Virus record (IMG/VR): IMGVR_UViG_3300021959_000024
Reading direction: 5' to 3' (one strand)
DNA length: 64,000 nt
Source of the DNA: an uncultured virus (IMG/VR IMGVR_UViG_3300021959_000024)
Taxonomy: Duplodnaviria; Heunggongvirae; Uroviricota; Caudoviricetes
In this document: one piece after another, positions 1-64,000 of the stretch
How positions within the stretch are numbered: position 1 is the stretch's first letter
How the letters are laid out: every line of letters begins with the position of its first letter
The notes under the pieces: model-generated
The model's database searches: none
Seen by the model: only the letters and a program-made list of their open reading frames with translations
Told to the model about the DNA's origin: nothing
Position numbers and translations under genes: made by a program

Positions 1-2934
1 TATAATACAAATTATCAGAGAGAGCAATTCTTCCTTGGTCCTGGAACAAACTATACGGGTAGCATTAACTATGCTCGTGATGTTGCTTTTGCGGCCGCAA
101 AAGCAGGTCCATTCTATTTAAGCACCCAATACTATGCTGGGGGAGCAGTAAACTATAATAACGATATGCTTCCAAAGGGTTGGATTGCCGGTAGTAACAT
201 ACTAAATGGTGAAATGGAATATAACGGTCCAGGGACAGTAAGTTACGCAAGACTTATTAACTATACTAAAGGGTTTACTGGACAGTATACAAGCAACTAT
301 GATAGACAATATAGTATAAACTATACTAGACAATATACAGGAAACTATACTAGAGCGTATACTGGTAACTATACAAAAAGATATAACAGACAATATGGTA
401 CTAACTATTTAAAGCAGTATACAGGAAACTATGATAGAGCATTTAGTGGAACATACGTAACAAACTATAATGTTAATTGGAACAGACATTTCTCAGTTAC
501 GTCCACTGGGTATTATGATAATACGTTTACTGGAACGTACACTAGTAACTATGACAGACAATATGGTACTAACTATTTAAAGCAGTATGCAGGAAGCTAC
601 GCAAGACAATTTGCTGGAACTTACGCATCAAATTATGACAGGCAATACGGTACCAATTACTTAAAGCAATATACTGGCCAATACACTGGCACGTTTGCTG
701 GAACTTATGGTACAAACTACGGAAGACAATACGGTACCAATTACTTAAAGCAATATACTGGCCAATACACTGGCACGTTTGCTGGAACTTATGGTACAAA
801 CTACGCCAAAGCATACACAGCAAACTATGCCCAACAGTATACAGGCAACTATGCCAGACAGTTCAGTGGAACATACAACACTAACTACACAAAAGACTAT
901 ACTGCAAACTATGCTAAACAATACACTGGAAATTATACTCGCGATTATTCTGGTAACTATACTAAGCAATATAGTACCAATTATACTAAACAATATACAG
1001 GTAATTACACTCGCGATTATTCTGGCAACTATACTAAGCAATATGGTACCAATTATACTAAACAATATACTGGTAACTATTCAAGACAATTTGGTGGCAC
1101 TTACACAAGAAACTATGTAAAAAATTGGATCAGAACATATGCTAAGCAATATGCAAAATTGTATGCAGGACAATACAATAAACAATATGAAGGCGCGTTT
1201 ACTGGTACGTATACATCAAACTATGGTGCAGATTATGCAGGTACCTATAATAAGAATTATGCAAACGAGTATGCAGGAACGTATGGTACCAATTATACTA
1301 AATTATATGAAGGCGTATACAACACTACGTTTGTAGGCATATACAATCAACAATATGAAGGCATATTCTCTGGCACTTTCTCAAAATCATATGGTGCTGA
1401 CTATGCAGGTACATATGGAACAAACTATGCTGGTGAGTATGCTGGAACATACAATACTAACTATAACAAAGGATATGAGGGAGTATTTGCAAAGCAATAT
1501 GTTGCAACTTACACTGGACTGTTCATTAAAACGTATGTTGGACAATACAACAAACAATATCTTGCTCTGTATGAAGGATCTTTCAACAAAAATTACTCTG
1601 CAACGTACGAGGGCGTGTATACAAAACAATATCTCAAGCAGTACACAGGGTTATGGTCTAAAAATTATATTAATATCTACAGTGCATTGTATGAAGGCGC
1701 ATACAACAAAAACTATGTAGGAAATTATACAAGAGATTACATTAAGTCGTATAATAAAAATTATGAAAGAGCATACGTAGGAATATTTAACTTATTCTAT
1801 TCTGGAACATTTGCTGCGCAATATGCTGGATCAAGAACATACACTGGTCAATATAATAAACAGTATGAAGGTACATTTAATAAGAATTACACTAAGCAAT
1901 ATGCTGGTACAAGAACGTATGCGGACCAATATGGAACAAATTATGCTAAAACATACGCACCTGGATACGTAAAAGCATATGCAGGTCAGTATGCTGGATC
2001 CAGAACATATGCTGGTCAATATACAGGCAACTTTGAAGGCGCTTTTAATAAGACATATGTTTCAGTAGCATATATTAAAGCATATGCTAAACTATGGGCC
2101 GGATCAAGAACATATAACGGTGATTACACTGGCTACTATAATGGGTTCTATAATAAGTCATATGAAAAAGCATATGCGGGTATCTATACAGGATACTATA
2201 TAGGAATTTATGAGGGACCTCAAATATACGAAGGCGTGTATACAGGCGTGTACGAAGGAACGTATACCAAGCAATACGAAGGCGCATACAACACAACGTA
2301 TCTTGGAAACTACACAAAACAATACGAAGGTGCATTTACAGGCAACTACATAAAAACATATATTGGTCAATACAGTCAACAGTTTAGTAAAACATATGAA
2401 GGTGCTTTTAACAAACAATTTGAAGGAGCATTTACAAAACAATATGAAGGAGCTTACGTTGGCGACTTTGTTAAAGTGTGGGCCGGTGACTATTCTGGTC
2501 AATACACTAAAACTTATCTTGGATTGTATGAAGGAACATTTGAAGGAGTGTTCCAAAGACAGTATAGCGGTACTTACTTAAAAGTTTATACAAAAGAGTA
2601 TGAAGGATCGTTTACTGGATACTACAGCAGTCAGTTTGAAAAAGTATGGGTAGGTCTATACACTAAACTGTATCAAGGTCAGTACTCGCAATTGTTTACT
2701 GGGTATTTTGATAAAGTATATGAAGGCGTATTTACTGGTTACTACACAACCCAATATACAAAAACATATATTGGCCAGTATACTAAGACATATACAAAAC
2801 AATACGAAGGAACTTTTATTGGAAATTATGTTGCCACGTACCTTGGAAACTATGATAATGCCTGGTCAGGATTAACAGTTGACTCTGGAACTGAAACAAT
2901 TTCTACAGTTAAATTGTGGTTAAGAGTAGCTTAA
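1..2934 (+). CDS. Giant Tyr-periodic (aromatic every 4th residue) repeat protein, probable virion fibre; 5'-partial
   Basis: Frame 1 is open from base 1 (YNTNYQREQFFLGPG...) through the 166..2934 ORF; [Y/F/W]xxx repeat over about 870 aa; lies upstream of fibre/neck genes. Confidence 0.75.
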   Translation, partial: YNTNYQREQFFLGPGTNYTGSINYARDVAFAAAKAGPFYLSTQYYAGGAVNYNNDMLPKGWIAGSNILNGEMEYNGPGTVSYARLINYTKGFTGQYTSNYDRQYSINYTRQYTGNYTRAYTGNYTKRYNRQYGTNYLKQYTGNYDRAFSGTYVTNYNVNWNRHFSVTSTGYYDNTFTGTYTSNYDRQYGTNYLKQYAGSYARQFAGTYASNYDRQYGTNYLKQYTGQYTGTFAGTYGTNYGRQYGTNYLKQYTGQYTGTFAGTYGTNYAKAYTANYAQQYTGNYARQFSGTYNTNYTKDYTANYAKQYTGNYTRDYSGNYTKQYSTNYTKQYTGNYTRDYSGNYTKQYGTNYTKQYTGNYSRQFGGTYTRNYVKNWIRTYAKQYAKLYAGQYNKQYEGAFTGTYTSNYGADYAGTYNKNYANEYAGTYGTNYTKLYEGVYNTTFVGIYNQQYEGIFSGTFSKSYGADYAGTYGTNYAGEYAGTYNTNYNKGYEGVFAKQYVATYTGLFIKTYVGQYNKQYLALYEGSFNKNYSATYEGVYTKQYLKQYTGLWSKNYINIYSALYEGAYNKNYVGNYTRDYIKSYNKNYERAYVGIFNLFYSGTFAAQYAGSRTYTGQYNKQYEGTFNKNYTKQYAGTRTYADQYGTNYAKTYAPGYVKAYAGQYAGSRTYAGQYTGNFEGAFNKTYVSVAYIKAYAKLWAGSRTYNGDYTGYYNGFYNKSYEKAYAGIYTGYYIGIYEGPQIYEGVYTGVYEGTYTKQYEGAYNTTYLGNYTKQYEGAFTGNYIKTYIGQYSQQFSKTYEGAFNKQFEGAFTKQYEGAYVGDFVKVWAGDYSGQYTKTYLGLYEGTFEGVFQRQYSGTYLKVYTKEYEGSFTGYYSSQFEKVWVGLYTKLYQGQYSQLFTGYFDKVYEGVFTGYYTTQYTKTYIGQYTKTYTKQYEGTFIGNYVATYLGNYDNAWSGLTVDSGTETISTVKLWLRVA
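643..805 (+). repeat. Exact 79-bp direct repeat, 84-bp period (28 aa), within the Tyr-repeat gene
   Basis: 643-721 equals 727-805 (caatacggtaccaattacttaaag...ggtacaaactacg). Confidence 0.9.
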
Positions 2935-2943
2935 TGTTGACTT

Positions 2944-2951
2944 TATAAATA
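2944..2951 (+). promoter_or_regulatory. T4-type late promoter TATAAATA
   Basis: Exact gp55 consensus in intergenic DNA, inside a GTTGACTTTATAAATA element. Confidence 0.7.
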
Positions 2952-2989
2952 GATTCATATAGAATATCATTAACTCGTGAGGATATATT

Positions 2990-3529
2990 ATGGCTGAAGA
3001 AGCAAAAGAAGCAAAGGTGCCTGAGGGCGCCAATATAAAACAACCTAAACCAGAGAGACCGCAGAGATCAGGATTAACTATTCCTGAATTTTCTGTCGAC
3101 GCTAGTTTACCAAATATCTGCTATCCACATTATACTAATAATGCTAGAGATCAACTTTCTTGTGTTCTGATTAGACCAGATGGAATGGCAATGATAGAAC
3201 AAAATATTCCTAGGGATGAAAAACATCCACTTTACAGAGATATTAAAAGACAGTTTACAGATCAAGAGATTGATCATAACACGGAGCGTGAGATTGCAAT
3301 CCAACAAGCAAAAGCTAAGGATGCTGATCTTAAAACAAAGGATGAAAACAGAGAGAGACGTAGAGCAGAGTTATGGGCACGCAAAAGCACTTTCTTAGAT
3401 TTAGATGTAGTTAAAAATACTCAGCATAAAAATCTTAAAAGAAAATTACGACAAGCTACTAATCCTGAAGAAGCTCTAGCATACGGCGTAGCGATCATCA
3501 TTAAAGAGTCTGAAAAAGATGGAGAATAA
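2990..3529 (+). CDS. Hypothetical protein, possible fibre assembly chaperone
   Basis: GAGG RBS; helical charged C-terminus; directly follows the fibre-like gene. Confidence 0.55.
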   Translation: MAEEAKEAKVPEGANIKQPKPERPQRSGLTIPEFSVDASLPNICYPHYTNNARDQLSCVLIRPDGMAMIEQNIPRDEKHPLYRDIKRQFTDQEIDHNTEREIAIQQAKAKDADLKTKDENRERRRAELWARKSTFLDLDVVKNTQHKNLKRKLRQATNPEEALAYGVAIIIKESEKDGE

Positions 3530-4352
3530 AGGATACTTATTAGTGTCCACTATGTCAAAAGCATTTTACGAAGCCATGGTGATGGCAGTTGAATCCTTGA
3601 AAGATGAAGTTCCGGATGCTAAAGTTGCTGTGTACACTCATGAGGAATGGATACGAGATCAAGATAGACCCTTGTTTGATCATATCGTGACCCCTGTTCC
3701 TGTTCACGTAAGAACTAAACTATGGGCATTAGATCAATCGCCGTTTGATAAAACAATCTACCTAGATTGTGACGTATTTGTCTTAAACAATGAGATAGAA
3801 GAAGTTTGGGATCATTTAGGCGACCATGATGTTGTAATGTCAGAGAATAGGCCTTATAATGCTAAGGTAGTTTATTTTACTCACGACGACCAAGTTGGCC
3901 CAGGAATTAAAGGTGCCGAACTAGAACACTACAGATCAGAGCACATGGATCTTTATAGACAAGGTAAAGCTCATAAGTTTCAATGGCACTGTGGTATGTT
4001 TGCTTGGAATAAAAATGAACGTACTCAAAAGTTATGGCAAGAATGGCTGAAGTGGTATAGAAGGCATACGGAGCAAACTACATCACCTTTTCCAAGTGGG
4101 CTAGCTTATTGGGACACATTTGCTTTTTGGAGGGCTCTATATGAGAATCCAGAATTGAATGTAGACATTAAAAGAATGCCAAACGATGCTAAGTATAACT
4201 TTGTTACTGGTTATAAAGAAACTGAATTGAGACCTGGATCCGAAAAATCAGTTTTACATTACACAATTGATCCAGAATATACTAAGGAGGGATTTATTAT
4301 CCATGAGACAAGTTTTGACACTAACTACGGATCTTTTGAAACTTTTAGATGA
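3519..4352 (+). CDS. GT-A fold glycosyltransferase (GT8-like)
   Basis: KLWAL..SPFDKTIYLDCD (DxD motif), HCGMF, WDTFAFW, C-terminal VLHY. Confidence 0.75.
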   Translation: MENKGYLLVSTMSKAFYEAMVMAVESLKDEVPDAKVAVYTHEEWIRDQDRPLFDHIVTPVPVHVRTKLWALDQSPFDKTIYLDCDVFVLNNEIEEVWDHLGDHDVVMSENRPYNAKVVYFTHDDQVGPGIKGAELEHYRSEHMDLYRQGKAHKFQWHCGMFAWNKNERTQKLWQEWLKWYRRHTEQTTSPFPSGLAYWDTFAFWRALYENPELNVDIKRMPNDAKYNFVTGYKETELRPGSEKSVLHYTIDPEYTKEGFIIHETSFDTNYGSFETFR

Positions 4353-5019
4353 GTATCAACAATTCATAATTAATAACAGGCCCGATAAACTTTTACCTAA
4401 TTGGAAAACAAAAGGTAAGTTTATGAAAGAAGGTCGTCCAGAATACTCTACATCTATAGAATGTTTGAAAAGTATGCCTGCTGACACTCATGACGGATAT
4501 CCTCCTGACAGCTATGGCTATGATATGAATGCTCCTACTTTGCAAAGAGTGTTGGCTGAAGACGGTGATAGATTCACACAAGCAGAAAAAGACGCCATCC
4601 GAATGTACATAGAAAAATCTGAAGAACTTGATGACACATTGGGTGCTTACATTGGATATAAGTTCTGTGCGTTAAAGATGTTCTATCCTGAAGATGGTTA
4701 TATTGCATGGCATACTAATTGGAATGTCCCTGGATATAATTGTCTATTCACTTGGAGCGATGGTAAAGGATATTGGAGACATTTAGATTCTACTGATGAG
4801 AAGCCAGGATCCATAATGCCAGATCCAGACACTAAATTAGTTCATCTACAAGACAAAGATGGATGGCATTGCAAATTAGGTTACTATGGTGAGAAGCAAG
4901 AACACAATAGAATTATGTGGCACTCTGCTTATGGAGGACCTAGAATTACATTAGGATTTGTTGTATACGACGTAAATATTTGGGACGATATTGTTGAAGA
5001 GATTACATCTGCAGAATGA
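4303..5019 (+). CDS. Cupin/Fe(II)-dependent oxygenase-like protein
   Basis: AAGGAGG RBS at 4284-4290; YPEDGYIAWHTN ... WHSA ... RITLGF pattern of a double-stranded beta-helix fold. Confidence 0.55.
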   Translation: MRQVLTLTTDLLKLLDEYQQFIINNRPDKLLPNWKTKGKFMKEGRPEYSTSIECLKSMPADTHDGYPPDSYGYDMNAPTLQRVLAEDGDRFTQAEKDAIRMYIEKSEELDDTLGAYIGYKFCALKMFYPEDGYIAWHTNWNVPGYNCLFTWSDGKGYWRHLDSTDEKPGSIMPDPDTKLVHLQDKDGWHCKLGYYGEKQEHNRIMWHSAYGGPRITLGFVVYDVNIWDDIVEEITSAE

Positions 5020-5381
5020 AAGATTTAAGATACGATTTTAAGCATGCACTTATAGAAGAGTATAAAACATACTGGAATGCCTTTCAAGATCCAGATGATG
5101 CTTACTGTGAATTACTAATAATGGATCCATTAATCAATGACCACTTTAGAAATAGAAAACAACAAGCAAAAGGTTTTCACGGTATAACAGAAACAAGATT
5201 GCTAGATCAAAATACTTTATGGTTCATTACTTACGCCAAATCACTCAAAGCACTGTCTTGCATAAATGATATAAAGCAAGATGAGATAGATATTATTTGT
5301 CGAAATAATCGTTGGGAGTCACATAGAAAAATTGTTTCTCTAAAAGACGATCATAAACCAGTGGATCCACTGACTGTTTAA
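5016..5381 (+). CDS. Hypothetical protein
   Basis: ATGA-coupled to the upstream gene; 121 aa. Confidence 0.6.
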   Translation: MKDLRYDFKHALIEEYKTYWNAFQDPDDAYCELLIMDPLINDHFRNRKQQAKGFHGITETRLLDQNTLWFITYAKSLKALSCINDIKQDEIDIICRNNRWESHRKIVSLKDDHKPVDPLTV

Positions 5382-5402
5382 TAGTACATAGCTTCCGTCT
5401 CA

Positions 5403-5410
5403 TATAAATA
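5403..5410 (+). promoter_or_regulatory. T4-type late promoter TATAAATA
   Basis: Exact consensus, intergenic, before the AGGAG RBS of the structural block. Confidence 0.8.
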
Positions 5411-5433
5411 CATACGTATTATAGGAGATTTGG

Positions 5434-5763
5434 ATGGCAACTAAGGTCAATATAGTCCTAGATCAGGGCACTGATTTTGAAACAACAGTTAACTTAACAA
5501 ACGACGAGGGAGCACAGCTTGACCTTACAGGCATGGCTGCCGCCTCGCAAATCAGAAAAACTTACTCATCCTCTAACTCCGTAGCATTTACAACTGCATT
5601 AGCAAATAATAATGGAACACTAACTCTTTCATTAAATAACGCTACAACTGCTAGTATGTCTCCAGGCAGATATAAATATGACGTGGAGATAACATCCTCT
5701 AGTGGAGTGATAACACGAATACTAGAAGGAACTGTTACCGTAACACCGGAGGTAACAAGATAA
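5434..5763 (+). CDS. Virion structural protein (baseplate-associated, BppU-like)
   Basis: NIVLDQGTDF...DLTG...QIRK...GRYKYDVEI...RILEG.VTVTPEVT pattern. Confidence 0.65.
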   Translation: MATKVNIVLDQGTDFETTVNLTNDEGAQLDLTGMAAASQIRKTYSSSNSVAFTTALANNNGTLTLSLNNATTASMSPGRYKYDVEITSSSGVITRILEGTVTVTPEVTR

Positions 5764-6014
5764 TGGCAAACACGTTATTTAACACTAACAGCACCAGTAT
5801 TAAAGTAAATCTTGGATCTAGTGGCGGTGTAGTCGGATCTACATTGGGTTCTAATAATGTAACTCTACAAACATCAGCTACCGCAAAAAAGAATATTAGA
5901 GATCTAGATGACGTAAATGATCTAACGGAAGTAGATGGAGGCACATTAGTATATGATGCCGCACTAGATGAGTATGTGCTAAAAGCATTACCGATTGATG
6001 GCGGGGAGTTTTAA
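5763..6014 (+). CDS. Small virion protein ending in IDGGEF
   Basis: DLDDV...GTLVYD motif typical of fibre repeats; coupled to neighbours. Confidence 0.6.
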   Translation: MANTLFNTNSTSIKVNLGSSGGVVGSTLGSNNVTLQTSATAKKNIRDLDDVNDLTEVDGGTLVYDAALDEYVLKALPIDGGEF

Positions 6015-9000
6015 TGGCAAATACTGTCGTACAGATTAAACGAAGTAACACTACTTCACAACCAGCTAATCTGGCATATGGGGAATTAGCTTACTCGCTT
6101 GTAAGTAATAATTTATTCATTGGAACTGATTCTAACACTATCATAAAAATTGGTGGTGGGTCTGACGTCGCTTTACTAAACGTCACGCCTGGAGCAGTTA
6201 CAGGCGACAAGGCATTAATTGCAAACTCTACCGGTGGCCTAGATAATATAACATTTACAAATGTTGTAACTACCGATCTAACTACTACAGCTAATATATC
6301 TGCTTTTAATTTTACAGCTGATACTATTACGGCCAACACAACATTAACAACATCAAACCTCGATGTCACTTCAACAGCAAATATAGTATCACTTACCGCT
6401 AATGACATTGTCGTTTCAAACACTTTAACTGTTGATGGTGATATTATATTACGAGGCGATAGCATTACACTTGGTGATGGTGGAGATATTATTAGCTTTG
6501 GCGCTACAGTAAATTCTCATATCATACCAGATGCTAATGTAACATACGATTTAGGATCCTCTATTGGCTACTGGAGAATGGCTTACGCAAATCAAGTAAC
6601 GGTAGGAGCAGATCCAACTGCACCATTACAAGTAGCTACAAAACAATACGTAGACAATATTGAAGCACAGTTAGGAGGTAATAGTATTATAATTGGTCCT
6701 CCTGCTGACGGCGCATATGCAAATGGTTCTGGTTCCGGTAATGTAGAAGGTGCCGTGACATCATTAGAATCAAGCACAAAAATTTCAGATGCTATTGATG
6801 TACTCAATGAAGTGATTCTTAATGTTTACAACAATACTTACGTTCGAGATGTAGTAGCAACTTGTTCAGTTGGCAATACAGGAGGAGCTCCTTTAACCAG
6901 TACTTTAACAATCAATGTGGTTGGTAATGCTGACAGATATGATATAAACTGGGGCGATGGTACATGGACAAACAATACTACAGATTCTACTCCTTCACAT
7001 ACGTATACAGACAACACCAATTCACCATTTGATGTAGTTGTTTATGCTAGAAACACAAATGCACTAGGTGAAGGAAATTCAGCAAGTTTTACAGCAACAG
7101 ATTTAATCACTTTATTTACTGGTGATCCAAGTGCAGCATTCCAAATCTATAATGCAGTATCAGGTGGCAGTGTAATAACTGAAGCAAACGTAGGCGAAAC
7201 AATTTATGTTGAAAACGATACAACTAACTCGAATGGTGTTGTTGCTACTTTTAATATCGATTGGGGCGATGGCAGTTCTGAATCGATTGCAAACACATCA
7301 GTTGAAGGTGGTCCAGAAGGAGCTAGAGCAGACCACATTTATGCTACAGGAACTGGAACAGGAACAAATACTATCACAGTGTCCGTTAATACCCATAGCA
7401 CCGCTGACCCGTCATCAATACCAGACAGCGCAACTAGAACTATAAAAATATTTGATACAGCTATTGGAGCTCCAGAAGGGTTATCAGGCAAGTCATTTAC
7501 TTTAACATCATCATCAGTGAGTACAGGGACTCCTAAACTAGCATTTAATCATACAGACAATTCAAGCGAGTCTACACTAGGTGTCAATGATACAGTAACA
7601 AGATATACGACATCTGGAGCAATTCAAACTTCAGGTGAAGCCAATTCACAGGTCGTTTATGATGCATCAGCAGGAACATTATCTGCTATTGTTGATGGAT
7701 CAGTAGACGGTTCAATAACATTCGATTCTAGTGATAACACAGGATCAAATAGTTCACTCGTGGTTGTTGACGAGTTAGATTTTTATAACTTTAGTAACAC
7801 AGGTACTTCAGTTAGTGCTTCTAACAGAATACATGCTCCAGGATTATATTCCGGGTTTAGAGCTAGAGTTTCTAAGTCATCCGTATCGACAGGCTTACAT
7901 ACATACAAGCTAAGTCATAGTACGACTGGAAATACCTCTGTCCTTCAGTTTGTTAAAGATAATCTAACGGGCACGCCAGTAATAAACTTTAGTGGAACTA
8001 CGGTGTCTCAAAACTCAGCAGGAACATTAGCGTATGTTTCAGGGGTACCATATTACACTAATGATGCAGTGCTTGATGTGTCAGGCGTATTAGTATCTAA
8101 TGTAGCAGGTCAAGTTTACAGAGATACATCTACTCCTTTCTCTATAATATCAGGAACAAATGTAGAGTCAGATAGTGGATCAGCATTCTCTACACAAACA
8201 AAAGGGTATTCTATATTACCATCTGCAACACTTAACAGCAGCAACCCAATTGCTAATACTGGAGTTGGCGCTAATGTAACTATAGATGATTTCACGGTAA
8301 ATGTCAACGGCGGAGGTAGAGTCGTTGAAGGTTTTGCTATGAACATGAATAATATAAATGGAACTGGAGATACTGTCCAATATGCAAACACAAAAATTGC
8401 AGTATACAATGGGAACTCTTCGGGCGTTAGAGAAGACAGTATACCCGTATCGTCATCATTGGGAGCAGGGTTTGATACGAACGGAATTAGAGTTGACGCG
8501 TTCTCGTCAACAAATGCAACGCCAACGTTTACAAACAACACAGACTACTACGTAAACAATGCATGGTCAGGCGTAGTTACAGTCGCTGGCACAGATGAAG
8601 CAGTTGTAAGATACGGAAACTTACAACATTATACTACCGACCTTTCAACAGGATATCTACCTGCAGGACCAGATTTAAATACAGGTAGGTCTGGTAGTCA
8701 ATATTTTAGATTTGCATTCAAACGAACAACAATGGCAAACTTTGATCTTGTATTAACAGGTAAAGTATCAGGAGTGTTTATTGCAGCACCTAATACTGCA
8801 ATAGATAGTGCTTCAGGATTAAATGGTTGGATTGATGCATCGACAACGTATGGTGGAGCAGGAACACCAGGAAGCGACACCGGCAACGGAGGTAATGGTT
8901 CAGACGGTTGCGCATTTACATCTGGAGATAGAATTATAGACGGAACAACATATAGCAACCAATCGTTTACATTGACTCTAGGAGATCAAAGCGCTACGGA

Positions 9001-9076
9001 CGCATATAACAATCAAATATTAGTTTCAATCAAATTAGATGATGGTGACTATTTAACTAAGCTGGAGGTACAATAA
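6014..9076 (+). CDS. Large fibre/virion protein with N-terminal Mtd_N-like domain and two PKD-like domains
   Basis: QIKRS...LAYGELAY N-terminus; ATKQYVD; two 'I(N/D)WGDG...H(T/I)Y' PKD signatures; Thr/Ser/Gly rich. Confidence 0.75.
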   Translation: MANTVVQIKRSNTTSQPANLAYGELAYSLVSNNLFIGTDSNTIIKIGGGSDVALLNVTPGAVTGDKALIANSTGGLDNITFTNVVTTDLTTTANISAFNFTADTITANTTLTTSNLDVTSTANIVSLTANDIVVSNTLTVDGDIILRGDSITLGDGGDIISFGATVNSHIIPDANVTYDLGSSIGYWRMAYANQVTVGADPTAPLQVATKQYVDNIEAQLGGNSIIIGPPADGAYANGSGSGNVEGAVTSLESSTKISDAIDVLNEVILNVYNNTYVRDVVATCSVGNTGGAPLTSTLTINVVGNADRYDINWGDGTWTNNTTDSTPSHTYTDNTNSPFDVVVYARNTNALGEGNSASFTATDLITLFTGDPSAAFQIYNAVSGGSVITEANVGETIYVENDTTNSNGVVATFNIDWGDGSSESIANTSVEGGPEGARADHIYATGTGTGTNTITVSVNTHSTADPSSIPDSATRTIKIFDTAIGAPEGLSGKSFTLTSSSVSTGTPKLAFNHTDNSSESTLGVNDTVTRYTTSGAIQTSGEANSQVVYDASAGTLSAIVDGSVDGSITFDSSDNTGSNSSLVVVDELDFYNFSNTGTSVSASNRIHAPGLYSGFRARVSKSSVSTGLHTYKLSHSTTGNTSVLQFVKDNLTGTPVINFSGTTVSQNSAGTLAYVSGVPYYTNDAVLDVSGVLVSNVAGQVYRDTSTPFSIISGTNVESDSGSAFSTQTKGYSILPSATLNSSNPIANTGVGANVTIDDFTVNVNGGGRVVEGFAMNMNNINGTGDTVQYANTKIAVYNGNSSGVREDSIPVSSSLGAGFDTNGIRVDAFSSTNATPTFTNNTDYYVNNAWSGVVTVAGTDEAVVRYGNLQHYTTDLSTGYLPAGPDLNTGRSGSQYFRFAFKRTTMANFDLVLTGKVSGVFIAAPNTAIDSASGLNGWIDASTTYGGAGTPGSDTGNGGNGSDGCAFTSGDRIIDGTTYSNQSFTLTLGDQSATDAYNNQILVSIKLDDGDYLTKLEVQ

Positions 9077-9819
9077 TGGCTATTTCAGATACCCAAAAGG
9101 TTGACCTCCTATGGAAAAAAGTTGGATTTAGTAAAGCAAAGACAGATACTAATGATGCAAAGAAAGCTCCTAACGAAGCTATTGTATCTAATTTAATAAT
9201 TAGACCAACTGAAATATGGTCAGATGCAAGCAACATTAACGCAGTACAGCCAGCAAGCAATACATCAATTCTACACATTTACACAGAATTAGAAACTACA
9301 GAAGACGGTACTGCAACAAACAATAGAACATGGAAGACGGGATTAACTAACTGGGTGCCACCTTCATTTGGTGCAACGTATCAGTTAAAAGTGTATGCCG
9401 ATTCTGCAGGATCAGGTAATCCAGCAGCTAACGGAACGCAGTTATTTGAAACAGGATCTGGCAATAATGATGAATGGTACTTCGATTATCAATCAGGTAC
9501 ATTAAACTTCATAGGATCCAATTTGCCTTCAGGGGTATCTGATGGCAATAGTATTTTTGTGTCCGGCGCAAGATATGTCGGTGACAGTTTTAATACAGGA
9601 ATAAAAGACGTAACATTGTATAATGCTACGATAGATAGTTTAGCCTCACCACTAAAAACCTCAGACGGTGGTACAGGGTTAACTACATTTACAGCCAAGG
9701 GGGTATTTTACGCAAGTAATACTTCTACCATGGCACAAGCAACAGGCTCTAATGGACAAATTTTACAAATTACAAATGGAGAGCCAACCTTTGATGATGT
9801 TGATGGAGGAACATTTTAA
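9076..9819 (+). CDS. Virion structural protein ending in DVDGGTF
   Basis: GGTG fibre motif; coupled within the structural operon. Confidence 0.65.
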   Translation: MAISDTQKVDLLWKKVGFSKAKTDTNDAKKAPNEAIVSNLIIRPTEIWSDASNINAVQPASNTSILHIYTELETTEDGTATNNRTWKTGLTNWVPPSFGATYQLKVYADSAGSGNPAANGTQLFETGSGNNDEWYFDYQSGTLNFIGSNLPSGVSDGNSIFVSGARYVGDSFNTGIKDVTLYNATIDSLASPLKTSDGGTGLTTFTAKGVFYASNTSTMAQATGSNGQILQITNGEPTFDDVDGGTF

Positions 9820-10064
9820 TGAAATTGAGTGATCTAGAAAATGATGAGGTTCAAATGTTAAGCCAGTATATTCAAAATCAACAACAGATTATTAATGAAC
9901 TTACTGAGAAAAACATGCAATTGACTACTGAAATACAAATTCAGCGCATGACAATCAAACAGCTTGAATCTATAAATAATGTTAAGATTAAATCGAAAAA
10001 ACGAATTAGCGCTTTTAAGCAGGAACGCATGGGCATCCTCAAAAACGCAATTACTAAAGATTAG
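9819..10064 (+). CDS. Hypothetical coiled-coil protein
   Basis: 81-aa ORF with heptad pattern, coupled to the upstream gene. Confidence 0.55.
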   Translation: MKLSDLENDEVQMLSQYIQNQQQIINELTEKNMQLTTEIQIQRMTIKQLESINNVKIKSKKRISAFKQERMGILKNAITKD

Positions 10065-10073
10065 GAGAAATAA

Positions 10074-11318
10074 ATGGCTTCGATTATTAAACTAAAAAGA
10101 TCGTCAACAGCATCAGCAGTGCCTGGCGATTTAACCTTGCAAGCCGGTGAATTAGCGATTAACTTAGCTGATAAGAAGCTATTCTCTGCAAGGTCGAATG
10201 GTGAGACAATCACTATTTCGGGTGACCAATATAACTTAGATACCTCTGCAGGTAACTCTACACAGGGTGTTGTTACTTTAACAGTAGATAACGCTGCGTT
10301 ATCTAACGACTCAATTGTTTTTGTTGGTGACAACGGTACAGTAGTTTCACAAACTAACTCTTCGCATATCACTGTTGACAGTACTACATATGCAGTATCT
10401 ACGGGTGGTAATTCATCTATAGGTCAAATCACTTTAACACCTACTGGTGGTGGTGATACTTCTGCAGACACATTAAGCATTAAAGGTGCTAATGGTATTG
10501 TTGTTTCAGGTAACTCTACACAAATCACAGTTACAGCTGAGAGCTTTGACTACGACTTAAGTGCTGGTGGATCTGCTACAACAGGTACGGTTGTACTTGG
10601 AGATTCAGCTGGCGATGACGCCGACGTTGATACAGTAACATTCAGTGGTGCAAATAACGTTGTAGTTAAGAACGTTGATGGCAGTAACATTGAAGTTTAC
10701 TTAGCAAATGATGTAACAACTGCTACTGTAACAACTACAGGCTTAGCAAACGTAAACAGCTTAGACGTAGTAGGAAATGCTACTGTTGGCGGCACATTAG
10801 ACGTAACAAGCACATCACAATTTGACGGTGCAGTCACAGTTGGTAACTCTACTGCAAATGCAGTTATTTCTGCATCAGGTGATATTAACACTGATGGTAC
10901 TCTTGATGTTGCTGGCAACACTTCACTTCAAGGGGCAAACACAGACGTCGGTGGCCACTTAGATGTAACAGGCAGTGCAAGAGTTGGAGTAAACTTAACA
11001 GTTGCTGGTAACTTAACAGTTGAAGGTACAACAACTACTGTTGAATCAACTACGGTTACTATTGACGATCCTATGTTATCTCTTGGTGATAATAACACAT
11101 CAGGTGACGTAGTAGACATAGGTTTCTATGGAACATACAATGACGGAACTACTAAGCACTTTGCTATCGTAAGAGATGCAACAAATGATACAATTGTTGC
11201 TGTAAATGGCATTGGAACAGAGCCCGGTACAACCGTGACATACAATGCTGCTAACTCGTCTAGCACAGGAGACCTTGCAACGTTTGATGCTATCATAGAT
11301 GGCGGAACATACAGTTAA
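10074..11318 (+). CDS. Tail/whisker fibre protein (Mtd_N-like N-terminus)
   Basis: AGGAG RBS; IKLKRSS...GELAINLADKKLF; GNLTVEGTTTTVEST..IDD repeat; ends IDGGTYS. Confidence 0.75.
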   Translation: MASIIKLKRSSTASAVPGDLTLQAGELAINLADKKLFSARSNGETITISGDQYNLDTSAGNSTQGVVTLTVDNAALSNDSIVFVGDNGTVVSQTNSSHITVDSTTYAVSTGGNSSIGQITLTPTGGGDTSADTLSIKGANGIVVSGNSTQITVTAESFDYDLSAGGSATTGTVVLGDSAGDDADVDTVTFSGANNVVVKNVDGSNIEVYLANDVTTATVTTTGLANVNSLDVVGNATVGGTLDVTSTSQFDGAVTVGNSTANAVISASGDINTDGTLDVAGNTSLQGANTDVGGHLDVTGSARVGVNLTVAGNLTVEGTTTTVESTTVTIDDPMLSLGDNNTSGDVVDIGFYGTYNDGTTKHFAIVRDATNDTIVAVNGIGTEPGTTVTYNAANSSSTGDLATFDAIIDGGTYS

Positions 11319-11325
11319 ATAATAT

Positions 11326-11347
11326 AAGCCCCTTATATAAGGGGCTT
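11326..11347. terminator. Perfect 22-bp palindrome, probable terminator/processing hairpin
   Basis: AAGCCCCTTATATAAGGGGCTT in intergenic DNA; U-tail is weak. Confidence 0.55.
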
Positions 11348-11383
11348 TGAACTCTGCGTATATACGCATTGACGAGGAGCTAA

Positions 11384-12079
11384 ATGGCATCTGTAATTAA
11401 GATCAAGCGCTCCAGTACTTCTGGAAACGCACCAAATACATCACAACTATCTGCGGGTGAGTTGGCTATCAACACAGCCGACGGTATCTTATACTCCGCA
11501 AATGCAACAGCTGTATTTGAAGTAGGTGCTAATCTCTCCAATTTAACTGTAAACTCACAATCCTTTCCTACCCAAGACGGTTCGTCTGGTCAAGTCTTAA
11601 AAACAGATGGCGATGGACAACTCTACTGGACTAATGAAGCCGGTGCAGCAGGGTTTTCAGCTTTTACCTTATATGAATTCGTAGCAAGTAATAACCAGAC
11701 AAACTTTGCAGGGAACGATGATAATAGTAATAGTTTAGGATATAGAAGCGGAGATAGTATTCAAGTATTTTTGAATGGTATCCTATTAGAAGAAACAGAA
11801 GACTATACTGCTACTAATGGTGCTAATGTCATATTAACACAAGCAGCATCTAATAATGACTTACTACAAATCATGTCTTATGGGGTTGGATCTTCAAACA
11901 ACATAACAATTGCTGCTAATAACAACATAGGTATTGGCAATACAAATCCAGCCCATGTATTATCTGTTAATGGCAATGCATATTTCAGTGCTAACGTAAC
12001 CGTCAATGACACATTGTTAGATGGAAGCGATAGAGCATTTAAAGTTTATTATGCAAACGGTGATGTAGCGTGGGGGTAA
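11384..12079 (+). CDS. Fibre-like protein (Mtd_N-like N-terminus)
   Basis: IKIKRSS...GELAINTADG; DGSSGQVLKTDG.G.L.W; VFLNG; NIGIGNTNP...LSVNG. Confidence 0.7.
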   Translation: MASVIKIKRSSTSGNAPNTSQLSAGELAINTADGILYSANATAVFEVGANLSNLTVNSQSFPTQDGSSGQVLKTDGDGQLYWTNEAGAAGFSAFTLYEFVASNNQTNFAGNDDNSNSLGYRSGDSIQVFLNGILLEETEDYTATNGANVILTQAASNNDLLQIMSYGVGSSNNITIAANNNIGIGNTNPAHVLSVNGNAYFSANVTVNDTLLDGSDRAFKVYYANGDVAWG

Positions 12080-12082
12080 TAA

Positions 12083-12391
12083 ATGGCAAGTAAAGGTAGA
12101 CATTTAGCAGACATTATATCAGACACAGCAAGAGGTCAAAATATTGGGGCTGCTAATGCAAAAATTAAACAATCTAAAGATGCTCAAGGCGGTAAGAGAC
12201 TTGGTGCTGACGCAGACGATGATTTATTAGTTGCAAATACTATATCTGATAGAGTTGGTATACAGACAGCTAATCCACAGGCAACGCTTGATGTAGAAGG
12301 CGATATTAGAATAGGCACTGACTTAGAAGACAATTCAGGTAGAGTGTTCAAAGTATATCAGGCAAACGGCAACATAGCCTGGGGAGAATAA
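12083..12391 (+). CDS. Small fibre-like protein
   Basis: RVGIQTANPQATLDVEG; C-terminus similar to the upstream gene (FKVY.ANG..AWG). Confidence 0.6.
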   Translation: MASKGRHLADIISDTARGQNIGAANAKIKQSKDAQGGKRLGADADDDLLVANTISDRVGIQTANPQATLDVEGDIRIGTDLEDNSGRVFKVYQANGNIAWGE

Positions 12392-12399
12392 ATAGTATT

Positions 12400-13140
12400 A
12401 TGAGTGTACCAACAACAAAAGATGAATTTAAAGAACACTGTCTTAGAAGATTGGGTAAACCTGTAATTGAAATTAACGTTGATGAAGATCAAATTGATGA
12501 TAGAGTAGATGAGGCATTATCGTACTACCAAGATTATCATTTTGATGGCGTAGAGCAAACATATTACAAACACGTCGTAACCGATGCTGATAAGACAAAT
12601 GGATATATCACTGTGCCAGATAATATTATTGGCGTAGTGGATCTCTTTGACATTGGTGACTCAACATCTACAAACAACCTGTTTAATATCAGGTATCAGA
12701 TCGCTTTGAACGATCTCTACGACCTTTCTAGATACGAGCTGGTACCTTACTATATGAACTTCCAAAACATTCGTATGATCGAAGAAATACTGGTTGGAAA
12801 GCAGTTGTTTAGATATAGTAGAGTAGGCAACCAATTACATATTGATATGAATTGGGATAGAATTAATACTGGCAATTACATTATAGCTAAGGCTTATAAA
12901 GTATGGGATCCAGCAACATATACAGATATCTGGAAAGATAGATGGTTATTAAGATATGCTTCTTGCTTGATAAAGATTCAATGGGGTAGCAACTTAACAA
13001 AGTTTGAGGGGCTGCAACTTCCTGGGGGAGTTCAATTTAATGGACAAAAGATATATGATGATGCAGTTGCAGAAAGACAACAATTAGAAGAAGAAATGGC
13101 AACAGCATATATGTATCCTCCAGAAGATATGGTGGGATAA
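12400..13140 (+). CDS. gp13: Neck protein gp13
   Basis: LRRLGKPVIEINVDEDQIDD...KIQWGSNLTKF.G.QLPGGV..NG. Confidence 0.9.
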   Translation: MSVPTTKDEFKEHCLRRLGKPVIEINVDEDQIDDRVDEALSYYQDYHFDGVEQTYYKHVVTDADKTNGYITVPDNIIGVVDLFDIGDSTSTNNLFNIRYQIALNDLYDLSRYELVPYYMNFQNIRMIEEILVGKQLFRYSRVGNQLHIDMNWDRINTGNYIIAKAYKVWDPATYTDIWKDRWLLRYASCLIKIQWGSNLTKFEGLQLPGGVQFNGQKIYDDAVAERQQLEEEMATAYMYPPEDMVG

Positions 13141-13141
13141 A

Positions 13142-13885
13142 ATGGCTACAAATGTATTCTTCAATAACTTTAACAATAGTGGCGAACAAGACTTAATAGA
13201 AGATTTAATTATTGAGTCTATTTCCATCTATGGTATTGATGCATACTATTTGCCAAAGACGTACTATGACTATGATAACCTTTATGGTGAAAGTGATCTA
13301 GGTTTATTCAAAGAATTTTACACCACGACTATGTACATTAATTCTGTAGAAGGATTTGGTGGCGAGGGTGATTTCTTGTCTAAGTTTGGCGTTGAGCAAA
13401 GAGATACTATGACAATGTCAGTAGCTAGAAGAACTTTTGAAGATGAAGTAGGACGTTCTGATTTAGCAAACATTCCAAGACCTAGAGAAGGCGATTTAAT
13501 TTGGTTCCCACTTAATCAAAAATTGTACTCATTAAGTTTTGTAGAACACGAACCTGTATTCTATCAAATGGGCCAGCTACAGTTTTATGAACTAAGATTA
13601 GAAATGTTTGAATACTCTGGTGAGAGATTTAGTACTGGTATACAAGAAATTGATCAGCTTGAGCAACAAAGATCAATGGATATATTCATGGAGTCTCAGC
13701 TAATGATGGAAACTGGAGATTTACCAATCCACGATGAAAGAGGTGATAGAATTATATTAAGCGGGTTTACAGAATTAGATCAAGACGATATAACAGACAG
13801 TGAAAATTCATTTATAGAAACACAAGCTGATAATTTTATTGACTTTACAGACAGGGATCCATTCAGTGAAGGAGGATCGTTCTAA
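13142..13885 (+). CDS. gp14: Neck protein gp14
   Basis: EQDLIEDLIIESI..YG...SKFG...PREGDLI.FP...VEHE..FYQ.G; ends DPFSE. Confidence 0.9.
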   Translation: MATNVFFNNFNNSGEQDLIEDLIIESISIYGIDAYYLPKTYYDYDNLYGESDLGLFKEFYTTTMYINSVEGFGGEGDFLSKFGVEQRDTMTMSVARRTFEDEVGRSDLANIPRPREGDLIWFPLNQKLYSLSFVEHEPVFYQMGQLQFYELRLEMFEYSGERFSTGIQEIDQLEQQRSMDIFMESQLMMETGDLPIHDERGDRIILSGFTELDQDDITDSENSFIETQADNFIDFTDRDPFSEGGSF

Positions 13886-14700
13886 TGTTTGGTCATGATT
13901 ACTACCATGAAAGTATTAGAAAGTATATCATTTTATTTGGTACACTTTTCAATGACATTCATATAAAAAGAAAAAACAGTAGTGGCAATGTTATTCAAAA
14001 AATAAAGTGCCCGTTAACATATGCACCCAGAGAAAAAGTTACTGCAAGATTAGAACAAAACTTAAATCTAACAGAACAACAAAGTATGTTGTTACCAAGA
14101 CTGTCATTTGAAATGACTACTTTGCAATACGATCCAGCTAGAAAGTTAAATACTATTAATAAAAGAAGAAAAGATGCAACGGATCCAGCATTAAGAAAGA
14201 GCGTTTTTAATCCTGTTCCTTATGATATATCTTTTGACTTCAACATTTATGTTAGATATGCAGAAGATGCTACACAAATATTAGAACAGATACTTCCGTT
14301 CTTTACACCAGAATATACTGCAACAATTAACTTGATTCCAGAAATGGACATTAAAGCAGATATTCCTATTGTGTTGCAAGGAATGAGCTCACAAGATACA
14401 TATGAAGGCGACTTTGAAACAAGAAGAGCGCTTATATGGAATTTAAATTTTGTAATGAAAGGGTATTTGTATGGACCTATAAAAGAAACTGGCATTATTA
14501 ATAATGCTAATATTAATTTTTATACATCATCCACAGCTAATGTAATAGCAACATCTACCAAATTAACTCCCGGATTGGATGAATTTAGAAATCCAACCAC
14601 AAATGCTGCTGCAACGTTACCGCCTTCAGAAATCAAATCTGGTGATAACTTTGACTACATTTTTAATTATGAGGACTATTTCAATGGAGATATCGAATAA
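13885..14700 (+). CDS. gp15: Tail sheath stabilizer/terminator gp15
   Basis: YHESIRKYIILFGTLFNDI...LPRLSFE...QILEQILPFFTP. Confidence 0.9.
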   Translation: MFGHDYYHESIRKYIILFGTLFNDIHIKRKNSSGNVIQKIKCPLTYAPREKVTARLEQNLNLTEQQSMLLPRLSFEMTTLQYDPARKLNTINKRRKDATDPALRKSVFNPVPYDISFDFNIYVRYAEDATQILEQILPFFTPEYTATINLIPEMDIKADIPIVLQGMSSQDTYEGDFETRRALIWNLNFVMKGYLYGPIKETGIINNANINFYTSSTANVIATSTKLTPGLDEFRNPTTNAAATLPPSEIKSGDNFDYIFNYEDYFNGDIE

Positions 14701-15109
14701 CGATCCTATCAGTCAAGCACTAGACATTTCGCCACTAGAAAAAGAAGGTGAATTGTTGCCTGCAAAGACTGAAAAGGAAAAACCAAGTAACCCGGAACTA
14801 GAGAACGATTTCAAATATGCACGAGAAAATCTATACAATATTATAGAAAGAGGAACGGACGCATTAAATGGAATTGTTGATTTAGCTCAACAGAGTCAAC
14901 ACCCAAGATCATTTGAGGTAGTTGCTGATTTAGTACGAACTTTATCTACTGCAAACAAAGACTTGCTGGATCTTCAAAAGAAGATGAAAGATATGCAACC
15001 AGAGGATAAAGGACCTAGTAAAGTAACAAACAATCTATTTGTAGGCAGTACAAAAGATTTAACGTCGCTATTAGAAGGTGGCGCAAGAAAAATAAAGAAA
15101 GATGGCTGA
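14684..15109 (+). CDS. gp16: Terminase small subunit gp16
   Basis: DFKYARENL...QHPRSFEV...NNLFVGST.DL; immediately before gp17. Confidence 0.9.
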   Translation: MEISNNDPISQALDISPLEKEGELLPAKTEKEKPSNPELENDFKYARENLYNIIERGTDALNGIVDLAQQSQHPRSFEVVADLVRTLSTANKDLLDLQKKMKDMQPEDKGPSKVTNNLFVGSTKDLTSLLEGGARKIKKDG

Positions 15110-16754
15110 TCATTATCTAGGTAATCCAAAACTAAAGAAAGGCAATATTGAAATTGACTTTACTGAAGAACAAATAAAAGAGATTGTTAAATGTAGCAAA
15201 GATGTCGTTTACTTTTGTGAAAAGTATATTAAGATTGTTAATATTGATGAAGGTCTTGTAGGCTACAATCCATACGAATATCAAAAAAATATTATGAGGA
15301 CTGTTGATGCTAATAGATTTGTAATATGTAAAATGCCTAGACAGACTGGTAAGACAACTACAATGGTTGCTATCATGATGCACTATGCATTATTTAATCC
15401 AGATTTCAATATTGCTATTCTTGCTAACAAAGCAGCCACATCAAGAGAAATTTTATCAAGATTACAATTGGCTTATGAAAACTTGCCATGGTTTTTACAA
15501 CAAGGTATTGTAGAATGGAACAAAGGTAATATTGAATTAGAAAATGGTTCAAAAATATTTGCATCGTCAACGTCTGCATCATCTGTAAGGGGCATGTCTA
15601 TTAACCTAGTATACTTGGATGAGTTTGCATTCGTACCTGCAACAGTACAAGACGAGTTCTTTTCGTCTGTGTATCCTACTATTTCATCTGGTAGAACATC
15701 AAGGGTGCTAATAACATCTACGCCAAATGGCATGAATATGTTTTACAAACTGTGGCATGATGCAGAAAAGGGAATGAATGATTATGCAACAGTTAGTGTT
15801 AACTGGTGGGATGTTCCTGGTAGAGATGAAGCGTGGAAAGAAGAAACAATACGTAATACATCGGAAAAACAATTCGCGGTTGAGTTCGAATGTGAGTTCT
15901 TAGGTTCATCAAACACATTGATTGATCCTAACAAACTTAGAATGATGGTATATGAAGAACCAATCAAACATAACGACAGTTTAAAAATTTTCCATGAACC
16001 GCAACCTAATCACCTCTATGCAATTGCTGTAGATGTGAGTAGGGGCGTAGGAAACGACTACAGTGCATTTGTAGTTGTAGATGTAACAGAAGTGCCTTAT
16101 AAGGTAGTAGCTACATTTAGAAACAATACAATAGCACCAGTATTATATCCAAAAGCAATTTACAATGCGGGCAGAGCATATAACAATGCATCTGTTCTAG
16201 TTGAAATTAATGATATTGGACAGCAAGTTGCTGATATACTACATCATGATTTAGAATACGAAGGTCTTATAAAGGCAGTCTGGAAGGGTAGAGCTGGACA
16301 GATTTGTGGTGGAGGCTTTGGCGGTGGAGATAGCCAACTAGGGGTTAGAACAACATCATCTTTAAAAAGAATAGGTTGTTCTATGTTAAAAACAATTATT
16401 GAAAACGATAGATTAGTTATAAATGATTTTGATATATTATCTGAACTGACCTCGTTTGTATCAAACAAACGAGGAACAAACTATGAAGCTGAAGAAGGAA
16501 TGACGGATGACCTTGCAATGTGCTTGGTATTATTTTCATGGTTAACAGGTCAAGATTACTTCAAAGAACTAACCGACATAGATATTAGAAAAAATTTATA
16601 TGAACTCAACCAACAAGCATTAGAGGATGAACTTGTGCCTTTTGGTTTTATAGATATTGGTACAGATGATAGTTGGGATGAAGACGATGAGTTTAAAGGC
16701 GGAGAGTTAGTTAAGTCTTGGGATTATGATTATGACAGAGATCAAACTTTCTAA
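15102..16754 (+). CDS. gp17: Terminase large subunit gp17
   Basis: YLGNP.LK, PRQTGKTT Walker A, LDEFAF Walker B, TSTPNG, DDLAM. Confidence 0.97.
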   Translation: MADHYLGNPKLKKGNIEIDFTEEQIKEIVKCSKDVVYFCEKYIKIVNIDEGLVGYNPYEYQKNIMRTVDANRFVICKMPRQTGKTTTMVAIMMHYALFNPDFNIAILANKAATSREILSRLQLAYENLPWFLQQGIVEWNKGNIELENGSKIFASSTSASSVRGMSINLVYLDEFAFVPATVQDEFFSSVYPTISSGRTSRVLITSTPNGMNMFYKLWHDAEKGMNDYATVSVNWWDVPGRDEAWKEETIRNTSEKQFAVEFECEFLGSSNTLIDPNKLRMMVYEEPIKHNDSLKIFHEPQPNHLYAIAVDVSRGVGNDYSAFVVVDVTEVPYKVVATFRNNTIAPVLYPKAIYNAGRAYNNASVLVEINDIGQQVADILHHDLEYEGLIKAVWKGRAGQICGGGFGGGDSQLGVRTTSSLKRIGCSMLKTIIENDRLVINDFDILSELTSFVSNKRGTNYEAEEGMTDDLAMCLVLFSWLTGQDYFKELTDIDIRKNLYELNQQALEDELVPFGFIDIGTDDSWDEDDEFKGGELVKSWDYDYDRDQTF

Positions 16755-16815
16755 GAGTCAGATTTAATAAATATATCGAGAGCTTTATACACTATTTAAA
16801 TAAAGGAGAATTGAG

Positions 16816-18747
16816 ATGCCATTTCAGGTCAGTCCAGGCGTAAATGTATCAGAAATAGATCTGAGTACTGTTGTACCAGCTGTTTCGACTACAGAAGGCG
16901 CAATTGCAGGGGTTTTCAAATGGGGACCGGTAGATACTCGTGTTCTAGTCGACAGTGAAGAAACGCTGGTTGCTAGGTTCGGGGATCCGAAACCATTTGC
17001 GAACGGAGATCTGCTAAATTCAGAGACATTTTTTACCGCAGCTAATTTCTTAGCATACGGTAATAAATTGTATGTAACACGTGTTGTAGACTCTGGTGCA
17101 CTAAATGCTGCAACAGAAGCAAATACAGCATTAATCAAAAATGATGATTTAATTGACAGCGTAACCGTACCAGCTGGGGGACACTTCATAGCAAGATACC
17201 CTGGTTCTTTAGGTAACAGCTTAAAAGTATCAGTGTGTGATTCTGGGAATGCATATAGCATTGCTTTAGGCACAGGTATTACTATTAGTTCTGGTTCTAA
17301 TACTGCAACTGTAGTTGAGGACGTAAGTTCTAAAATCCAAGTCGGAGATAGATTAAGATTTGGTAATACAAAAATTGGTACATTTGATTTACAGCTATCT
17401 GCTATTTCAGTAGACGGTCAAACATTATCTTTCAAAAACAAATACACAGGGTCTGATGATCTTTCATCTTTTACAGGTGCAACAAGATATTGGAAACACT
17501 TTGACTTAGTCAGAGCAGCTCCTGGAACATCAGCTTTTGCAACAGCTAAAGGTGGTGTGGGTGATGAAATTCACGTAGTTGTTGAAGACGAAGATGGTGA
17601 TATCACAGGTGTCAAAGGAACAGTTTTAGAACTATACGAAGGCGTATCAAGAGCAACAGATGCTAAAACAGAAGTTGGCGAATCTAATTATTGGATCGAT
17701 GTAATTGAAAGATCCTCTGGTTGGATTTATGCAAAGAATGCTGCATCGTTAGCTGCTGACACAACAGCTGCAACAGCAACTGCATTAACCTCTAGCTTAG
17801 CAACATACCAATCAATGAGCGGTGGTGTTGACTCATCTAACGAATCTACTATCGCATTAGGCGAAGTTGTGGCAGGTTATGATTTATACAAATCTGCAGA
17901 AGATGTAGATATTAGCTTAGTACTTCAAGGTAAGGCAATAGGTGGAACACACAAAGTAGGCCTTGCTAACTATATTAGAGACAATATTTGCGAATCAAGA
18001 AGAGATTGCGTAGGGTTTATCTCTCCAGACAAAGATGACGTAGTCAACAATGCTGGTGATGAACACACAGACGTAGTAGAATTCAGAAATCAAATTGCTG
18101 GTTCTTCTTACATCTTCATGGATAGCGGATACAAATATCAATACGACAAGTATTCCGATAAGTACAGATGGATCCCTCTTAACGGTGACATTGCAGGTTT
18201 AGCTGTAAGAACAGATGAACTAAGAGACGCATGGTTCTCTCCTGCTGGTTACAACAGAGGCCAAATCAAGAACATCGTAAAACTTGCATTTAATCCTAAG
18301 AAGGGTCAAAGAGACGTTATGTATCAAGCAGATGTTAACCCAGTAGTAACATTCCCTGGACAAGGCACAGTCTTGTTTGGTGATAAAACATTACTAGGTA
18401 AGCCTTCTGCATTCGATAGACTAAACGTAAGAAGATTGTTCATCGTACTTGAGAAAGCAATCAGCACTGCATCTAAGTTTACATTGTTCGAATTCAACGA
18501 TCAGTTTACCAGAGCGCAGTTTAGAAATTTGGTAGAACCATTCTTAAGAGATGTACAAGGTAGAAGAGGAATTACAGACTTCAGAGTTGTATGTGACGAC
18601 ACAAATAACACAGGAGAAGTAATTGATAGAAACGAGTTTGTTGGAGACATTTACATCAAGCCTGCTAGATCAATCAACTTCATTCAGTTAAACTTCGTTG
18701 CAGTAAGAACTGGAGTAGAATTCTCAGAGATTGTTGGTCAATTTTAA
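16816..18747 (+). CDS. gp18: Tail sheath protein gp18
   Basis: SPGVNVSEIDL, WFSPAG.NRG, NVRRLF, FEFND, KPARSINFI.LNF. Confidence 0.97.
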   Translation: MPFQVSPGVNVSEIDLSTVVPAVSTTEGAIAGVFKWGPVDTRVLVDSEETLVARFGDPKPFANGDLLNSETFFTAANFLAYGNKLYVTRVVDSGALNAATEANTALIKNDDLIDSVTVPAGGHFIARYPGSLGNSLKVSVCDSGNAYSIALGTGITISSGSNTATVVEDVSSKIQVGDRLRFGNTKIGTFDLQLSAISVDGQTLSFKNKYTGSDDLSSFTGATRYWKHFDLVRAAPGTSAFATAKGGVGDEIHVVVEDEDGDITGVKGTVLELYEGVSRATDAKTEVGESNYWIDVIERSSGWIYAKNAASLAADTTAATATALTSSLATYQSMSGGVDSSNESTIALGEVVAGYDLYKSAEDVDISLVLQGKAIGGTHKVGLANYIRDNICESRRDCVGFISPDKDDVVNNAGDEHTDVVEFRNQIAGSSYIFMDSGYKYQYDKYSDKYRWIPLNGDIAGLAVRTDELRDAWFSPAGYNRGQIKNIVKLAFNPKKGQRDVMYQADVNPVVTFPGQGTVLFGDKTLLGKPSAFDRLNVRRLFIVLEKAISTASKFTLFEFNDQFTRAQFRNLVEPFLRDVQGRRGITDFRVVCDDTNNTGEVIDRNEFVGDIYIKPARSINFIQLNFVAVRTGVEFSEIVGQF

Positions 18748-18769
18748 TAAATAGGAATAGGAGACAAAA

Positions 18770-19321
18770 ATGGCTTTTAACATTAACGAAATTAGGTCAC
18801 AGCTAACACTTGGTGGTGCTAGACCTACCCTGTTCCAAGTAAACATCTCTAACCCAGCAAACAGTGCCGGTGATCTGAAAACTCCATTTATGGTGAGAGC
18901 TTCTCAGGTTCCAGCATCTACTTTAGGTTTTATCGAAGTACCATATTTCGGTAGAAAGGTAAAGATTGCAGGCGACAGAACATTTGCTGAATGGAACGTA
19001 ACAGTAATCAATGACGAAGACTTCTTAATTAGAAATGCTATGGAAGAGTGGATGCAATCAATCAACTCTCACCTTGGCAACGTAAGAGGCTTCGGATCTG
19101 CGAGTGACTTATCTTATAAGTCAACAGCACAGGTCATTCAATATTCTAAGACAGGAGTACCTATCAGAGAATATAGCTTCAACGGTTTATTCCCAGTAAA
19201 CATTACTGAGATGGAAGTTGACTGGAATGCCACAGACGTGCTTCAAGAATTCCAGGTCACTTTCCAGTACGACTGGTGGGAAGTAACTGGTGGTTCTACA
19301 GGGAACGCAGGCGGAAACTAA
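18770..19321 (+). CDS. gp19: Tail tube protein gp19
   Basis: GGARPTLF...AGDRTFAEW.VTV.NDEDF..R...E.W; follows gp18. Confidence 0.95.
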   Translation: MAFNINEIRSQLTLGGARPTLFQVNISNPANSAGDLKTPFMVRASQVPASTLGFIEVPYFGRKVKIAGDRTFAEWNVTVINDEDFLIRNAMEEWMQSINSHLGNVRGFGSASDLSYKSTAQVIQYSKTGVPIREYSFNGLFPVNITEMEVDWNATDVLQEFQVTFQYDWWEVTGGSTGNAGGN

Positions 19322-19327
19322 GATTAA

Positions 19328-19359
19328 AGGGCAACAACTCGTTGCCCTCTTTTCTTTTA
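19328..19359 (+). terminator. Rho-independent terminator
   Basis: AGGGCAAC-aactc-GTTGCCCT followed by a T-rich tail. Confidence 0.75.
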
Positions 19360-19378
19360 TAGGGTACGATATGCCCTT

Positions 19379-19386
19379 TATAAATA
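19379..19386 (+). promoter_or_regulatory. T4-type late promoter TATAAATA
   Basis: Exact consensus upstream of the portal gene. Confidence 0.8.
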
Positions 19387-19404
19387 TATGATGAGGTAAC
19401 CCCT

Positions 19405-20985
19405 ATGGCAGAATTATTCGGATTCGAGATAAAAAGAAAGTCCACAGATCAGGACTTAGGCTCATTTGTAAACAAATCAGATGATGACGGCGCTGTCGTT
19501 GTTGCTGAAGGTGGTGTTTATGGGCAATACGTAGATCTCGAACAGACAGCAAAGAACGAAGGTGAGCTTGTAACTAGATATCGTAAGATGTCTATGCAGC
19601 CTGAATGCGAAAACGCTATTGACGATGTTGTAAATGAATCAATTGTTTACGAGCCGGATAGCCATACAGTCGAACTCAATTTAGATCAAGTCGAAGTCAC
19701 AGACGGTATTAAGAATAAAATATTTGAAGAATTTAACATAGTAAAAGATCTGTTAGACTTTGAAAGACAATCATACGAAATTTTCAGACATTGGTATATT
19801 GACGGAAGGGTATACTACCACGTCATTATAGATGAACAAAATGTTCAGAATGGTATTCAAGAACTTAGATACATAGATCCTAGAAAGATTAGGAAAGTAA
19901 GGGAAGTTCAAAAGAAAAACAAAGGACAAGGACCTAACAGAATCACACTTAGCCAAACAAAGCAAGAATACTATCTGTTCAATGACAAAGGATTTAAGGG
20001 CGGACCAGGAGTAACAAATCCCGCTCAAGGCACTACAAATGGTCTTAAGATAGCCAAAGATAGTGTGTTACATTGTACATCTGGATTAATGGACGAAGCA
20101 AATAAAATGGTATTAAGCCATTTACATAAAGCCATTAAACCTTTAAACCAACTAAGAGTCTTAGAAGATGCAACGGTTATCTATAGAATATCAAGGGCAC
20201 CAGAACGAAGAATATTCTATATCGATGTTGGAAATTTACCAAAACTAAAAGCCGAACAATATCTTAGAGATATGATGGCTAAACATAAAAATAGACTTGT
20301 CTACGATGCAACTACTGGTGAGCTAAGAGACGATAGAAAGTTTATGACTATGTTAGAAGATTATTGGCTACCAAGAAGAGAAGGCGGCAAAGGTACAGAG
20401 ATTACTACTTTACCAGCTGGACAAAACTTGGGAGAAATGGACGACGTATTATATTTCCAAAAGAAATTATATAGAGCTTTAAATGTTCCTGTATCAAGAT
20501 TAGAACCTGAACAAGGGTTTGCAATTGGTAGAGCGTCTGAAATAAGCCGAGACGAAATTAAGTTTCAAAAATTTATTGCAAGATTAAGACTTAAATTTTC
20601 TAGATTATTTGAATCTGCATTAGAAAAGCAACTGGTGTTGAAAGGTATTATTACACCTGACGACTGGCCCGCCATTAGAAGAGAGATGAGATTTGATTAT
20701 GTCACTGACAGTCACTTCTCTGAACTTAAACAACTCGAAATCTTTAGAGAAAAAATCAGTGCTGTTAATGATGTGGATCCATATCTTGGAAAATACTTCT
20801 CAACTATGTGGGTTAAGAAGAATGTTCTTAAACAAACGGACAAAGAAATTGAAGATATGCATGCTGAGATGATGGCTGATACAGAAGCCGAGCAAGAAAA
20901 TATGGACCAATATGGCCCAGATCAAGGCGAAGAACAGCCAGATCAGGACAATGGATTCCCTGAAGCACCGCCTGAGCAAGTGTAA
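19405..20985 (+). CDS. gp20: Portal protein gp20
   Basis: LFGFEI, WYIDGR, YRISRAPERRIFYIDVGNLP, EDYWLPRREGGKGTEITTLP. Confidence 0.97.
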   Translation: MAELFGFEIKRKSTDQDLGSFVNKSDDDGAVVVAEGGVYGQYVDLEQTAKNEGELVTRYRKMSMQPECENAIDDVVNESIVYEPDSHTVELNLDQVEVTDGIKNKIFEEFNIVKDLLDFERQSYEIFRHWYIDGRVYYHVIIDEQNVQNGIQELRYIDPRKIRKVREVQKKNKGQGPNRITLSQTKQEYYLFNDKGFKGGPGVTNPAQGTTNGLKIAKDSVLHCTSGLMDEANKMVLSHLHKAIKPLNQLRVLEDATVIYRISRAPERRIFYIDVGNLPKLKAEQYLRDMMAKHKNRLVYDATTGELRDDRKFMTMLEDYWLPRREGGKGTEITTLPAGQNLGEMDDVLYFQKKLYRALNVPVSRLEPEQGFAIGRASEISRDEIKFQKFIARLRLKFSRLFESALEKQLVLKGIITPDDWPAIRREMRFDYVTDSHFSELKQLEIFREKISAVNDVDPYLGKYFSTMWVKKNVLKQTDKEIEDMHAEMMADTEAEQENMDQYGPDQGEEQPDQDNGFPEAPPEQV

Positions 20986-20989
20986 GATA

Positions 20990-20997
20990 TATAAATA
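20990..20997 (+). promoter_or_regulatory. T4-type late promoter TATAAATA
   Basis: Exact consensus, intergenic. Confidence 0.75.
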
Positions 20998-21012
20998 TAG
21001 CAGGAGATTATT

Positions 21013-21345
21013 ATGACAGATAATGTAAAGAGTATTGTTGATTTGGCAATGGACGACAAACCAAATAAAGCTAGTGAAGTTTTAGATGATATTTTGAGAG
21101 ATCGATTAGCTGCTAAAGTTCAAACTATGAAAAACGAACTAAGCAACGATATGTTCGGTCAAGAATATCAAGGTGATGTTCATGCTGAGCCAGTAGAAGA
21201 TCAACAAGAACTTGATTTAGAACCTATTGAAGACGAAGAGGAGCTAGATCAAGAAGAACTCGTTGATGATGGTGAAGTAGAAACTGAAGACCAAGAGCAG
21301 GATGAAGATCCTGTCGAAGACGAGGAAGAAAATGAAAACACTTAG
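21013..21345 (+). CDS. Acidic prohead core-like protein (gp67 position)
   Basis: Very acidic C-terminus; lies between gp20 and gp21; AGGAG RBS. Confidence 0.55.
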   Translation: MTDNVKSIVDLAMDDKPNKASEVLDDILRDRLAAKVQTMKNELSNDMFGQEYQGDVHAEPVEDQQELDLEPIEDEEELDQEELVDDGEVETEDQEQDEDPVEDEEENENT

Positions 21346-21736
21346 ACAAATTGTAGAACTGAAGAAGATTGATATTGTTCCTGATCCAGAAGAACAAGCT
21401 GGACAAATCAGCAACTATGCTAATCCTAAATCAGAAGCAGAAAAGAATTTTGTCGGCAAACATTTAGACGCAGTGCAACAACAACTTCATCCTGCATTTA
21501 AAAATCAAGCAGAACAAGATGCTGTATTTAAAGGCGGCACTATTAAAAAAGATCATTCAAAAATTGCTTCTTATAAAGAGGGCGAAGACGCTGAAGTTTA
21601 TGAGCAAGCTATTGAGTTCGTAAAAGATAATTTAACAGAAGAAAATTTAGAAAGGTTTAACCAATTGCTAGAAGACGATTATCAAAGCGCTGTTAACTTT
21701 GCATTAGAAATCTCTGAGGAAATTTTAAGTGAGTAG
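21332..21736 (+). CDS. Hypothetical head-morphogenesis protein (gp68 position)
   Basis: ATG 21332 after GAGG; synteny only. Confidence 0.5.
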   Translation: MKTLRQIVELKKIDIVPDPEEQAGQISNYANPKSEAEKNFVGKHLDAVQQQLHPAFKNQAEQDAVFKGGTIKKDHSKIASYKEGEDAEVYEQAIEFVKDNLTEENLERFNQLLEDDYQSAVNFALEISEEILSE

Positions 21737-21983
21737 AATATTAAAGTTAAAAGGTTCTGAATTTACAGCTCCAACTGATTTAGCAAATGCTAACACAGCA
21801 TTTGACTCAACACTTATTAAACACTATCATACAGCTGCAGCAGTAATTACTGTTACTGATTCAGCAAACACAGCAATTGGAAATACAACTGTCTCTGCAG
21901 GCGAACATTTTATACAGAAAGCTGCAACAGATAAAATTTATGCTAGCGCTGGTTTATTCACGCCGATAGCATTCGCAGATTAG
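21729..21983 (+). CDS. Hypothetical virion protein
   Basis: 84-aa GTG-start ORF, overlapping-coupled. Confidence 0.55.
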   Translation: MSRILKLKGSEFTAPTDLANANTAFDSTLIKHYHTAAAVITVTDSANTAIGNTTVSAGEHFIQKAATDKIYASAGLFTPIAFAD

Positions 21984-21991
21984 GAGTACAA

Positions 21992-22654
21992 ATGAAGTTA
22001 ATTGCAGAAACCACTTTTGATAGCATAGCACCAATCATCACAGAAGCTAAGGATGGTAAAGGTAAAGATTACTTTATAGAAGGTGTTTTCATGCAAGGTG
22101 GCATCAAAAACAGAAATGGTCGTATGTACCCAATGGAAACATTGGACAAAGAAGTTCAAAGATACAACGATCAATTTGTAAAAACAAATAGAGCTTATGG
22201 TGAGCTTGGACATCCTGATGGCCCTACCATAAATTTAGAAAGAGTTTCGCATATGATCAAAGACCTCAGAAGAGAAGGTAATGATTATGTTGGGAGAGCA
22301 AAAATAATGGACACCCCTTACGGTAAAATTGTAAAGAGTCTGATCGATGAAGGAGCACAACTAGGTGTATCTTCGCGCGGTATGGGGAGTCTTGTACAGA
22401 ATAGTGATGGTATCAATGAAGTGCAAGGAGATTTTCAACTTGCTACTGCTGGCGATATTGTTGCAGATCCTTCTGCACCAAACGCTTTTGTAAATGGTGT
22501 GATGGAGGGTGTTGATTGGATTTATGACGCTGCATCTAATTCGTGGCAATCACAAAAAGTGATTGAGCAAATTAGAGATATAGGCAGAGTAAGTGCAAGA
22601 GAGTTACAGGAAAGGAAAGTAGAGTTATTCTCTAAGTTCTTACAAACCCTGTAA
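21992..22654 (+). CDS. gp21: Prohead protease gp21
   Basis: IEGVFMQ...KNRNGRMYP, GELGHP, GVSSRGMGS, DIVADPSAP.AFV. Confidence 0.97.
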   Translation: MKLIAETTFDSIAPIITEAKDGKGKDYFIEGVFMQGGIKNRNGRMYPMETLDKEVQRYNDQFVKTNRAYGELGHPDGPTINLERVSHMIKDLRREGNDYVGRAKIMDTPYGKIVKSLIDEGAQLGVSSRGMGSLVQNSDGINEVQGDFQLATAGDIVADPSAPNAFVNGVMEGVDWIYDAASNSWQSQKVIEQIRDIGRVSARELQERKVELFSKFLQTL

Positions 22655-22664
22655 TTTGTTAATT

Positions 22665-22672
22665 TATAAATA
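22665..22672 (+). promoter_or_regulatory. T4-type late promoter TATAAATA
   Basis: Exact consensus upstream of gp22. Confidence 0.8.
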
Positions 22673-22710
22673 ATAAGCAAACGAATTAGACTCAAATGAG
22701 GAGAAAACAA

Positions 22711-23754
22711 ATGGCTAATGAACTAAAAAAGTTCGACAATGAAGAAGCTGTTGTGGCCGAAGAGCAAGTAGAACTTGACGAGTTTAAGGCCAGCGGTGAG
22801 AATTCAGAAATCGCAGACCCTGTAACTAAAGGTAGCAACAAAAGACCAGCTGATAAAACAGCTGGATTCAAAGCTCCTAACCCAGGCGGCGCTGATGAGA
22901 AATCTGGATCTGAGTCAAAAGGAGAAGATTTGATTACTGCTAAGGGAAAACAAGCTCCAGCTAGAAAAGCTGATAAAAAAGCTAGTGATGCCCCCCAAGC
23001 ACCTAAAGTAGCAACTCCTGGACAAGGATCTGGTATGAAAGAAGACATCGACGCAATCTTTGGTGAGGATCTTTCAGAGGACCTAAGAGAAAAAGCAACT
23101 ACTGTTTTTGAAGCAGCTGTTAATGCTAGAGCAACTGAGCTAGAAGCTCAATACTCAGAAGCATTTGACACTCAGCTTGCAGAAGCTAAAGAAGCTCTTT
23201 CTGAAGAGATGGCAGGCAAAGTAGACGAGTACATCAACTACATTGCTGAGCAGTGGATTGAAGATAATAAAATTGCAGTTGAATCTTCTCTGAAGGTAGA
23301 GATTGCAGAATCTTTCATGAGCGGTCTTAAAGGTCTTATGGAAGCACACAGCGTTGTGATTCCTGAAGGTGCCGACAGCGACATTTTACAGAACTTAGAA
23401 AATAGAGTCGAAGAACTCGAAGGCAAGCTGGAAGAAGAAACAGCACAAAAAATTGCTATCAACAACGAGTTGTTCGAAGAAAAAGTACAGAACATTTTTG
23501 CTACAGCTTCTAAAGGCTTAGCAGAAACACAAATTGAAAAACTCCGTGCTCTATCGGAAGGTCTAGATTATGATGATATCGAAGACTATTCTTCAAAGCT
23601 AAACACTTTAAAAGAATCATACTTCGAGAAAAAACAGGCTAGTTCTTCAGACGTTGAAGATCAAGATCCTGTAGAGTTAGACGAAGAAGTCAAACCTTTA
23701 CCAGGTGAAATGGCCAAGTATGCAGCCGCGATATCGCGAACTGTTAGGAAATAA
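22711..23754 (+). CDS. gp22: Prohead scaffold/core protein gp22
   Basis: GAGGAG RBS; LSEDLREKATTVFEAAV...VDEYINYIAEQW...LKESYF. Confidence 0.92.
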   Translation: MANELKKFDNEEAVVAEEQVELDEFKASGENSEIADPVTKGSNKRPADKTAGFKAPNPGGADEKSGSESKGEDLITAKGKQAPARKADKKASDAPQAPKVATPGQGSGMKEDIDAIFGEDLSEDLREKATTVFEAAVNARATELEAQYSEAFDTQLAEAKEALSEEMAGKVDEYINYIAEQWIEDNKIAVESSLKVEIAESFMSGLKGLMEAHSVVIPEGADSDILQNLENRVEELEGKLEEETAQKIAINNELFEEKVQNIFATASKGLAETQIEKLRALSEGLDYDDIEDYSSKLNTLKESYFEKKQASSSDVEDQDPVELDEEVKPLPGEMAKYAAAISRTVRK

Positions 23755-23780
23755 TTCGTAAATTCTAAAAGGAGAAACTA

Positions 23781-25109
23781 ATGGAATACATGTACGAACA
23801 ACTCCAACAGAAATGGCAACCAATTATTGAGCATGCTGACCTTCCAGAAATCCAGGATAGTCACAAGAAATCAGTAACTGCTGTCTGTTTGGAAAACACA
23901 GAGAAGTCTCTAAGAGAGAATGCAGGATTCGCTCCTAATTCTTTACTTGCTGAGGCTCCCGCAAACGCTACTGGTTCTAGTATTGATAACTACGATCCAG
24001 TATTAATTAGCTTAGTTAGAAGAGCTATGCCTAACTTAGTCGCTTATGACTTAGTTGGTGTTCAGCCTATGACAGGACCTACAGGTCTTATCTTTGCTAT
24101 GAGAAGCAGATATACTTCTCAGTCAGGCTCAGAGTCTTTCTACAACGAAGCTGATACTTCATTCTCAACCCAAACTGCTGGTAACACAACATTGGGTGAG
24201 GCAAACTCTAGCAACCAAGGTACTGAGCCTTCAGGTAACTCTGCTACTTACAACTTTGCAAGTGGTATGGAAACAACTGAAGCTGAAGCACTTGGTGATG
24301 GCGGTGGAACAAACTTCGCAGAGATGGCATTCAGCATCGAGAAGATTTCTGTCACAGCTAAATCTAGAGCTCTTAAAGCAGAATACTCAATGGAACTTGC
24401 TCAAGACTTGAAAGCTATTCATGGTCTTGACGCTGAGACAGAACTTGCTAACATTCTTTCTACAGAAATCTTAGCTGAGATCAATAGAGAAATCGTAAGA
24501 ACAGTTAACCTTGTTGCTGTACCTGGTGCACAACAAAACGTTTCTTCCGGTGGTACTTTTGACTTAGACGTTGATTCTAACGGTAGATGGATGGTTGAGA
24601 AGTTCAAAGGTCTTATGTTCCAAATCGAGAGAGAAGCTAATGAGATTGCAAGAGGAACAAGAAGAGGAAAAGGTAACATCATGTTATGTTCTTCTGACGT
24701 TGCTTCTGCACTTCAAATGGCTGGTGTATTAGATTACACTCCTGCTTTGAACAGCAACAACTTACAAGTTGATGATACAGGTTCTACATTCGCTGGTGTA
24801 TTAAACGGCAGAATTAGAGTCTACATTGACCCTTACTTTGCACCTTCTTCAGGTGTACACTACATGACTGTAGGTTATAAAGGTTCATCAGCATTTGATG
24901 CTGGTCTGTTCTATTGCCCATACGTTCCACTACAAATGGTGAGAGCGGTTGGTGAGGACACATTCCAACCAAAAATTGGATTCAAGACAAGGTACGGCGT
25001 TGTCGAGAACCCATTTGCGAGAGGAACTGATGCCCTTGCTTCTAACGGTGCATTATCACAAAACCTTAACAAGTACTACAGAAGAGTGTTGGTCAACAAC
25101 ATCATGTAA
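23781..25109 (+). CDS. gp23: Major capsid protein gp23
   Basis: KWQPII, DPVLISLVRRAMPNL, GVQPMTGPTGLIFAMR, ELAQDLKAIHGLDAE, FQPKIGFKTRYG. Confidence 0.98.
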   Translation: MEYMYEQLQQKWQPIIEHADLPEIQDSHKKSVTAVCLENTEKSLRENAGFAPNSLLAEAPANATGSSIDNYDPVLISLVRRAMPNLVAYDLVGVQPMTGPTGLIFAMRSRYTSQSGSESFYNEADTSFSTQTAGNTTLGEANSSNQGTEPSGNSATYNFASGMETTEAEALGDGGGTNFAEMAFSIEKISVTAKSRALKAEYSMELAQDLKAIHGLDAETELANILSTEILAEINREIVRTVNLVAVPGAQQNVSSGGTFDLDVDSNGRWMVEKFKGLMFQIEREANEIARGTRRGKGNIMLCSSDVASALQMAGVLDYTPALNSNNLQVDDTGSTFAGVLNGRIRVYIDPYFAPSSGVHYMTVGYKGSSAFDAGLFYCPYVPLQMVRAVGEDTFQPKIGFKTRYGVVENPFARGTDALASNGALSQNLNKYYRRVLVNNIM

Positions 25110-25130
25110 TACAAACCTTTTATGGTTTTT

Positions 25131-25157
25131 AGAGGGGCTTTTAGCCCCTCTTTTTTT
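25131..25157 (+). terminator. Rho-independent terminator after gp23
   Basis: AGAGGGGCT-ttt-AGCCCCTCT plus T run. Confidence 0.9.
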
Positions 25158-25162
25158 ATCTG

Positions 25163-25191
25163 TTGATTTTATATAAATAATATTGTATAGT
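25163..25191 (+). promoter_or_regulatory. Sigma70-type promoter TTGATT-N17-TATAGT overlapping a late promoter (TATAAATA 25172-25179)
   Basis: 17-bp spacing; predicted start about 25198, at the 5' end of the first aptamer. Confidence 0.65.
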
Positions 25192-25198
25192 AATATAC

Positions 25199-25248
25199 AT
25201 CGTTCATCTCTAACGAGACGGAAGTAGTCAATAGTGACGAAGGAACGC
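25199..25248 (+). ncRNA. Glutamine riboswitch aptamer (glnA RNA motif), copy 1
   Basis: P1 CGTTC/GAACG, P2 TCTC/GAGA, core CGGAAGTA, P3 GTCA/TGAC, GAAG, 3' GAACGC: glnA three-way-junction consensus. Confidence 0.85.
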
Positions 25249-25255
25249 ATTGTTA

Positions 25256-25303
25256 CGTTCATCTAGTAATAGACGGAAGTAGGCAATGGTGCTGAAGGAA
25301 CGC
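25256..25303 (+). ncRNA. Glutamine riboswitch aptamer (glnA RNA motif), copy 2
   Basis: Same invariant core; P2 TCTA/TAGA and P3 GGCA/TGCT show compensatory changes relative to copy 1. Confidence 0.85.
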
Positions 25304-25324
25304 AATCTTCTATAGGAGATTGAC

Positions 25325-25489
25325 ATGACTAAATATCAAATTGCTCGTTTCAAACGTGCAGTCAAAAGGGATCTTACTAAGGAAATATTAAGCCCTAAAG
25401 CTAAGAATCATAGAATAGCTAAATCTTCTGGTCCAAGAGACGAGGAAAGATTTTTGCCTGAATATGCGACTAATAATCCTTGGTACTAA
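25325..25489 (+). CDS. 54-aa basic small protein under the tandem riboswitch (not in ORF track)
   Basis: AGGAG RBS 25314-18; MTKYQIARFKRAVKRDLTKEILSPKAKNHRIAKSSGPRDEERFLPEYATNNPWY; terminator directly after the stop. Confidence 0.75.
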   Translation: MTKYQIARFKRAVKRDLTKEILSPKAKNHRIAKSSGPRDEERFLPEYATNNPWY

Positions 25490-25492
25490 TAG

Positions 25493-25514
25493 AAGGGGCC
25501 ATTGGCCCCTTTTT
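25493..25514 (+). terminator. Rho-independent terminator
   Basis: AAGGGGCC-att-GGCCCCTT plus Ts. Confidence 0.85.
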
Positions 25515-25558
25515 ACTCGTTGACTTTAAACCGCTATAGAGGTAATATAAATACTGTT

Positions 25559-26080
25559 ATGACTGGAACTGAACCTACAACAACAAACTTTCTATCTCCT
25601 CTAGGACATAGATTTTTCATTAAGAAGATCCCGACAGTGAACTTCTTTGTACAGAATGTCGCTATTCCTTCCATAACAATGGGCGAAACACCGGTCCCTA
25701 CACCTTTCACTAAAATACAGTTGCCTGGTGATCAAGCAACATATGGCGATCTAGTAATCACATTTAGAGTTGATGAAAACTTAGATAACTATATGGAACT
25801 GTATAATTGGATGAGAGCAATATTAAGGGTCGATGATTTTACAGAATCTACTGCATGGGTGAACGAGGCTAATAACCCAATGTCTGATGATCGAGTGTTT
25901 AGTGACGCAACATTGACTATATTGAATAGCGCAATGAATCCTAACAAAGAAGTTACATTTACGGACTGCTTTCCTACTTCTCTATCAGATATTCCGTTCT
26001 CTACGCAGCTAGCTGATGTAGATTATGTTGAATGTACAGCTACATTCAAATACAGAAAATTTGAAATAGAGAATATATAA
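25559..26080 (+). CDS. gp3: Tail completion protein (gp3-like, tube fold)
   Basis: NFLSP.G.RF.I.K.P.V.FF.Q...PGD...YGDL.I.F.VDENL.NY.E...W; late promoter 25546-53. Confidence 0.8.
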   Translation: MTGTEPTTTNFLSPLGHRFFIKKIPTVNFFVQNVAIPSITMGETPVPTPFTKIQLPGDQATYGDLVITFRVDENLDNYMELYNWMRAILRVDDFTESTAWVNEANNPMSDDRVFSDATLTILNSAMNPNKEVTFTDCFPTSLSDIPFSTQLADVDYVECTATFKYRKFEIENI

Positions 26081-26361
26081 TGAATGAAACTTGCAGAACT
26101 AATTTTTTAAAAGAAGCAAAAGAAGGAATCGTAACAGTAGAGTTCACTAAAATTGGAACTGGTGAACTACGTGTCATGCCATGCACACTAAAAGCTGATT
26201 TGATGCCTGGAGAAGCAACAGTAAAAGATATAGATCCAATGAGTGATAATTTTGTAGTATGGAGTTTGGATAAGGACGCATGGAGATCCTTTAGAGTTGA
26301 CACCGTTACAAAATGGTATACAGGAAATCCAGTTGAACAAGAAAGTCAAGAGAGCAGCTAA
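26080..26361 (+). CDS. SH3/WYL_2-like small protein
   Basis: VTVEFTK..GELR.M.CTL...VWSLDKDAWRSFR. Confidence 0.65.
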   Translation: MNETCRTNFLKEAKEGIVTVEFTKIGTGELRVMPCTLKADLMPGEATVKDIDPMSDNFVVWSLDKDAWRSFRVDTVTKWYTGNPVEQESQESS

Positions 26362-26578
26362 AGAAGCTACTAGCGATACCATACTAGGCACTATTATTAA
26401 CTTCCCAATTAACTTTGCTATTATTTGGGTTTGTTTGTCGTTGTCTTTTAATGCGTTACAGACTACAATAGCCTGTACATCAATAATGTTTTTCATTGCT
26501 GTTATTAGAAAGACGGCAGTTAGATTATGGTTTGAAAAGAAATATGACACTAGAACAGATACAGGAACTATGGAGTAA
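26333..26578 (+). CDS. Small two-helix membrane protein
   Basis: Two hydrophobic segments; TTG start inferred after AGGA. Confidence 0.55.
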   Translation: MNKKVKRAAKEATSDTILGTIINFPINFAIIWVCLSLSFNALQTTIACTSIMFFIAVIRKTAVRLWFEKKYDTRTDTGTME

Positions 26579-26978
26579 GGACGCTCCAGTAGATAGAACT
26601 GAATTAGGCGATGAGGCCATTAAGATACCTCAACTCCACAGCAAATACTTTAAGATTTATTCGACTGAGAGATTGATTCTCAAGAAGATGGAACTTGAAA
26701 GCAAACAAATGTGGAAAGACTTGTGGAGCTATTACCAAGGTCACATGGACTATGAGGATCTAACAGAACGAGGTTGGGATCAAATTAACACTATTATCCT
26801 AAAAGCAGACCTCAACATTCACATTGATTCTAACAAGGATTGGATCAACAACAATCTTAAGTTAGCTTATCAAAGAGAGAAGGTAGACTTCTTAGAGGCA
26901 ATTATTAAATCACTCAACAATAGAGGATTCAATATCAATGCCGCAATATCATGGGAAAAATTTAAGGTAGGAATTTAA
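26544..26978 (+). CDS. uvsY: Recombination mediator UvsY
   Basis: IQELWSKD..VD..EL..EA.KIPQLHSKY...RGFNI..AI.W.KF. Confidence 0.9.
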   Translation: MTLEQIQELWSKDAPVDRTELGDEAIKIPQLHSKYFKIYSTERLILKKMELESKQMWKDLWSYYQGHMDYEDLTERGWDQINTIILKADLNIHIDSNKDWINNNLKLAYQREKVDFLEAIIKSLNNRGFNINAAISWEKFKVGI

Positions 26979-27640
26979 TGAACGTAAGGTTAGTAAGCTG
27001 GTCTCAAACGCCAGTTGAAGAGCAAGACCTATCTGCACTTGATCTGGTTGCTTTCTGTGCAAGAGTAAGTAACCCTGAGAACCAGATGAATACACAGACT
27101 AGTGAAAGGCTAGTCAAATACTTAATTAAACATCAGCATTGGTCTCCTTTGGAGATGGTCAGTGCATGTATAGAAGTAGAAACGACACGTGACATTGCAC
27201 GTCAGTTTCTTAGACATAGATCATTCTCATTCCAGGAGTTCAGTCAACGATATGCTGATCCAACAATGGACTTGGAGTTTACGACTCGTGAGGCTAGGAT
27301 GCAAGATCCAAAGAACAGACAGAACAGTATCAAATCAGACAATGATGGTCTACATATCGAATGGCACAGACGACAGAGGAAAGTCATTGAAGCAGCAAGC
27401 AATGCTTATGAGTGGGCTATCAATAATGGTATTGCAAAGGAACAAGCAAGAGCAGTACTACCAGAAGGCAACACAATGAGTCGTCTTTATGTCAATGGAA
27501 CTTTGAGATCATGGATCCATTACATTCAATTACGAAGTGCTAATGGCACTCAGCTAGAGCATATGCAACTAGCGCAAGAGTGTGCAAAAGCTATTTCTAA
27601 AATATTCCCTATTGATGAATATGGAAACATTAATAGTTAG
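26978..27640 (+). CDS. thyX: Flavin-dependent thymidylate synthase
   Basis: HWSPLE, RHRSFSFQEFSQRY, KEQARAVLP, TQLEH. Confidence 0.95.
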   Translation: MNVRLVSWSQTPVEEQDLSALDLVAFCARVSNPENQMNTQTSERLVKYLIKHQHWSPLEMVSACIEVETTRDIARQFLRHRSFSFQEFSQRYADPTMDLEFTTREARMQDPKNRQNSIKSDNDGLHIEWHRRQRKVIEAASNAYEWAINNGIAKEQARAVLPEGNTMSRLYVNGTLRSWIHYIQLRSANGTQLEHMQLAQECAKAISKIFPIDEYGNINS

Positions 27641-29078
27641 TAAAGTAAACGAAGTCTATATGTCAGTAGACTGTGATGGAGGGTCTTGTTGGGAACTTCA
27701 AGACTACTTTACGTTTACAGTGCCAGGTATGCAATTCATGCCACAGGTTAGAAATAAAATGTGGGATGGAAAAATAAGATTATTCAATCCATCAACCAAA
27801 CGAATTTACTCAGGGTTGTTACCTCATGTGCAAAGATTTGCATCCGAGAGAGGATATAATATAGTAATCGATCCTGCATACAATGATCAAGAATTTAGCT
27901 TAGCAGAAGCTAAAGAATTCGTTTCAACAATTGGTTTACCATTTGCGCCTCGTGATTATCAGTTGGACGCATTTGCTCATGCAGTAAAGAAAAGGCGTGC
28001 CTTGCTGTTATCACCAACAGCAAGTGGTAAATCTCTTATCATTTATATGTTATCAAAGTACTTAAACCAAAAGACTTTGATTATTGTACCGACAATATCA
28101 TTAGTACAACAGATGGCTGGCGACTTTAAGTCATACGGTTATAATGAATCAATGCATTGTATAACAGCTGGTGTTGAAAAAGAAACAAATGATTTAGTAA
28201 CTATTAGTACATGGCAGTCTATTCATAAGATGCCTCGAAAATGGTTTGAGCAGTTTGATGTTGTAATAGGCGATGAGGCCCACTTATTTAAAAGCAAGTC
28301 TCTAACAAGTATTATGACAAAAACAATCAACACCAAATATAAGTTTGGGTTTACAGGAACATTAGATGGAACACAAACACATAAGTTAGTACTAGAAGGT
28401 TTGTTTGGTGCAGTAGAAAAAGTAACAACAACTGATGAACTGATAAAGAAAGGAACCCTTGCTCAATTTAAAATTAAATGTTTAGAGTTACAGTATCCAG
28501 AAGAAGTTAAACGTACTCATGCCAATGATAAATACCAAGACGAAGTAGACTTTCTAGTTCGTAACGAAGCACGTAATCGCTTCCTTAGAAATTTAGCTTT
28601 GAGTTTAAACGGCAATACCCTCTTACTGTATCAGTTTGTTGACAAACATGGTAAGCCGCTATACAACGAAATTAAGAAAAAGATTAAAGACTCTGTAGAC
28701 AAAGATAGAAAAGTGTTTTTTGTCTCAGGCGAAGTCGACGGTCAAGCTAGAGAAGATATAAGAGGCATTGTAGAAAATGAAGACAATGCAATCATTGTGG
28801 CGAGCTTTGGTACTTTTAGTACTGGTGTTAACATTAAACGCCTGCACAATATTATATTCAGCTCTCCGAGTAAGTCCAGGATTAGAGTATTGCAATCTAT
28901 TGGTAGAGGACTTCGAAGAGGTGACAATAAACAACAAGCCACTTTGTTTGACATTGCGGATAACCTACAATGGAAATCTAAACGAAACTTCACGTTAGAA
29001 CATTTTGCGGAACGTATTAAAATGTATAACGAAGAAAAGTTTGATTACAAAATATACAAAGTGGATCTGAAAAAATGA
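27621..29078 (+). CDS. uvsW: DNA helicase UvsW
   Basis: WDGKIRLF, PTASGKS, DEAH, TGT, QSIGRGLR. Confidence 0.95.
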   Translation: METLIVSKVNEVYMSVDCDGGSCWELQDYFTFTVPGMQFMPQVRNKMWDGKIRLFNPSTKRIYSGLLPHVQRFASERGYNIVIDPAYNDQEFSLAEAKEFVSTIGLPFAPRDYQLDAFAHAVKKRRALLLSPTASGKSLIIYMLSKYLNQKTLIIVPTISLVQQMAGDFKSYGYNESMHCITAGVEKETNDLVTISTWQSIHKMPRKWFEQFDVVIGDEAHLFKSKSLTSIMTKTINTKYKFGFTGTLDGTQTHKLVLEGLFGAVEKVTTTDELIKKGTLAQFKIKCLELQYPEEVKRTHANDKYQDEVDFLVRNEARNRFLRNLALSLNGNTLLLYQFVDKHGKPLYNEIKKKIKDSVDKDRKVFFVSGEVDGQAREDIRGIVENEDNAIIVASFGTFSTGVNIKRLHNIIFSSPSKSRIRVLQSIGRGLRRGDNKQQATLFDIADNLQWKSKRNFTLEHFAERIKMYNEEKFDYKIYKVDLKK

Positions 29079-29473
29079 CAATAGCGTGTATCAAATTAAT
29101 TAGCGGTGAAGAATTGATAGCTGAAGTACAACAAGGATCCAATCCCTTAGATATCATTGTTCATAATCCTGTCGTAGTTCACAAACAACAGACAGCAATG
29201 GGTCCAATGATGACAGTATCACATTGGCTAATGTTCACAAAAGAGAACAAAGCCACTATTAATCGCAAGAACATCGTTGCCTTAGAAGTTGATTTAGAGG
29301 AGAATGCTATACAACACTACATGAAGTTTATCAATAACAAAGGGGAATTGAACCACTTGGATAACCAAGAAAAGTTAGATGAGCTTTTACATAAACTAGA
29401 TGAGTTAACAGGAGAAAATGTAATAGAAACTGATAATATGAATGAGCCAGAATCTAATACTACAATACACTAA
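29075..29473 (+). CDS. Conserved hypothetical protein (Sm-like N-terminus)
   Basis: IKLISGEELIAEV; usual position before gp55. Confidence 0.65.
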   Translation: MTIACIKLISGEELIAEVQQGSNPLDIIVHNPVVVHKQQTAMGPMMTVSHWLMFTKENKATINRKNIVALEVDLEENAIQHYMKFINNKGELNHLDNQEKLDELLHKLDELTGENVIETDNMNEPESNTTIH

Positions 29474-30042
29474 TGCCTAAGAAAAGATCCGAACATTACG
29501 TAGACAACAAAAAACTATATGCAGAGATGGTAGACTATCTGAATGCAGTAAAAGAAGCAGATGAGTCTGGCGACGACAAGCCAAGAATTCCAGAGTACAT
29601 TGGGGAGTGCTTGCTTAAGATTTCAACCCGTCTATCAACAAAACCTAACTTCATTAACTACACGTACCGTGATGAAATGATAAGCGACGGTATTGAAAAT
29701 TGCATAAACTACATACAAAACTTTAAACCAGATAAGTCGGACAATCCTTTTGCATACTTCACACAGATAATTTATTATGCTTTTTTAAGAAGAATTCAAA
29801 GAGAGAAAAAGCAGCTGTATATTAAACACAAGACATTAGAAAGAAGTCTAGTGTTAGATGAATTAGCATCACATAGTGATGCTGGGGCGCAGGGTGATCA
29901 AGGAGCATATGTTAATCTAGAAACTCCTTACATGGTTGACTTTGTAGAAAACTTTGAACGAAAAGAAGAAGAAAAGAAACAGGCTAGGAAGAAGAAGAAA
30001 GGCCTCGAGAATTTTGTAGATGACGAAACAACTGATAAATAA
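29473..30042 (+). CDS. gp55: Late-transcription sigma factor gp55
   Basis: HYVDNK, PNFINYTYRDEMISDGIENC, NPFAYFTQIIYYAFLRRIQREKKQ. Confidence 0.95.
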   Translation: MPKKRSEHYVDNKKLYAEMVDYLNAVKEADESGDDKPRIPEYIGECLLKISTRLSTKPNFINYTYRDEMISDGIENCINYIQNFKPDKSDNPFAYFTQIIYYAFLRRIQREKKQLYIKHKTLERSLVLDELASHSDAGAQGDQGAYVNLETPYMVDFVENFERKEEEKKQARKKKKGLENFVDDETTDK

Positions 30043-30069
30043 GCTACCTATTTTTGGGGAGTATGTATA

Positions 30070-31137
30070 ATGCGTGTGGCGTTAATCACTGACATGCATT
30101 TTGGAGCAAGAAATGACTCTAAAAGAGTACACGACCACTTCCAAAAATTTTATGACAATGTATTCTTTCCTGAAATCAAGAAGCGTGGAATTGATACTGT
30201 TATTGATCTTGGGGACACTTTTGATCGTAGGAAGTATATTAGCTTTACCTCATTAAAAAGAGCAAAGGAAATGTTCTTTCAACCGTTGCATGATGCTGGA
30301 ATTGATCTGCATGTTATTGTTGGCAACCATGATTCAGTTTATAAAAATACCTTAGAAGTTAATTCAATAGACTTGCTGCTAGAAGAGTATCCAAACATTA
30401 CAACATATGTTAGACCTGAAGTGATAGAAATGGACAACACAGAAATAATGTTGGTTCCATGGGTGTGTGATGCAAATGAAGAAGAAACGTTTGTTATGGC
30501 AGATAAAACTACTGCACAAATACTACTAGGTCACCTAGAGTTAGCAGGGTACCAAATGTATAAAGGTGGATTTATTGATCACGGTATATCGGACAACTGG
30601 CTAAAGAAATTTGACCTAGTTTGCAGCGGACATTATCACCACAAGTCAACTAATGGCAATGTTAACTATCTTGGGTGTCCGTATGAGATGACTTGGAGTG
30701 ACTACAACGATCAAAAAGGATTTCATATACTAGACACAGACTCAAGAACAATTGAATTTATACCTAATCCTCATACAATGTTTCATAAAGTGTGGTATGA
30801 TGATACTGGATTAGATATGCACGGTCTGTTAAAACAGACAGAACAGTTTGAGAATTACAAAGGCAAAGTAGTTAAGGTTATTATTAAGAATAAAGACAAT
30901 CCTACATTATTTGATTTGTACATAGAAAAATTAGAAGGATCCGATCCTTTGAACATTCAAGTGGTCCAAGACCACTTACACTTAGATGTTGAAGACGATG
31001 CAGACATCGTTGATGAAGCAGAAGATACATTAACAATATTAGATAACTATGTTACTAATTTAGACATAAAGAATGACAGGGTTGATCTACAAAAACTTTT
31101 AAGAGAGTTATATCAAGAAGCATTGCAAGTAAGTTAA
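30070..31137 (+). CDS. gp47: Recombination endonuclease gp47 (Mre11-like)
   Basis: TDMHFG, LGDTFD, VGNHD, GHLE, SGHYH. Confidence 0.95.
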   Translation: MRVALITDMHFGARNDSKRVHDHFQKFYDNVFFPEIKKRGIDTVIDLGDTFDRRKYISFTSLKRAKEMFFQPLHDAGIDLHVIVGNHDSVYKNTLEVNSIDLLLEEYPNITTYVRPEVIEMDNTEIMLVPWVCDANEEETFVMADKTTAQILLGHLELAGYQMYKGGFIDHGISDNWLKKFDLVCSGHYHHKSTNGNVNYLGCPYEMTWSDYNDQKGFHILDTDSRTIEFIPNPHTMFHKVWYDDTGLDMHGLLKQTEQFENYKGKVVKVIIKNKDNPTLFDLYIEKLEGSDPLNIQVVQDHLHLDVEDDADIVDEAEDTLTILDNYVTNLDIKNDRVDLQKLLRELYQEALQVS

Positions 31138-31141
31138 ATTT

Positions 31142-32857
31142 ATGATCATATTTGAAAAGGTTCGATGGAAGAATTTTCTATCGTATGGAAATAGTTGGTG
31201 TGAGTTAGACCTCAATAAACATAAAGATACATTAATCATTGGAGAGAACGGAGCTGGTAAGTCTACGTTCTTAGATGCATTGTCATATGCATTGTACATG
31301 AAGCCGTTTAGAAAAGTTAACAATCCTCAACTTGTTAATTCAATTAATAAGAAGCACCTAAAGGTAGAAGTTGAATTTAAGGTTGGAGGTAATCACTATA
31401 AAGTAGTGAGAGGCCACGCACCAAGACTATTTGAGGTCTATCAGAACGGCGATCTACTAAACCAAGATGCCCATACAAAAGACTATCAGAAAGTACTAGA
31501 ACAAAGTATCCTAAAAATGAGCTACAAATCATTTACACAGATTGTAGTTTTAGGTAGTAGAAACTTCGTCCCTTTCATGCAATTGTCTGGAGCTGATAGA
31601 AGAACAGTGATTGAAGATTTACTTGACATTCAAATCTTTAGTACCATGGCTTCTTTGTTAAAAGACAAGCTAGCAGACAATAGATCACAGCTACAACAGG
31701 TAGATTATGATGTGAATCTGTTAGAAGAAAAAATTACAATTCAAAATCAATATCTTGAAGATATTGCTAAAGATAAGAAACAACAGCTAAATAAGATCAA
31801 GCTACAGATTAAAGAAAAACAAGATAAGGTATCTGAGTTACAATCAGAACTAGCTCTTGTTGAAGGTCATGCAAAAGAGTTGTTAGAGCAGTGTGCACCG
31901 TTAGAGTCTGTTTCTCAACGTGTGCAACAATTGATTGCACTTGAAGGACAAATTGAGTCCAAGATTACTAAACTGAAAAGGCAATTAAAGTTCTATGAAG
32001 ACAACAGCGACTGTCCGACGTGCGGACAAGAAATTGATGACGAGTTCAAAAGACAAGTCACAGATGAGACTGACTCCTCTATCACGGAGACAGAAACAGG
32101 TCTTACGCAACTTGAGACACAAATCCAAACTCAGTCCGCTAGAATATCAGATCTTAAGAGAATACAGGATGAGGCTACGGAAGCAGAAAGAAATGCAGGC
32201 CGTCTTAAAGCAGAAATCTCATCCATCAATTCGGTTATTGAGGGTATGGAGAAGGAAGTTGAAGAGAGCACTTCGGAGAACAACAATTCAGACCATGCAG
32301 CTACTAAGGTTCAAGAACTCACGGACGAGTTAGAAATAACTCAAAAGAGAAAAGTTGCACTAAGACAACAACAGACTGTTTTTAATACTGCTCAAGTGTT
32401 ATTGAAAGACACAGGTATTAAATCAAAAATTATTAAACAATATGTTCCTGTGATGAACAAGCTAATTAACAAATACTTAGCTGCTATGGAATTCTTTGTT
32501 GACTTCCATTTGGATGAAGACTTCAAAGAAACAATTAGGTCACGTCATAGAGACGATTTTGCATACGCATCATTCTCTGAAGGAGAAAAGATGAGGATTG
32601 ACCTATCGTTATTGTTTACATGGAGAGCCATTGCTAAGTTAAAGAACAGTGCATCTACTAATATACTGATCATGGATGAGATTTTTGATAGCAGTCTCGA
32701 TGCATCAGGTACAGATGAGTTCTTAAAAATCATAAAAGAGTTGACTTCAGATACAAGTATCGTTATAATATCTCACAAGACAGACCAACTTCTCGATAAG
32801 TTTTCTAATGTAGTTAGATTCGAGAAGCATAAGAACTTCTCAAGGATTGCAGAATGA
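31142..32857 (+). CDS. gp46: Recombination ATPase gp46 (Rad50-like)
   Basis: KNFLSYGN, GENGAGKS, CPTC hook, FSEGEK, DEIFD, ISH. Confidence 0.95.
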   Translation: MIIFEKVRWKNFLSYGNSWCELDLNKHKDTLIIGENGAGKSTFLDALSYALYMKPFRKVNNPQLVNSINKKHLKVEVEFKVGGNHYKVVRGHAPRLFEVYQNGDLLNQDAHTKDYQKVLEQSILKMSYKSFTQIVVLGSRNFVPFMQLSGADRRTVIEDLLDIQIFSTMASLLKDKLADNRSQLQQVDYDVNLLEEKITIQNQYLEDIAKDKKQQLNKIKLQIKEKQDKVSELQSELALVEGHAKELLEQCAPLESVSQRVQQLIALEGQIESKITKLKRQLKFYEDNSDCPTCGQEIDDEFKRQVTDETDSSITETETGLTQLETQIQTQSARISDLKRIQDEATEAERNAGRLKAEISSINSVIEGMEKEVEESTSENNNSDHAATKVQELTDELEITQKRKVALRQQQTVFNTAQVLLKDTGIKSKIIKQYVPVMNKLINKYLAAMEFFVDFHLDEDFKETIRSRHRDDFAYASFSEGEKMRIDLSLLFTWRAIAKLKNSASTNILIMDEIFDSSLDASGTDEFLKIIKELTSDTSIVIISHKTDQLLDKFSNVVRFEKHKNFSRIAE

Positions 32858-33408
32858 CAGATAAAGAATTTAAGAAAAAGTATAATCTAGTTGAATCATC
32901 ACATTCATTGCTGAGAACTAAACTAGAGAAGTTTGATTTCAACAATCCGCCTGTAGATCCAGTAGAGCTTGGAACAGATATGTTAGCTCATATGAGATAC
33001 TATGGAGGGATAGGTTTATCAGCTAATCAATTAGGATTACCATATCGTGTATTCGTAATGGAAGGAGAGCCTGGTTTTGTTTGTTTCAATCCAGCGATTA
33101 CTGCTTCTGCTGGTGAAGATATTTTGTTAGATGAAGGTTGTCTAACATTCCCTGGTTTCTATCTCAAGAAGAGAAGACCAGAAATGATAAGAGTTAGATT
33201 TATGGATCCATATGGCAACCCTTGTGTAAAGAAATTTAATGGTATGAGCGCTAGATGTTTTCAGCATGAGTTAGAACATCTTGAGGGTGGCAACTTTATG
33301 GAAGGCGTTAGCGATCTTGTACTACAAAGAGCTAAAGATAAACAAAGGAAACTTTTACGTCAATTGAGAAAGCGTACCAGGGACCTTAAGAAGGTAAAAA
33401 ATAAATGA
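32854..33408 (+). CDS. def: Peptide deformylase
   Basis: GIGLSANQ, EGCLT, QHELEHL motifs. Confidence 0.92.
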   Translation: MTDKEFKKKYNLVESSHSLLRTKLEKFDFNNPPVDPVELGTDMLAHMRYYGGIGLSANQLGLPYRVFVMEGEPGFVCFNPAITASAGEDILLDEGCLTFPGFYLKKRRPEMIRVRFMDPYGNPCVKKFNGMSARCFQHELEHLEGGNFMEGVSDLVLQRAKDKQRKLLRQLRKRTRDLKKVKNK

Positions 33409-34343
33409 GACCAATAGCATATTCAGAAATATTTCATTCGATTCAAGGAGAGGGATACTATACCGGTGTGCCTAGTACATGGTTGAGGTTCTTCTTATGC
33501 AATCTACAATGCGATGGGTTTGGTCAAGATGACCCGACTAATCCAGATACATATGACCTACCATACCAATCAATTGAAGTAAAAGATATCACTAAGATAG
33601 AAGACTTGCCTGTATGGGAGAAGGGCTGTGACTCATCATACTCGTGGTCTAAGAAGTTTAAACACTTACAGCATAAACATACAGCAAGAGAGATTGGTGC
33701 CTTATTAACAGATGCTAATAAGAACGAGTATAATCCTGAAGGCATGTGGACACATCCGGTGTCAGGACAGACGACTCACTTATGTATTACTGGTGGCGAA
33801 CCATTAATGAAGCATGCACAGAAAGCCTTTGTTGAGATATGGGGCGAGAAGTTTAGAGGTAATTTAGTAGGATGGAAGCCAATGGATGTAACATGGGAAA
33901 CTAATGGTACACAAGAGCTTACAGATGACTTCTTTAACTATGTAGGCAATCCTGGTGTATTCACACCTCGTCCATTTATATCCTGCTCACCTAAACTATT
34001 TACAGTATCAGGTGAAGATCCAAAGAGAGCTATCAAACCAGACTTTGTAGCTAAGTACAATGACATGGTGAGAAGAAACAATAGGACACATACAGACATT
34101 CCACATGGACAGCTCAAGTTTGTACTAGGACCTAAGAAAGAACAATGGGAAGAATTAGATGATGTTATTAGCCAGTTTAGAGCAGCTGGCGTGGACTGGC
34201 CGGTGTGGATAATGCCTGTAGGTGCAACACTTGAAGGACAAGCATTGTGCGATGGTGATGTAGCTAAGATGGCACAGAGCCGAGGATACAATGTATCTGC
34301 TAGGGTTCACACATACCTTTATGGTAATGAGATAGGAGTATAA
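33405..34343 (+). CDS. queE: 7-carboxy-7-deazaguanine synthase (radical SAM)
   Basis: SEIFHSIQGEG..TG.P, CNLQC...CDS, ITGGEPL, ETNG, SPKL, R.H. Confidence 0.9.
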   Translation: MRPIAYSEIFHSIQGEGYYTGVPSTWLRFFLCNLQCDGFGQDDPTNPDTYDLPYQSIEVKDITKIEDLPVWEKGCDSSYSWSKKFKHLQHKHTAREIGALLTDANKNEYNPEGMWTHPVSGQTTHLCITGGEPLMKHAQKAFVEIWGEKFRGNLVGWKPMDVTWETNGTQELTDDFFNYVGNPGVFTPRPFISCSPKLFTVSGEDPKRAIKPDFVAKYNDMVRRNNRTHTDIPHGQLKFVLGPKKEQWEELDDVISQFRAAGVDWPVWIMPVGATLEGQALCDGDVAKMAQSRGYNVSARVHTYLYGNEIGV

Positions 34344-34344
34344 A

Positions 34345-34929
34345 ATGTTTTCACCACTTATATTAATGGGCAAGTATGTAACAAAATTAGATGGTATTGA
34401 TAACGATGCTATCAACGAGGTAGTCTTAGCAAGAAAAGATATGAAGCTAGATGATGCTATCGGTAATACGTTTCAAGAAGATAGCTTCTTTCCTACAGAC
34501 AATCCTGCTTGCAAGACTTTGCTTGAAAAAGTAGATAAAGTAATTAAGAATAACGTTAACTCTTATTTTAAAACACAGCAACAATGGGCACATATATTAT
34601 TTCCAAATGAATCAACAATGTATCATTCACATGCCAACCCAAGTAATCCACCTGGTGTCTCTTGGGTATACTATAGTAAAACAAGTCCTAAATGTGGAAA
34701 TATTGTGTGGACTTTTGATGTGTGTTGTAAGAAAGTAATGATGGAGGAGCAGCCCGAAGTAGGAACACTGATTATATTTCCTGACTTCGTCCCTCACTTT
34801 ACTAAGAAAAATGTTAGTGGTGATGTTAGAATATCTATCAGTGGAAATGCAATACCACCTGAAAGCGATTGGCCTCAAGCTGCAAAGGATCCGCAAAATG
34901 TTTTCAGTTATATAGGAGTTACAGAATAA
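34345..34929 (+). CDS. 2OG-Fe(II) oxygenase-like protein
   Basis: HSH, SWVYY, G.LIIFP..VPH, RISISGN. Confidence 0.75.
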   Translation: MFSPLILMGKYVTKLDGIDNDAINEVVLARKDMKLDDAIGNTFQEDSFFPTDNPACKTLLEKVDKVIKNNVNSYFKTQQQWAHILFPNESTMYHSHANPSNPPGVSWVYYSKTSPKCGNIVWTFDVCCKKVMMEEQPEVGTLIIFPDFVPHFTKKNVSGDVRISISGNAIPPESDWPQAAKDPQNVFSYIGVTE

Positions 34930-34936
34930 TAAGATC

Positions 34937-35143
34937 ATGCCAGTGAAGTTTGGAAAATCAGCAAGAAAGTTTATAAAAGGTAGAGGAAAGACGTTTGAAT
35001 TTACCCATAACTATATTAAACAGAAAACAGTGGACGAGCTGTTTGAAACAATAAACAAGACAGGGATAAACAAAAAGTTAAGAGTCAAGTGTATTCGTGA
35101 ACTTGATCGAAGAAAAGTAAATTATGTTTGGAGCAAAAAGTAA
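34937..35143 (+). CDS. Small basic hypothetical protein
   Basis: AGGAG upstream; 68 aa, Lys-rich. Confidence 0.6.
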   Translation: MPVKFGKSARKFIKGRGKTFEFTHNYIKQKTVDELFETINKTGINKKLRVKCIRELDRRKVNYVWSKK

Positions 35144-35613
35144 TGAAGAAGAGATTTTTGAGTGGCAAAACTTATACACACAGCACTGGCCACAGCTGTG
35201 CATTTAGACAATGGAGAGCAGATAGTCATTGTAATCTAATACATGGTTATGCTCTTCAATTTGAACTTATATTTGGATCAAAAGATTTAGATGAAAAGAA
35301 TTGGGTAGTAGACTTTGGTGGTCTAAAAGAACTAAAAGAATGGTTAAAGCATATGTTTGATCATACTTACTTAGTTGCTAAAGATGATCCAGAGATGGAT
35401 ACTGTTTTACTTTTGGAAGACAGAAACCTTATTGATATGCGATTAGTTGATGCTGTTGGTTGTGAGAGATTTGCAGAGTTGACTTTTGATAAAGCATCTA
35501 GTATAATAGCAGACAAGTATGGAGATAGATGTTGGGTTGAAAGTGTTACAGTTAGAGAACACGAGTCTAACTCCGCAACATGTATCAATATGGAGAAACC
35601 AATAAATGCCTAA
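35143..35613 (+). CDS. queD: 6-carboxytetrahydropterin synthase
   Basis: HC.LIHGY, WVVDFG.LK, FDH, GCE, V.EH..NSA. Confidence 0.88.
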   Translation: MKKRFLSGKTYTHSTGHSCAFRQWRADSHCNLIHGYALQFELIFGSKDLDEKNWVVDFGGLKELKEWLKHMFDHTYLVAKDDPEMDTVLLLEDRNLIDMRLVDAVGCERFAELTFDKASSIIADKYGDRCWVESVTVREHESNSATCINMEKPINA

Positions 35614-36529
35614 TATAGATTATTCAAAGAAAATGCCAGATACGATCTTCACGTATGATGAAGACTTTTACACTGACGATTTACCAGATCCTCAAATTGA
35701 TCCAGTCTTACCTGGAGCGAGAGTGCCTCTTAAGAAAGTTGGTATTGCGCCTGTAGATTTACCTGTAAGATTGAGAAGTCGTAGTGGTGGCGAAGATAAA
35801 CTTCTCCAAGCAGAAGCTAGTCTATATTGTTCTTTGGATGATCCAATGGCTAAAGGTCTTAACCTATCAAGACTATATCTCATTATGCATGAGAAGATCA
35901 AAGATCAACTATCATTAGATGGTATGGAAGCAGCTATCAAAGAGCTAGCCGAAAAGCAAGGATCTAAGAATGCATATTGTAAACTTAGATTTAAATATCC
36001 TATGTACCAAGAAGCACTTAGATCAAAAGGGCTTAAAGGACATATTGCATACAAGACAGAATTAGAGGGTCAATATCGTGATGGAGATTATAGATGGTTT
36101 CTTACTATTGATTATGTGTATTCTAGTACTTGTCCTTGTTCTTTCGAGTTGGCGCACGACGCGCGCACGAAGAGACAAGCGGCTGCTAACGCACATAGTC
36201 AAAGATCAATTCTCAAAGTTAAAGTAGCATTCAATAGAAGCAACGATAATATTGTTTGGATTGAAGATTTAGTTGATCTGTGTAGAGAGTATATTCCTAC
36301 AGAAGTACAGATTGTTGTTAAGAGAAGAGACGAGCAAGCGTTTGCAGAATTAAATGGTGCTAACTTATTGTTCTCAGAAGATGCTGTTAGAATTGTACAC
36401 GAAGCATTGGACGGTTGGGTTGACAAAGGTAAGATTGATGACTTTAGTGTTGTTGCATCTCATGAAGAGTCATTGCATCCTTGGAATGCTATTGCTGTAT
36501 CAGTTGGAGGATATGGAATACTATCATGA
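35606..36529 (+). CDS. folE2: GTP cyclohydrolase IB
   Basis: KVGI..V.LP, KGLNLSR, STCPCS, AHSQRS, VKR.DEQ, FSEDAVR, ESLH. Confidence 0.92.
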   Translation: MPNIDYSKKMPDTIFTYDEDFYTDDLPDPQIDPVLPGARVPLKKVGIAPVDLPVRLRSRSGGEDKLLQAEASLYCSLDDPMAKGLNLSRLYLIMHEKIKDQLSLDGMEAAIKELAEKQGSKNAYCKLRFKYPMYQEALRSKGLKGHIAYKTELEGQYRDGDYRWFLTIDYVYSSTCPCSFELAHDARTKRQAAANAHSQRSILKVKVAFNRSNDNIVWIEDLVDLCREYIPTEVQIVVKRRDEQAFAELNGANLLFSEDAVRIVHEALDGWVDKGKIDDFSVVASHEESLHPWNAIAVSVGGYGILS

Positions 36530-36930
36530 TCCCTATTGATAAACCAGTATTAGTTTGCGCAAAGAATAAAAAGAGTCTAGTTGAAGTTGAAAGATATGAA
36601 GATGAAAACTATAATGAAATTACAGTAACGACTCTTTGGAGAAACGGGGAGTTTCAAATTACATGCGACAGCCTAAAGGAAGCTAGACTACTTCAAGATT
36701 ACTTTAATTGTAAAGATGGTACAGAGATAAATCTGTATCAAGAATTTTCAGATGTAGAGATGCATGGTACCTTTGATGGTATTAGTGTAGATTTTGAAGG
36801 CGATTGTGAATTGCTAGAAGAAGCACAAGAGACTGATGATGACTTTTATTATTCTACATGGTTAGAAGAAAATGGTTATGAACATACAGATACTGAATAT
36901 TACATTTATGGGCCAGTGGAGTACGTGTGA
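36526..36930 (+). CDS. Acidic hypothetical protein
   Basis: ATGA overlap with folE2; GGAGG upstream. Confidence 0.6.
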   Translation: MIPIDKPVLVCAKNKKSLVEVERYEDENYNEITVTTLWRNGEFQITCDSLKEARLLQDYFNCKDGTEINLYQEFSDVEMHGTFDGISVDFEGDCELLEEAQETDDDFYYSTWLEENGYEHTDTEYYIYGPVEYV

Positions 36931-37100
36931 TTGAATTGGATGTACAAGTAGGCGATACCATTATGGTAGGTAAGTTTAAAAACAAAAGAGTAACCGTGGA
37001 GTCAATCGAATACGATGAGTTTGGAATGCCTATCATTAACGGAAGTCCAGCATGTACATTCAGAATGGTTCCTAAACCGAGGAAAGATGATGAGAAATAA
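36927..37100 (+). CDS. 57-aa conserved phage hypothetical protein (not in ORF track)
   Basis: GTG start after GGAG; MIELDVQVGDTIMVGKFKNKRVTVESIEYDEFGMPIINGSPACTFRMVPKPRKDDEK. Confidence 0.6.
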   Translation: MIELDVQVGDTIMVGKFKNKRVTVESIEYDEFGMPIINGSPACTFRMVPKPRKDDEK

Positions 37101-37464
37101 TTTGACTACAGAGCAAAGTTTTATATGGGTGACATTTCAGAAAGAAGGCATCCACAAATATCCCGCCGCACTAGAAGACCCTAAGCTAGCAGATGTTAGT
37201 TTTCTAGGGTATCCGCACAGACACATATTCCATTTCAGAGTAGAACTGGAAGTGTTCCACGACGATAGAGATGTTGAGTTCATCCTATTCAAAAGAGAGT
37301 TAGAGTCTCTCTACAACGAAAACACATTGCAATTAGATTACAAATCATGCGAGATGATAGCTGAAGATTTAGCTAAATACATACAAGACAAGTATCCTGG
37401 CAGAGGTCTCGCTATAGAAGTTTCAGAAGACAACGAGAACGGGTGCAGGTTAATATGGAATTAG
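37087..37464 (+). CDS. dpdL: T-fold QueD paralogue, DpdL-like (predicted CDG decarboxylase)
   Basis: LGYPHRHIF (LxxxHRHxF), RDVEF, SCEMIAE, VSEDNENG; sits within the que cluster. Confidence 0.65.
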   Translation: MMRNNLTTEQSFIWVTFQKEGIHKYPAALEDPKLADVSFLGYPHRHIFHFRVELEVFHDDRDVEFILFKRELESLYNENTLQLDYKSCEMIAEDLAKYIQDKYPGRGLAIEVSEDNENGCRLIWN

Positions 37465-37465
37465 T

Positions 37466-37732
37466 ATGCAAAAATTTTCCGATTTCTTGGAACAAGAACA
37501 ACTTAAACCGAACACTATTGTATGTAGAGGAAACGCCTCAGGCAATCAATGGGAAGTGAAGTCCTGTGGCAAAAATGCTATGGGGTTTTTGAGACCAGGT
37601 ACTAATCTAACTAACGATCAGATTGAAGACCTAAAAAATAAAAAGTGGGACGTCAGATATGCTGACGAGATAACACCTAAGAGCGATGGACCTACATCGT
37701 CAGGTAAAGCTGGAGTGCCACAGAAAGATTAA
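37466..37732 (+). CDS. Hypothetical protein
   Basis: 88-aa ORF in the operon. Confidence 0.55.
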   Translation: MQKFSDFLEQEQLKPNTIVCRGNASGNQWEVKSCGKNAMGFLRPGTNLTNDQIEDLKNKKWDVRYADEITPKSDGPTSSGKAGVPQKD

Positions 37733-37755
37733 TTATATCATGGAGAAATTATATT

Positions 37756-38625
37756 ATGAGATTTTGTCATATTGCACCTAACAAACTGCTAGATAAAGTA
37801 ATCACAACTAATCGTACAGCACACCTTACATTAGCACACATCATCGAAGAGGGCAATCAAGAATACATTGACTTCTATCTCGGTGAACAAAAAGAAGCAG
37901 AAACAATGGGGACACCGTTCCTCAACATTATGGACAATAGTGCATTTGAGTTGTACAAAGCTCAGTTGCCTATGTTTGATCCAGAAAAGCTAGTAGAGCT
38001 TGCAAAAAAAGTTAACGCTACTCATATTGTATTACCAGATCATCCAAGCATGCCTTCTATGGTAGGGATTGATGATGCTAAAAGATACGCGCCAGTGTTT
38101 AAAGAAAATGGCTTTGGTACTTTCTTTGTGCCTCAGAGTGACGTTGGTGACTTAGAAGATTTAATTACTTCATTTGCATGGGCAGCATCAAGTCCTCTTA
38201 TTGATTATATTGGTATTAGTATTCTTGCTGTACCTAATGCATATAGATGTGAAGTAGGAAACAAACTACAAAGATTTAACTCTCGATGGAAATTCATGAA
38301 TGAGCTCTATGATAGAAACCTGTTACAACTTGCTAAAGCAAATGGTAAGAAAATTCACTTCCTTGGAATGGTTGACGGTCCAAATGAAATTTCACTACTT
38401 CGTAATTTTAGTATTGACACTTGGGATTCTAGTGCTGGAGTTTGGGCTGGACTAAACGGAATTGAGTTTGATGGATCCCCAACAGGACTTTTCGAGGGTA
38501 AGTTTGAGAAGCACGTTGACTTTAACTTCGATACAGAAGATGATAACCTCATTGATTGTGCAAGACGTAACGTTGCATATATTGACAATCTAGTTGAAAG
38601 ATTTAATGCAAGTGAAAAATTATGA
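37756..38625 (+). CDS. dpdA: TGT-like DNA guanine transglycosylase (DpdA family)
   Basis: TIM-barrel motifs IMDNSAFE, VLPD, FVPQ, IHFLG, DTWDSS; clustered with folE2/queD/queE. Confidence 0.7.
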   Translation: MRFCHIAPNKLLDKVITTNRTAHLTLAHIIEEGNQEYIDFYLGEQKEAETMGTPFLNIMDNSAFELYKAQLPMFDPEKLVELAKKVNATHIVLPDHPSMPSMVGIDDAKRYAPVFKENGFGTFFVPQSDVGDLEDLITSFAWAASSPLIDYIGISILAVPNAYRCEVGNKLQRFNSRWKFMNELYDRNLLQLAKANGKKIHFLGMVDGPNEISLLRNFSIDTWDSSAGVWAGLNGIEFDGSPTGLFEGKFEKHVDFNFDTEDDNLIDCARRNVAYIDNLVERFNASEKL

Positions 38626-38909
38626 AGTATAGATTTGACGAAGATAAGATACTAGCAGAAGTAGGTAAGTACATTGAATCTACTTATTCTGCTCATTATG
38701 TTAATGAGAAGGCTGGTACTAAGGACGAAGAAATCCAAACGATTGATGTTTGGAAACAGATGGGACAAGAGAAAGAAGCCTGTCATTCAAATATTATTAA
38801 GTACGCTATGAGGTATGGTAAGAAGGATGGTTATAATAAAAAAGACCTAATGAAGATCATTCATTATACTATTCTGTTGTGGCACTTTACACAGGAGAAA
38901 ACAAAATGA
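38622..38909 (+). CDS. DUF3310-like protein
   Basis: HY...IQTID...NIIKYA.RYGKK.G...DL.K..HY. Confidence 0.7.
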   Translation: MKYRFDEDKILAEVGKYIESTYSAHYVNEKAGTKDEEIQTIDVWKQMGQEKEACHSNIIKYAMRYGKKDGYNKKDLMKIIHYTILLWHFTQEKTK

Positions 38910-39409
38910 GTATGAGGCATATACTGTCTAAATGGGTTTCTAGTGAGCCTCTTTTGACTAACGTACAAGAAGGAGACAGCCAACCTAATGCTGTCGACTT
39001 GAGAGTAGATAAGATATTCAGACTAGAAGATAAACAGTTTGAGATATCTGAAAACACAAAGAAGCATAGAGGATCTTGGGAAGTAGAAGCACATGATGGA
39101 TATTTTTACTTAGAGCCAGGAACGTATGAAATCCTAATGGAGAATATTGTAAAGATTCCAGAAGGGTATGCAGGATGGGTGATCACTAGATCGACCCTTA
39201 ACAGAAATGGTCTCTTCATTACTAGTGGTCTATACGATTCAGGCTACCATGGAGTAATGGCTGGTGCACTTCACGTCGAAGGTGGCCCAGCTAAGATTGA
39301 GAAAGGTACGAGAGTAGCACAGTTCTTAATGTTTGAAGCAGAGACACTATCAATGTATGATGGTGATTACGGACTCGGAAAGGAGCACGATAAGAAGTAT
39401 GGAAATTAA
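38906..39409 (+). CDS. dCTP deaminase/dUTPase family protein
   Basis: QPNAVDLR, RSTLNRNG, YDSGYHG, GTRVAQ. Confidence 0.85.
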   Translation: MSMRHILSKWVSSEPLLTNVQEGDSQPNAVDLRVDKIFRLEDKQFEISENTKKHRGSWEVEAHDGYFYLEPGTYEILMENIVKIPEGYAGWVITRSTLNRNGLFITSGLYDSGYHGVMAGALHVEGGPAKIEKGTRVAQFLMFEAETLSMYDGDYGLGKEHDKKYGN

Positions 39410-40379
39410 TATTAAAATAGAAGAGTTGCAAAAACGTTCGTTGTTTATTGCAACACCAATGTATGGTGGACAATGCGCAGGTATGTTCACTAAATCAAGT
39501 AATGACTTATCTGCACTTTGTATGCATTACAAAATTCCTGCTAAGTTTTACTATTTGTTCAATGAGAGTTTGATTACTCGTGCACGTAACTATTGCGTTG
39601 ATGAGTTCTTAAGGTCTGACGCAACACACATGATCTTTATTGATAGTGACATAGCATTCAATCCTAATGATATTATTACTATGTTAGCAATGATGGATCA
39701 TGAAGACCCTGAGTGTCCATATGACATCTTATGTGGTCCGTACCCTAAAAAGTGTATTTCATGGGAAAAGATTACTCATGCAGTTAACCAAGGTGTTGCT
39801 GATGATGATCCAGAGATCCTTTCTAAGTTTGTTGGAGATTATGTATTTAATCCTGCAGAAGGTGGAAATGAGATTAAAATTAGTGAACCTGCTGAAGTGT
39901 TAGAAGGTGGTACTGGTTTCATGATGTTCAAGAAGTCTACATTGCAAAAGTTTGCAGATGCGTATCCTAATATGCTCTACAAGCCTGATCATGTAAGAAC
40001 TCAACACTTTGATGGATCAAGAGAGATTACAGCATTCTTTGATGCAGTAATTGATGATAAGCAACTTAATGTTACTAATGAACTGGAAGCATTTTACAAA
40101 GAGAATGCAGAAGCTACGCCTGAGCAGGTTATAGAGTTTGTTAAAGACAAGACTACATCTGCTATTGAAGGTAAGAGATACTCTAATCGATACTTGTCTG
40201 AAGACTATATGTTCTGTCAGTGGGCAAGAAACATTGGTATTAAAGTATGGTTGTGTCCTTGGATGGAACTTCAACACATGGGTTCTTTTGTATTCGGTGG
40301 ATCGTTGAAAGACTTAGCGTCCATTGGAGCTCCAGCAACTGCTGATCCTGGAAAGGTAGGCAAGAACAAAGCAATGTAG
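39399..40379 (+). CDS. GT-A fold glycosyltransferase-like protein
   Basis: IATPMYGG, ESLITRARN, FIDSDI, GTGFM, LSEDYMFC, L.H.G. Confidence 0.7.
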   Translation: MEINIKIEELQKRSLFIATPMYGGQCAGMFTKSSNDLSALCMHYKIPAKFYYLFNESLITRARNYCVDEFLRSDATHMIFIDSDIAFNPNDIITMLAMMDHEDPECPYDILCGPYPKKCISWEKITHAVNQGVADDDPEILSKFVGDYVFNPAEGGNEIKISEPAEVLEGGTGFMMFKKSTLQKFADAYPNMLYKPDHVRTQHFDGSREITAFFDAVIDDKQLNVTNELEAFYKENAEATPEQVIEFVKDKTTSAIEGKRYSNRYLSEDYMFCQWARNIGIKVWLCPWMELQHMGSFVFGGSLKDLASIGAPATADPGKVGKNKAM

Positions 40380-40387
40380 GACAATTT

Positions 40388-40840
40388 ATGTTTGAATCTT
40401 TAATTTTAACAACAATGCTAACATGGGGTACAGAAACATTAGATACTCCTATTGGCGAGATTGATGCTCACGTCAACCAACAAATGGTAAGTGTACAGAA
40501 CTTACAAGGTTGGACTGTCGAAGGGTATGAAATGTCTATTAATCCTGACATCGGTAACAAGATGTCAATGACTGACTTTGCAATTGGCAAATCATGGAAA
40601 TATGGTACTGTCACTGTAGGGGAAGACATCATTAATGTACGAGGTGTATATCCAGTATACGGTGAAAGAGTGTACGGGATTGCAGGGGTTACGTTTAGGG
40701 ACAGTGTAGATAGAGCAGCTGTAGGTATTGGGTACAAGTTTACTGACAATATCTTCATGCATGCTAGTTATGGACAAGCCGATTATAAAGATGGGTTTGA
40801 CAGTGATTTTACAGCACTAAGTTTAGTGTTTGTATATTAA
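40388..40840 (+). CDS. Putative outer-membrane beta-barrel protein
   Basis: Alternating amphipathic strands, VGIGYKFTDNI..HASY, C-terminal LSLVFVY beta-signal-like end. Confidence 0.5.
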   Translation: MFESLILTTMLTWGTETLDTPIGEIDAHVNQQMVSVQNLQGWTVEGYEMSINPDIGNKMSMTDFAIGKSWKYGTVTVGEDIINVRGVYPVYGERVYGIAGVTFRDSVDRAAVGIGYKFTDNIFMHASYGQADYKDGFDSDFTALSLVFVY

Positions 40841-40854
40841 ATGGAAATTATATT

Positions 40855-41568
40855 ATGAAATTGAGTGAAAGTACTATTAACGTCTTAAAATCATTCTCTG
40901 TTATTAACACAGGGATTGAATTGCAACCAGGGAATGTGTTGAAGACAATCTCGCCTCAGAAGTCTATTATGGCTAGAGCTGAGTTGCCTGATACCATTCC
41001 AGCAGCTGGTTGTTTCTATGAGCTGCCTAGATTCCTAGGTGCACTAACTCTCTTTGACCAACCTCAGTTGGACTTCAATGAGAAATATGTTACTATCAGA
41101 GATGCCAAAAGAACTCTGAACTATACGTTTGCGGATCCGCAAATGATTGTTACCCCTCCAGCTAAGGAAGTAGAACTACCTTCTGTAGATGTTGAAGTCA
41201 ATCTTACTTGGAATGACATTAACAATACTATGAGAGCAGCTAGTGTTATGTCCTTACCAGAGATTGCAATCACAAGTGATGGATCCACAATCAACATTGA
41301 AGCAATCAGTAGCAAGAATCCAACAGCTGACAAGTATGCGACTGTTGTAGATAACAATGCTAGTGGCAAGGTATTCAAGGCTGTGTTCAAATTGGAGAAC
41401 CTTAAGCTAATGAATATGGACTACACAGTCCAGTTGTCCAGCAAAGGTATCGCTAAGTTTACTTCCATGAACAATAAAACATGGAAGGATGAGAAAGTTG
41501 AGATTCAATCTATTCCTCAACTGACTTATTGGATTGCAACAGAACAACATAGTTCATCGTTCGAGTAG
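40855..41568 (+). CDS. gp45: Sliding clamp gp45
   Basis: MKLS..T..VLK.F..IN, YEL..FL, FK.ENLK, YWIA.E. Confidence 0.92.
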   Translation: MKLSESTINVLKSFSVINTGIELQPGNVLKTISPQKSIMARAELPDTIPAAGCFYELPRFLGALTLFDQPQLDFNEKYVTIRDAKRTLNYTFADPQMIVTPPAKEVELPSVDVEVNLTWNDINNTMRAASVMSLPEIAITSDGSTINIEAISSKNPTADKYATVVDNNASGKVFKAVFKLENLKLMNMDYTVQLSSKGIAKFTSMNNKTWKDEKVEIQSIPQLTYWIATEQHSSSFE

Positions 41569-41572
41569 GCCT

Positions 41573-42511
41573 ATGCTAGAAAATTATCTTTGGGTGGAGA
41601 AATATCGCCCCGGTGTACTAGCAGATTGTATTTTACCAGACGAATTAAAGAATACATTCCAAAAGTTCATCGATAATAAAAACATTCCTAACTTATTGTT
41701 ATCAGGATCTGCTGGTGTTGGTAAAACGACAGTGGCAAAAGCTATGTTAGATGAACTTGATGCTGACTACATTGTAGTTAATGGTTCATTGCATGGTAAC
41801 ATTGATACGCTAAGAACAGAGATAATGAACTTTGCTACAACAGTATCGTTTAGTGAGGGACGTAAGTACGTAATATTGGATGAGGCTGATTACCTTAATC
41901 CACAATCCACACAACCCGCTCTTAGAAACTTTATGGAAGAATATTCTAAAAACTGTGGATTCATACTAACATGCAATTTCAAGAACAGAATCATTGATCC
42001 ACTACATTCGCGTTGTAGTGTTATTGACTTTACATTTCCAAGAAAACTAGCACCTAAACTTGCTGGTGACTTCTTTGTTAGAGTGAAATCAATACTCGAC
42101 CAAGAACAAGTTAAGTATGATGAGAAAGTGTTAGCTGAGATTATTCAGAGACATTTTCCTGATTGGAGACGTGTTTTAAACGAGTTACAGCGCTATTCCG
42201 TGAATGGGATCATTGATACAGGATTACTAGCTAACTCCTCTCAGAACGCATTTAATTCGCTTCTAGCCCTGCTAAAAGAGAAGAAGTTCAGCGACATGCG
42301 AAAGTGGGTTGCACAGAACTTAGATAGTGATCCAACAAGTATTATGAGACAACTGTATGACCATGCCAGTGAGAAAATAGATCCAAAGTCTATACCTCAA
42401 TTGGTCTTACTTATTGGTGAGTATCAATACAAGTCTGCCTTTGTAGCTGACCAAGAAATTAACTTAGTTGCGTTCTTAACGCAAGTGATGGCAGAAATCG
42501 AATTTAAATAG
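41573..42511 (+). CDS. gp44: Clamp loader large subunit gp44
   Basis: LWVEKYRP, GSAGVGKTT, DEAD, LHSRC, FPDWRR. Confidence 0.95.
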   Translation: MLENYLWVEKYRPGVLADCILPDELKNTFQKFIDNKNIPNLLLSGSAGVGKTTVAKAMLDELDADYIVVNGSLHGNIDTLRTEIMNFATTVSFSEGRKYVILDEADYLNPQSTQPALRNFMEEYSKNCGFILTCNFKNRIIDPLHSRCSVIDFTFPRKLAPKLAGDFFVRVKSILDQEQVKYDEKVLAEIIQRHFPDWRRVLNELQRYSVNGIIDTGLLANSSQNAFNSLLALLKEKKFSDMRKWVAQNLDSDPTSIMRQLYDHASEKIDPKSIPQLVLLIGEYQYKSAFVADQEINLVAFLTQVMAEIEFK

Positions 42512-42519
42512 GAGACAAT

Positions 42520-42702
42520 ATGCCTTACGTAGAGAAGGTTGGTGTCGAGGGGGTCAAGGATCAGATTGATCAATGGTATCATGTGATGCATGATCAAAAC
42601 CTCGATGGGTATACTTGTAGAGCTTGTAAGAGAAAAATTACTCAAGTACTGGAAAAAGCCAAGCAAGCATTAGTAGATGCACCGGAGTATGTAGAGGAAT
42701 AA
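42520..42702 (+). CDS. Hypothetical protein
   Basis: AGGAG RBS; 60 aa with CxxC. Confidence 0.55.
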   Translation: MPYVEKVGVEGVKDQIDQWYHVMHDQNLDGYTCRACKRKITQVLEKAKQALVDAPEYVEE

Positions 42703-42705
42703 GAT

Positions 42706-43437
42706 ATGCAAATCAAAGTAGCAATTATGGGATATGGGTTTGTTGGTAAAGCAACAGAATATTTCTTAAAAACTTATTGTTCTAATGTTACAGATATTCA
42801 AATTCAAGATCCAGCAATGGACTTATGGGTTGAAGATTGGGATAGAGTAGACTATACATTTATATGCGTTCCTACTCCTCAACAAGATCGTAAACTTGAT
42901 ATCTCATATGTGATAGATGCATTGAATAGTTGTTCTGGTAAGCCTATTGTAAGAAGTACAGTAGGACCTGAACAAGTTAATCATTTAAATAGTATTAAAC
43001 GTATTATTTTATGGCCTGAGTTTCTAAGAGAAAAGACTTGGAAAGAGGATACTGATAACAGTACGCAAATAATTCTTGGGGTTGGATTTCACATCCCTAA
43101 TGATCTATTTGCTCTTTGTGGTAGAAAAATAAAAACTACTACATTGGGTGAAGCATCGTTATTTAAAATGTCACGTAATGCTATGTTGGCAGCTAAAGTA
43201 GCACAAGCTAATATGTTATATGATTTGTGTCAGAAGTTTGGAGGCGTTGAATATAACAATATCAAAGAACTTTTAATTTCTGATGGCACATTAGGTACAA
43301 CGCACTTTGATGTTCCTGGACATCATGGTAGAGGATTTAGCGGTAAGTGTTTACCAAAAGATACGACGCACTATGAAAGCCTATTTAAAGAATTAAACTT
43401 ATACACAGAAGTACTGGATTACAATGAAACCTTTTGA
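42706..43437 (+). CDS. UDP-glucose/GDP-mannose dehydrogenase-like protein (short)
   Basis: GYGFVG, ICVPTP, RSTV, PEFLRE, GFSGKCLPKD. Confidence 0.8.
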   Translation: MQIKVAIMGYGFVGKATEYFLKTYCSNVTDIQIQDPAMDLWVEDWDRVDYTFICVPTPQQDRKLDISYVIDALNSCSGKPIVRSTVGPEQVNHLNSIKRIILWPEFLREKTWKEDTDNSTQIILGVGFHIPNDLFALCGRKIKTTTLGEASLFKMSRNAMLAAKVAQANMLYDLCQKFGGVEYNNIKELLISDGTLGTTHFDVPGHHGRGFSGKCLPKDTTHYESLFKELNLYTEVLDYNETF

Positions 43438-43825
43438 TTTTGTTAACAGCATAAACTTTACAAAGAAAAATATGATGCGAGGTACAGAGAATGATGACCT
43501 TGCAGAGAAAAGTTATGTCCCATATTTAACAAATAAAGCGTTATCATATCACACAGACACATTATTATATGCAAATGAGATTAACCGTCTTCACTTTTTA
43601 GACAATAAACTTCAATATGAGTTTTACCTAAATACTCTTAGAAAAAAGAAAAGGTTTGCGAAGTGGGCGAAAGCAGATAGTAATGATGATATAGAAATGA
43701 TTTCACAATATTTCAACTATTCACCATCTAAAGCTAAAATTGCTCTCACCGTACTTTCGAAAGAGAATCTTCAAGAAATAAGAGAAAAGGTTACTCGCGG
43801 TATTGAAAATGATAGACATAACTAG
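43424..43825 (+). CDS. gp62: Clamp loader small subunit gp62
   Basis: PFDFVNSIN..K, NKALS...DT...ANE.N, LQYEF..N..RK.KRF.KW. Confidence 0.92.
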   Translation: MKPFDFVNSINFTKKNMMRGTENDDLAEKSYVPYLTNKALSYHTDTLLYANEINRLHFLDNKLQYEFYLNTLRKKKRFAKWAKADSNDDIEMISQYFNYSPSKAKIALTVLSKENLQEIREKVTRGIENDRHN

Positions 43826-44201
43826 CTTAATTGAAATTAAACTTAAGGACCCAGAAGACTTCCTTAAAGTCAAAGAAACTTTGACACGTATAGGTGTGGC
43901 ATCTAAAAAGACAAACACCTTATATCAATCATGCCATATTTTACATAAGCAGGGACAATATTATATCGTTCACTTTAAAGAATTATTTTCGTTAGATGGT
44001 AAAGCATCTGATTTTAATTTTGATGATATATCAAGACGAAATACGATAGCGCTTTTACTAGAAGAATGGAACCTTGTAGAAATTGTTAATAAACAAATGA
44101 CACAGCCAGCTGACAGTATAAGTTCTATCAAAATTATTCCTCACTCTCAAAAGGGTGATTGGAATTTGGTTGCCAAATATAATATTGGCAAACGAAAATA
44201 G
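43809..44201 (+). CDS. regA: Translational repressor RegA
   Basis: DFLKVKETLTRIGVAS, LYQSCHILHKQG.YYIVHFKELF.LDG, KYNIG. Confidence 0.95.
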   Translation: MIDITSLIEIKLKDPEDFLKVKETLTRIGVASKKTNTLYQSCHILHKQGQYYIVHFKELFSLDGKASDFNFDDISRRNTIALLLEEWNLVEIVNKQMTQPADSISSIKIIPHSQKGDWNLVAKYNIGKRK

Positions 44202-44288
44202 GGTCAGGTCCATCCACTTGGCCGGCCTGCGAGCGATGTTCCTGGCCCGACCTATTGACATTAACACACATACACACAGGAGGAAATT

Positions 44289-44525
44289 ATGTCGACACCA
44301 AAATCTGGATTTGAAATCCGAGCAGACTTGTTAAAGCAAGCACAAGAACTTCTTCAAGATAATAACTATAGGAAGATCGATTACTATCACGCACAAGTAT
44401 CAAGAGCACTGGATGAAAAGGATGTGAACTATCCTGACTATCCTATGGATTGCTTAAGTGGTATTAACTCTGCTGATATAATCACAGTTGCAAAACAATT
44501 TAACGAGTTTGTTAACGAAAAGTAG
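44289..44525 (+). CDS. Hypothetical protein
   Basis: AGGAGG RBS; KSGFEIRADLLKQA...II..AK.F..FV. Confidence 0.7.
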   Translation: MSTPKSGFEIRADLLKQAQELLQDNNYRKIDYYHAQVSRALDEKDVNYPDYPMDCLSGINSADIITVAKQFNEFVNEK

Positions 44526-44618
44526 TTGATTTTAAATCTTATTGGGAGAGATAATATAAATAATAACGAGTGCTCATAAGAGGCTCGAAATTAAACTTCG
44601 CTTAGAAAAGGAGGAAAC

Positions 44619-45035
44619 ATGACAATCTACGAAGAACCCTTTGGTCGTTTCAGACCGTTTGGTATTGGCTTTGATGAAGCCTTTCGCCAATTAGATAAAC
44701 TGCACGCAACTACAACAGGTAACTACCCGCCCTACAATATTGTAAAGGTGGATGAGGAAAACTTCCTTGTTGAAATTGCAGCTGCCGGATTCGCTAAAAG
44801 CGACTTTGATATCACTCTTAAAGATGGATCATTAACCATCACAGCAAAATCTGAAAAAGAGGATGCTAAAGAGTATGTGCATAAAGGTATTGCAGCTCGT
44901 TCTTTTGAAAGAACATTTGCATTAGCTGAGCATGTTGATGTTAAAGGAGTATCTTATAAAGACGGTATTCTGTTGGTTGAATTATCTAAAGTAATTCCTG
45001 AAGAGGAAAAACCCAAGAAGTTCACTATCAAGTAA
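44619..45035 (+). CDS. hsp20: Small heat-shock protein Hsp20 (IbpA-like)
   Basis: GFD, NYPPYNI, EIAAAGF, YVHKGIAARSF.RTF.LAE, DGIL, PEE.KP. Confidence 0.95.
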   Translation: MTIYEEPFGRFRPFGIGFDEAFRQLDKLHATTTGNYPPYNIVKVDEENFLVEIAAAGFAKSDFDITLKDGSLTITAKSEKEDAKEYVHKGIAARSFERTFALAEHVDVKGVSYKDGILLVELSKVIPEEEKPKKFTIK

Positions 45036-45066
45036 CGTTGACCTTAAATAGGAAATAACTTAAACT

Positions 45067-45092
45067 GGGGGCTATTAGTAGCCCCCTTCTTT
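45067..45092 (+). terminator. Rho-independent terminator
   Basis: GGGGGCTA-ttag-TAGCCCCC followed by TTCTTT. Confidence 0.8.
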
Positions 45093-45148
45093 GTGTGGGC
45101 ATATATACTTTTATATACCGTAATATTTCGCATACAAGGAGGACAAAT

Positions 45149-45268
45149 ATGTTAGAGAGAATTCATAAATTTATGAAGTCAGGAAGACTGAATAAAGTGA
45201 TTAAACTTGCGATCGATCGCAAGAAAGTAAGAAAAGGAAAAAGAAAACATGGACATGCAAAAACTTAG
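45149..45268 (+). CDS. 39-aa highly basic peptide (not in ORF track)
   Basis: AAGGAGG RBS; MLERIHKFMKSGRLNKVIKLAIDRKKVRKGKRKHGHAKT; overlaps the lysozyme start. Confidence 0.55.
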   Translation: MLERIHKFMKSGRLNKVIKLAIDRKKVRKGKRKHGHAKT

Positions 45269-45689
45269 AGAAGAAATTGAACTTGATGAAGGGGTAGTCA
45301 ATAAGATATACCTTGACCATCTTGGTTATCCAACGTTTGGAATTGGTCATCTCGTAAAGGATACGGATCCAGAAAAAGGACTACCCGTAGACGCACCAGT
45401 CTCTGAAAAGAGAATCGAAGAGGCTTTCCAACAGGACATGAACTGGGTTGAATCAGACTGTGTAAAAATGTTTGCAGAGTTTAGAGAGATGCCAGAAGAA
45501 GTCCAAAGAGTAGTAGCAAACATGATGTTCAATCTTGGGTACACGAGACTGAACCAATTTAATAACTTCAAAGCAGCAATTCGTGAAGGTGACTGGAACG
45601 AAGCAGCTAAAGAAGGACGCGACAGTAGATGGCACAAGCAAGTGACCAATAGAGCTGAGCGTTTAATGGTAAGGTTGGAAAATGTCTAA
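45249..45689 (+). CDS. Phage lysozyme (GH24, T4-type)
   Basis: DEG....IYLD.LGYPT.GIGHL catalytic E/D/T; NMMFNLG; DSRW..Q..NRA.RL. Confidence 0.9.
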   Translation: MDMQKLREEIELDEGVVNKIYLDHLGYPTFGIGHLVKDTDPEKGLPVDAPVSEKRIEEAFQQDMNWVESDCVKMFAEFREMPEEVQRVVANMMFNLGYTRLNQFNNFKAAIREGDWNEAAKEGRDSRWHKQVTNRAERLMVRLENV

Positions 45690-45909
45690 AATGTTATTAC
45701 AAGCACTTAAGAAAAAATTAGAAGGTGATATGGCTGTAGCTAGAGCCAATATAGAAGTCTACAAAAAAGATTCTGTTGGTATCGGTGAACACCCAGAAAT
45801 TGTACAAGCTATTGAAATTGAACTTAGCAAGTATAGTGAAGCAGTAGATAAGTTAGGAAACCTAAATCAGATTCTACAAGAAACTGATCCAACATTTATT
45901 CAAGAATGA
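45682..45909 (+). CDS. Hypothetical protein
   Basis: ANIEVY...VGIGEHP.I..AIE conserved phage pattern. Confidence 0.65.
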   Translation: MSKMLLQALKKKLEGDMAVARANIEVYKKDSVGIGEHPEIVQAIEIELSKYSEAVDKLGNLNQILQETDPTFIQE

Positions 45910-46160
45910 AAATTAAAAAAATTGAACACCATCAAATGGATATCATCCGTGAGTATGATTTAGATGAAGAATTACTAAGTGAATGTAATCTTACAGAAGA
46001 TGACGTTTATGACATAATTGCTGAAAGTGATGATGTTCCACCTGAAAAGTATGATGACTTTTATAATCTAATGTCTGAAGCAGAACCAATAGATATTCAA
46101 GAGGATCTGTGGACAGATAGAAAAGGTGGTTATGACATCAGTTATATTATAGAGGACTAA
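45906..46160 (+). CDS. Acidic hypothetical protein
   Basis: ATGA-coupled; 84 aa. Confidence 0.55.
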   Translation: MKIKKIEHHQMDIIREYDLDEELLSECNLTEDDVYDIIAESDDVPPEKYDDFYNLMSEAEPIDIQEDLWTDRKGGYDISYIIED

Positions 46161-46604
46161 ATGCTAAAATGGCTTAACGGTGACGTTAGCGATAAAGGTA
46201 AAATAGGCATTACGTTTGGCTGTATGGATCTGCTACATGCTGGTCATGTAGCAATGTTAGCTGAAGCAAAACAAGTATGCGATTATCTTATCGTCGGATT
46301 ACAGAATGATCCCTCAGTCGATAGACCTGAGAAAAATAAACCTATACAATCTATCTTTGAACGGCAGTTACAAATTACAGCATGTAGATTTGTTGACGAA
46401 GTCGTTGTTTATAATACAGAAGCTGATGTTCTTGACATACTAAAAACGTTACCTATTGATGTTAGAATCATAGGCAGCGATTATGTCGATAAAGATTTTA
46501 CTGGAAAGGACTACTGCGTTGACAACAATGTTGATATTGTGTATAATAGCAGAGATCATTCATTCAGTACAAGCAGCTTAAGGGATAGAGTTAAAAATTC
46601 ATGA
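46161..46604 (+). CDS. Cytidylyltransferase (TagD/glycerol-3-phosphate CT-like)
   Basis: TFG..DLLHAGH, LIVGL, VDEV, GSDY, R.H.FSTS.LR. Confidence 0.88.
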   Translation: MLKWLNGDVSDKGKIGITFGCMDLLHAGHVAMLAEAKQVCDYLIVGLQNDPSVDRPEKNKPIQSIFERQLQITACRFVDEVVVYNTEADVLDILKTLPIDVRIIGSDYVDKDFTGKDYCVDNNVDIVYNSRDHSFSTSSLRDRVKNS

Positions 46605-49114
46605 AGTTTTATACAAACATAGTTCAAAACAACAATGTAATTCTTGAACGATACATTGAAGATGGCGTACAGAAACAACGTGAAGTTCCATACATGCCTA
46701 CATTGTTTGTTAGCACTGTAAAACAGACGCCATTCAAAACTATTAAAGGCGAGAACGTTGAACCAAAGATGTTCAACAGTATTAGAGAAGCTCGTAATTA
46801 TATTCAAGAGCATAACAATATATCAAACAAGCCAATCTATGGCATGCAACAATTTGCTTATGCATACATCAATGAAGAATATCCGCAAAGAGACTTTGAT
46901 GTAAATCAGCTTACCGTATTCAACTTTGATATTGAGACCAAGTCCGATGAAGGATTTCCTAACATAGCAGAAGCTGATAAAGATATTCTGTCAATTGCTG
47001 TAAGATGCAAGAATCAATCATACATCCTTGGTTTAGATGAATACAAGCCTAGCGGTGATGACATCTACATTAAATGTTCATCAGAAACCGATCTACTTCT
47101 AAAGTTCATTGAACTGTGGGTAAGATGTAATCCAGATATTGTTACAGGTTGGAACATTGAGATGTTCGATATTCCTTACACTGTTAATAGAATTAGACGT
47201 AGAGTTGGTAAAGAAGCAGCAGATAGACTTTCACCTTGGGGCATGGTTAGAGATAGACATATTCCTACAGCTGCATCAAGAGCTAACAATGATAACACGC
47301 CTAACGCAAAAGATATTATTGGTGTCACGGTTCTTGATTATATGAATCTATACAAAAAGTTTACATATTCGCAGCAAGAAAGCTATGCACTAGATTACAT
47401 TGGTGAAGCAGAATTAGGTGAGAAGAAATTAGACTATAGTGAGTACGGAACGCTTAATGAACTATACAAACAAGACTATCAAAAGTTCCTAGACTATAAC
47501 ATCAAAGACGTTGTGCTTGTTGAACGACTAGATGACAAGATGAAGCTAATTGAGCAAGCATGTACAATTGCATACGATGCTGGGGTCAACTTGGTAGACT
47601 CGTTGACGTCTGTGCGTATGTGGGACGTTATTATTCACAACTATTTGTATGCTAAGAATATTATTGTTCCACCTAAAGAGCAAGTTGATAAAGATTTTCA
47701 AGTAGAAGGTGCTTACGTTAAGGATCCACAAACTGGATTACATAACTGGGTTGTATCGTTTGACTTAAACAGTCTGTACCCTCACTTGATTATGCAATAC
47801 AATATCTCACCAGAAACGTACGTTAGAGATATTGGTCAAAGACCCACTGCAGATGAAATTATAGGTGGGCTATATAACAATGAAAACATCAGAAAGTATA
47901 TGGACGACCATAACGTCACAGTATGCGGTTCAGGTGCCATGTACACAAAGGACTTCCAAGGTTTCTTACCTAAGCTGATGGAAACAATGTATAATGATCG
48001 TGTGAAATGGAAGTCACGAATGATCGAAGCAAGGAAACAATATGAAAAACAACCTAGTAGAGAACTTGAGTACGAGATTGCAAAATGCAACAATATGCAA
48101 ATGGCTAAGAAGATCCAACTTAACTCAGCATACGGTGCTCTTGGTAACCAGTATTTTAGATTTTTTGATACAAAGTATGCTGAGTCTATTACACTATCTG
48201 GCCAGCTTTCGATTAAGTGGATGGAGACTCACCTCAACAAGTTCCTTAATGCAAAGCTTCAGACGGAAGCAGTTGACTATGTCTTGGCGGTCGATACAGA
48301 TTCGTTATATGTTACTCTCGACGAGCTGGTCAATCAATCGGGCATTGATACAACTGAAAATAGCAAAGTGGTGGACTTCCTCGACAGAGTGGCTACAGAG
48401 GTCCTTGAACCGTTCATAGACAAGAGTTACTCCCAACTTGCCGATTACGTTAATGCGTATGAGCAAAAGATGGTAATGAAGCGAGAAGCAATTGCTCGTA
48501 ATGGTGTATGGACTGGAAAGAAACATTACATCCTTGATGTGTATGATAATGAGGGCGTCCGATATGCTGAACCTAAACTTAAAACAATGGGCATGGAAGC
48601 AGTACGATCGTCTACACCTAAAATCGTTCGTGAAAATTTAAAGAAAGCCTATGGCGTTTTGTTACGTGAAGGTGAGAAAGCTATTAGAGAATTTATTGAT
48701 AACTTTGAGAAAGAGTTTAGACAATTGCCATTTGAGGACGTGTCTTTTCCAAGAGGTTGTCGATTCATTAAAAAATGGGAAAGTGCTTCGGACATATACA
48801 AGAAAGGTACGCCGATCCATGTTCGTGGAGCATTACTATATAACAAACTAATAGAAGAGAAGAAATTAACTAAGAAATACAATAACATATTTGAGGGAGA
48901 CAAGATTAAGTTCTGTTACATGAAGTTGCCTAACCCTCTTAGAGAAAACGTTTTTGCTGTTCCAATGGTACTTCCACCAGAACTACAGTTGGATCAGTAC
49001 GTAGACTACGAGAAACAATTTGATAAAGCATTCAAGGAGCCATTAAATAACATTTGTGAATGTATGGGGTGGTCATTAGAAAAGCAGTTCACTCTTGATG
49101 ATTTCTTTGTATAA
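46601..49114 (+). CDS. gp43: Family B DNA polymerase gp43
   Basis: DIET exonuclease I, YNIKD, SFDLNSLYP, KIQLNSAYG, DTDS, KKHY. Confidence 0.97.
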   Translation: MKFYTNIVQNNNVILERYIEDGVQKQREVPYMPTLFVSTVKQTPFKTIKGENVEPKMFNSIREARNYIQEHNNISNKPIYGMQQFAYAYINEEYPQRDFDVNQLTVFNFDIETKSDEGFPNIAEADKDILSIAVRCKNQSYILGLDEYKPSGDDIYIKCSSETDLLLKFIELWVRCNPDIVTGWNIEMFDIPYTVNRIRRRVGKEAADRLSPWGMVRDRHIPTAASRANNDNTPNAKDIIGVTVLDYMNLYKKFTYSQQESYALDYIGEAELGEKKLDYSEYGTLNELYKQDYQKFLDYNIKDVVLVERLDDKMKLIEQACTIAYDAGVNLVDSLTSVRMWDVIIHNYLYAKNIIVPPKEQVDKDFQVEGAYVKDPQTGLHNWVVSFDLNSLYPHLIMQYNISPETYVRDIGQRPTADEIIGGLYNNENIRKYMDDHNVTVCGSGAMYTKDFQGFLPKLMETMYNDRVKWKSRMIEARKQYEKQPSRELEYEIAKCNNMQMAKKIQLNSAYGALGNQYFRFFDTKYAESITLSGQLSIKWMETHLNKFLNAKLQTEAVDYVLAVDTDSLYVTLDELVNQSGIDTTENSKVVDFLDRVATEVLEPFIDKSYSQLADYVNAYEQKMVMKREAIARNGVWTGKKHYILDVYDNEGVRYAEPKLKTMGMEAVRSSTPKIVRENLKKAYGVLLREGEKAIREFIDNFEKEFRQLPFEDVSFPRGCRFIKKWESASDIYKKGTPIHVRGALLYNKLIEEKKLTKKYNNIFEGDKIKFCYMKLPNPLRENVFAVPMVLPPELQLDQYVDYEKQFDKAFKEPLNNICECMGWSLEKQFTLDDFFV

Positions 49115-49122
49115 ATAGGACT

Positions 49123-49425
49123 ATGGCAGAAAAAAACTTACATGACTTAAGTACTTTTGATTTTGGGTTTAGTGTTGTAGACGCTGACGAGTTGGATGCT
49201 GTCCAATCTGTTAAGCAAGAAGCTGCAAGTGCAGCGTCTACATCAGCTGAATGGCAAGCACAAGCAGAAGAGTGGCAGGCAAAAGCTAACGCCATTTACG
49301 GAGCTATTGTTCCTTTGTTAAACAATCTTCAATCTAATGAAGAAAAGGAATATATCTATTGGCCTAATCGATCTGTTAAGATTGATCAGTTTAAACTAAA
49401 ACTACAACAAGTATTAAATGATTAA
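49123..49425 (+). CDS. Hypothetical protein
   Basis: FDFGFS.VD...PLL.NL...EK.YIYWPNR; late promoter TATAAATA 49110-17. Confidence 0.7.
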   Translation: MAEKNLHDLSTFDFGFSVVDADELDAVQSVKQEAASAASTSAEWQAQAEEWQAKANAIYGAIVPLLNNLQSNEEKEYIYWPNRSVKIDQFKLKLQQVLND

Positions 49426-50275
49426 TTACTTAGCTATATTTGCATCATTGTGTGTGGCAACAGTTGCTGCATACTATTCTATCGTTGGACTTTCAACAAT
49501 ATTTTCTGGTGCATTTTGGTCAGTTGTGATAATGGCATCAGTACTAGAGTTCGCTAAAATTATCACAGCAGTTTATGTTCATTTACGTTGGAGTGACATA
49601 AACAGAGCATTCAGATATTATTTAACTACTGCAGTAATTGCTTTGATGTTAATTACGTCATTAGGTATATTTGGTTTCTTATCAAAGGCACACATAGACA
49701 GTCAAACAGCATCAGCAGACAACTCAATAGCAATTGAATTAATTGATAGTCAAATACAAAGAGAACAAAAAGTAGTAGATTACGTTGACTCTCAGTTTAA
49801 TCTCTTAGATAATGCATACGAGGAATGGATATCTAAAGGATACATTACGAGGGCACTAAATGAGCGAGACAAACAATCAGAACAAAGAGAGCAACTTAGT
49901 GGACAACAAACTCAAGCTACAGAAAAAATTAATGAGCTTGTACTTAGAAGAGCTGAACTCGAGCGAGAAGCTGTTAGACAAGAAGCTGAAGTTGGCCCAA
50001 TCAAGTATGTTGCAGAAATTGTATACGGTGACGATGATGATCGTATTGATGATGCTGCTCGTATTCTTATCTTGGTATTGATATTTGCATTTGATCCGCT
50101 AGCGCTTTTATTGTTACTAGCAAGTACATCTGTAATTTATAAAGAGAATGATTACATTCCACCTATCATTGATGAAAGTGATATAAATGATTTAAGGGAA
50201 GGTACCACCGTTTCTGTTAAAGAAATAAATGAGTACATTAGGAAAAAAAGAGAATATTTCCCTAAGAAAAAATAA
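49418..50275 (+). CDS. Membrane protein with periplasmic coiled coil
   Basis: Three N-terminal TM segments, TS.GIFGFLSKAH, EVGPIKY.A, IF.FDPLA TM. Confidence 0.7.
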   Translation: MINYLAIFASLCVATVAAYYSIVGLSTIFSGAFWSVVIMASVLEFAKIITAVYVHLRWSDINRAFRYYLTTAVIALMLITSLGIFGFLSKAHIDSQTASADNSIAIELIDSQIQREQKVVDYVDSQFNLLDNAYEEWISKGYITRALNERDKQSEQREQLSGQQTQATEKINELVLRRAELEREAVRQEAEVGPIKYVAEIVYGDDDDRIDDAARILILVLIFAFDPLALLLLLASTSVIYKENDYIPPIIDESDINDLREGTTVSVKEINEYIRKKREYFPKKK

Positions 50276-50287
50276 CTGAAGGACATT

Positions 50288-52015
50288 ATGTGTAGCGTTG
50301 AAGGCTTTACTGGTAAGCATGATTTTACCATTGAACAATTTACAAAATTTAATAAATGCAGAGGACCTGATGATACAACGTATTTTCAAGATTCGTTATT
50401 ATCATTAGGGCACAATCTACTGTCGATATCACCAAATTCTACTCCAAAACGACAGCCCTGGATATGTCCAGGAGGAGAAATTCTTACATGGAACGGTGAG
50501 ATTTTTGGACTAGAAAATAATCAATTTGATACAGAAGTATTTGGTGAAATTATATCCAAGCACTCTATTGCTAAAATGAAGCATAATATTAATTGGATGG
50601 GTGCAGGAGTTATATACGACCCAGAAAAGTATCGTCTTACATTGTTTAGAGACCATTTTGGAATTAAACCTTTATACTTCGTTGAGTATCAACAAAATAT
50701 TTTCTTTTCTTCAACAGCAAGACCGCTATATGCAGTACTTCAAAGTAAAGGAATTCCGATTGAAAAGGATAAAAATCACTTTAGATCGTTTCAATCTAAT
50801 GACAGACATATGTTTGGGATGTATACGCCCGTAAATCGCATTCAAAGATTGGCGCCAGGTCAAGTATTGTTATGGGATATTAGAGAAGGTAAATTTGATG
50901 GAGAAGACAATCTCTGGGGACAAGATCCTAAAAAATGGAATCTTCGTATGAATATGAATTGGATCCCTGAGAGACTGGAAGATAAGTTTGTAAAAGGAAT
51001 AACAGAAGTATGTAATGCGCCTGGAATAAAAAAAACTATTTCGTTAAGTGGCGGTTTGGATAGTACGTTGATAGCATCAATTGCAAAAGATTTAGATAAT
51101 ATAGACGTTCAGACAGTTAAATATGAAAACTTTACTCCTGAACAAGATGAAACAATCAATGACAATATGTTCTTTGAGTGGGACCTTGCTAAAAAGACAG
51201 CAAATAAATTTAAACTTCCATTTCACACAACCAAGTATCCATACGATAATAACAAGATAATCAAGTATGGGCAATTTGCACTGTCTATTCCTCAGTGGGA
51301 CAGAAATAGATGGACAACAAGATTTGCAAACATAAAAGCTGCTTCAGATAGAGGATCCAAAATATATATTGTTGGAGATGGTGCTGATGAACTATTGACT
51401 GGATACAACGGTGATTATGATTACTTTGAGGAAAGAAAAAGACCAAAGATGAGTAAGCAAATAATCGATGCATATGCTAACAATGATTTTAAATGGTGGC
51501 ACCTTAAAAGAGTTACACCGTGGTGGTTGTTTGGCGATGATTTAATTAACAATCGTTTGTTTACTAGATTGTTCCAGCATGTTGATTCTTTCTGTACGAC
51601 CGTAGATCATATGTGTGGTAATTTTGGAATGGAAAGTAGAGTGCCATTTTTACACCAAGAGCTTGCCAAATATTTGTTAAAAATACCAGCGGTTGATAAG
51701 CTCCATGTTCCGTTTAGTTATAGTGAGAATGATAGACATATGTACAAAGGTCATTATAAAATAATGATACGTGATTACATGAAACAATACATTCCCCTCC
51801 ATATTCGTAAAAGAGATAGCAAGATAGGATTCTCTACTCCATGGAATGCAAGGGACGATAAAAGAAATCAAGCCTTAGCAAAAGAGGATTGGAGATTATT
51901 ACAGTTACAAGCAGAGAAGTTTTTTAACTTTGATGTTGATTTTAAAAATGAATGGGACGATAATAGCGAATCAATTAATGACAGTAATATTACTGTAGAC
52001 CTAAGCGGAGATTAG
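50288..52015 (+). CDS. Asparagine synthetase B-like glutamine amidotransferase
   Basis: N-terminal Cys2, RGPD, NGEI, RD.FGIKPLY, LSGGLDS, GDGADEL..GY, E.RVPFL. Confidence 0.88.
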   Translation: MCSVEGFTGKHDFTIEQFTKFNKCRGPDDTTYFQDSLLSLGHNLLSISPNSTPKRQPWICPGGEILTWNGEIFGLENNQFDTEVFGEIISKHSIAKMKHNINWMGAGVIYDPEKYRLTLFRDHFGIKPLYFVEYQQNIFFSSTARPLYAVLQSKGIPIEKDKNHFRSFQSNDRHMFGMYTPVNRIQRLAPGQVLLWDIREGKFDGEDNLWGQDPKKWNLRMNMNWIPERLEDKFVKGITEVCNAPGIKKTISLSGGLDSTLIASIAKDLDNIDVQTVKYENFTPEQDETINDNMFFEWDLAKKTANKFKLPFHTTKYPYDNNKIIKYGQFALSIPQWDRNRWTTRFANIKAASDRGSKIYIVGDGADELLTGYNGDYDYFEERKRPKMSKQIIDAYANNDFKWWHLKRVTPWWLFGDDLINNRLFTRLFQHVDSFCTTVDHMCGNFGMESRVPFLHQELAKYLLKIPAVDKLHVPFSYSENDRHMYKGHYKIMIRDYMKQYIPLHIRKRDSKIGFSTPWNARDDKRNQALAKEDWRLLQLQAEKFFNFDVDFKNEWDDNSESINDSNITVDLSGD

Positions 52016-52016
52016 T

Positions 52017-53081
52017 ATGGGTGAATTTTTTAGAAATTTTGTTGAGGATCTTAAGGACGAGGATACTTCTATTGCATCAGATGGTTTAGCTGCTGGTGAG
52101 TTTAGTGGCACAATAGATTCTGGTTCATATATCCTTAATGCATTGTTAAGTGGATCCTTGTTTGGTGGTATTCCTAACAATAAAGTTACTGCATTTGCAG
52201 GAGAATCAGCTACAGGTAAAACGTTCTTTGTGTTAGGATGTGTGAAGGCATTCTTAGAATCTAATCCTGATGCTGGCGTAATGTATTATGATACTGAAGC
52301 AGCTGTTACTAAGGATATGATGGAAGCAAGAGGAATTGATACTTCTCGTGTAATCATTTCAGAACCTCAGACCATTCAAGAGTTTAGACATCATGCACTT
52401 AAGTCTATTGACCTCTATGAAAAAACTCCTAAAGATAAAAGACCACCATTCATGTTTGTCTTAGATTCTTTAGGGCTACTCTCTACTACAAAAGAATTAG
52501 AAGATATCTCTGAAGGCAAAGAAACTAGAGATATGACCAAAGCTCAAGTAATCAAAGCTGCATTTAGAGTGCTTACACTTAAACTTGCAAGAGCTGGCAT
52601 ACCAATGTTAGTAACTAACCACGTATACGAAGTAATTGGAAGTTATATTCCACAGAAAGAGATGGGTGGCGGTACTGGACTTAAGTATGCTGCAAGCACA
52701 ATTGTGTATCTCGGTAAGAAAAAAGAAAGAGATAACACTACAAAAGAAGTTGTTGGTAATATTATCAAAGCAACTACTTATAAATCAAGATTGTCTAAAG
52801 AAAATGCTACAGCAGAAGTTCTGTTAAGGTATGATAGTGGTCTTGATAAACATTATGGACTTATTGAGTTAGCTATTGAAGCTGGCTTATTTGAAAAGAA
52901 TGGGTCTAGGATTGTGGCTAATGGTAAAAGCGTATACGCTAAAAACATTCTTGGTAGTCCAGAAGAATATTTTACTACTGAAGTCCTCAATGAACTAGAC
53001 AAATTTGCACAGGAGAAATATAGTTATGGTTCCGGATCCCAAATGGCATCTGAGGATATCGTTAGTGAAGAGTCTGCTTAG
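52017..53081 (+). CDS. uvsX: RecA-like recombinase UvsX
   Basis: AGESATGKTF, YDTE, LDSLG, TNHVY, MGGG.G..YAAS. Confidence 0.95.
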   Translation: MGEFFRNFVEDLKDEDTSIASDGLAAGEFSGTIDSGSYILNALLSGSLFGGIPNNKVTAFAGESATGKTFFVLGCVKAFLESNPDAGVMYYDTEAAVTKDMMEARGIDTSRVIISEPQTIQEFRHHALKSIDLYEKTPKDKRPPFMFVLDSLGLLSTTKELEDISEGKETRDMTKAQVIKAAFRVLTLKLARAGIPMLVTNHVYEVIGSYIPQKEMGGGTGLKYAASTIVYLGKKKERDNTTKEVVGNIIKATTYKSRLSKENATAEVLLRYDSGLDKHYGLIELAIEAGLFEKNGSRIVANGKSVYAKNILGSPEEYFTTEVLNELDKFAQEKYSYGSGSQMASEDIVSEESA

Positions 53082-53181
53082 AATAGCAGCTGGATTTGCA
53101 TTAATCGTTCACAACTTTCTTATTGCAGGCGTACTATTCATAGTCGCTGAAGCATTAGGTATCCTTGAAGAGCTTGTATGA
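53026..53181 (+). CDS. 51-aa membrane protein overlapping the uvsX 3' end (not in ORF track)
   Basis: AGGAG upstream; MVPDPKWHLRISLVKSLLRIAAGFALIVHNFLIAGVLFIVAEALGILEELV; fills the gap and is ATGA-coupled to the next gene. Confidence 0.65.
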   Translation: MVPDPKWHLRISLVKSLLRIAAGFALIVHNFLIAGVLFIVAEALGILEELV

Positions 53182-53768
53182 GTATATCAGATATTAAACA
53201 CAGGGGTCTTTTTAGAGTAGATGTATTACGAATAGTATTAGATTTGCCTCACAAAGAGATCTCTGAGTATCTTATTGAAGATAGCAAAGATTGGGAAAGG
53301 TATACAACATACCATGATGCTAAATTAAATAAAAAAGTGCTTGAAGGTATGCCTGGATATCAAGATATGATTAATGATATCACAAAAGCATCGCACGAAT
53401 TTGTTAAGAGAACCAAACGTAAACCATTCATAGACGATGATGACGTATTCATATCTACATGGGTAAGTATCTATGATGAACACGATCAACATGGTTCACA
53501 TTTTCATCCTAAGTCTCTTATAGCTGGAACATACTATCCACAGACAAGTTCAGAAAGTTCTGCCATTACTTTAGAATCTCCGTGGACTAATTTTACAAGT
53601 CATGATACAATACCATTTCAAGAGATGTTGTTTGACTATAAACCTAATCCTGGCGATATGTTATTATGGCCAGCGTGGTTGAACCATAGAGTGTCACCAC
53701 AAAAGAAATCAGATACAAAAAGAATAGCAATTTCATTTAACATAGATTACCAGAGATATCATCAATGA
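53178..53768 (+). CDS. 2OG-Fe(II) oxygenase-like protein
   Basis: HFHP...AGTYY, PGD.LLWP.WL.H.V, RIAISFN. Confidence 0.8.
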   Translation: MSISDIKHRGLFRVDVLRIVLDLPHKEISEYLIEDSKDWERYTTYHDAKLNKKVLEGMPGYQDMINDITKASHEFVKRTKRKPFIDDDDVFISTWVSIYDEHDQHGSHFHPKSLIAGTYYPQTSSESSAITLESPWTNFTSHDTIPFQEMLFDYKPNPGDMLLWPAWLNHRVSPQKKSDTKRIAISFNIDYQRYHQ

Positions 53769-55123
53769 TTGAGAAACAGATACTAGCAGGACTTATTAAT
53801 GACGAACAATATACTCGTCAAGTTCTTCCGTTCTTAAAAGAACATTATTTTGGTCAAATAGATCAAAAGCTAGTATTCAAGATTATTACTCAATACTTTG
53901 AGAAGTACAATGCACTACCTAAGAGAGAAGCACTCTCAATTGAGATAGAACAAGTAGCAGGGGTAGATGATAAAACTATACAAAGTGCATTACAGACTGT
54001 TAATGAATTACCTACGACGGATGTCGATGAATGGCTAGTTGATCAAACAGAGACTTTTTGTCAAGATAAAGCAATCTACAATGCAATCATGTCTGGCATT
54101 GAGATCATAGAAAAGACCCCTGATAATAAAGGACAACTTCCTGGGTTATTGCAAGAAGCATTGCAAGTGAGTTTTGATAACAGCATTGGTCACGATTTTA
54201 TTGATGACGCTGATAGACGATATGAGTTCTATCATCAAGAAGAAACTAGAGTTCCTTTTGACCTAGATATGATGAACAAAATTACTAAAGGTGGATTACC
54301 AACAAAAACGCTTAATATTATCCTAGCAGGTACTGGCGTAGGTAAGTCATTGTTCATGTGCCATTGTGCAGCAGCTAACATTACAGAAGGCAAGAATGTA
54401 TTATACATTACAATGGAGATGGCAGAAGAAAGAATTGCTGAAAGAATTGACGCTAATTTATTAGACGTAACTATGGAAGACCTCAATGTGTTACCTAAGT
54501 CAGCCTACGATAAGAAAATGGCAAGACTAAAAGAAAGGTGTACAGGTAAATTAGTAATTAAAGAATACCCAACAGCAAGTGCAAATGCTAATCACTTTAG
54601 ACATCTAATTCAAGAACTAAGAACAAAAAAGAACTTTAAACCAGATGTAATATATATTGACTACCTCAACATATGTGCATCGTTTAGAATTAGAGGAGGC
54701 GCAAATGCAGGATCGTATGCCATTGTCAAAGCGATTGCAGAAGAATTACGAGGACTGGCTGTGGAATGCAACGTGCCAATCATCAGTGCGACACAAACCA
54801 ATAGACAAGGGTTCTCAAGCTCTGATATTGGTTTGGAAGATACGTCGGAGTCTTTCGGTCTACCGGCAACAGCTGACTTCATGGTGGCACTCTCGCAAAC
54901 AGAAGAACTCGAACGATTAAACCAATACATGATCAAGCAGCTTAAGAATAGATTTGCTGATCCAGCTTTTCATAGAAAGTTTGTTGTTGGCGTAGATAAG
55001 TCTCGTATGAGAATTTATGATGTAGAGCAGAGTGCTCAGAAAGAAATTATTGATGATACGCCTTTATTTGATAGAAGCGAGTCGTCAAAGAACTTAAAAA
55101 ACATATTTGACGATTTTAAATGA
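53765..55123 (+). CDS. gp41: Replicative DNA helicase gp41
   Basis: AGTGVGKS, EMAEE.I..RIDAN, IDYLNIC, ATQT.R, TSESFGLP.TAD, KQLKNR. Confidence 0.96.
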   Translation: MIEKQILAGLINDEQYTRQVLPFLKEHYFGQIDQKLVFKIITQYFEKYNALPKREALSIEIEQVAGVDDKTIQSALQTVNELPTTDVDEWLVDQTETFCQDKAIYNAIMSGIEIIEKTPDNKGQLPGLLQEALQVSFDNSIGHDFIDDADRRYEFYHQEETRVPFDLDMMNKITKGGLPTKTLNIILAGTGVGKSLFMCHCAAANITEGKNVLYITMEMAEERIAERIDANLLDVTMEDLNVLPKSAYDKKMARLKERCTGKLVIKEYPTASANANHFRHLIQELRTKKNFKPDVIYIDYLNICASFRIRGGANAGSYAIVKAIAEELRGLAVECNVPIISATQTNRQGFSSSDIGLEDTSESFGLPATADFMVALSQTEELERLNQYMIKQLKNRFADPAFHRKFVVGVDKSRMRIYDVEQSAQKEIIDDTPLFDRSESSKNLKNIFDDFK

Positions 55124-56718
55124 ACATATTAACAACATACCTAGGACACGAATCTAACATAGTAACTTACATAGATGGTAAGATTACTATCTTTGAGCTA
55201 GATAAACTTGTAGGTGAAAAATGGACAAAAGTAGCTACTAAACCTGTAGTAGAAATTTGTAATATATTTGAACAGGTGTTTGATATTATTGGCACTAATT
55301 CATTTGATCTTTGGGTTAATGGATCCATCGGTGATGAAGGTGCAGGTAATGGAGACGTATGGGCTACTAAATTCAAAAAAATCATTGATTACAAGAGACA
55401 TATTAACGGCCCTGGACACCACTTATGTCACGGTTACAGTTCTTTTTATCAATCTCCGTTTGAAAAAGCATTTATTATCTCTAGTGACGGTGGAGGTAAT
55501 GATGGCGTATTTAATATGTACAGAGCAGATAGACAAAATGGCCTTCAATTATTTCAGCGAATAGATAGGTTTGATCTTGGAACAATCTATGGTCTGTTAG
55601 GATGTTCAAGTAAAGAGATTACTGATACTACTGGACATTATTTAGATGTAGCAGGTAAAGCAATGGCATTGGCCAGCGTAGGTCATGATCGTAGTAGAGA
55701 TGTAAAGTTAAGAAATTTTATTCAAGACATATACACCGGACAGACGTTTGGTCATTTTAATGAATATGTTGGTTTAAAAAAAGGGACGCACAACGTTAAT
55801 GTTGCTGTAGGCAATCATGTAAAAGCTAAATTCCAGTCTTTAGAAGATAACAGTTTATCAAGACAAATCTGTGAAATAAATCAGACGCAACTTGAAAATA
55901 AGTTTTATTCAATAGTCAATGACAGATCGTATGAAATATTTTCTCGATACGATGGTAATCTAGTTCTTACTGGCGGTGTTGCAATGAACGTCGTGAACAA
56001 TCAAAAACTAAGAGATAAGCAAGGTGTTGATTTATTCGTTCCATGTAATCCTAGTGATAGAGGTCTTGCGTTAGGACTATTGTATTGGTATCTACATTTG
56101 ACTGGCATGGAAATTCCTAGAGGTTCACAACACTATGCAGGACCTCCATTGATAGGTGATGGTCCTATTGATCCATCTAAAAGAAAGACATCAATCAAAA
56201 CAATTGCAAACATGCTTAAAAAAGGTGCTATCCTTGGAGTAGCAGAAGGCAATGGTGAAATAGGAATGAGAGCTTTAGGTAGACGATCAATCATTTGTGA
56301 TCCAAGCATTCCTGGAATGAAAGACAAAATCAATGCTGAGGTCAAAGGAAGAGAATGGTTTAGACCATTTGCACCGATAATATTAGAAGAACACTTAGAT
56401 GGATTCCAGTCATCCTCATTTGATAACTTAGAATATATGGCTTATGCTGTTCCAGTAACAGATGAGTTTGCTGAGAAGTATCCTGCTGTATGTCATGTGG
56501 ACAATACAGCCAGAGTTCAATTGTGCAATGATGAAAATAGCACAGTATACAAAATTATGAAAGAATTAGGAACACCATTGCTAAACACCTCTTTCAATAT
56601 TCAAGGGCAACCTATAATTGCTCGAGAATCAGAGGCATTTGATATGTTAAACAGTGGCGTCTTAGACGGCATTGTCGTGAATGGTGTCCTATATAAAAAA
56701 CCCAAAAGTGATAAATAA
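55120..56718 (+). CDS. Carbamoyltransferase (NodU/CmcH family)
   Basis: HH.CH, DGGG, GK.MALA, GGVAMN, D.G.A.G, G.RALG.RSI, K.RE.FRPFAP, HVD.TAR.Q, LNTSFN. Confidence 0.9.
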   Translation: MNILTTYLGHESNIVTYIDGKITIFELDKLVGEKWTKVATKPVVEICNIFEQVFDIIGTNSFDLWVNGSIGDEGAGNGDVWATKFKKIIDYKRHINGPGHHLCHGYSSFYQSPFEKAFIISSDGGGNDGVFNMYRADRQNGLQLFQRIDRFDLGTIYGLLGCSSKEITDTTGHYLDVAGKAMALASVGHDRSRDVKLRNFIQDIYTGQTFGHFNEYVGLKKGTHNVNVAVGNHVKAKFQSLEDNSLSRQICEINQTQLENKFYSIVNDRSYEIFSRYDGNLVLTGGVAMNVVNNQKLRDKQGVDLFVPCNPSDRGLALGLLYWYLHLTGMEIPRGSQHYAGPPLIGDGPIDPSKRKTSIKTIANMLKKGAILGVAEGNGEIGMRALGRRSIICDPSIPGMKDKINAEVKGREWFRPFAPIILEEHLDGFQSSSFDNLEYMAYAVPVTDEFAEKYPAVCHVDNTARVQLCNDENSTVYKIMKELGTPLLNTSFNIQGQPIIARESEAFDMLNSGVLDGIVVNGVLYKKPKSDK

Positions 56719-56720
56719 GC

Positions 56721-56830
56721 GTAGTTCTTGTGAGACTCAGTGGGGACTGGATCTAGAGGCAAGTGTTTAGTCAAACTAAGCAGATGGAATTGACGGGATT
56801 TATCGTGGGGTTCGACCCGTCCAAGAACAC
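56721..56830 (+). ncRNA. Candidate structured ncRNA (four-way junction), family unrecognised
   Basis: Closing stem GTTCTTG/CAAGAAC plus three internal hairpins; GC-richer than flanks; terminator follows. Confidence 0.55.
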
Positions 56831-56846
56831 TTAGAAGGTTTTTTAG

Positions 56847-56872
56847 AGGTGCCAAATTGGCACCTTTTTTTT
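56847..56872 (+). terminator. Rho-independent terminator
   Basis: AGGTGCCA-aat-TGGCACCT plus T run. Confidence 0.9.
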
Positions 56873-56949
56873 CGTTTGAAATTTGTGATAGGAGTGTGTT
56901 GAATAACATCAACACTATTTACAATCCTTAACTTTTGGGGAATTAGCTG

Positions 56950-56978
56950 TTGACTTCAAATCAAGAATAGGAGATAAT
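56950..56978 (+). promoter_or_regulatory. Early sigma70-type promoter TTGACT-N17-GATAAT
   Basis: Canonical spacing; near-copy at 57347. Confidence 0.75.
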
Positions 56979-57003
56979 AGTTGTATAAAGTAAAGGAGTA
57001 AAT

Positions 57004-57369
57004 ATGTTAGAATACAGGATCTTAGGAAACCAACCAGAACCATCATTAGTAAAAGAGGGTTTAAATATCATCGACTTTGAGGTTAGATGTAAAGACGAAG
57101 AAATCTTTGCAGTAGGTAAAGATATGATTGAGCAATTTGTTGCTCTTAATCCAGAACTTGAAGGATGTCAACTTTACATTAATGATCCAATGACTGTTGG
57201 ATTATATCCATCACATGACGAAAATGGTGATATGTACCACGGAGTTGATAACCCATCACCATATAACTTTGATAAACTTGTTCAATCATTAGAAGAAGTT
57301 GGTTTTTATGGTAAGTTTGCATCATATAAACAAGTTGGAGAAATTGTTGACCTCAAATCAATAATTTAG
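57004..57369 (+). CDS. Hypothetical early protein
   Basis: AAGGAG RBS; own promoter. Confidence 0.7.
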   Translation: MLEYRILGNQPEPSLVKEGLNIIDFEVRCKDEEIFAVGKDMIEQFVALNPELEGCQLYINDPMTVGLYPSHDENGDMYHGVDNPSPYNFDKLVQSLEEVGFYGKFASYKQVGEIVDLKSII

Positions 57370-57375
57370 TATAAT
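57347..57375 (+). promoter_or_regulatory. Early sigma70-type promoter TTGACC-N17-TATAAT
   Basis: Canonical spacing; shares TCAAATCAA and ATAATAGTTGTATAA with the 56950 promoter. Confidence 0.8.
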
Positions 57376-57407
57376 AGTTGTATAATTTAAAAAGTAAGGA
57401 GAAAATT

Positions 57408-57752
57408 ATGAATTATAGTGAAAGTGATAAAGTATTAGTAAAAAGAAATAGAGCAATCTTTTATGAGAAGTTCTATGAGTTTTTATTAGATGGTGTTGAG
57501 AGAAACGGAAGTTACAGTTTTGTACAAATCAAAAAAGATTTGCAAGATGAAGATTCAATCATTAACGATCTATATAAAAGTATTACTAATGTCGGTGAGT
57601 ATGGATACGACATGTATTGGGATCTATATGATTATAGTGATAGGCTAAGAAACAATATTGATGGTGCACTAGCTGATAGTGATTTAGTTGTAGAAAAACA
57701 GGGTCATAGACTGTTCGTAGTACACGAGAACAGTGTTGACTCTAATTACTAA
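57408..57752 (+). CDS. Hypothetical early protein
   Basis: TAAGGAG RBS, ATG 57408. Confidence 0.7.
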   Translation: MNYSESDKVLVKRNRAIFYEKFYEFLLDGVERNGSYSFVQIKKDLQDEDSIINDLYKSITNVGEYGYDMYWDLYDYSDRLRNNIDGALADSDLVVEKQGHRLFVVHENSVDSNY

Positions 57753-57764
57753 AAGAGGTATCAT
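57736..57764 (+). promoter_or_regulatory. Early sigma70-type promoter TTGACT-N17-TATCAT
   Basis: Canonical spacing upstream of the 57771 ORF. Confidence 0.65.
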
Positions 57765-57770
57765 AAAGAT

Positions 57771-57974
57771 ATGAATGACGCATTTGAAACACTAAAAGAC
57801 GGAATCTACAACCAGATGGCTTGTAATCCAGAAGCTCTGGTTGAGGCGTTTTGCAGAATGACTGACGGTCAAATTCAAAGGTTTGCTAATGCAGCTTCTG
57901 AAAAAAAGATTGCAGTAGCAATTGAACACGCTCTGCATGCTGCAGAGTTAGATTTTATGGTTGGAGAAGATTAA
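57771..57974 (+). CDS. Hypothetical protein
   Basis: 67-aa ORF. Confidence 0.6.
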   Translation: MNDAFETLKDGIYNQMACNPEALVEAFCRMTDGQIQRFANAASEKKIAVAIEHALHAAELDFMVGED

Positions 57975-58204
57975 TGGCATTTAAACCTTATCGCAATACC
58001 AAGAACGAAATGACGTTTGATCGAGCTGATTCAATGGCTCGTGGGAACAAGAAAAAACTAGAAGAGTTTTTTCACAACTGTTTTGTTAAACTACATTATT
58101 ATGGAAAAGAAGACGAAGCATTTTACTTTGAAATGATTCACGACCACATTAAAGATGGCGGTGATCTTGATCCAGATAATGTTTCAATGATTTTAGGATT
58201 ATGA
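57974..58204 (+). CDS. Hypothetical protein
   Basis: GGAG RBS; coupled. Confidence 0.6.
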   Translation: MAFKPYRNTKNEMTFDRADSMARGNKKKLEEFFHNCFVKLHYYGKEDEAFYFEMIHDHIKDGGDLDPDNVSMILGL

Positions 58205-58704
58205 AGTTCGATAAACATTTCTTACCACTATGGCTAACTTTATTCTTTATGATGTTTCTATCAATTCAAGAAGCAAAAGCGTATGATGAGAATGAAGACA
58301 GGTTTTGGCTTGCTATGAATATGTACCATGAAGCGGGTAACCAATCGGATGCTGGACGTATTGCAGTTGCGCTGGTGACGTTGAACAGAGTTAACTCTTG
58401 GGGTTGGCCTGATCAAATCGACCAAGTAGTAACGCAAGGTCCAACATACGTTAACTGGAAAGGCAATGTATTGCCAATCAGGAACAGGTGCCAGTTCAGT
58501 TGGTACTGTGATGGTGAGCCAGACGAACCTGAAGATAGTAAGACTTGGGAAGAATGCCTCAAACTTGCTAACATGATAATGGATGAAGGAATGTATGATT
58601 TTACTCATGGATCCACACATTATCATAGTGATAAAGTAGACCCATATTGGAATAAGCACCTAAAGAAGACGTTGGTTGTCGATAACCACATCTTCTATAA
58701 ATAG
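58201..58704 (+). CDS. Cell-wall hydrolase (SleB/Hydrolase_2 family) with signal/TM segment
   Basis: LAMNMYHEA, AVA.V..NRV, CQFSWYCDG, G.THYH...V.PYW, HIFY. Confidence 0.9.
   Translation: MKFDKHFLPLWLTLFFMMFLSIQEAKAYDENEDRFWLAMNMYHEAGNQSDAGRIAVALVTLNRVNSWGWPDQIDQVVTQGPTYVNWKGNVLPIRNRCQFSWYCDGEPDEPEDSKTWEECLKLANMIMDEGMYDFTHGSTHYHSDKVDPYWNKHLKKTLVVDNHIFYK
58696..58703 (+). promoter_or_regulatory. T4-type late promoter TATAAATA
   Basis: Exact consensus just before ATG 58709. Confidence 0.7.
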
Positions 58705-58708
58705 GTGT

Positions 58709-60112
58709 ATGGCATTTAGTATAAGAGTAGAAACACCAAGCAATTTTACACAACTTCAGAAGCAGCTAAGTAAAGATCAAGCCATGCTTATGGTTAGATG
58801 CTACGATGCAATTGCTGCTGAGTTGGGTTGGACTATTGTTGCTGGTGTAGGGACTGATGGTGGTAAATTCAAAGTACCGAATTCATTTAAGGATGAGTTT
58901 GGTGAGTCTCAAGGTAAAGGTAAAATTCATTCAGCACTTGTAAAGCATGGAATAAACAAGACTGCATTTAAAGCATTTGGTAATGGAAGCACAGGAGGAG
59001 GAACCAGTGCTGTCGATACGAAGATGCAAGAGAATGGTTCACTTTTATACTTCCAACATTATATTGAAACTGGTAAATTTCCTAGCGACAAAGAAATAAG
59101 AAAGATTTATCCGAAAGCAACAGATAATTGGATTACTTCATTTGAGACACAATCAGTTAAACTAAAAGAGTATCTAGGAGCTCAAAAGAATTACAATTAT
59201 TCTCGTGATGATGGTATCATGCCTTTTATTGAGAATCTTGCAAAACAACATTGTGGTGTATCTACTATAGATAACTGGAACCCTGCTGACGTTTATATTG
59301 TAAAAAAGGATAAGGAAAAAGAAGTAAGAGAGAAGTTAGGTAAATGTGCCGATCATCCTAATCCTAAAGCAGCCAGAGATTATCTAAACGAGTGCATGCA
59401 AAACTATGTCAAGGATAAAATCTTAGTAGGAATTTCTCTTAAAGCATTGAAGCCTCCTACAAAGGCATCGATAGAAGAAACAAACCTTGTTACTAAAACT
59501 AGAGAAAATACTGTAAGTCTTGACAGTGATTTTAAATGTAGTTGGGAATTGTTAGATGGTAAAATGTTTAAATCTACAGAAACGCAATTCTTTATTAGAG
59601 ATAATGTAAAGCGATACTCTGTTCAGATAAGAACATTTACAAATTCAAATGCTCGTGAACAAGTCCAAATGGAGATAACTCCTGTTGGAGGTGGTGCAAA
59701 GTTAGGTAAGGTATCTGCAGATGCAGCTATTGATCCATACTTGAGTGGTGAATCATTGACCAGGCCTTTGAACAGAAATGTTCCAAAACAAGGACAGTTT
59801 ACACAAAGAGATTTAGATCAAGTAATAGCGTTGTATAATGAACTAAAATCAGGTACAATAGGCGGACAAAAAGTACTTTGGGATATTCCGGGTGATAGTA
59901 GTTTTGAAATGCAACTTAGAATGGCAGTGTCAGCTGAGAGAACATTAACGCCGACTGCAAGAATTTTATCTGCAAAGATTCAAGGTATGAAATATTTAAA
60001 GGTGTTTAAGGAATTAGATAGAAAAGGCAAGTTGAATAGTTTCTTAAACGTTTGTTATTATGGTGCAAAAAAGGAATACGAAGGCGCTGGTCCTTTTGTA
60101 AAGATTAGTTAA
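58709..60112 (+). CDS. Conserved hypothetical protein, possible PD-(D/E)XK-like nuclease fold
   Basis: TKMQE, DNWNPADVY, GISLK, ends GPF.KI. Confidence 0.6.
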   Translation: MAFSIRVETPSNFTQLQKQLSKDQAMLMVRCYDAIAAELGWTIVAGVGTDGGKFKVPNSFKDEFGESQGKGKIHSALVKHGINKTAFKAFGNGSTGGGTSAVDTKMQENGSLLYFQHYIETGKFPSDKEIRKIYPKATDNWITSFETQSVKLKEYLGAQKNYNYSRDDGIMPFIENLAKQHCGVSTIDNWNPADVYIVKKDKEKEVREKLGKCADHPNPKAARDYLNECMQNYVKDKILVGISLKALKPPTKASIEETNLVTKTRENTVSLDSDFKCSWELLDGKMFKSTETQFFIRDNVKRYSVQIRTFTNSNAREQVQMEITPVGGGAKLGKVSADAAIDPYLSGESLTRPLNRNVPKQGQFTQRDLDQVIALYNELKSGTIGGQKVLWDIPGDSSFEMQLRMAVSAERTLTPTARILSAKIQGMKYLKVFKELDRKGKLNSFLNVCYYGAKKEYEGAGPFVKIS

Positions 60113-60113
60113 T

Positions 60114-61319
60114 ATGGCAAAAAATACACACATGACTCACTTGGAAGACGCTGTCTTCCTACTTGGTATTGAAGGCACTCGTCAATCAGTTAACTTTCTT
60201 ATTGGTATGAGAGAGACACTTAATGGTACGACAAATAGACCAACAACTACATCTGTTAAGTGGGATGGTGCACCAGCTATCTTTATTGGCCAACATCCTG
60301 AAACTAAAGAGTTCATAGTTGCTAAAAAGAGTTTATTTAACAAGGAACCATTATTCTATAAAAGCATTGCAGAAATTAATGCAACGAAGGATCTTAATCC
60401 TGAATTAAAAAGTAAATTTAAAGCAGCATTTGAAGGTTATAAAAATGCAAACATCAGAGGAATTATTCAAGGTGATTTCCTTTGGGAGAATAAAGACCTT
60501 AAAACAGAAATCATTGATGGTGAAGAAGTTATAACATTTCATCCAAATACTATTGTATACTCGATACCTAAAAATAGTGACCTTGGTAAGAAAATAGCAG
60601 CATCTAAGTTTGGTATAGTATGGCATACAACTTACACAGGAAGAACTTTACAAACAATGAACGCCTCATTTGGCGTACGTATGCCAGCACAACCAAGACA
60701 GGGCGTTCAGTTTGATGCTATGTACAAAGATGTTGCAGGTTCTGCATCTCTAACAAAAAGTGAAAGTAGAACATTAGCACGACATTTAACTCTTGCAGGC
60801 AGACATTTCAAAAAAATACAACGTAGTTCTTTTGCTGTATTTGATAATGAGGCTCTTGCAATACTTGCTACCTCATATACTAACTCATATATCAGAGCTA
60901 ATAGAGTGCCATCAGAACGAGAACTGGCAACAGGATTCTTGCCTTACTTAGATGCATATGCTGCTAAACAAATAAATGCATTGAAGTCTGATGCAGGTAA
61001 AAAGAGAAAAAGAATGGCTATGTCACAATTGATTTCACCTGTTAGAAGAATGGGGAGTGAACAAATAGGACATATGTTTAGCTTATATCATCACTTACAA
61101 ATTTCAAAAAATATGCTAGTAAAAAAACTAAATAGTTCAGGATTTATTAAAACGTTCCTTAAAACACAAGATGGATGGAAAGTAACAGGTCAAGAAGGAT
61201 TTGTTGCTATTGATAAATCTGGAGCAAACGCTGTCAAACTTGTAGATCGTTTAGACTTTAGTTACGCTAACTTTAGTCCTAATGTAATTAAGGGGTGGCA
61301 GACAGACTTACGGAGATAA
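60114..61319 (+). CDS. Conserved T4-like protein with ligase-like KxDG motif (DUF6267-like)
   Basis: KNTH..HLED, VKWDGAPAI, QGDFL, F.PNTI.Y, EGFV, KLVDR..FS..NF. Confidence 0.7.
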   Translation: MAKNTHMTHLEDAVFLLGIEGTRQSVNFLIGMRETLNGTTNRPTTTSVKWDGAPAIFIGQHPETKEFIVAKKSLFNKEPLFYKSIAEINATKDLNPELKSKFKAAFEGYKNANIRGIIQGDFLWENKDLKTEIIDGEEVITFHPNTIVYSIPKNSDLGKKIAASKFGIVWHTTYTGRTLQTMNASFGVRMPAQPRQGVQFDAMYKDVAGSASLTKSESRTLARHLTLAGRHFKKIQRSSFAVFDNEALAILATSYTNSYIRANRVPSERELATGFLPYLDAYAAKQINALKSDAGKKRKRMAMSQLISPVRRMGSEQIGHMFSLYHHLQISKNMLVKKLNSSGFIKTFLKTQDGWKVTGQEGFVAIDKSGANAVKLVDRLDFSYANFSPNVIKGWQTDLRR

Positions 61320-61323
61320 TTAT

Positions 61324-61331
61324 TATAAATA
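61324..61331 (+). promoter_or_regulatory. T4-type late promoter TATAAATA
   Basis: Exact consensus, intergenic. Confidence 0.8.
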
Positions 61332-61403
61332 AACATAGGCGATATTCCAATAGAGCCTCGAAAGAGTGGAATGTTAAACACAAGTTAGCCTACGGGAAAC
61401 CTT

Positions 61404-64000
61404 ATGCCAATTGATAATCAACCAATAGCTGGAAAAAGTCCAGGAATAGATACAGGTGCTCCAGGAGTAGTTACTCCTCCACCTCCATTAAAAAAACCTA
61501 AGAAAGATGGCCTTAAATTAGAAAAGCCATCTAAGAATCTTAAAGATATCGTCGATATCAACCCTACCATGAAAGAAGCAGCAGAGAAACATGCTGTAAT
61601 GACATTTGGTAGAATGAATCCTCCTACAACAGGTCACGAGAAACTTATTCATAAAACACATAGCATTGCTCAAAAGCATGGAGCAAAAGCTCATATCGTG
61701 TTATCTCATTCTCATGATGCAAAGAACAACCCTTTACCTCAAAAAGATAAAATTAACTATGTTAAGAAAGTCCACAAAGGAGTTCATGTAACAGGATCCA
61801 GTAAAGAACACCCAAACTTCTTATCACACGCTAAGAAGTTACATCAAGCAGGTCATGATCATCTACACGTTGTAGCTGGATCTGACAGAGTTGGTGATTA
61901 TAAAAGAGTATTAAACAAATATAATGGTCACAAAGATCATTATAACTTTAAATCGATCACAGTACATAGTGCAGGTCAAAGAGATCCAGACAGTGAAGGC
62001 ACATCTGGTATCAGTGGTACAAAGATGAGAGCTCATGCTAGAGCTGGAGACCACAATTCATTTAAAGCTGGCCTACCTAAGTCATTACATGGTGATCATA
62101 AAAAAATTATGTCACACATTAAAGAAGAGATAGAGAACGCAGAATTATTAGAACAGTTTACAGATGAAGTAATGGATCAATTGATTGCAGAAGATTATGC
62201 AGTCGAAGAGATGATCAACGAAAGAGTTATGACGTTGTTACAAAGACGTAAAGCAGCTCTTAAGATGAGACGTCTTAGATTTAGAATTGCTCGTGCTAGA
62301 AAACTTAAAAAGAAAAGAATGGCAACGACGGATATGTTGACAAGAAGAGCAAGACGTCAAGCAAGATCATTCATCAGAAAAAGAATTGCAGGTAAACAAG
62401 GTGGTGATTATGCAAACTTATCACCCTCCCAAAAAATTCAGATAGATAAAAGAGTAGAGAAAAAAGCAGCATTCATTACTAAGCTCGCAAAAAGATTGCT
62501 GCCTAAAGTTAAACAAGCTGAGCTAGCAAGGTTAAGAAGTGCAAGAAAACAAAAAGAATCAATCGACATCAATCTCGATTTCACAAATTACCTCGCCGAA
62601 CTTCAAAATGGTGGGTCGACCAGTGTTAATGATAGAGGGCAGCAAGAAGAAAAAGCTGTCAATAACTCTACAACAAGAACAGAAGAAGCTAATCCTAAGG
62701 TAGATCAATTAAAAGATAAGCATAAGAATGAAGCAGAAGCTATCAAAAAAAGACATGCTATTGAAAAAGAAAAGCTGAAAGCACAAATGGCTAGATCAAA
62801 ACAAGCACAATTAAGAAGAGAAGCTAAAGAAATAGCTGAGGCAGTTGATATCATGGTAGATGCTTTGGCAGCATTAGAAGAAAAAGCATCAAAGGCTAAA
62901 GTTGATTTAGATACTATGTTCGTTGAGTTTGTTGATGGATATACGAATCCACATGGACAACAAACACCACAGCAAGGTGGATTTGCAAACGTAAACAGAC
63001 TAATTGCTGAAATGTCTCAAGCAGAAAAAGATAAAGCAGAAGACATTGTTAAAGGCATGAAGAAGAATGCATCAGATTTTAAAAAGAGATACGGTAAAGA
63101 TGCCAAGTCTGTAATGTATGCTACAGCTAATAAAATGGCTCAAGAAAACGTAAAAGAAAGTTTAAAAGATTGGTTTGGCAAAGGTAAGAAAGGCGATTGG
63201 GTTCGCGTAGATACTAAAGGCGAAATCAAAGGCGATTGTGCAAGAGAAGAAGGAGAAGGTAAGCCTAAGTGCATGCCAAGATCCAAAGCACATTCAATGA
63301 GTAAAGATGATAGAGCTTCTGCTGCAAGAAGAAAAAGAGCAGCGGATCCTCAAGCAGATAGACCAGGAACTGGCAACAAGCCTATCATGGTTAAGACACA
63401 AAAAGAAGAAGCCAAGCCATCTGGTAAAGCTACAAAGCCTTACAGCAGCCATGGTATTCCTAAGGATGCTACAAAAGCAGAACTCAAATCAATCAGATCA
63501 AATCCAAACAGTAGCAAAGGTAAAAAGCAACTTGCTCATTGGAAATTGAACATGCATTTTAAAGAGCAGATCGATACTGTGATTGCTGAAGCAAACAAGC
63601 CTAACGATCCTAAGTTGTGGGCAGCTAAGAAAGCTGCTGCAAAAGCTAAGTTTGATGTTTATCCAAGTGCATATGCAAACGGTTGGGCAGTCCAACAGTA
63701 CAATAAAGCAGGCGGTACTTGGAGAAAAACTAACGAGAGTTTAAACGTTAATGAAGACAAAAATGAAAAGACTAAAAAGCTAACTCAATTGTTTAGAATG
63801 GGATTAGCCAAAAAAGGTGAACTGCATACAATGCTTCGTATGTTAAAAAGAGACGAAGATGCATTAAAAGACCCAAAGTTACGAACTAAAATGTATGAGC
63901 TTTTAGATAAACTAACAGACATAGTAACTAAGGATGGACAGATATTTGTTAAAGTCAGACAAGCTGTTCAAAAAGATAGAGATGACTTACAGGCTGTAGA
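61404..64000 (+). CDS. Large modular protein with HIGH-family cytidylyltransferase-like domain; 3'-partial (not in ORF track)
   Basis: Frame from ATG 61404 reads as protein to the window end (>865 aa); TFGRMNPPTTGHEKL, VAGSDRV, SAGQRDPD..G.SG.SGTKMR. Confidence 0.85.
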   Translation, partial: MPIDNQPIAGKSPGIDTGAPGVVTPPPPLKKPKKDGLKLEKPSKNLKDIVDINPTMKEAAEKHAVMTFGRMNPPTTGHEKLIHKTHSIAQKHGAKAHIVLSHSHDAKNNPLPQKDKINYVKKVHKGVHVTGSSKEHPNFLSHAKKLHQAGHDHLHVVAGSDRVGDYKRVLNKYNGHKDHYNFKSITVHSAGQRDPDSEGTSGISGTKMRAHARAGDHNSFKAGLPKSLHGDHKKIMSHIKEEIENAELLEQFTDEVMDQLIAEDYAVEEMINERVMTLLQRRKAALKMRRLRFRIARARKLKKKRMATTDMLTRRARRQARSFIRKRIAGKQGGDYANLSPSQKIQIDKRVEKKAAFITKLAKRLLPKVKQAELARLRSARKQKESIDINLDFTNYLAELQNGGSTSVNDRGQQEEKAVNNSTTRTEEANPKVDQLKDKHKNEAEAIKKRHAIEKEKLKAQMARSKQAQLRREAKEIAEAVDIMVDALAALEEKASKAKVDLDTMFVEFVDGYTNPHGQQTPQQGGFANVNRLIAEMSQAEKDKAEDIVKGMKKNASDFKKRYGKDAKSVMYATANKMAQENVKESLKDWFGKGKKGDWVRVDTKGEIKGDCAREEGEGKPKCMPRSKAHSMSKDDRASAARRKRAADPQADRPGTGNKPIMVKTQKEEAKPSGKATKPYSSHGIPKDATKAELKSIRSNPNSSKGKKQLAHWKLNMHFKEQIDTVIAEANKPNDPKLWAAKKAAAKAKFDVYPSAYANGWAVQQYNKAGGTWRKTNESLNVNEDKNEKTKKLTQLFRMGLAKKGELHTMLRMLKRDEDALKDPKLRTKMYELLDKLTDIVTKDGQIFVKVRQAVQKDRDDLQAV

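Follow-up and report, generated by a model that had tools for sequence, protein, structure and literature searches.

Between the major capsid gene (gp23) and the gp3/tail-tube-fold gene of this T4-like phage lies a short stretch of DNA that raises three questions: what it encodes, what controls it and what its product does. The initial annotation, made on the 64-kb window (the whole stretch of DNA that was analysed), read it as a self-contained unit in which a tandem glutamine riboswitch governs a 54-aa protein. We find that two glutamine-sensing RNA switches and the gene for a conserved 54-aa basic protein form a stand-alone late cassette of a marine/estuarine T4-like phage. The riboswitch class is known; the protein it gates and the cassette are new. 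Taken together, the evidence is best explained by a late cassette in which glutamine opens a hairpin over the Shine-Dalgarno (SD) sequence and a 54-aa basic product is made, and on balance we take this whole to be right. Given that two glutamine-sensing switches stand upstream of the 54-aa gene, the phage probably senses the nitrogen state of its host directly in deciding whether to make the protein.

A self-contained late transcription unit

The cassette runs in the order late motif, 5' hairpin, two aptamers, SD-sequestering hairpin, ORF and terminator. The features that start, end and bound it are as follows.

25131..25151, plus strand: intrinsic terminator of gp23 (major capsid gene), from a terminator scan; 9-pair stem, 6 G-C pairs, T run; upstream boundary
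25163..25191, plus strand: sigma-70-like TTGATT-N17-TATAGT, 9 of 12 matches
25172..25179, plus strand: T4-type late promoter motif TATAAATA
25184..25199, plus strand: 5'-terminal hairpin, read from the sequence, between the late motif and aptamer 1; 6 bp, loop GTAA
25491..25518, plus strand: intrinsic terminator of the unit, a GC-rich hairpin (25491-25513) and then a T run; MFE -18.9 kcal/mol
25546..25553, plus strand: late motif of the gp3/tail-tube-fold gene (25559-26080); downstream boundary

The unit has its own late motif and its own terminator, and it is bounded by the gp23 terminator on one side and by the late motif of the next gene on the other; the proposal that it is self-contained therefore holds. 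Both of the proposed terminators were recovered, that of gp23 by the scan and that of the unit by folding, the hairpin at 25491-25513 having been overlooked by the scan and folding clearly. All 23 distinct foldable downstream sequences form such a hairpin (-13.5 to -22.8 kcal/mol), with sequences that differ from one another.

T4 gp55 recognises TATAAATA, and the window encodes a late sigma factor of the gp55 type at 29473-30042 (E 2.6e-62). The motif, as [T/G]ATAAATA, lies no more than 45 nt 5' of aptamer 1 in 34/34 leaders (19 distinct sequences). Within the window its 13 copies are all on the coding strand, many of them just 5' of structural-gene ORFs. With a late motif upstream and a gp55 homologue in the same genome, the cassette has the make-up of a T4-type late unit, its transcript start being a prediction: RNA polymerase carrying the gp55-type factor would start at about 25185, just past the motif, and the mRNA would open with the small 5' hairpin. 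Differing yet self-complementary hairpins occupy the same place in four related leaders (L009, L024, L018 and L017), and the hairpin is missing from leaders in which the late motif stands 12-13 nt from the aptamer.

The promoter initially proposed was the sigma-70-like pair. Its hexamers do exist at 25163-25191, but the conserved promoter is the late motif instead. Sigma-70-like sites in the window are at chance level (3 found versus 2.0 expected in shuffles), divergent relatives lack the hexamers, and TATAGT falls inside the 5' hairpin. We conclude that the hexamers are probably neither a functional nor a conserved promoter.

Contigs from RNA libraries span the unit in 4/4 runs, one of them corresponding to 25198-25487, and in these 4 runs none extends past 25518, an absence to which we attach no weight. 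Because DNA may be present in such libraries, we count this cover as weak support.

Two glutamine-I aptamers share one expression platform

The two repeats downstream of the 5' hairpin had been assigned to the glnA RNA motif, and we analysed them with the Rfam covariance models.

25199..25251, plus strand: glutamine-I (glnA) aptamer 1; RF01739, 60.4 bits, E 7.4e-11, model positions 1-53 of 53
25254..25306, plus strand: glutamine-I (glnA) aptamer 2, next to the expression platform; RF01739, 55.6 bits, E 1.5e-09, model positions 1-53 of 53

Both aptamers exceed the RF01739 gathering score of 35 over the full model, which bears out the assignment, and they are the only Rfam matches in the window. 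That there are two repeats was correct, but the length suggested for them, about 48 nt, gives way to the 53 nt of the model. The stem covariation noted between the copies was also recovered, in P2 (UCUC/GAGA versus UCUA/UAGA) and in P3 (GUC/GAC versus GGC/GCU). In the 30 distinct aptamers that the related loci supply, paired cells make up 95.1% and 6 pairs have changed on both sides, versus at most 51.4% paired when the partners are slid. P2 and P3 are kept through compensatory changes and the core nucleotides are invariant in 30/30 aptamers; P1 is itself invariant, so that its covariation is uninformative either way. The aptamers thus have the three helices (P1, P2 and P3) of RF01739, with pairing kept through sequence change, and on the strength of their sequence both are predicted to bind L-glutamine.

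The arrangement is as constant as the aptamers themselves. Two full aptamers lie directly upstream of the ORF, 20-25 nt away, in 32/33 related loci, so that the conservation of the ORF alongside the aptamers, for which a check had been suggested, is observed; the exception, locus L015, has one aptamer and a decayed copy. The P1 helices of the two aptamers are 8 nt apart in the window and 6-9 nt apart across leaders of the 54-aa family. Both aptamers feed one expression platform, and aptamer 2 alone adjoins the SD hairpin.

Glycine riboswitches are the cooperative type of tandem aptamer. Modelling suggests that the two glutamine aptamers may also cooperate: in 17/17 leaders the predicted stability of a strand-swapped fold exceeds that of the native tandem, which is a thermodynamic hint only, and the identical P1 strands of the two aptamers could swap partners to give an all-or-none response. 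The tail of aptamer 1 could also pair with the P3 loop in aptamer 2 (CAUUG/CAAUG); this match is found in the window and not in other loci, and we read it as chance.

A hairpin over the ribosome-binding site and the direction of the switch

The platform that follows aptamer 2 is a single hairpin.

25303..25322, plus strand: SD-sequestering hairpin, from the MFE fold and covariation; C25303-C25310 pairs with G25315-G25322, loop 25311-25314

The AGGAG reported ahead of the ORF is present at 25314-25318, inside this hairpin, whose invariant first base, C25303, is also the last C within aptamer 2. The 25 loci compared give 13 distinct sequences, in which 98% of cells are paired and 3 pairs have changed on both sides, versus at most 53% with the partners slid. 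Given that the last C of aptamer 2 and the next seven bases pair with the SD region, the ribosome site would be closed by default.

This is the platform of the Synechocystis gifB leader, in which the terminal C of the aptamer pairs, along with the bases that follow, with the ribosome site; when glutamine binds there, that C joins a long-range pair and translation goes up, and IF17 is glutamine-induced (Klahn 2018, PMC6212724). By analogy with that leader, glutamine binding would open the SD site of the phage unit and act as an ON switch, a direction that we consider fairly likely. All predicted folds, the non-native ones included, contain the sequestering hairpin, and secondary structure alone therefore leaves glutamine-driven opening unexplained. 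Nor does the aptamer class fix the direction, since in marine Proteobacteria it precedes glnA and amt, where an OFF switch is expected.

That setting, which extends to gltB/gltD and in which repression by glutamine is the expected logic, speaks for the opposite reading: glutamine would strengthen the SD hairpin, and the protein would be made when nitrogen is scarce. One conceivable mechanism is that A25304-U25306 extend P1 in aptamer 2 by a short stretch; these bases would lengthen the SD hairpin if glutamine melted the extension. The only tested example with such a platform, gifB, is nevertheless glutamine-induced, and its terminal C and the bases that follow pair with the ribosome site as well (PMC6212724). 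We regard an OFF switch as rather unlikely and retain opening by glutamine as the working direction.

Across 66 viral leaders with glutamine aptamers, a crude criterion (only the SD core, set against just the first 12 nt) gave a negative outcome, with SD pairing in 22/66 versus 46% in shuffles. The claim of SD sequestration is limited to the family of the 54-aa peptide.

A conserved 54-aa basic protein

25325..25489, plus strand: ORF of the basic protein of 54 aa; helix at the N-terminus, middle part variable, LPxYxxNNPWY invariant at the C-terminus

The ORF is as first described, 54 codons with 7 Lys and 6 Arg, and its product, a hydrophilic and basic protein, lacks a membrane segment. Homologues fall into 18 clusters, and the frame is intact in the window and in 28 loci. 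Variable columns by codon position number 12/5/24, pN/pS is 0.148 and both protein termini are invariant. Judged by these patterns of sequence change, the ORF, which some sources label a hypothetical protein, is a real coding gene under purifying selection.

Since the gp3-like gene follows the unit directly and in the same orientation, one might regard the ORF as an incidental frame or a leader, with the aptamers controlling read-through into that tail gene. The low pN/pS and the invariant ORF termini argue against this, as do the strong terminator after the ORF and the tail gene's own late motif. The cassette, which is also carried by contigs of 97 kb and 122 kb, moreover occurs in at least three different gene neighbourhoods, and in other phages it is followed by convergent or unrelated genes and shows no linkage to capsid genes. 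This reading is largely refuted, and we consider it highly improbable.

AlphaFold2 models the protein with one confident helix, residues 3-22 at pLDDT ~90. No entry of Pfam, NCBIfam or the PDB proved similar to the peptide, and a Protein Atlas search gave no usable match. PHROGs returned a single weak match, phrog_5489 (E 0.019), of unknown function. In a PDB profile search the C-terminus weakly resembled the N-terminal IPRYIRNQPWY of the splicing factor SLU7 (E 0.82), which we took as chance. Membership of DUF4278/IF17 (PF14105) was rejected, as 0/28 family members match at E up to 10, and so was kinship with 11 viral DUF4278-like ORFs, to which hhalign assigned a probability of 0.1%. A family of 28-38-aa ORFs with a W-C-[FY] motif showed weak kinship only (hhalign, 19% over 16 columns).

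Relatives and comparison with known glutamine riboswitches

No close isolate of the phage exists. The nearest isolates have varied hosts and 64-72% identity in the capsid protein, with about 50% in the DNA polymerase. None of the phages in the isolate collection carries the 54-aa peptide: blastn of the unit gave no match to them, and tblastn of the peptide gave only a chance match, to a Serratia tape-measure gene (E 0.1). As to the host, psbA (PF00124) was not seen in two related viral fragments, each just 10-12% complete, and the phage capsid protein was not found in four MAGs.

The pattern scan run first, over 185,579 species genomes, found no homologue of the peptide; a distant cellular one was reached afterwards through the riboswitch search. 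This relative lies in chromosomes of streamlined marine Gammaproteobacteria, behind a tandem riboswitch and without phage context. GlnE was found in 0/4 of the Gammaproteobacteria genomes that have it.

The initial annotation had drawn a parallel with cyanobacterial gifB. As an analogy the parallel stands: in both, an RF01739 aptamer precedes a small basic protein, and the terminal C and downstream bases pair with the ribosome site (PMC6212724). It does not extend to descent, the phage product being outside DUF4278 and not a relative of IF17. The cassette also has two aptamers, unlike gifB with its one; the cyanobacterial loci that we examined have single aptamers, save one in which about 270 nt separate two copies. 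And whereas the gifB promoter is controlled by NtcA, the unit described here is phage-encoded and carries a T4-type late motif.

Tandem arrangements are familiar from marine Proteobacteria, where glnA RNAs occur in tandem ahead of one gene (Weinberg et al. 2010, PMC2864571). We found tandem glutamine-I aptamers in SAR11-like, SAR116, SAR86 and other genomes. Those of marine Proteobacteria mostly precede glnA, amt or gltB/gltD, with the start codon 60-95 nt away, and in Alphaproteobacteria 17-18 nt separate the two exact-core pattern matches. In the phage, by contrast, the P1 helices are 8 nt apart, the start codon follows about 20 nt on, and the gene encodes a micro-protein.

Glutamine riboswitches in phages have already been published (PMC9964418, PMC9602691, PMC9004378, PMC5473149); the accessible parts of these papers place RF01739 in T4-like marine phages, namely S-CREM1 and other cyanophages, Melnitz, Mosig and pelagimyophage contigs. 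Unlike the 54-aa cassette, the riboswitches described in those parts are not accompanied by a description of a gated small protein. Melnitz shares the gene order of its structural module with the window but has no cassette between the capsid gene and the next gene. Its riboswitch was read as controlling the tmRNA, yet an unannotated 32-aa ORF follows.

What the protein may act on

Further glutamine aptamers bear on the possible target. Aptamers with small basic ORFs behind them prove widespread among viral contigs. An exact-core pattern scan yielded at least 120 viral stretches with such an aptamer, and among the matches listed nearly all those examined sit before a tiny basic ORF. The 68 viral ORFs behind aptamers among the matches listed form about nine families (at least nine), DUF4278/IF17-like ones included.

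It is possible, and we put it forward tentatively, that the 54-aa protein targets a host nitrogen-assimilation enzyme or regulator, acting late and with glutamine plentiful as an analogue, not a homologue, of IF7/IF17. The aptamer class precedes factors that inactivate glutamine synthetase in cyanobacteria, and 13/66 viral small ORFs behind an aptamer, among the matches listed, are DUF4278-like. The cellular relative, which lies behind a tandem riboswitch in Gammaproteobacteria with GlnE found in 0/4 genomes, also speaks for this reading. When the peptide family was modelled in complex with the type-II glutamine synthetase of a MAG (G004), the enzyme being present in two copies, the score was 0.29, versus a mark of 0.32, which counts neither for nor against binding. 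The number of unrelated-looking ORF families behind viral aptamers makes a single shared target hard to reconcile with these data.

The same diversity would suit a device that times the end of infection (acting, for example, on lysis or late development), made while glutamine shows that building blocks are left and leaving nitrogen assimilation unregulated. A late motif drives the unit, which sits in the structural module, and the authors of the Melnitz report speculated that a phage glutamine riboswitch might be tied to the timing of lysis (PMC9004378). A hydrophilic, basic protein that lacks a membrane segment and resembles no holin, antiholin or lysis regulator fits such a role poorly, and so does a cellular relative in chromosomes without phage context; we consider the timing role improbable.

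A third reading looks to charge. With 13 of 54 residues Lys or Arg, a basic N-terminal helix and a late gene next to capsid genes, the peptide might bind nucleic acid or the ribosome, or neutralise charge inside the virion, glutamine coupling its supply to amino-acid availability. The invariant aromatic LPxYxxNNPWY looks instead like a specific protein-docking motif and not like part of a general polycation, a cellular relative exists, and in other phages the cassette is unlinked to capsid genes, all of which render this role quite improbable. A host nitrogen-assimilation target remains the reading that we carry forward, at the tentative strength given above.

Significance

A 2017 riboswitch survey listed only two glutamine aptamers in phage genomes and judged riboswitch use by phages to be rare (PMC5473149), and a full-text literature search turned up no description of small phage proteins encoded behind glutamine riboswitches. 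The broadest reading of our results is that marine phages and streamlined marine Gammaproteobacteria share a large repertoire of unrecognised glutamine-gated micro-proteins that regulate nitrogen assimilation post-translationally outside cyanobacteria, the 54-aa protein being one of them, made late under a cooperative high-glutamine switch; in this full form we think it unlikely. If the viral units are functional, direct sensing of a central host metabolite, with no host protein involved, would be common among marine phages, which would answer with micro-proteins mostly missed by gene callers and annotators. The target of these proteins would show which host process the phage needs to tune to the supply of nitrogen. 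The cellular relatives occur in genomes in which GlnE was not detected, a hint that cyanobacteria are perhaps not alone in controlling glutamine synthetase through small proteins.

A self-contained cassette behind the capsid gene

The window derives from a T4-like myovirus with every gene on the plus strand, and its structural genes encode tail sheath, tail tube, portal, prohead protease, scaffold and major capsid protein. The cassette lies between the terminator of the capsid gene and a gp3/tail-tube-fold gene, which is followed by UvsY, ThyX, gp55, gp46/47, clamp, clamp loader, DNA polymerase and other genes.

Features of the cassette and its surroundings
23781-25109, plus strand, major capsid protein gene
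25131-25151, plus strand, capsid-gene terminator (terminator scan)
25184-25199, plus strand, 5' hairpin between late motif and aptamer 1 (6 bp, loop GTAA)
25199-25251, plus strand, glutamine aptamer 1 (RF01739, full-length match, 60.4 bits)
25254-25306, plus strand, glutamine aptamer 2 (RF01739, full-length match, 55.6 bits)
25314-25318, plus strand, Shine-Dalgarno (SD) sequence AGGAG
25325-25489, plus strand, 54-codon ORF
25491-25518, plus strand, terminator of the cassette (GC-rich hairpin, then T run)
25559-26080, plus strand, gp3/tail-tube-fold gene, next after the cassette
29473-30042, plus strand, late sigma factor gp55 gene

Related cassettes occupy different neighbourhoods: 3' of 2OG-Fe(II)-oxygenase-like and ferredoxin-like genes (locus L007), 3' of the gene for an 899-aa structural protein (L009), or opposite a convergent 767-aa structural gene (L024). 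The structural module of the phage isolate Melnitz is collinear with that of the window, and nothing of the kind is inserted 3' of the Melnitz capsid gene. On these grounds the unit counts as self-contained, in agreement with the initial annotation.

Elsewhere, the window carries auxiliary genes (26978-27640, 32854-36529 and 55120-56718) for ThyX, peptide deformylase, QueE-like and QueD-like enzymes, two 2OG-Fe(II) oxygenases, Hsp20 and a Nol-like carbamoyltransferase. The ORFs scanned included no photosystem gene.

Tandem aptamers accompany the ORF

The two repeats 5' of the ORF had been read as glutamine (glnA) aptamers. Both exceed the gathering score of 35 of the Rfam glutamine riboswitch model, and they are the only Rfam matches within the 64-kb window. 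Relatives of the peptide were found at 10 loci from IMG/VR and 23 from metagenome contigs (some contigs are common to both collections), and two Rfam aptamers lie directly 5' of the ORF in 10/10 and 22/23 of these, respectively, bearing out the expected co-conservation. The sole exception, L015, has one Rfam match and a recognizable further copy. This decayed first aptamer (L015:195-250) is mutated in P1 and P2 and falls under the Rfam cut-off, the second aptamer and the ORF being intact; as a natural single-aptamer variant, L015 could serve for comparison with the tandem.

The aptamer alignment, which omits the near-identical loci L002, L004, L005, L007 and L010, drew on 57 matches from the window and 27 loci, yielding 30 distinct sequences that were aligned by reference and scored on the Rfam structure. 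Standard pairs occupy 95.1% of cells, compared with 25–51% when the 3' partners are slid by 1–3 columns. Both-sided changes occur at six pairs (four in P2, two in P3), and the covariation score of 0.370 was reached by none of 500 shuffles (0.156 in shuffles). P1 and the joining strands, the conserved core of the aptamer family, are unchanged across all 30 sequences and, being invariant, are uninformative on structure.

A late motif and a terminator bound the unit

The initial annotation placed a sigma-70-like promoter, TTGATT-N17-TATAGT, at the head of the unit. Its hexamers are present (9/12 matches), but we reject it as a conserved promoter because such sites are at chance frequency in the region (three found, 2.0 expected) and this one is missing from divergent relatives; the conserved element is instead a late motif. 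The proposed -10 box sits inside the 5' hairpin at 25184-25199.

The window has 13 copies of TATAAATA (7.1 expected; 3/100 shuffles reach 13). All are on the coding strand, many of them in short gaps just 5' of structural-gene ORFs. The positions provide a usable late-promoter map for this phage.

Positions of TATAAATA in the window (coding strand)
2944, 5403, 5671, 9971, 19379, 20990, 22665
25172, 25546, 44555, 49110, 58696, 61324

The form [T/G]ATAAATA is found no more than 45 nt 5' of aptamer 1 in 34/34 leaders (19 distinct sequences). In most, the motif starts 12–14 nt before the aptamer match, a spacing that would put a T4-like start one base ahead of P1. The distance grows to 25–30 nt in the window and in another four leader types, where the additional bases fold into a small hairpin that differs in sequence by type yet stays self-complementary. 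The window's 5' hairpin thus has a covarying counterpart in each of those four types, while leaders whose late motif adjoins the aptamer lack it; it may serve to stabilize the 5' end.

The terminator claimed for the 3' end of the unit is also a family trait: a hairpin follows the stop codon in 23/23 distinct foldable downstream sequences, strong throughout (-13.5 to -22.8 kcal/mol) though the sequences differ. Twenty runs recorded as RNA contain part of the unit's stretch. Contig positions were mapped for four of these, with one contig spanning 25198-25487 and others covering 25152-25310, 25294-25361 and 24903-25301. They lend weak support to transcription of the unit, since the contigs show neither ends, strand nor level and DNA carry-over is possible.

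A leader that may switch translation on

An eight-base stretch that opens with C25303, the final invariant C of aptamer 2, pairs with G25315-G25322, forming a hairpin with loop 25311-25314 that encloses the SD sequence and appears in the minimum-free-energy fold of the leader. In 13 distinct sequences from 25 loci, pairing holds in 98% of cells, against at most 53% in slid controls. Both-sided changes occur at three pairs, representing few events because they are mostly one register shift common to four sequences.

This arrangement is that of the leader of gifB, the cyanobacterial gene for the glutamine synthetase (GS) inactivating factor IF17, in which C68 takes the place of C25303 and, together with its neighbours, pairs with the ribosome site (Klahn et al. 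2018, PMC6212724). According to the same source, the equivalent C forms a long-range pair on glutamine binding in the structure of Ren et al., and glutamine raises IF17 synthesis. By analogy, we consider it reasonably likely that the phage leader is a translational ON switch. Our confidence is tempered because the SD hairpin persists in all predicted folds, because aptamers of this class stand 5' of glnA, amt and gltB/gltD in marine Proteobacteria, a setting in which one would expect OFF logic, and because the SD pairing did not generalize to 66 other viral leaders (22/66 by a crude criterion, 46% in shuffles).

The tandem suggests a further layer. The P1 strands are identical in both aptamers, which allows pairing over the 8-nt linker between the 3' strand of aptamer 1 and the 5' strand of aptamer 2, and likewise pairing between the two outer P1 strands. 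A nearest-neighbour calculation on 25199-25324, which ignores tertiary contacts and ligand, gives -24.5 kcal/mol for the native side-by-side arrangement, -28.3 when the strands are swapped and -31.2 when the fold is unconstrained, and on this model the swapped fold is stabler in 17/17 distinct leaders, by 1.6–5.6 kcal/mol. Leaving the swapped fold would need joint formation of both aptamers, and for this reason we offer the idea that a strand swap could make the response switch-like.

A conserved family of small proteins

A word-indexed search recovered 18 clusters of peptide relatives of 51–67 aa, and an exhaustive profile search added six more small ones, along with a long repeat protein that is unrelated. 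The ORF is intact in the window and 28/28 loci examined, with the stop directly 3' of the final Tyr. Among 16 distinct sequences, compared over the 31 codons that align without gaps (the first 20 and the last 11), mean pS is 0.48 and mean pN 0.071 (ratio 0.148), with 12, 5 and 24 of 31 columns variable at the three codon positions, in line with the proposed conservation of the ORF. The termini are nearly invariant (N-terminus MTKYQIARFKRAVKRDLTKE, C-terminus LPxYxxNNPWY; NPFYP in a sister branch), and the middle differs by whole codons. AlphaFold2 on 28 sequences gave a mean pLDDT of 73, with a confident helix at residues 3–22 (blocks 93 and 89) and the remainder uncertain.

None of the 28 members has a meaningful family match in Pfam or NCBIfam. 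None matches DUF4278, the family of IF17, and hhalign against viral DUF4278-like ORFs gave 0.1%. The gifB parallel drawn in the initial annotation thus holds for architecture, through the terminal-C/SD pairing, but not for protein family. Residues 45–54 (25457-25486) weakly resemble the N-terminal IPRYIRNQPWY of the splicing factor SLU7 (PDB, E 0.82), probably by chance.

Small ORFs 3' of glutamine aptamers in viruses and cells

An exact-core pattern scan of IMG/VR gave at least 120 stretches. Among the matches listed, an ORF of 25 aa or longer begins with ATG no more than 90 nt past the last aptamer at 68 of 80 flanked loci, and most of the remaining 12 are cut short or fail this simple rule.

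The 68 viral ORFs among the matches listed, grouped by motif
YRG-repeat, 11
28–38 aa, W-C-[FY], 11
About 63–65 aa, G.GT[ST]G[YF], 10
About 32 aa, KEKEQRK-type, 9
MT[LM]W..YCR, 6
MTYRPF.WK, 4
Ending in DPRLQ.I, 4
The window's 54-aa peptide family, 4
MYAQYRRRLEID, 2
Other, 7

Tandem aptamers precede 3/4 loci of the window's peptide family and 2/6 MT[LM]W ORFs in this set; all 58 other ORF-bearing viral loci listed have single aptamers. DUF4278 was detected at E up to 0.1 in 13/66 distinct viral ORFs among the matches listed (L073, L101, L114 and 10 further loci), three exceeding Pfam's cut-off. In Melnitz a single aptamer is followed by a same-strand, unannotated 32-aa ORF (L283:1501-1667; MZ577097.1, about 46398-46564) of the W-C-[FY] family common 3' of viral aptamers; at this site the ORF annotated in the record is on the minus strand.

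The same pattern, applied to one cellular genome per species, gave at least 122 stretches. Among the matches listed, single aptamers followed by YRG-type or IF7-like small ORFs are the pattern in Cyanobacteria, tandem aptamers 5' of amt or glnA predominate in marine Alphaproteobacteria, and SAR86-type genomes have aptamers 5' of type-II GS, gltB/gltD or a receptor. Tandems 5' of ammonium transporter and glutamine synthetase genes recur in many SAR11-like, SAR116 and Rhodobacterales genomes (alphaproteobacterial SAG/MAG loci L159, L164, L171, L190, L191, L203, L204, L206 and others), and one alphaproteobacterial contig holds two tandem pairs 2 kb apart.

Four gammaproteobacterial MAGs among the matches listed each have one tandem pair 5' of a small ORF. 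One such product (L198, 53 aa) matched the phage family over its first 34 residues (hhalign 89.9%).

Cellular relative of the cassette
L278 (G004:C21) 2384-2680, minus strand, tandem riboswitch and 53-aa peptide-like ORF in a gammaproteobacterial MAG of about 1.2 Mb

The neighbours of the 53-aa ORF are ordinary cellular genes (MFS transporter, xanthine/uracil permease, TonB receptor, phosphoribosyltransferase). It occurs in 4/81 sampled genomes of its family of ~1.2-Mb genomes, once 229 kb into a contig. In the four MAGs, which are incomplete, PII was detected in 4/4 and GlnE in 0/4, and two have a type-II GS of 326–331 aa. In a gammaproteobacterial MAG of the Porticoccaceae, a YRG-repeat ORF lies 3' of a tandem pair (L221). 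Together with the viral DUF4278 ORFs, this ORF suggests that GS-inactivating-factor-like proteins may exist outside cyanobacteria.

Host and relation to earlier work

The capsid protein is nearest, among isolates, to those of Stenotrophomonas phage DLP_6 (71.9%), Melnitz (68.4%), S-SKS1 (67.2%) and Mosig (65.6%), and the DNA polymerase to those of cyanomyoviruses (about 50%). With low confidence, we favour a proteobacterial host over a cyanobacterial one, since the peptide has a gammaproteobacterial relative and the window's aptamers are type-1 and tandem, whereas marine picocyanobacteria are described as using the type-2 aptamer (Klahn 2018, PMC6212724).

The initial annotation is confirmed in its overall observation and right on the RNA and the unit; the protein target it proposed is unproven. 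That this class of riboswitch exists, and that phages carry it, was known already. Glutamine riboswitches are mentioned in T4-like cyanophages (PMC9964418, PMC9602691) and in Melnitz, Mosig and pelagimyophage contigs, the Melnitz one being read as controlling tmRNA (PMC9004378); PMC5473149 reports only two in phage genomes, and the tandem arrangement of glnA RNAs was noted by Weinberg 2010 (PMC2864571). The passages returned by full-text search describe no small protein behind a phage glutamine riboswitch, and Table S7 of PMC9964418, on cyanophage aptamers, may list related loci. New here are the late-gene cassette, its strictly tandem form, the 54-aa protein family and its cellular relative.
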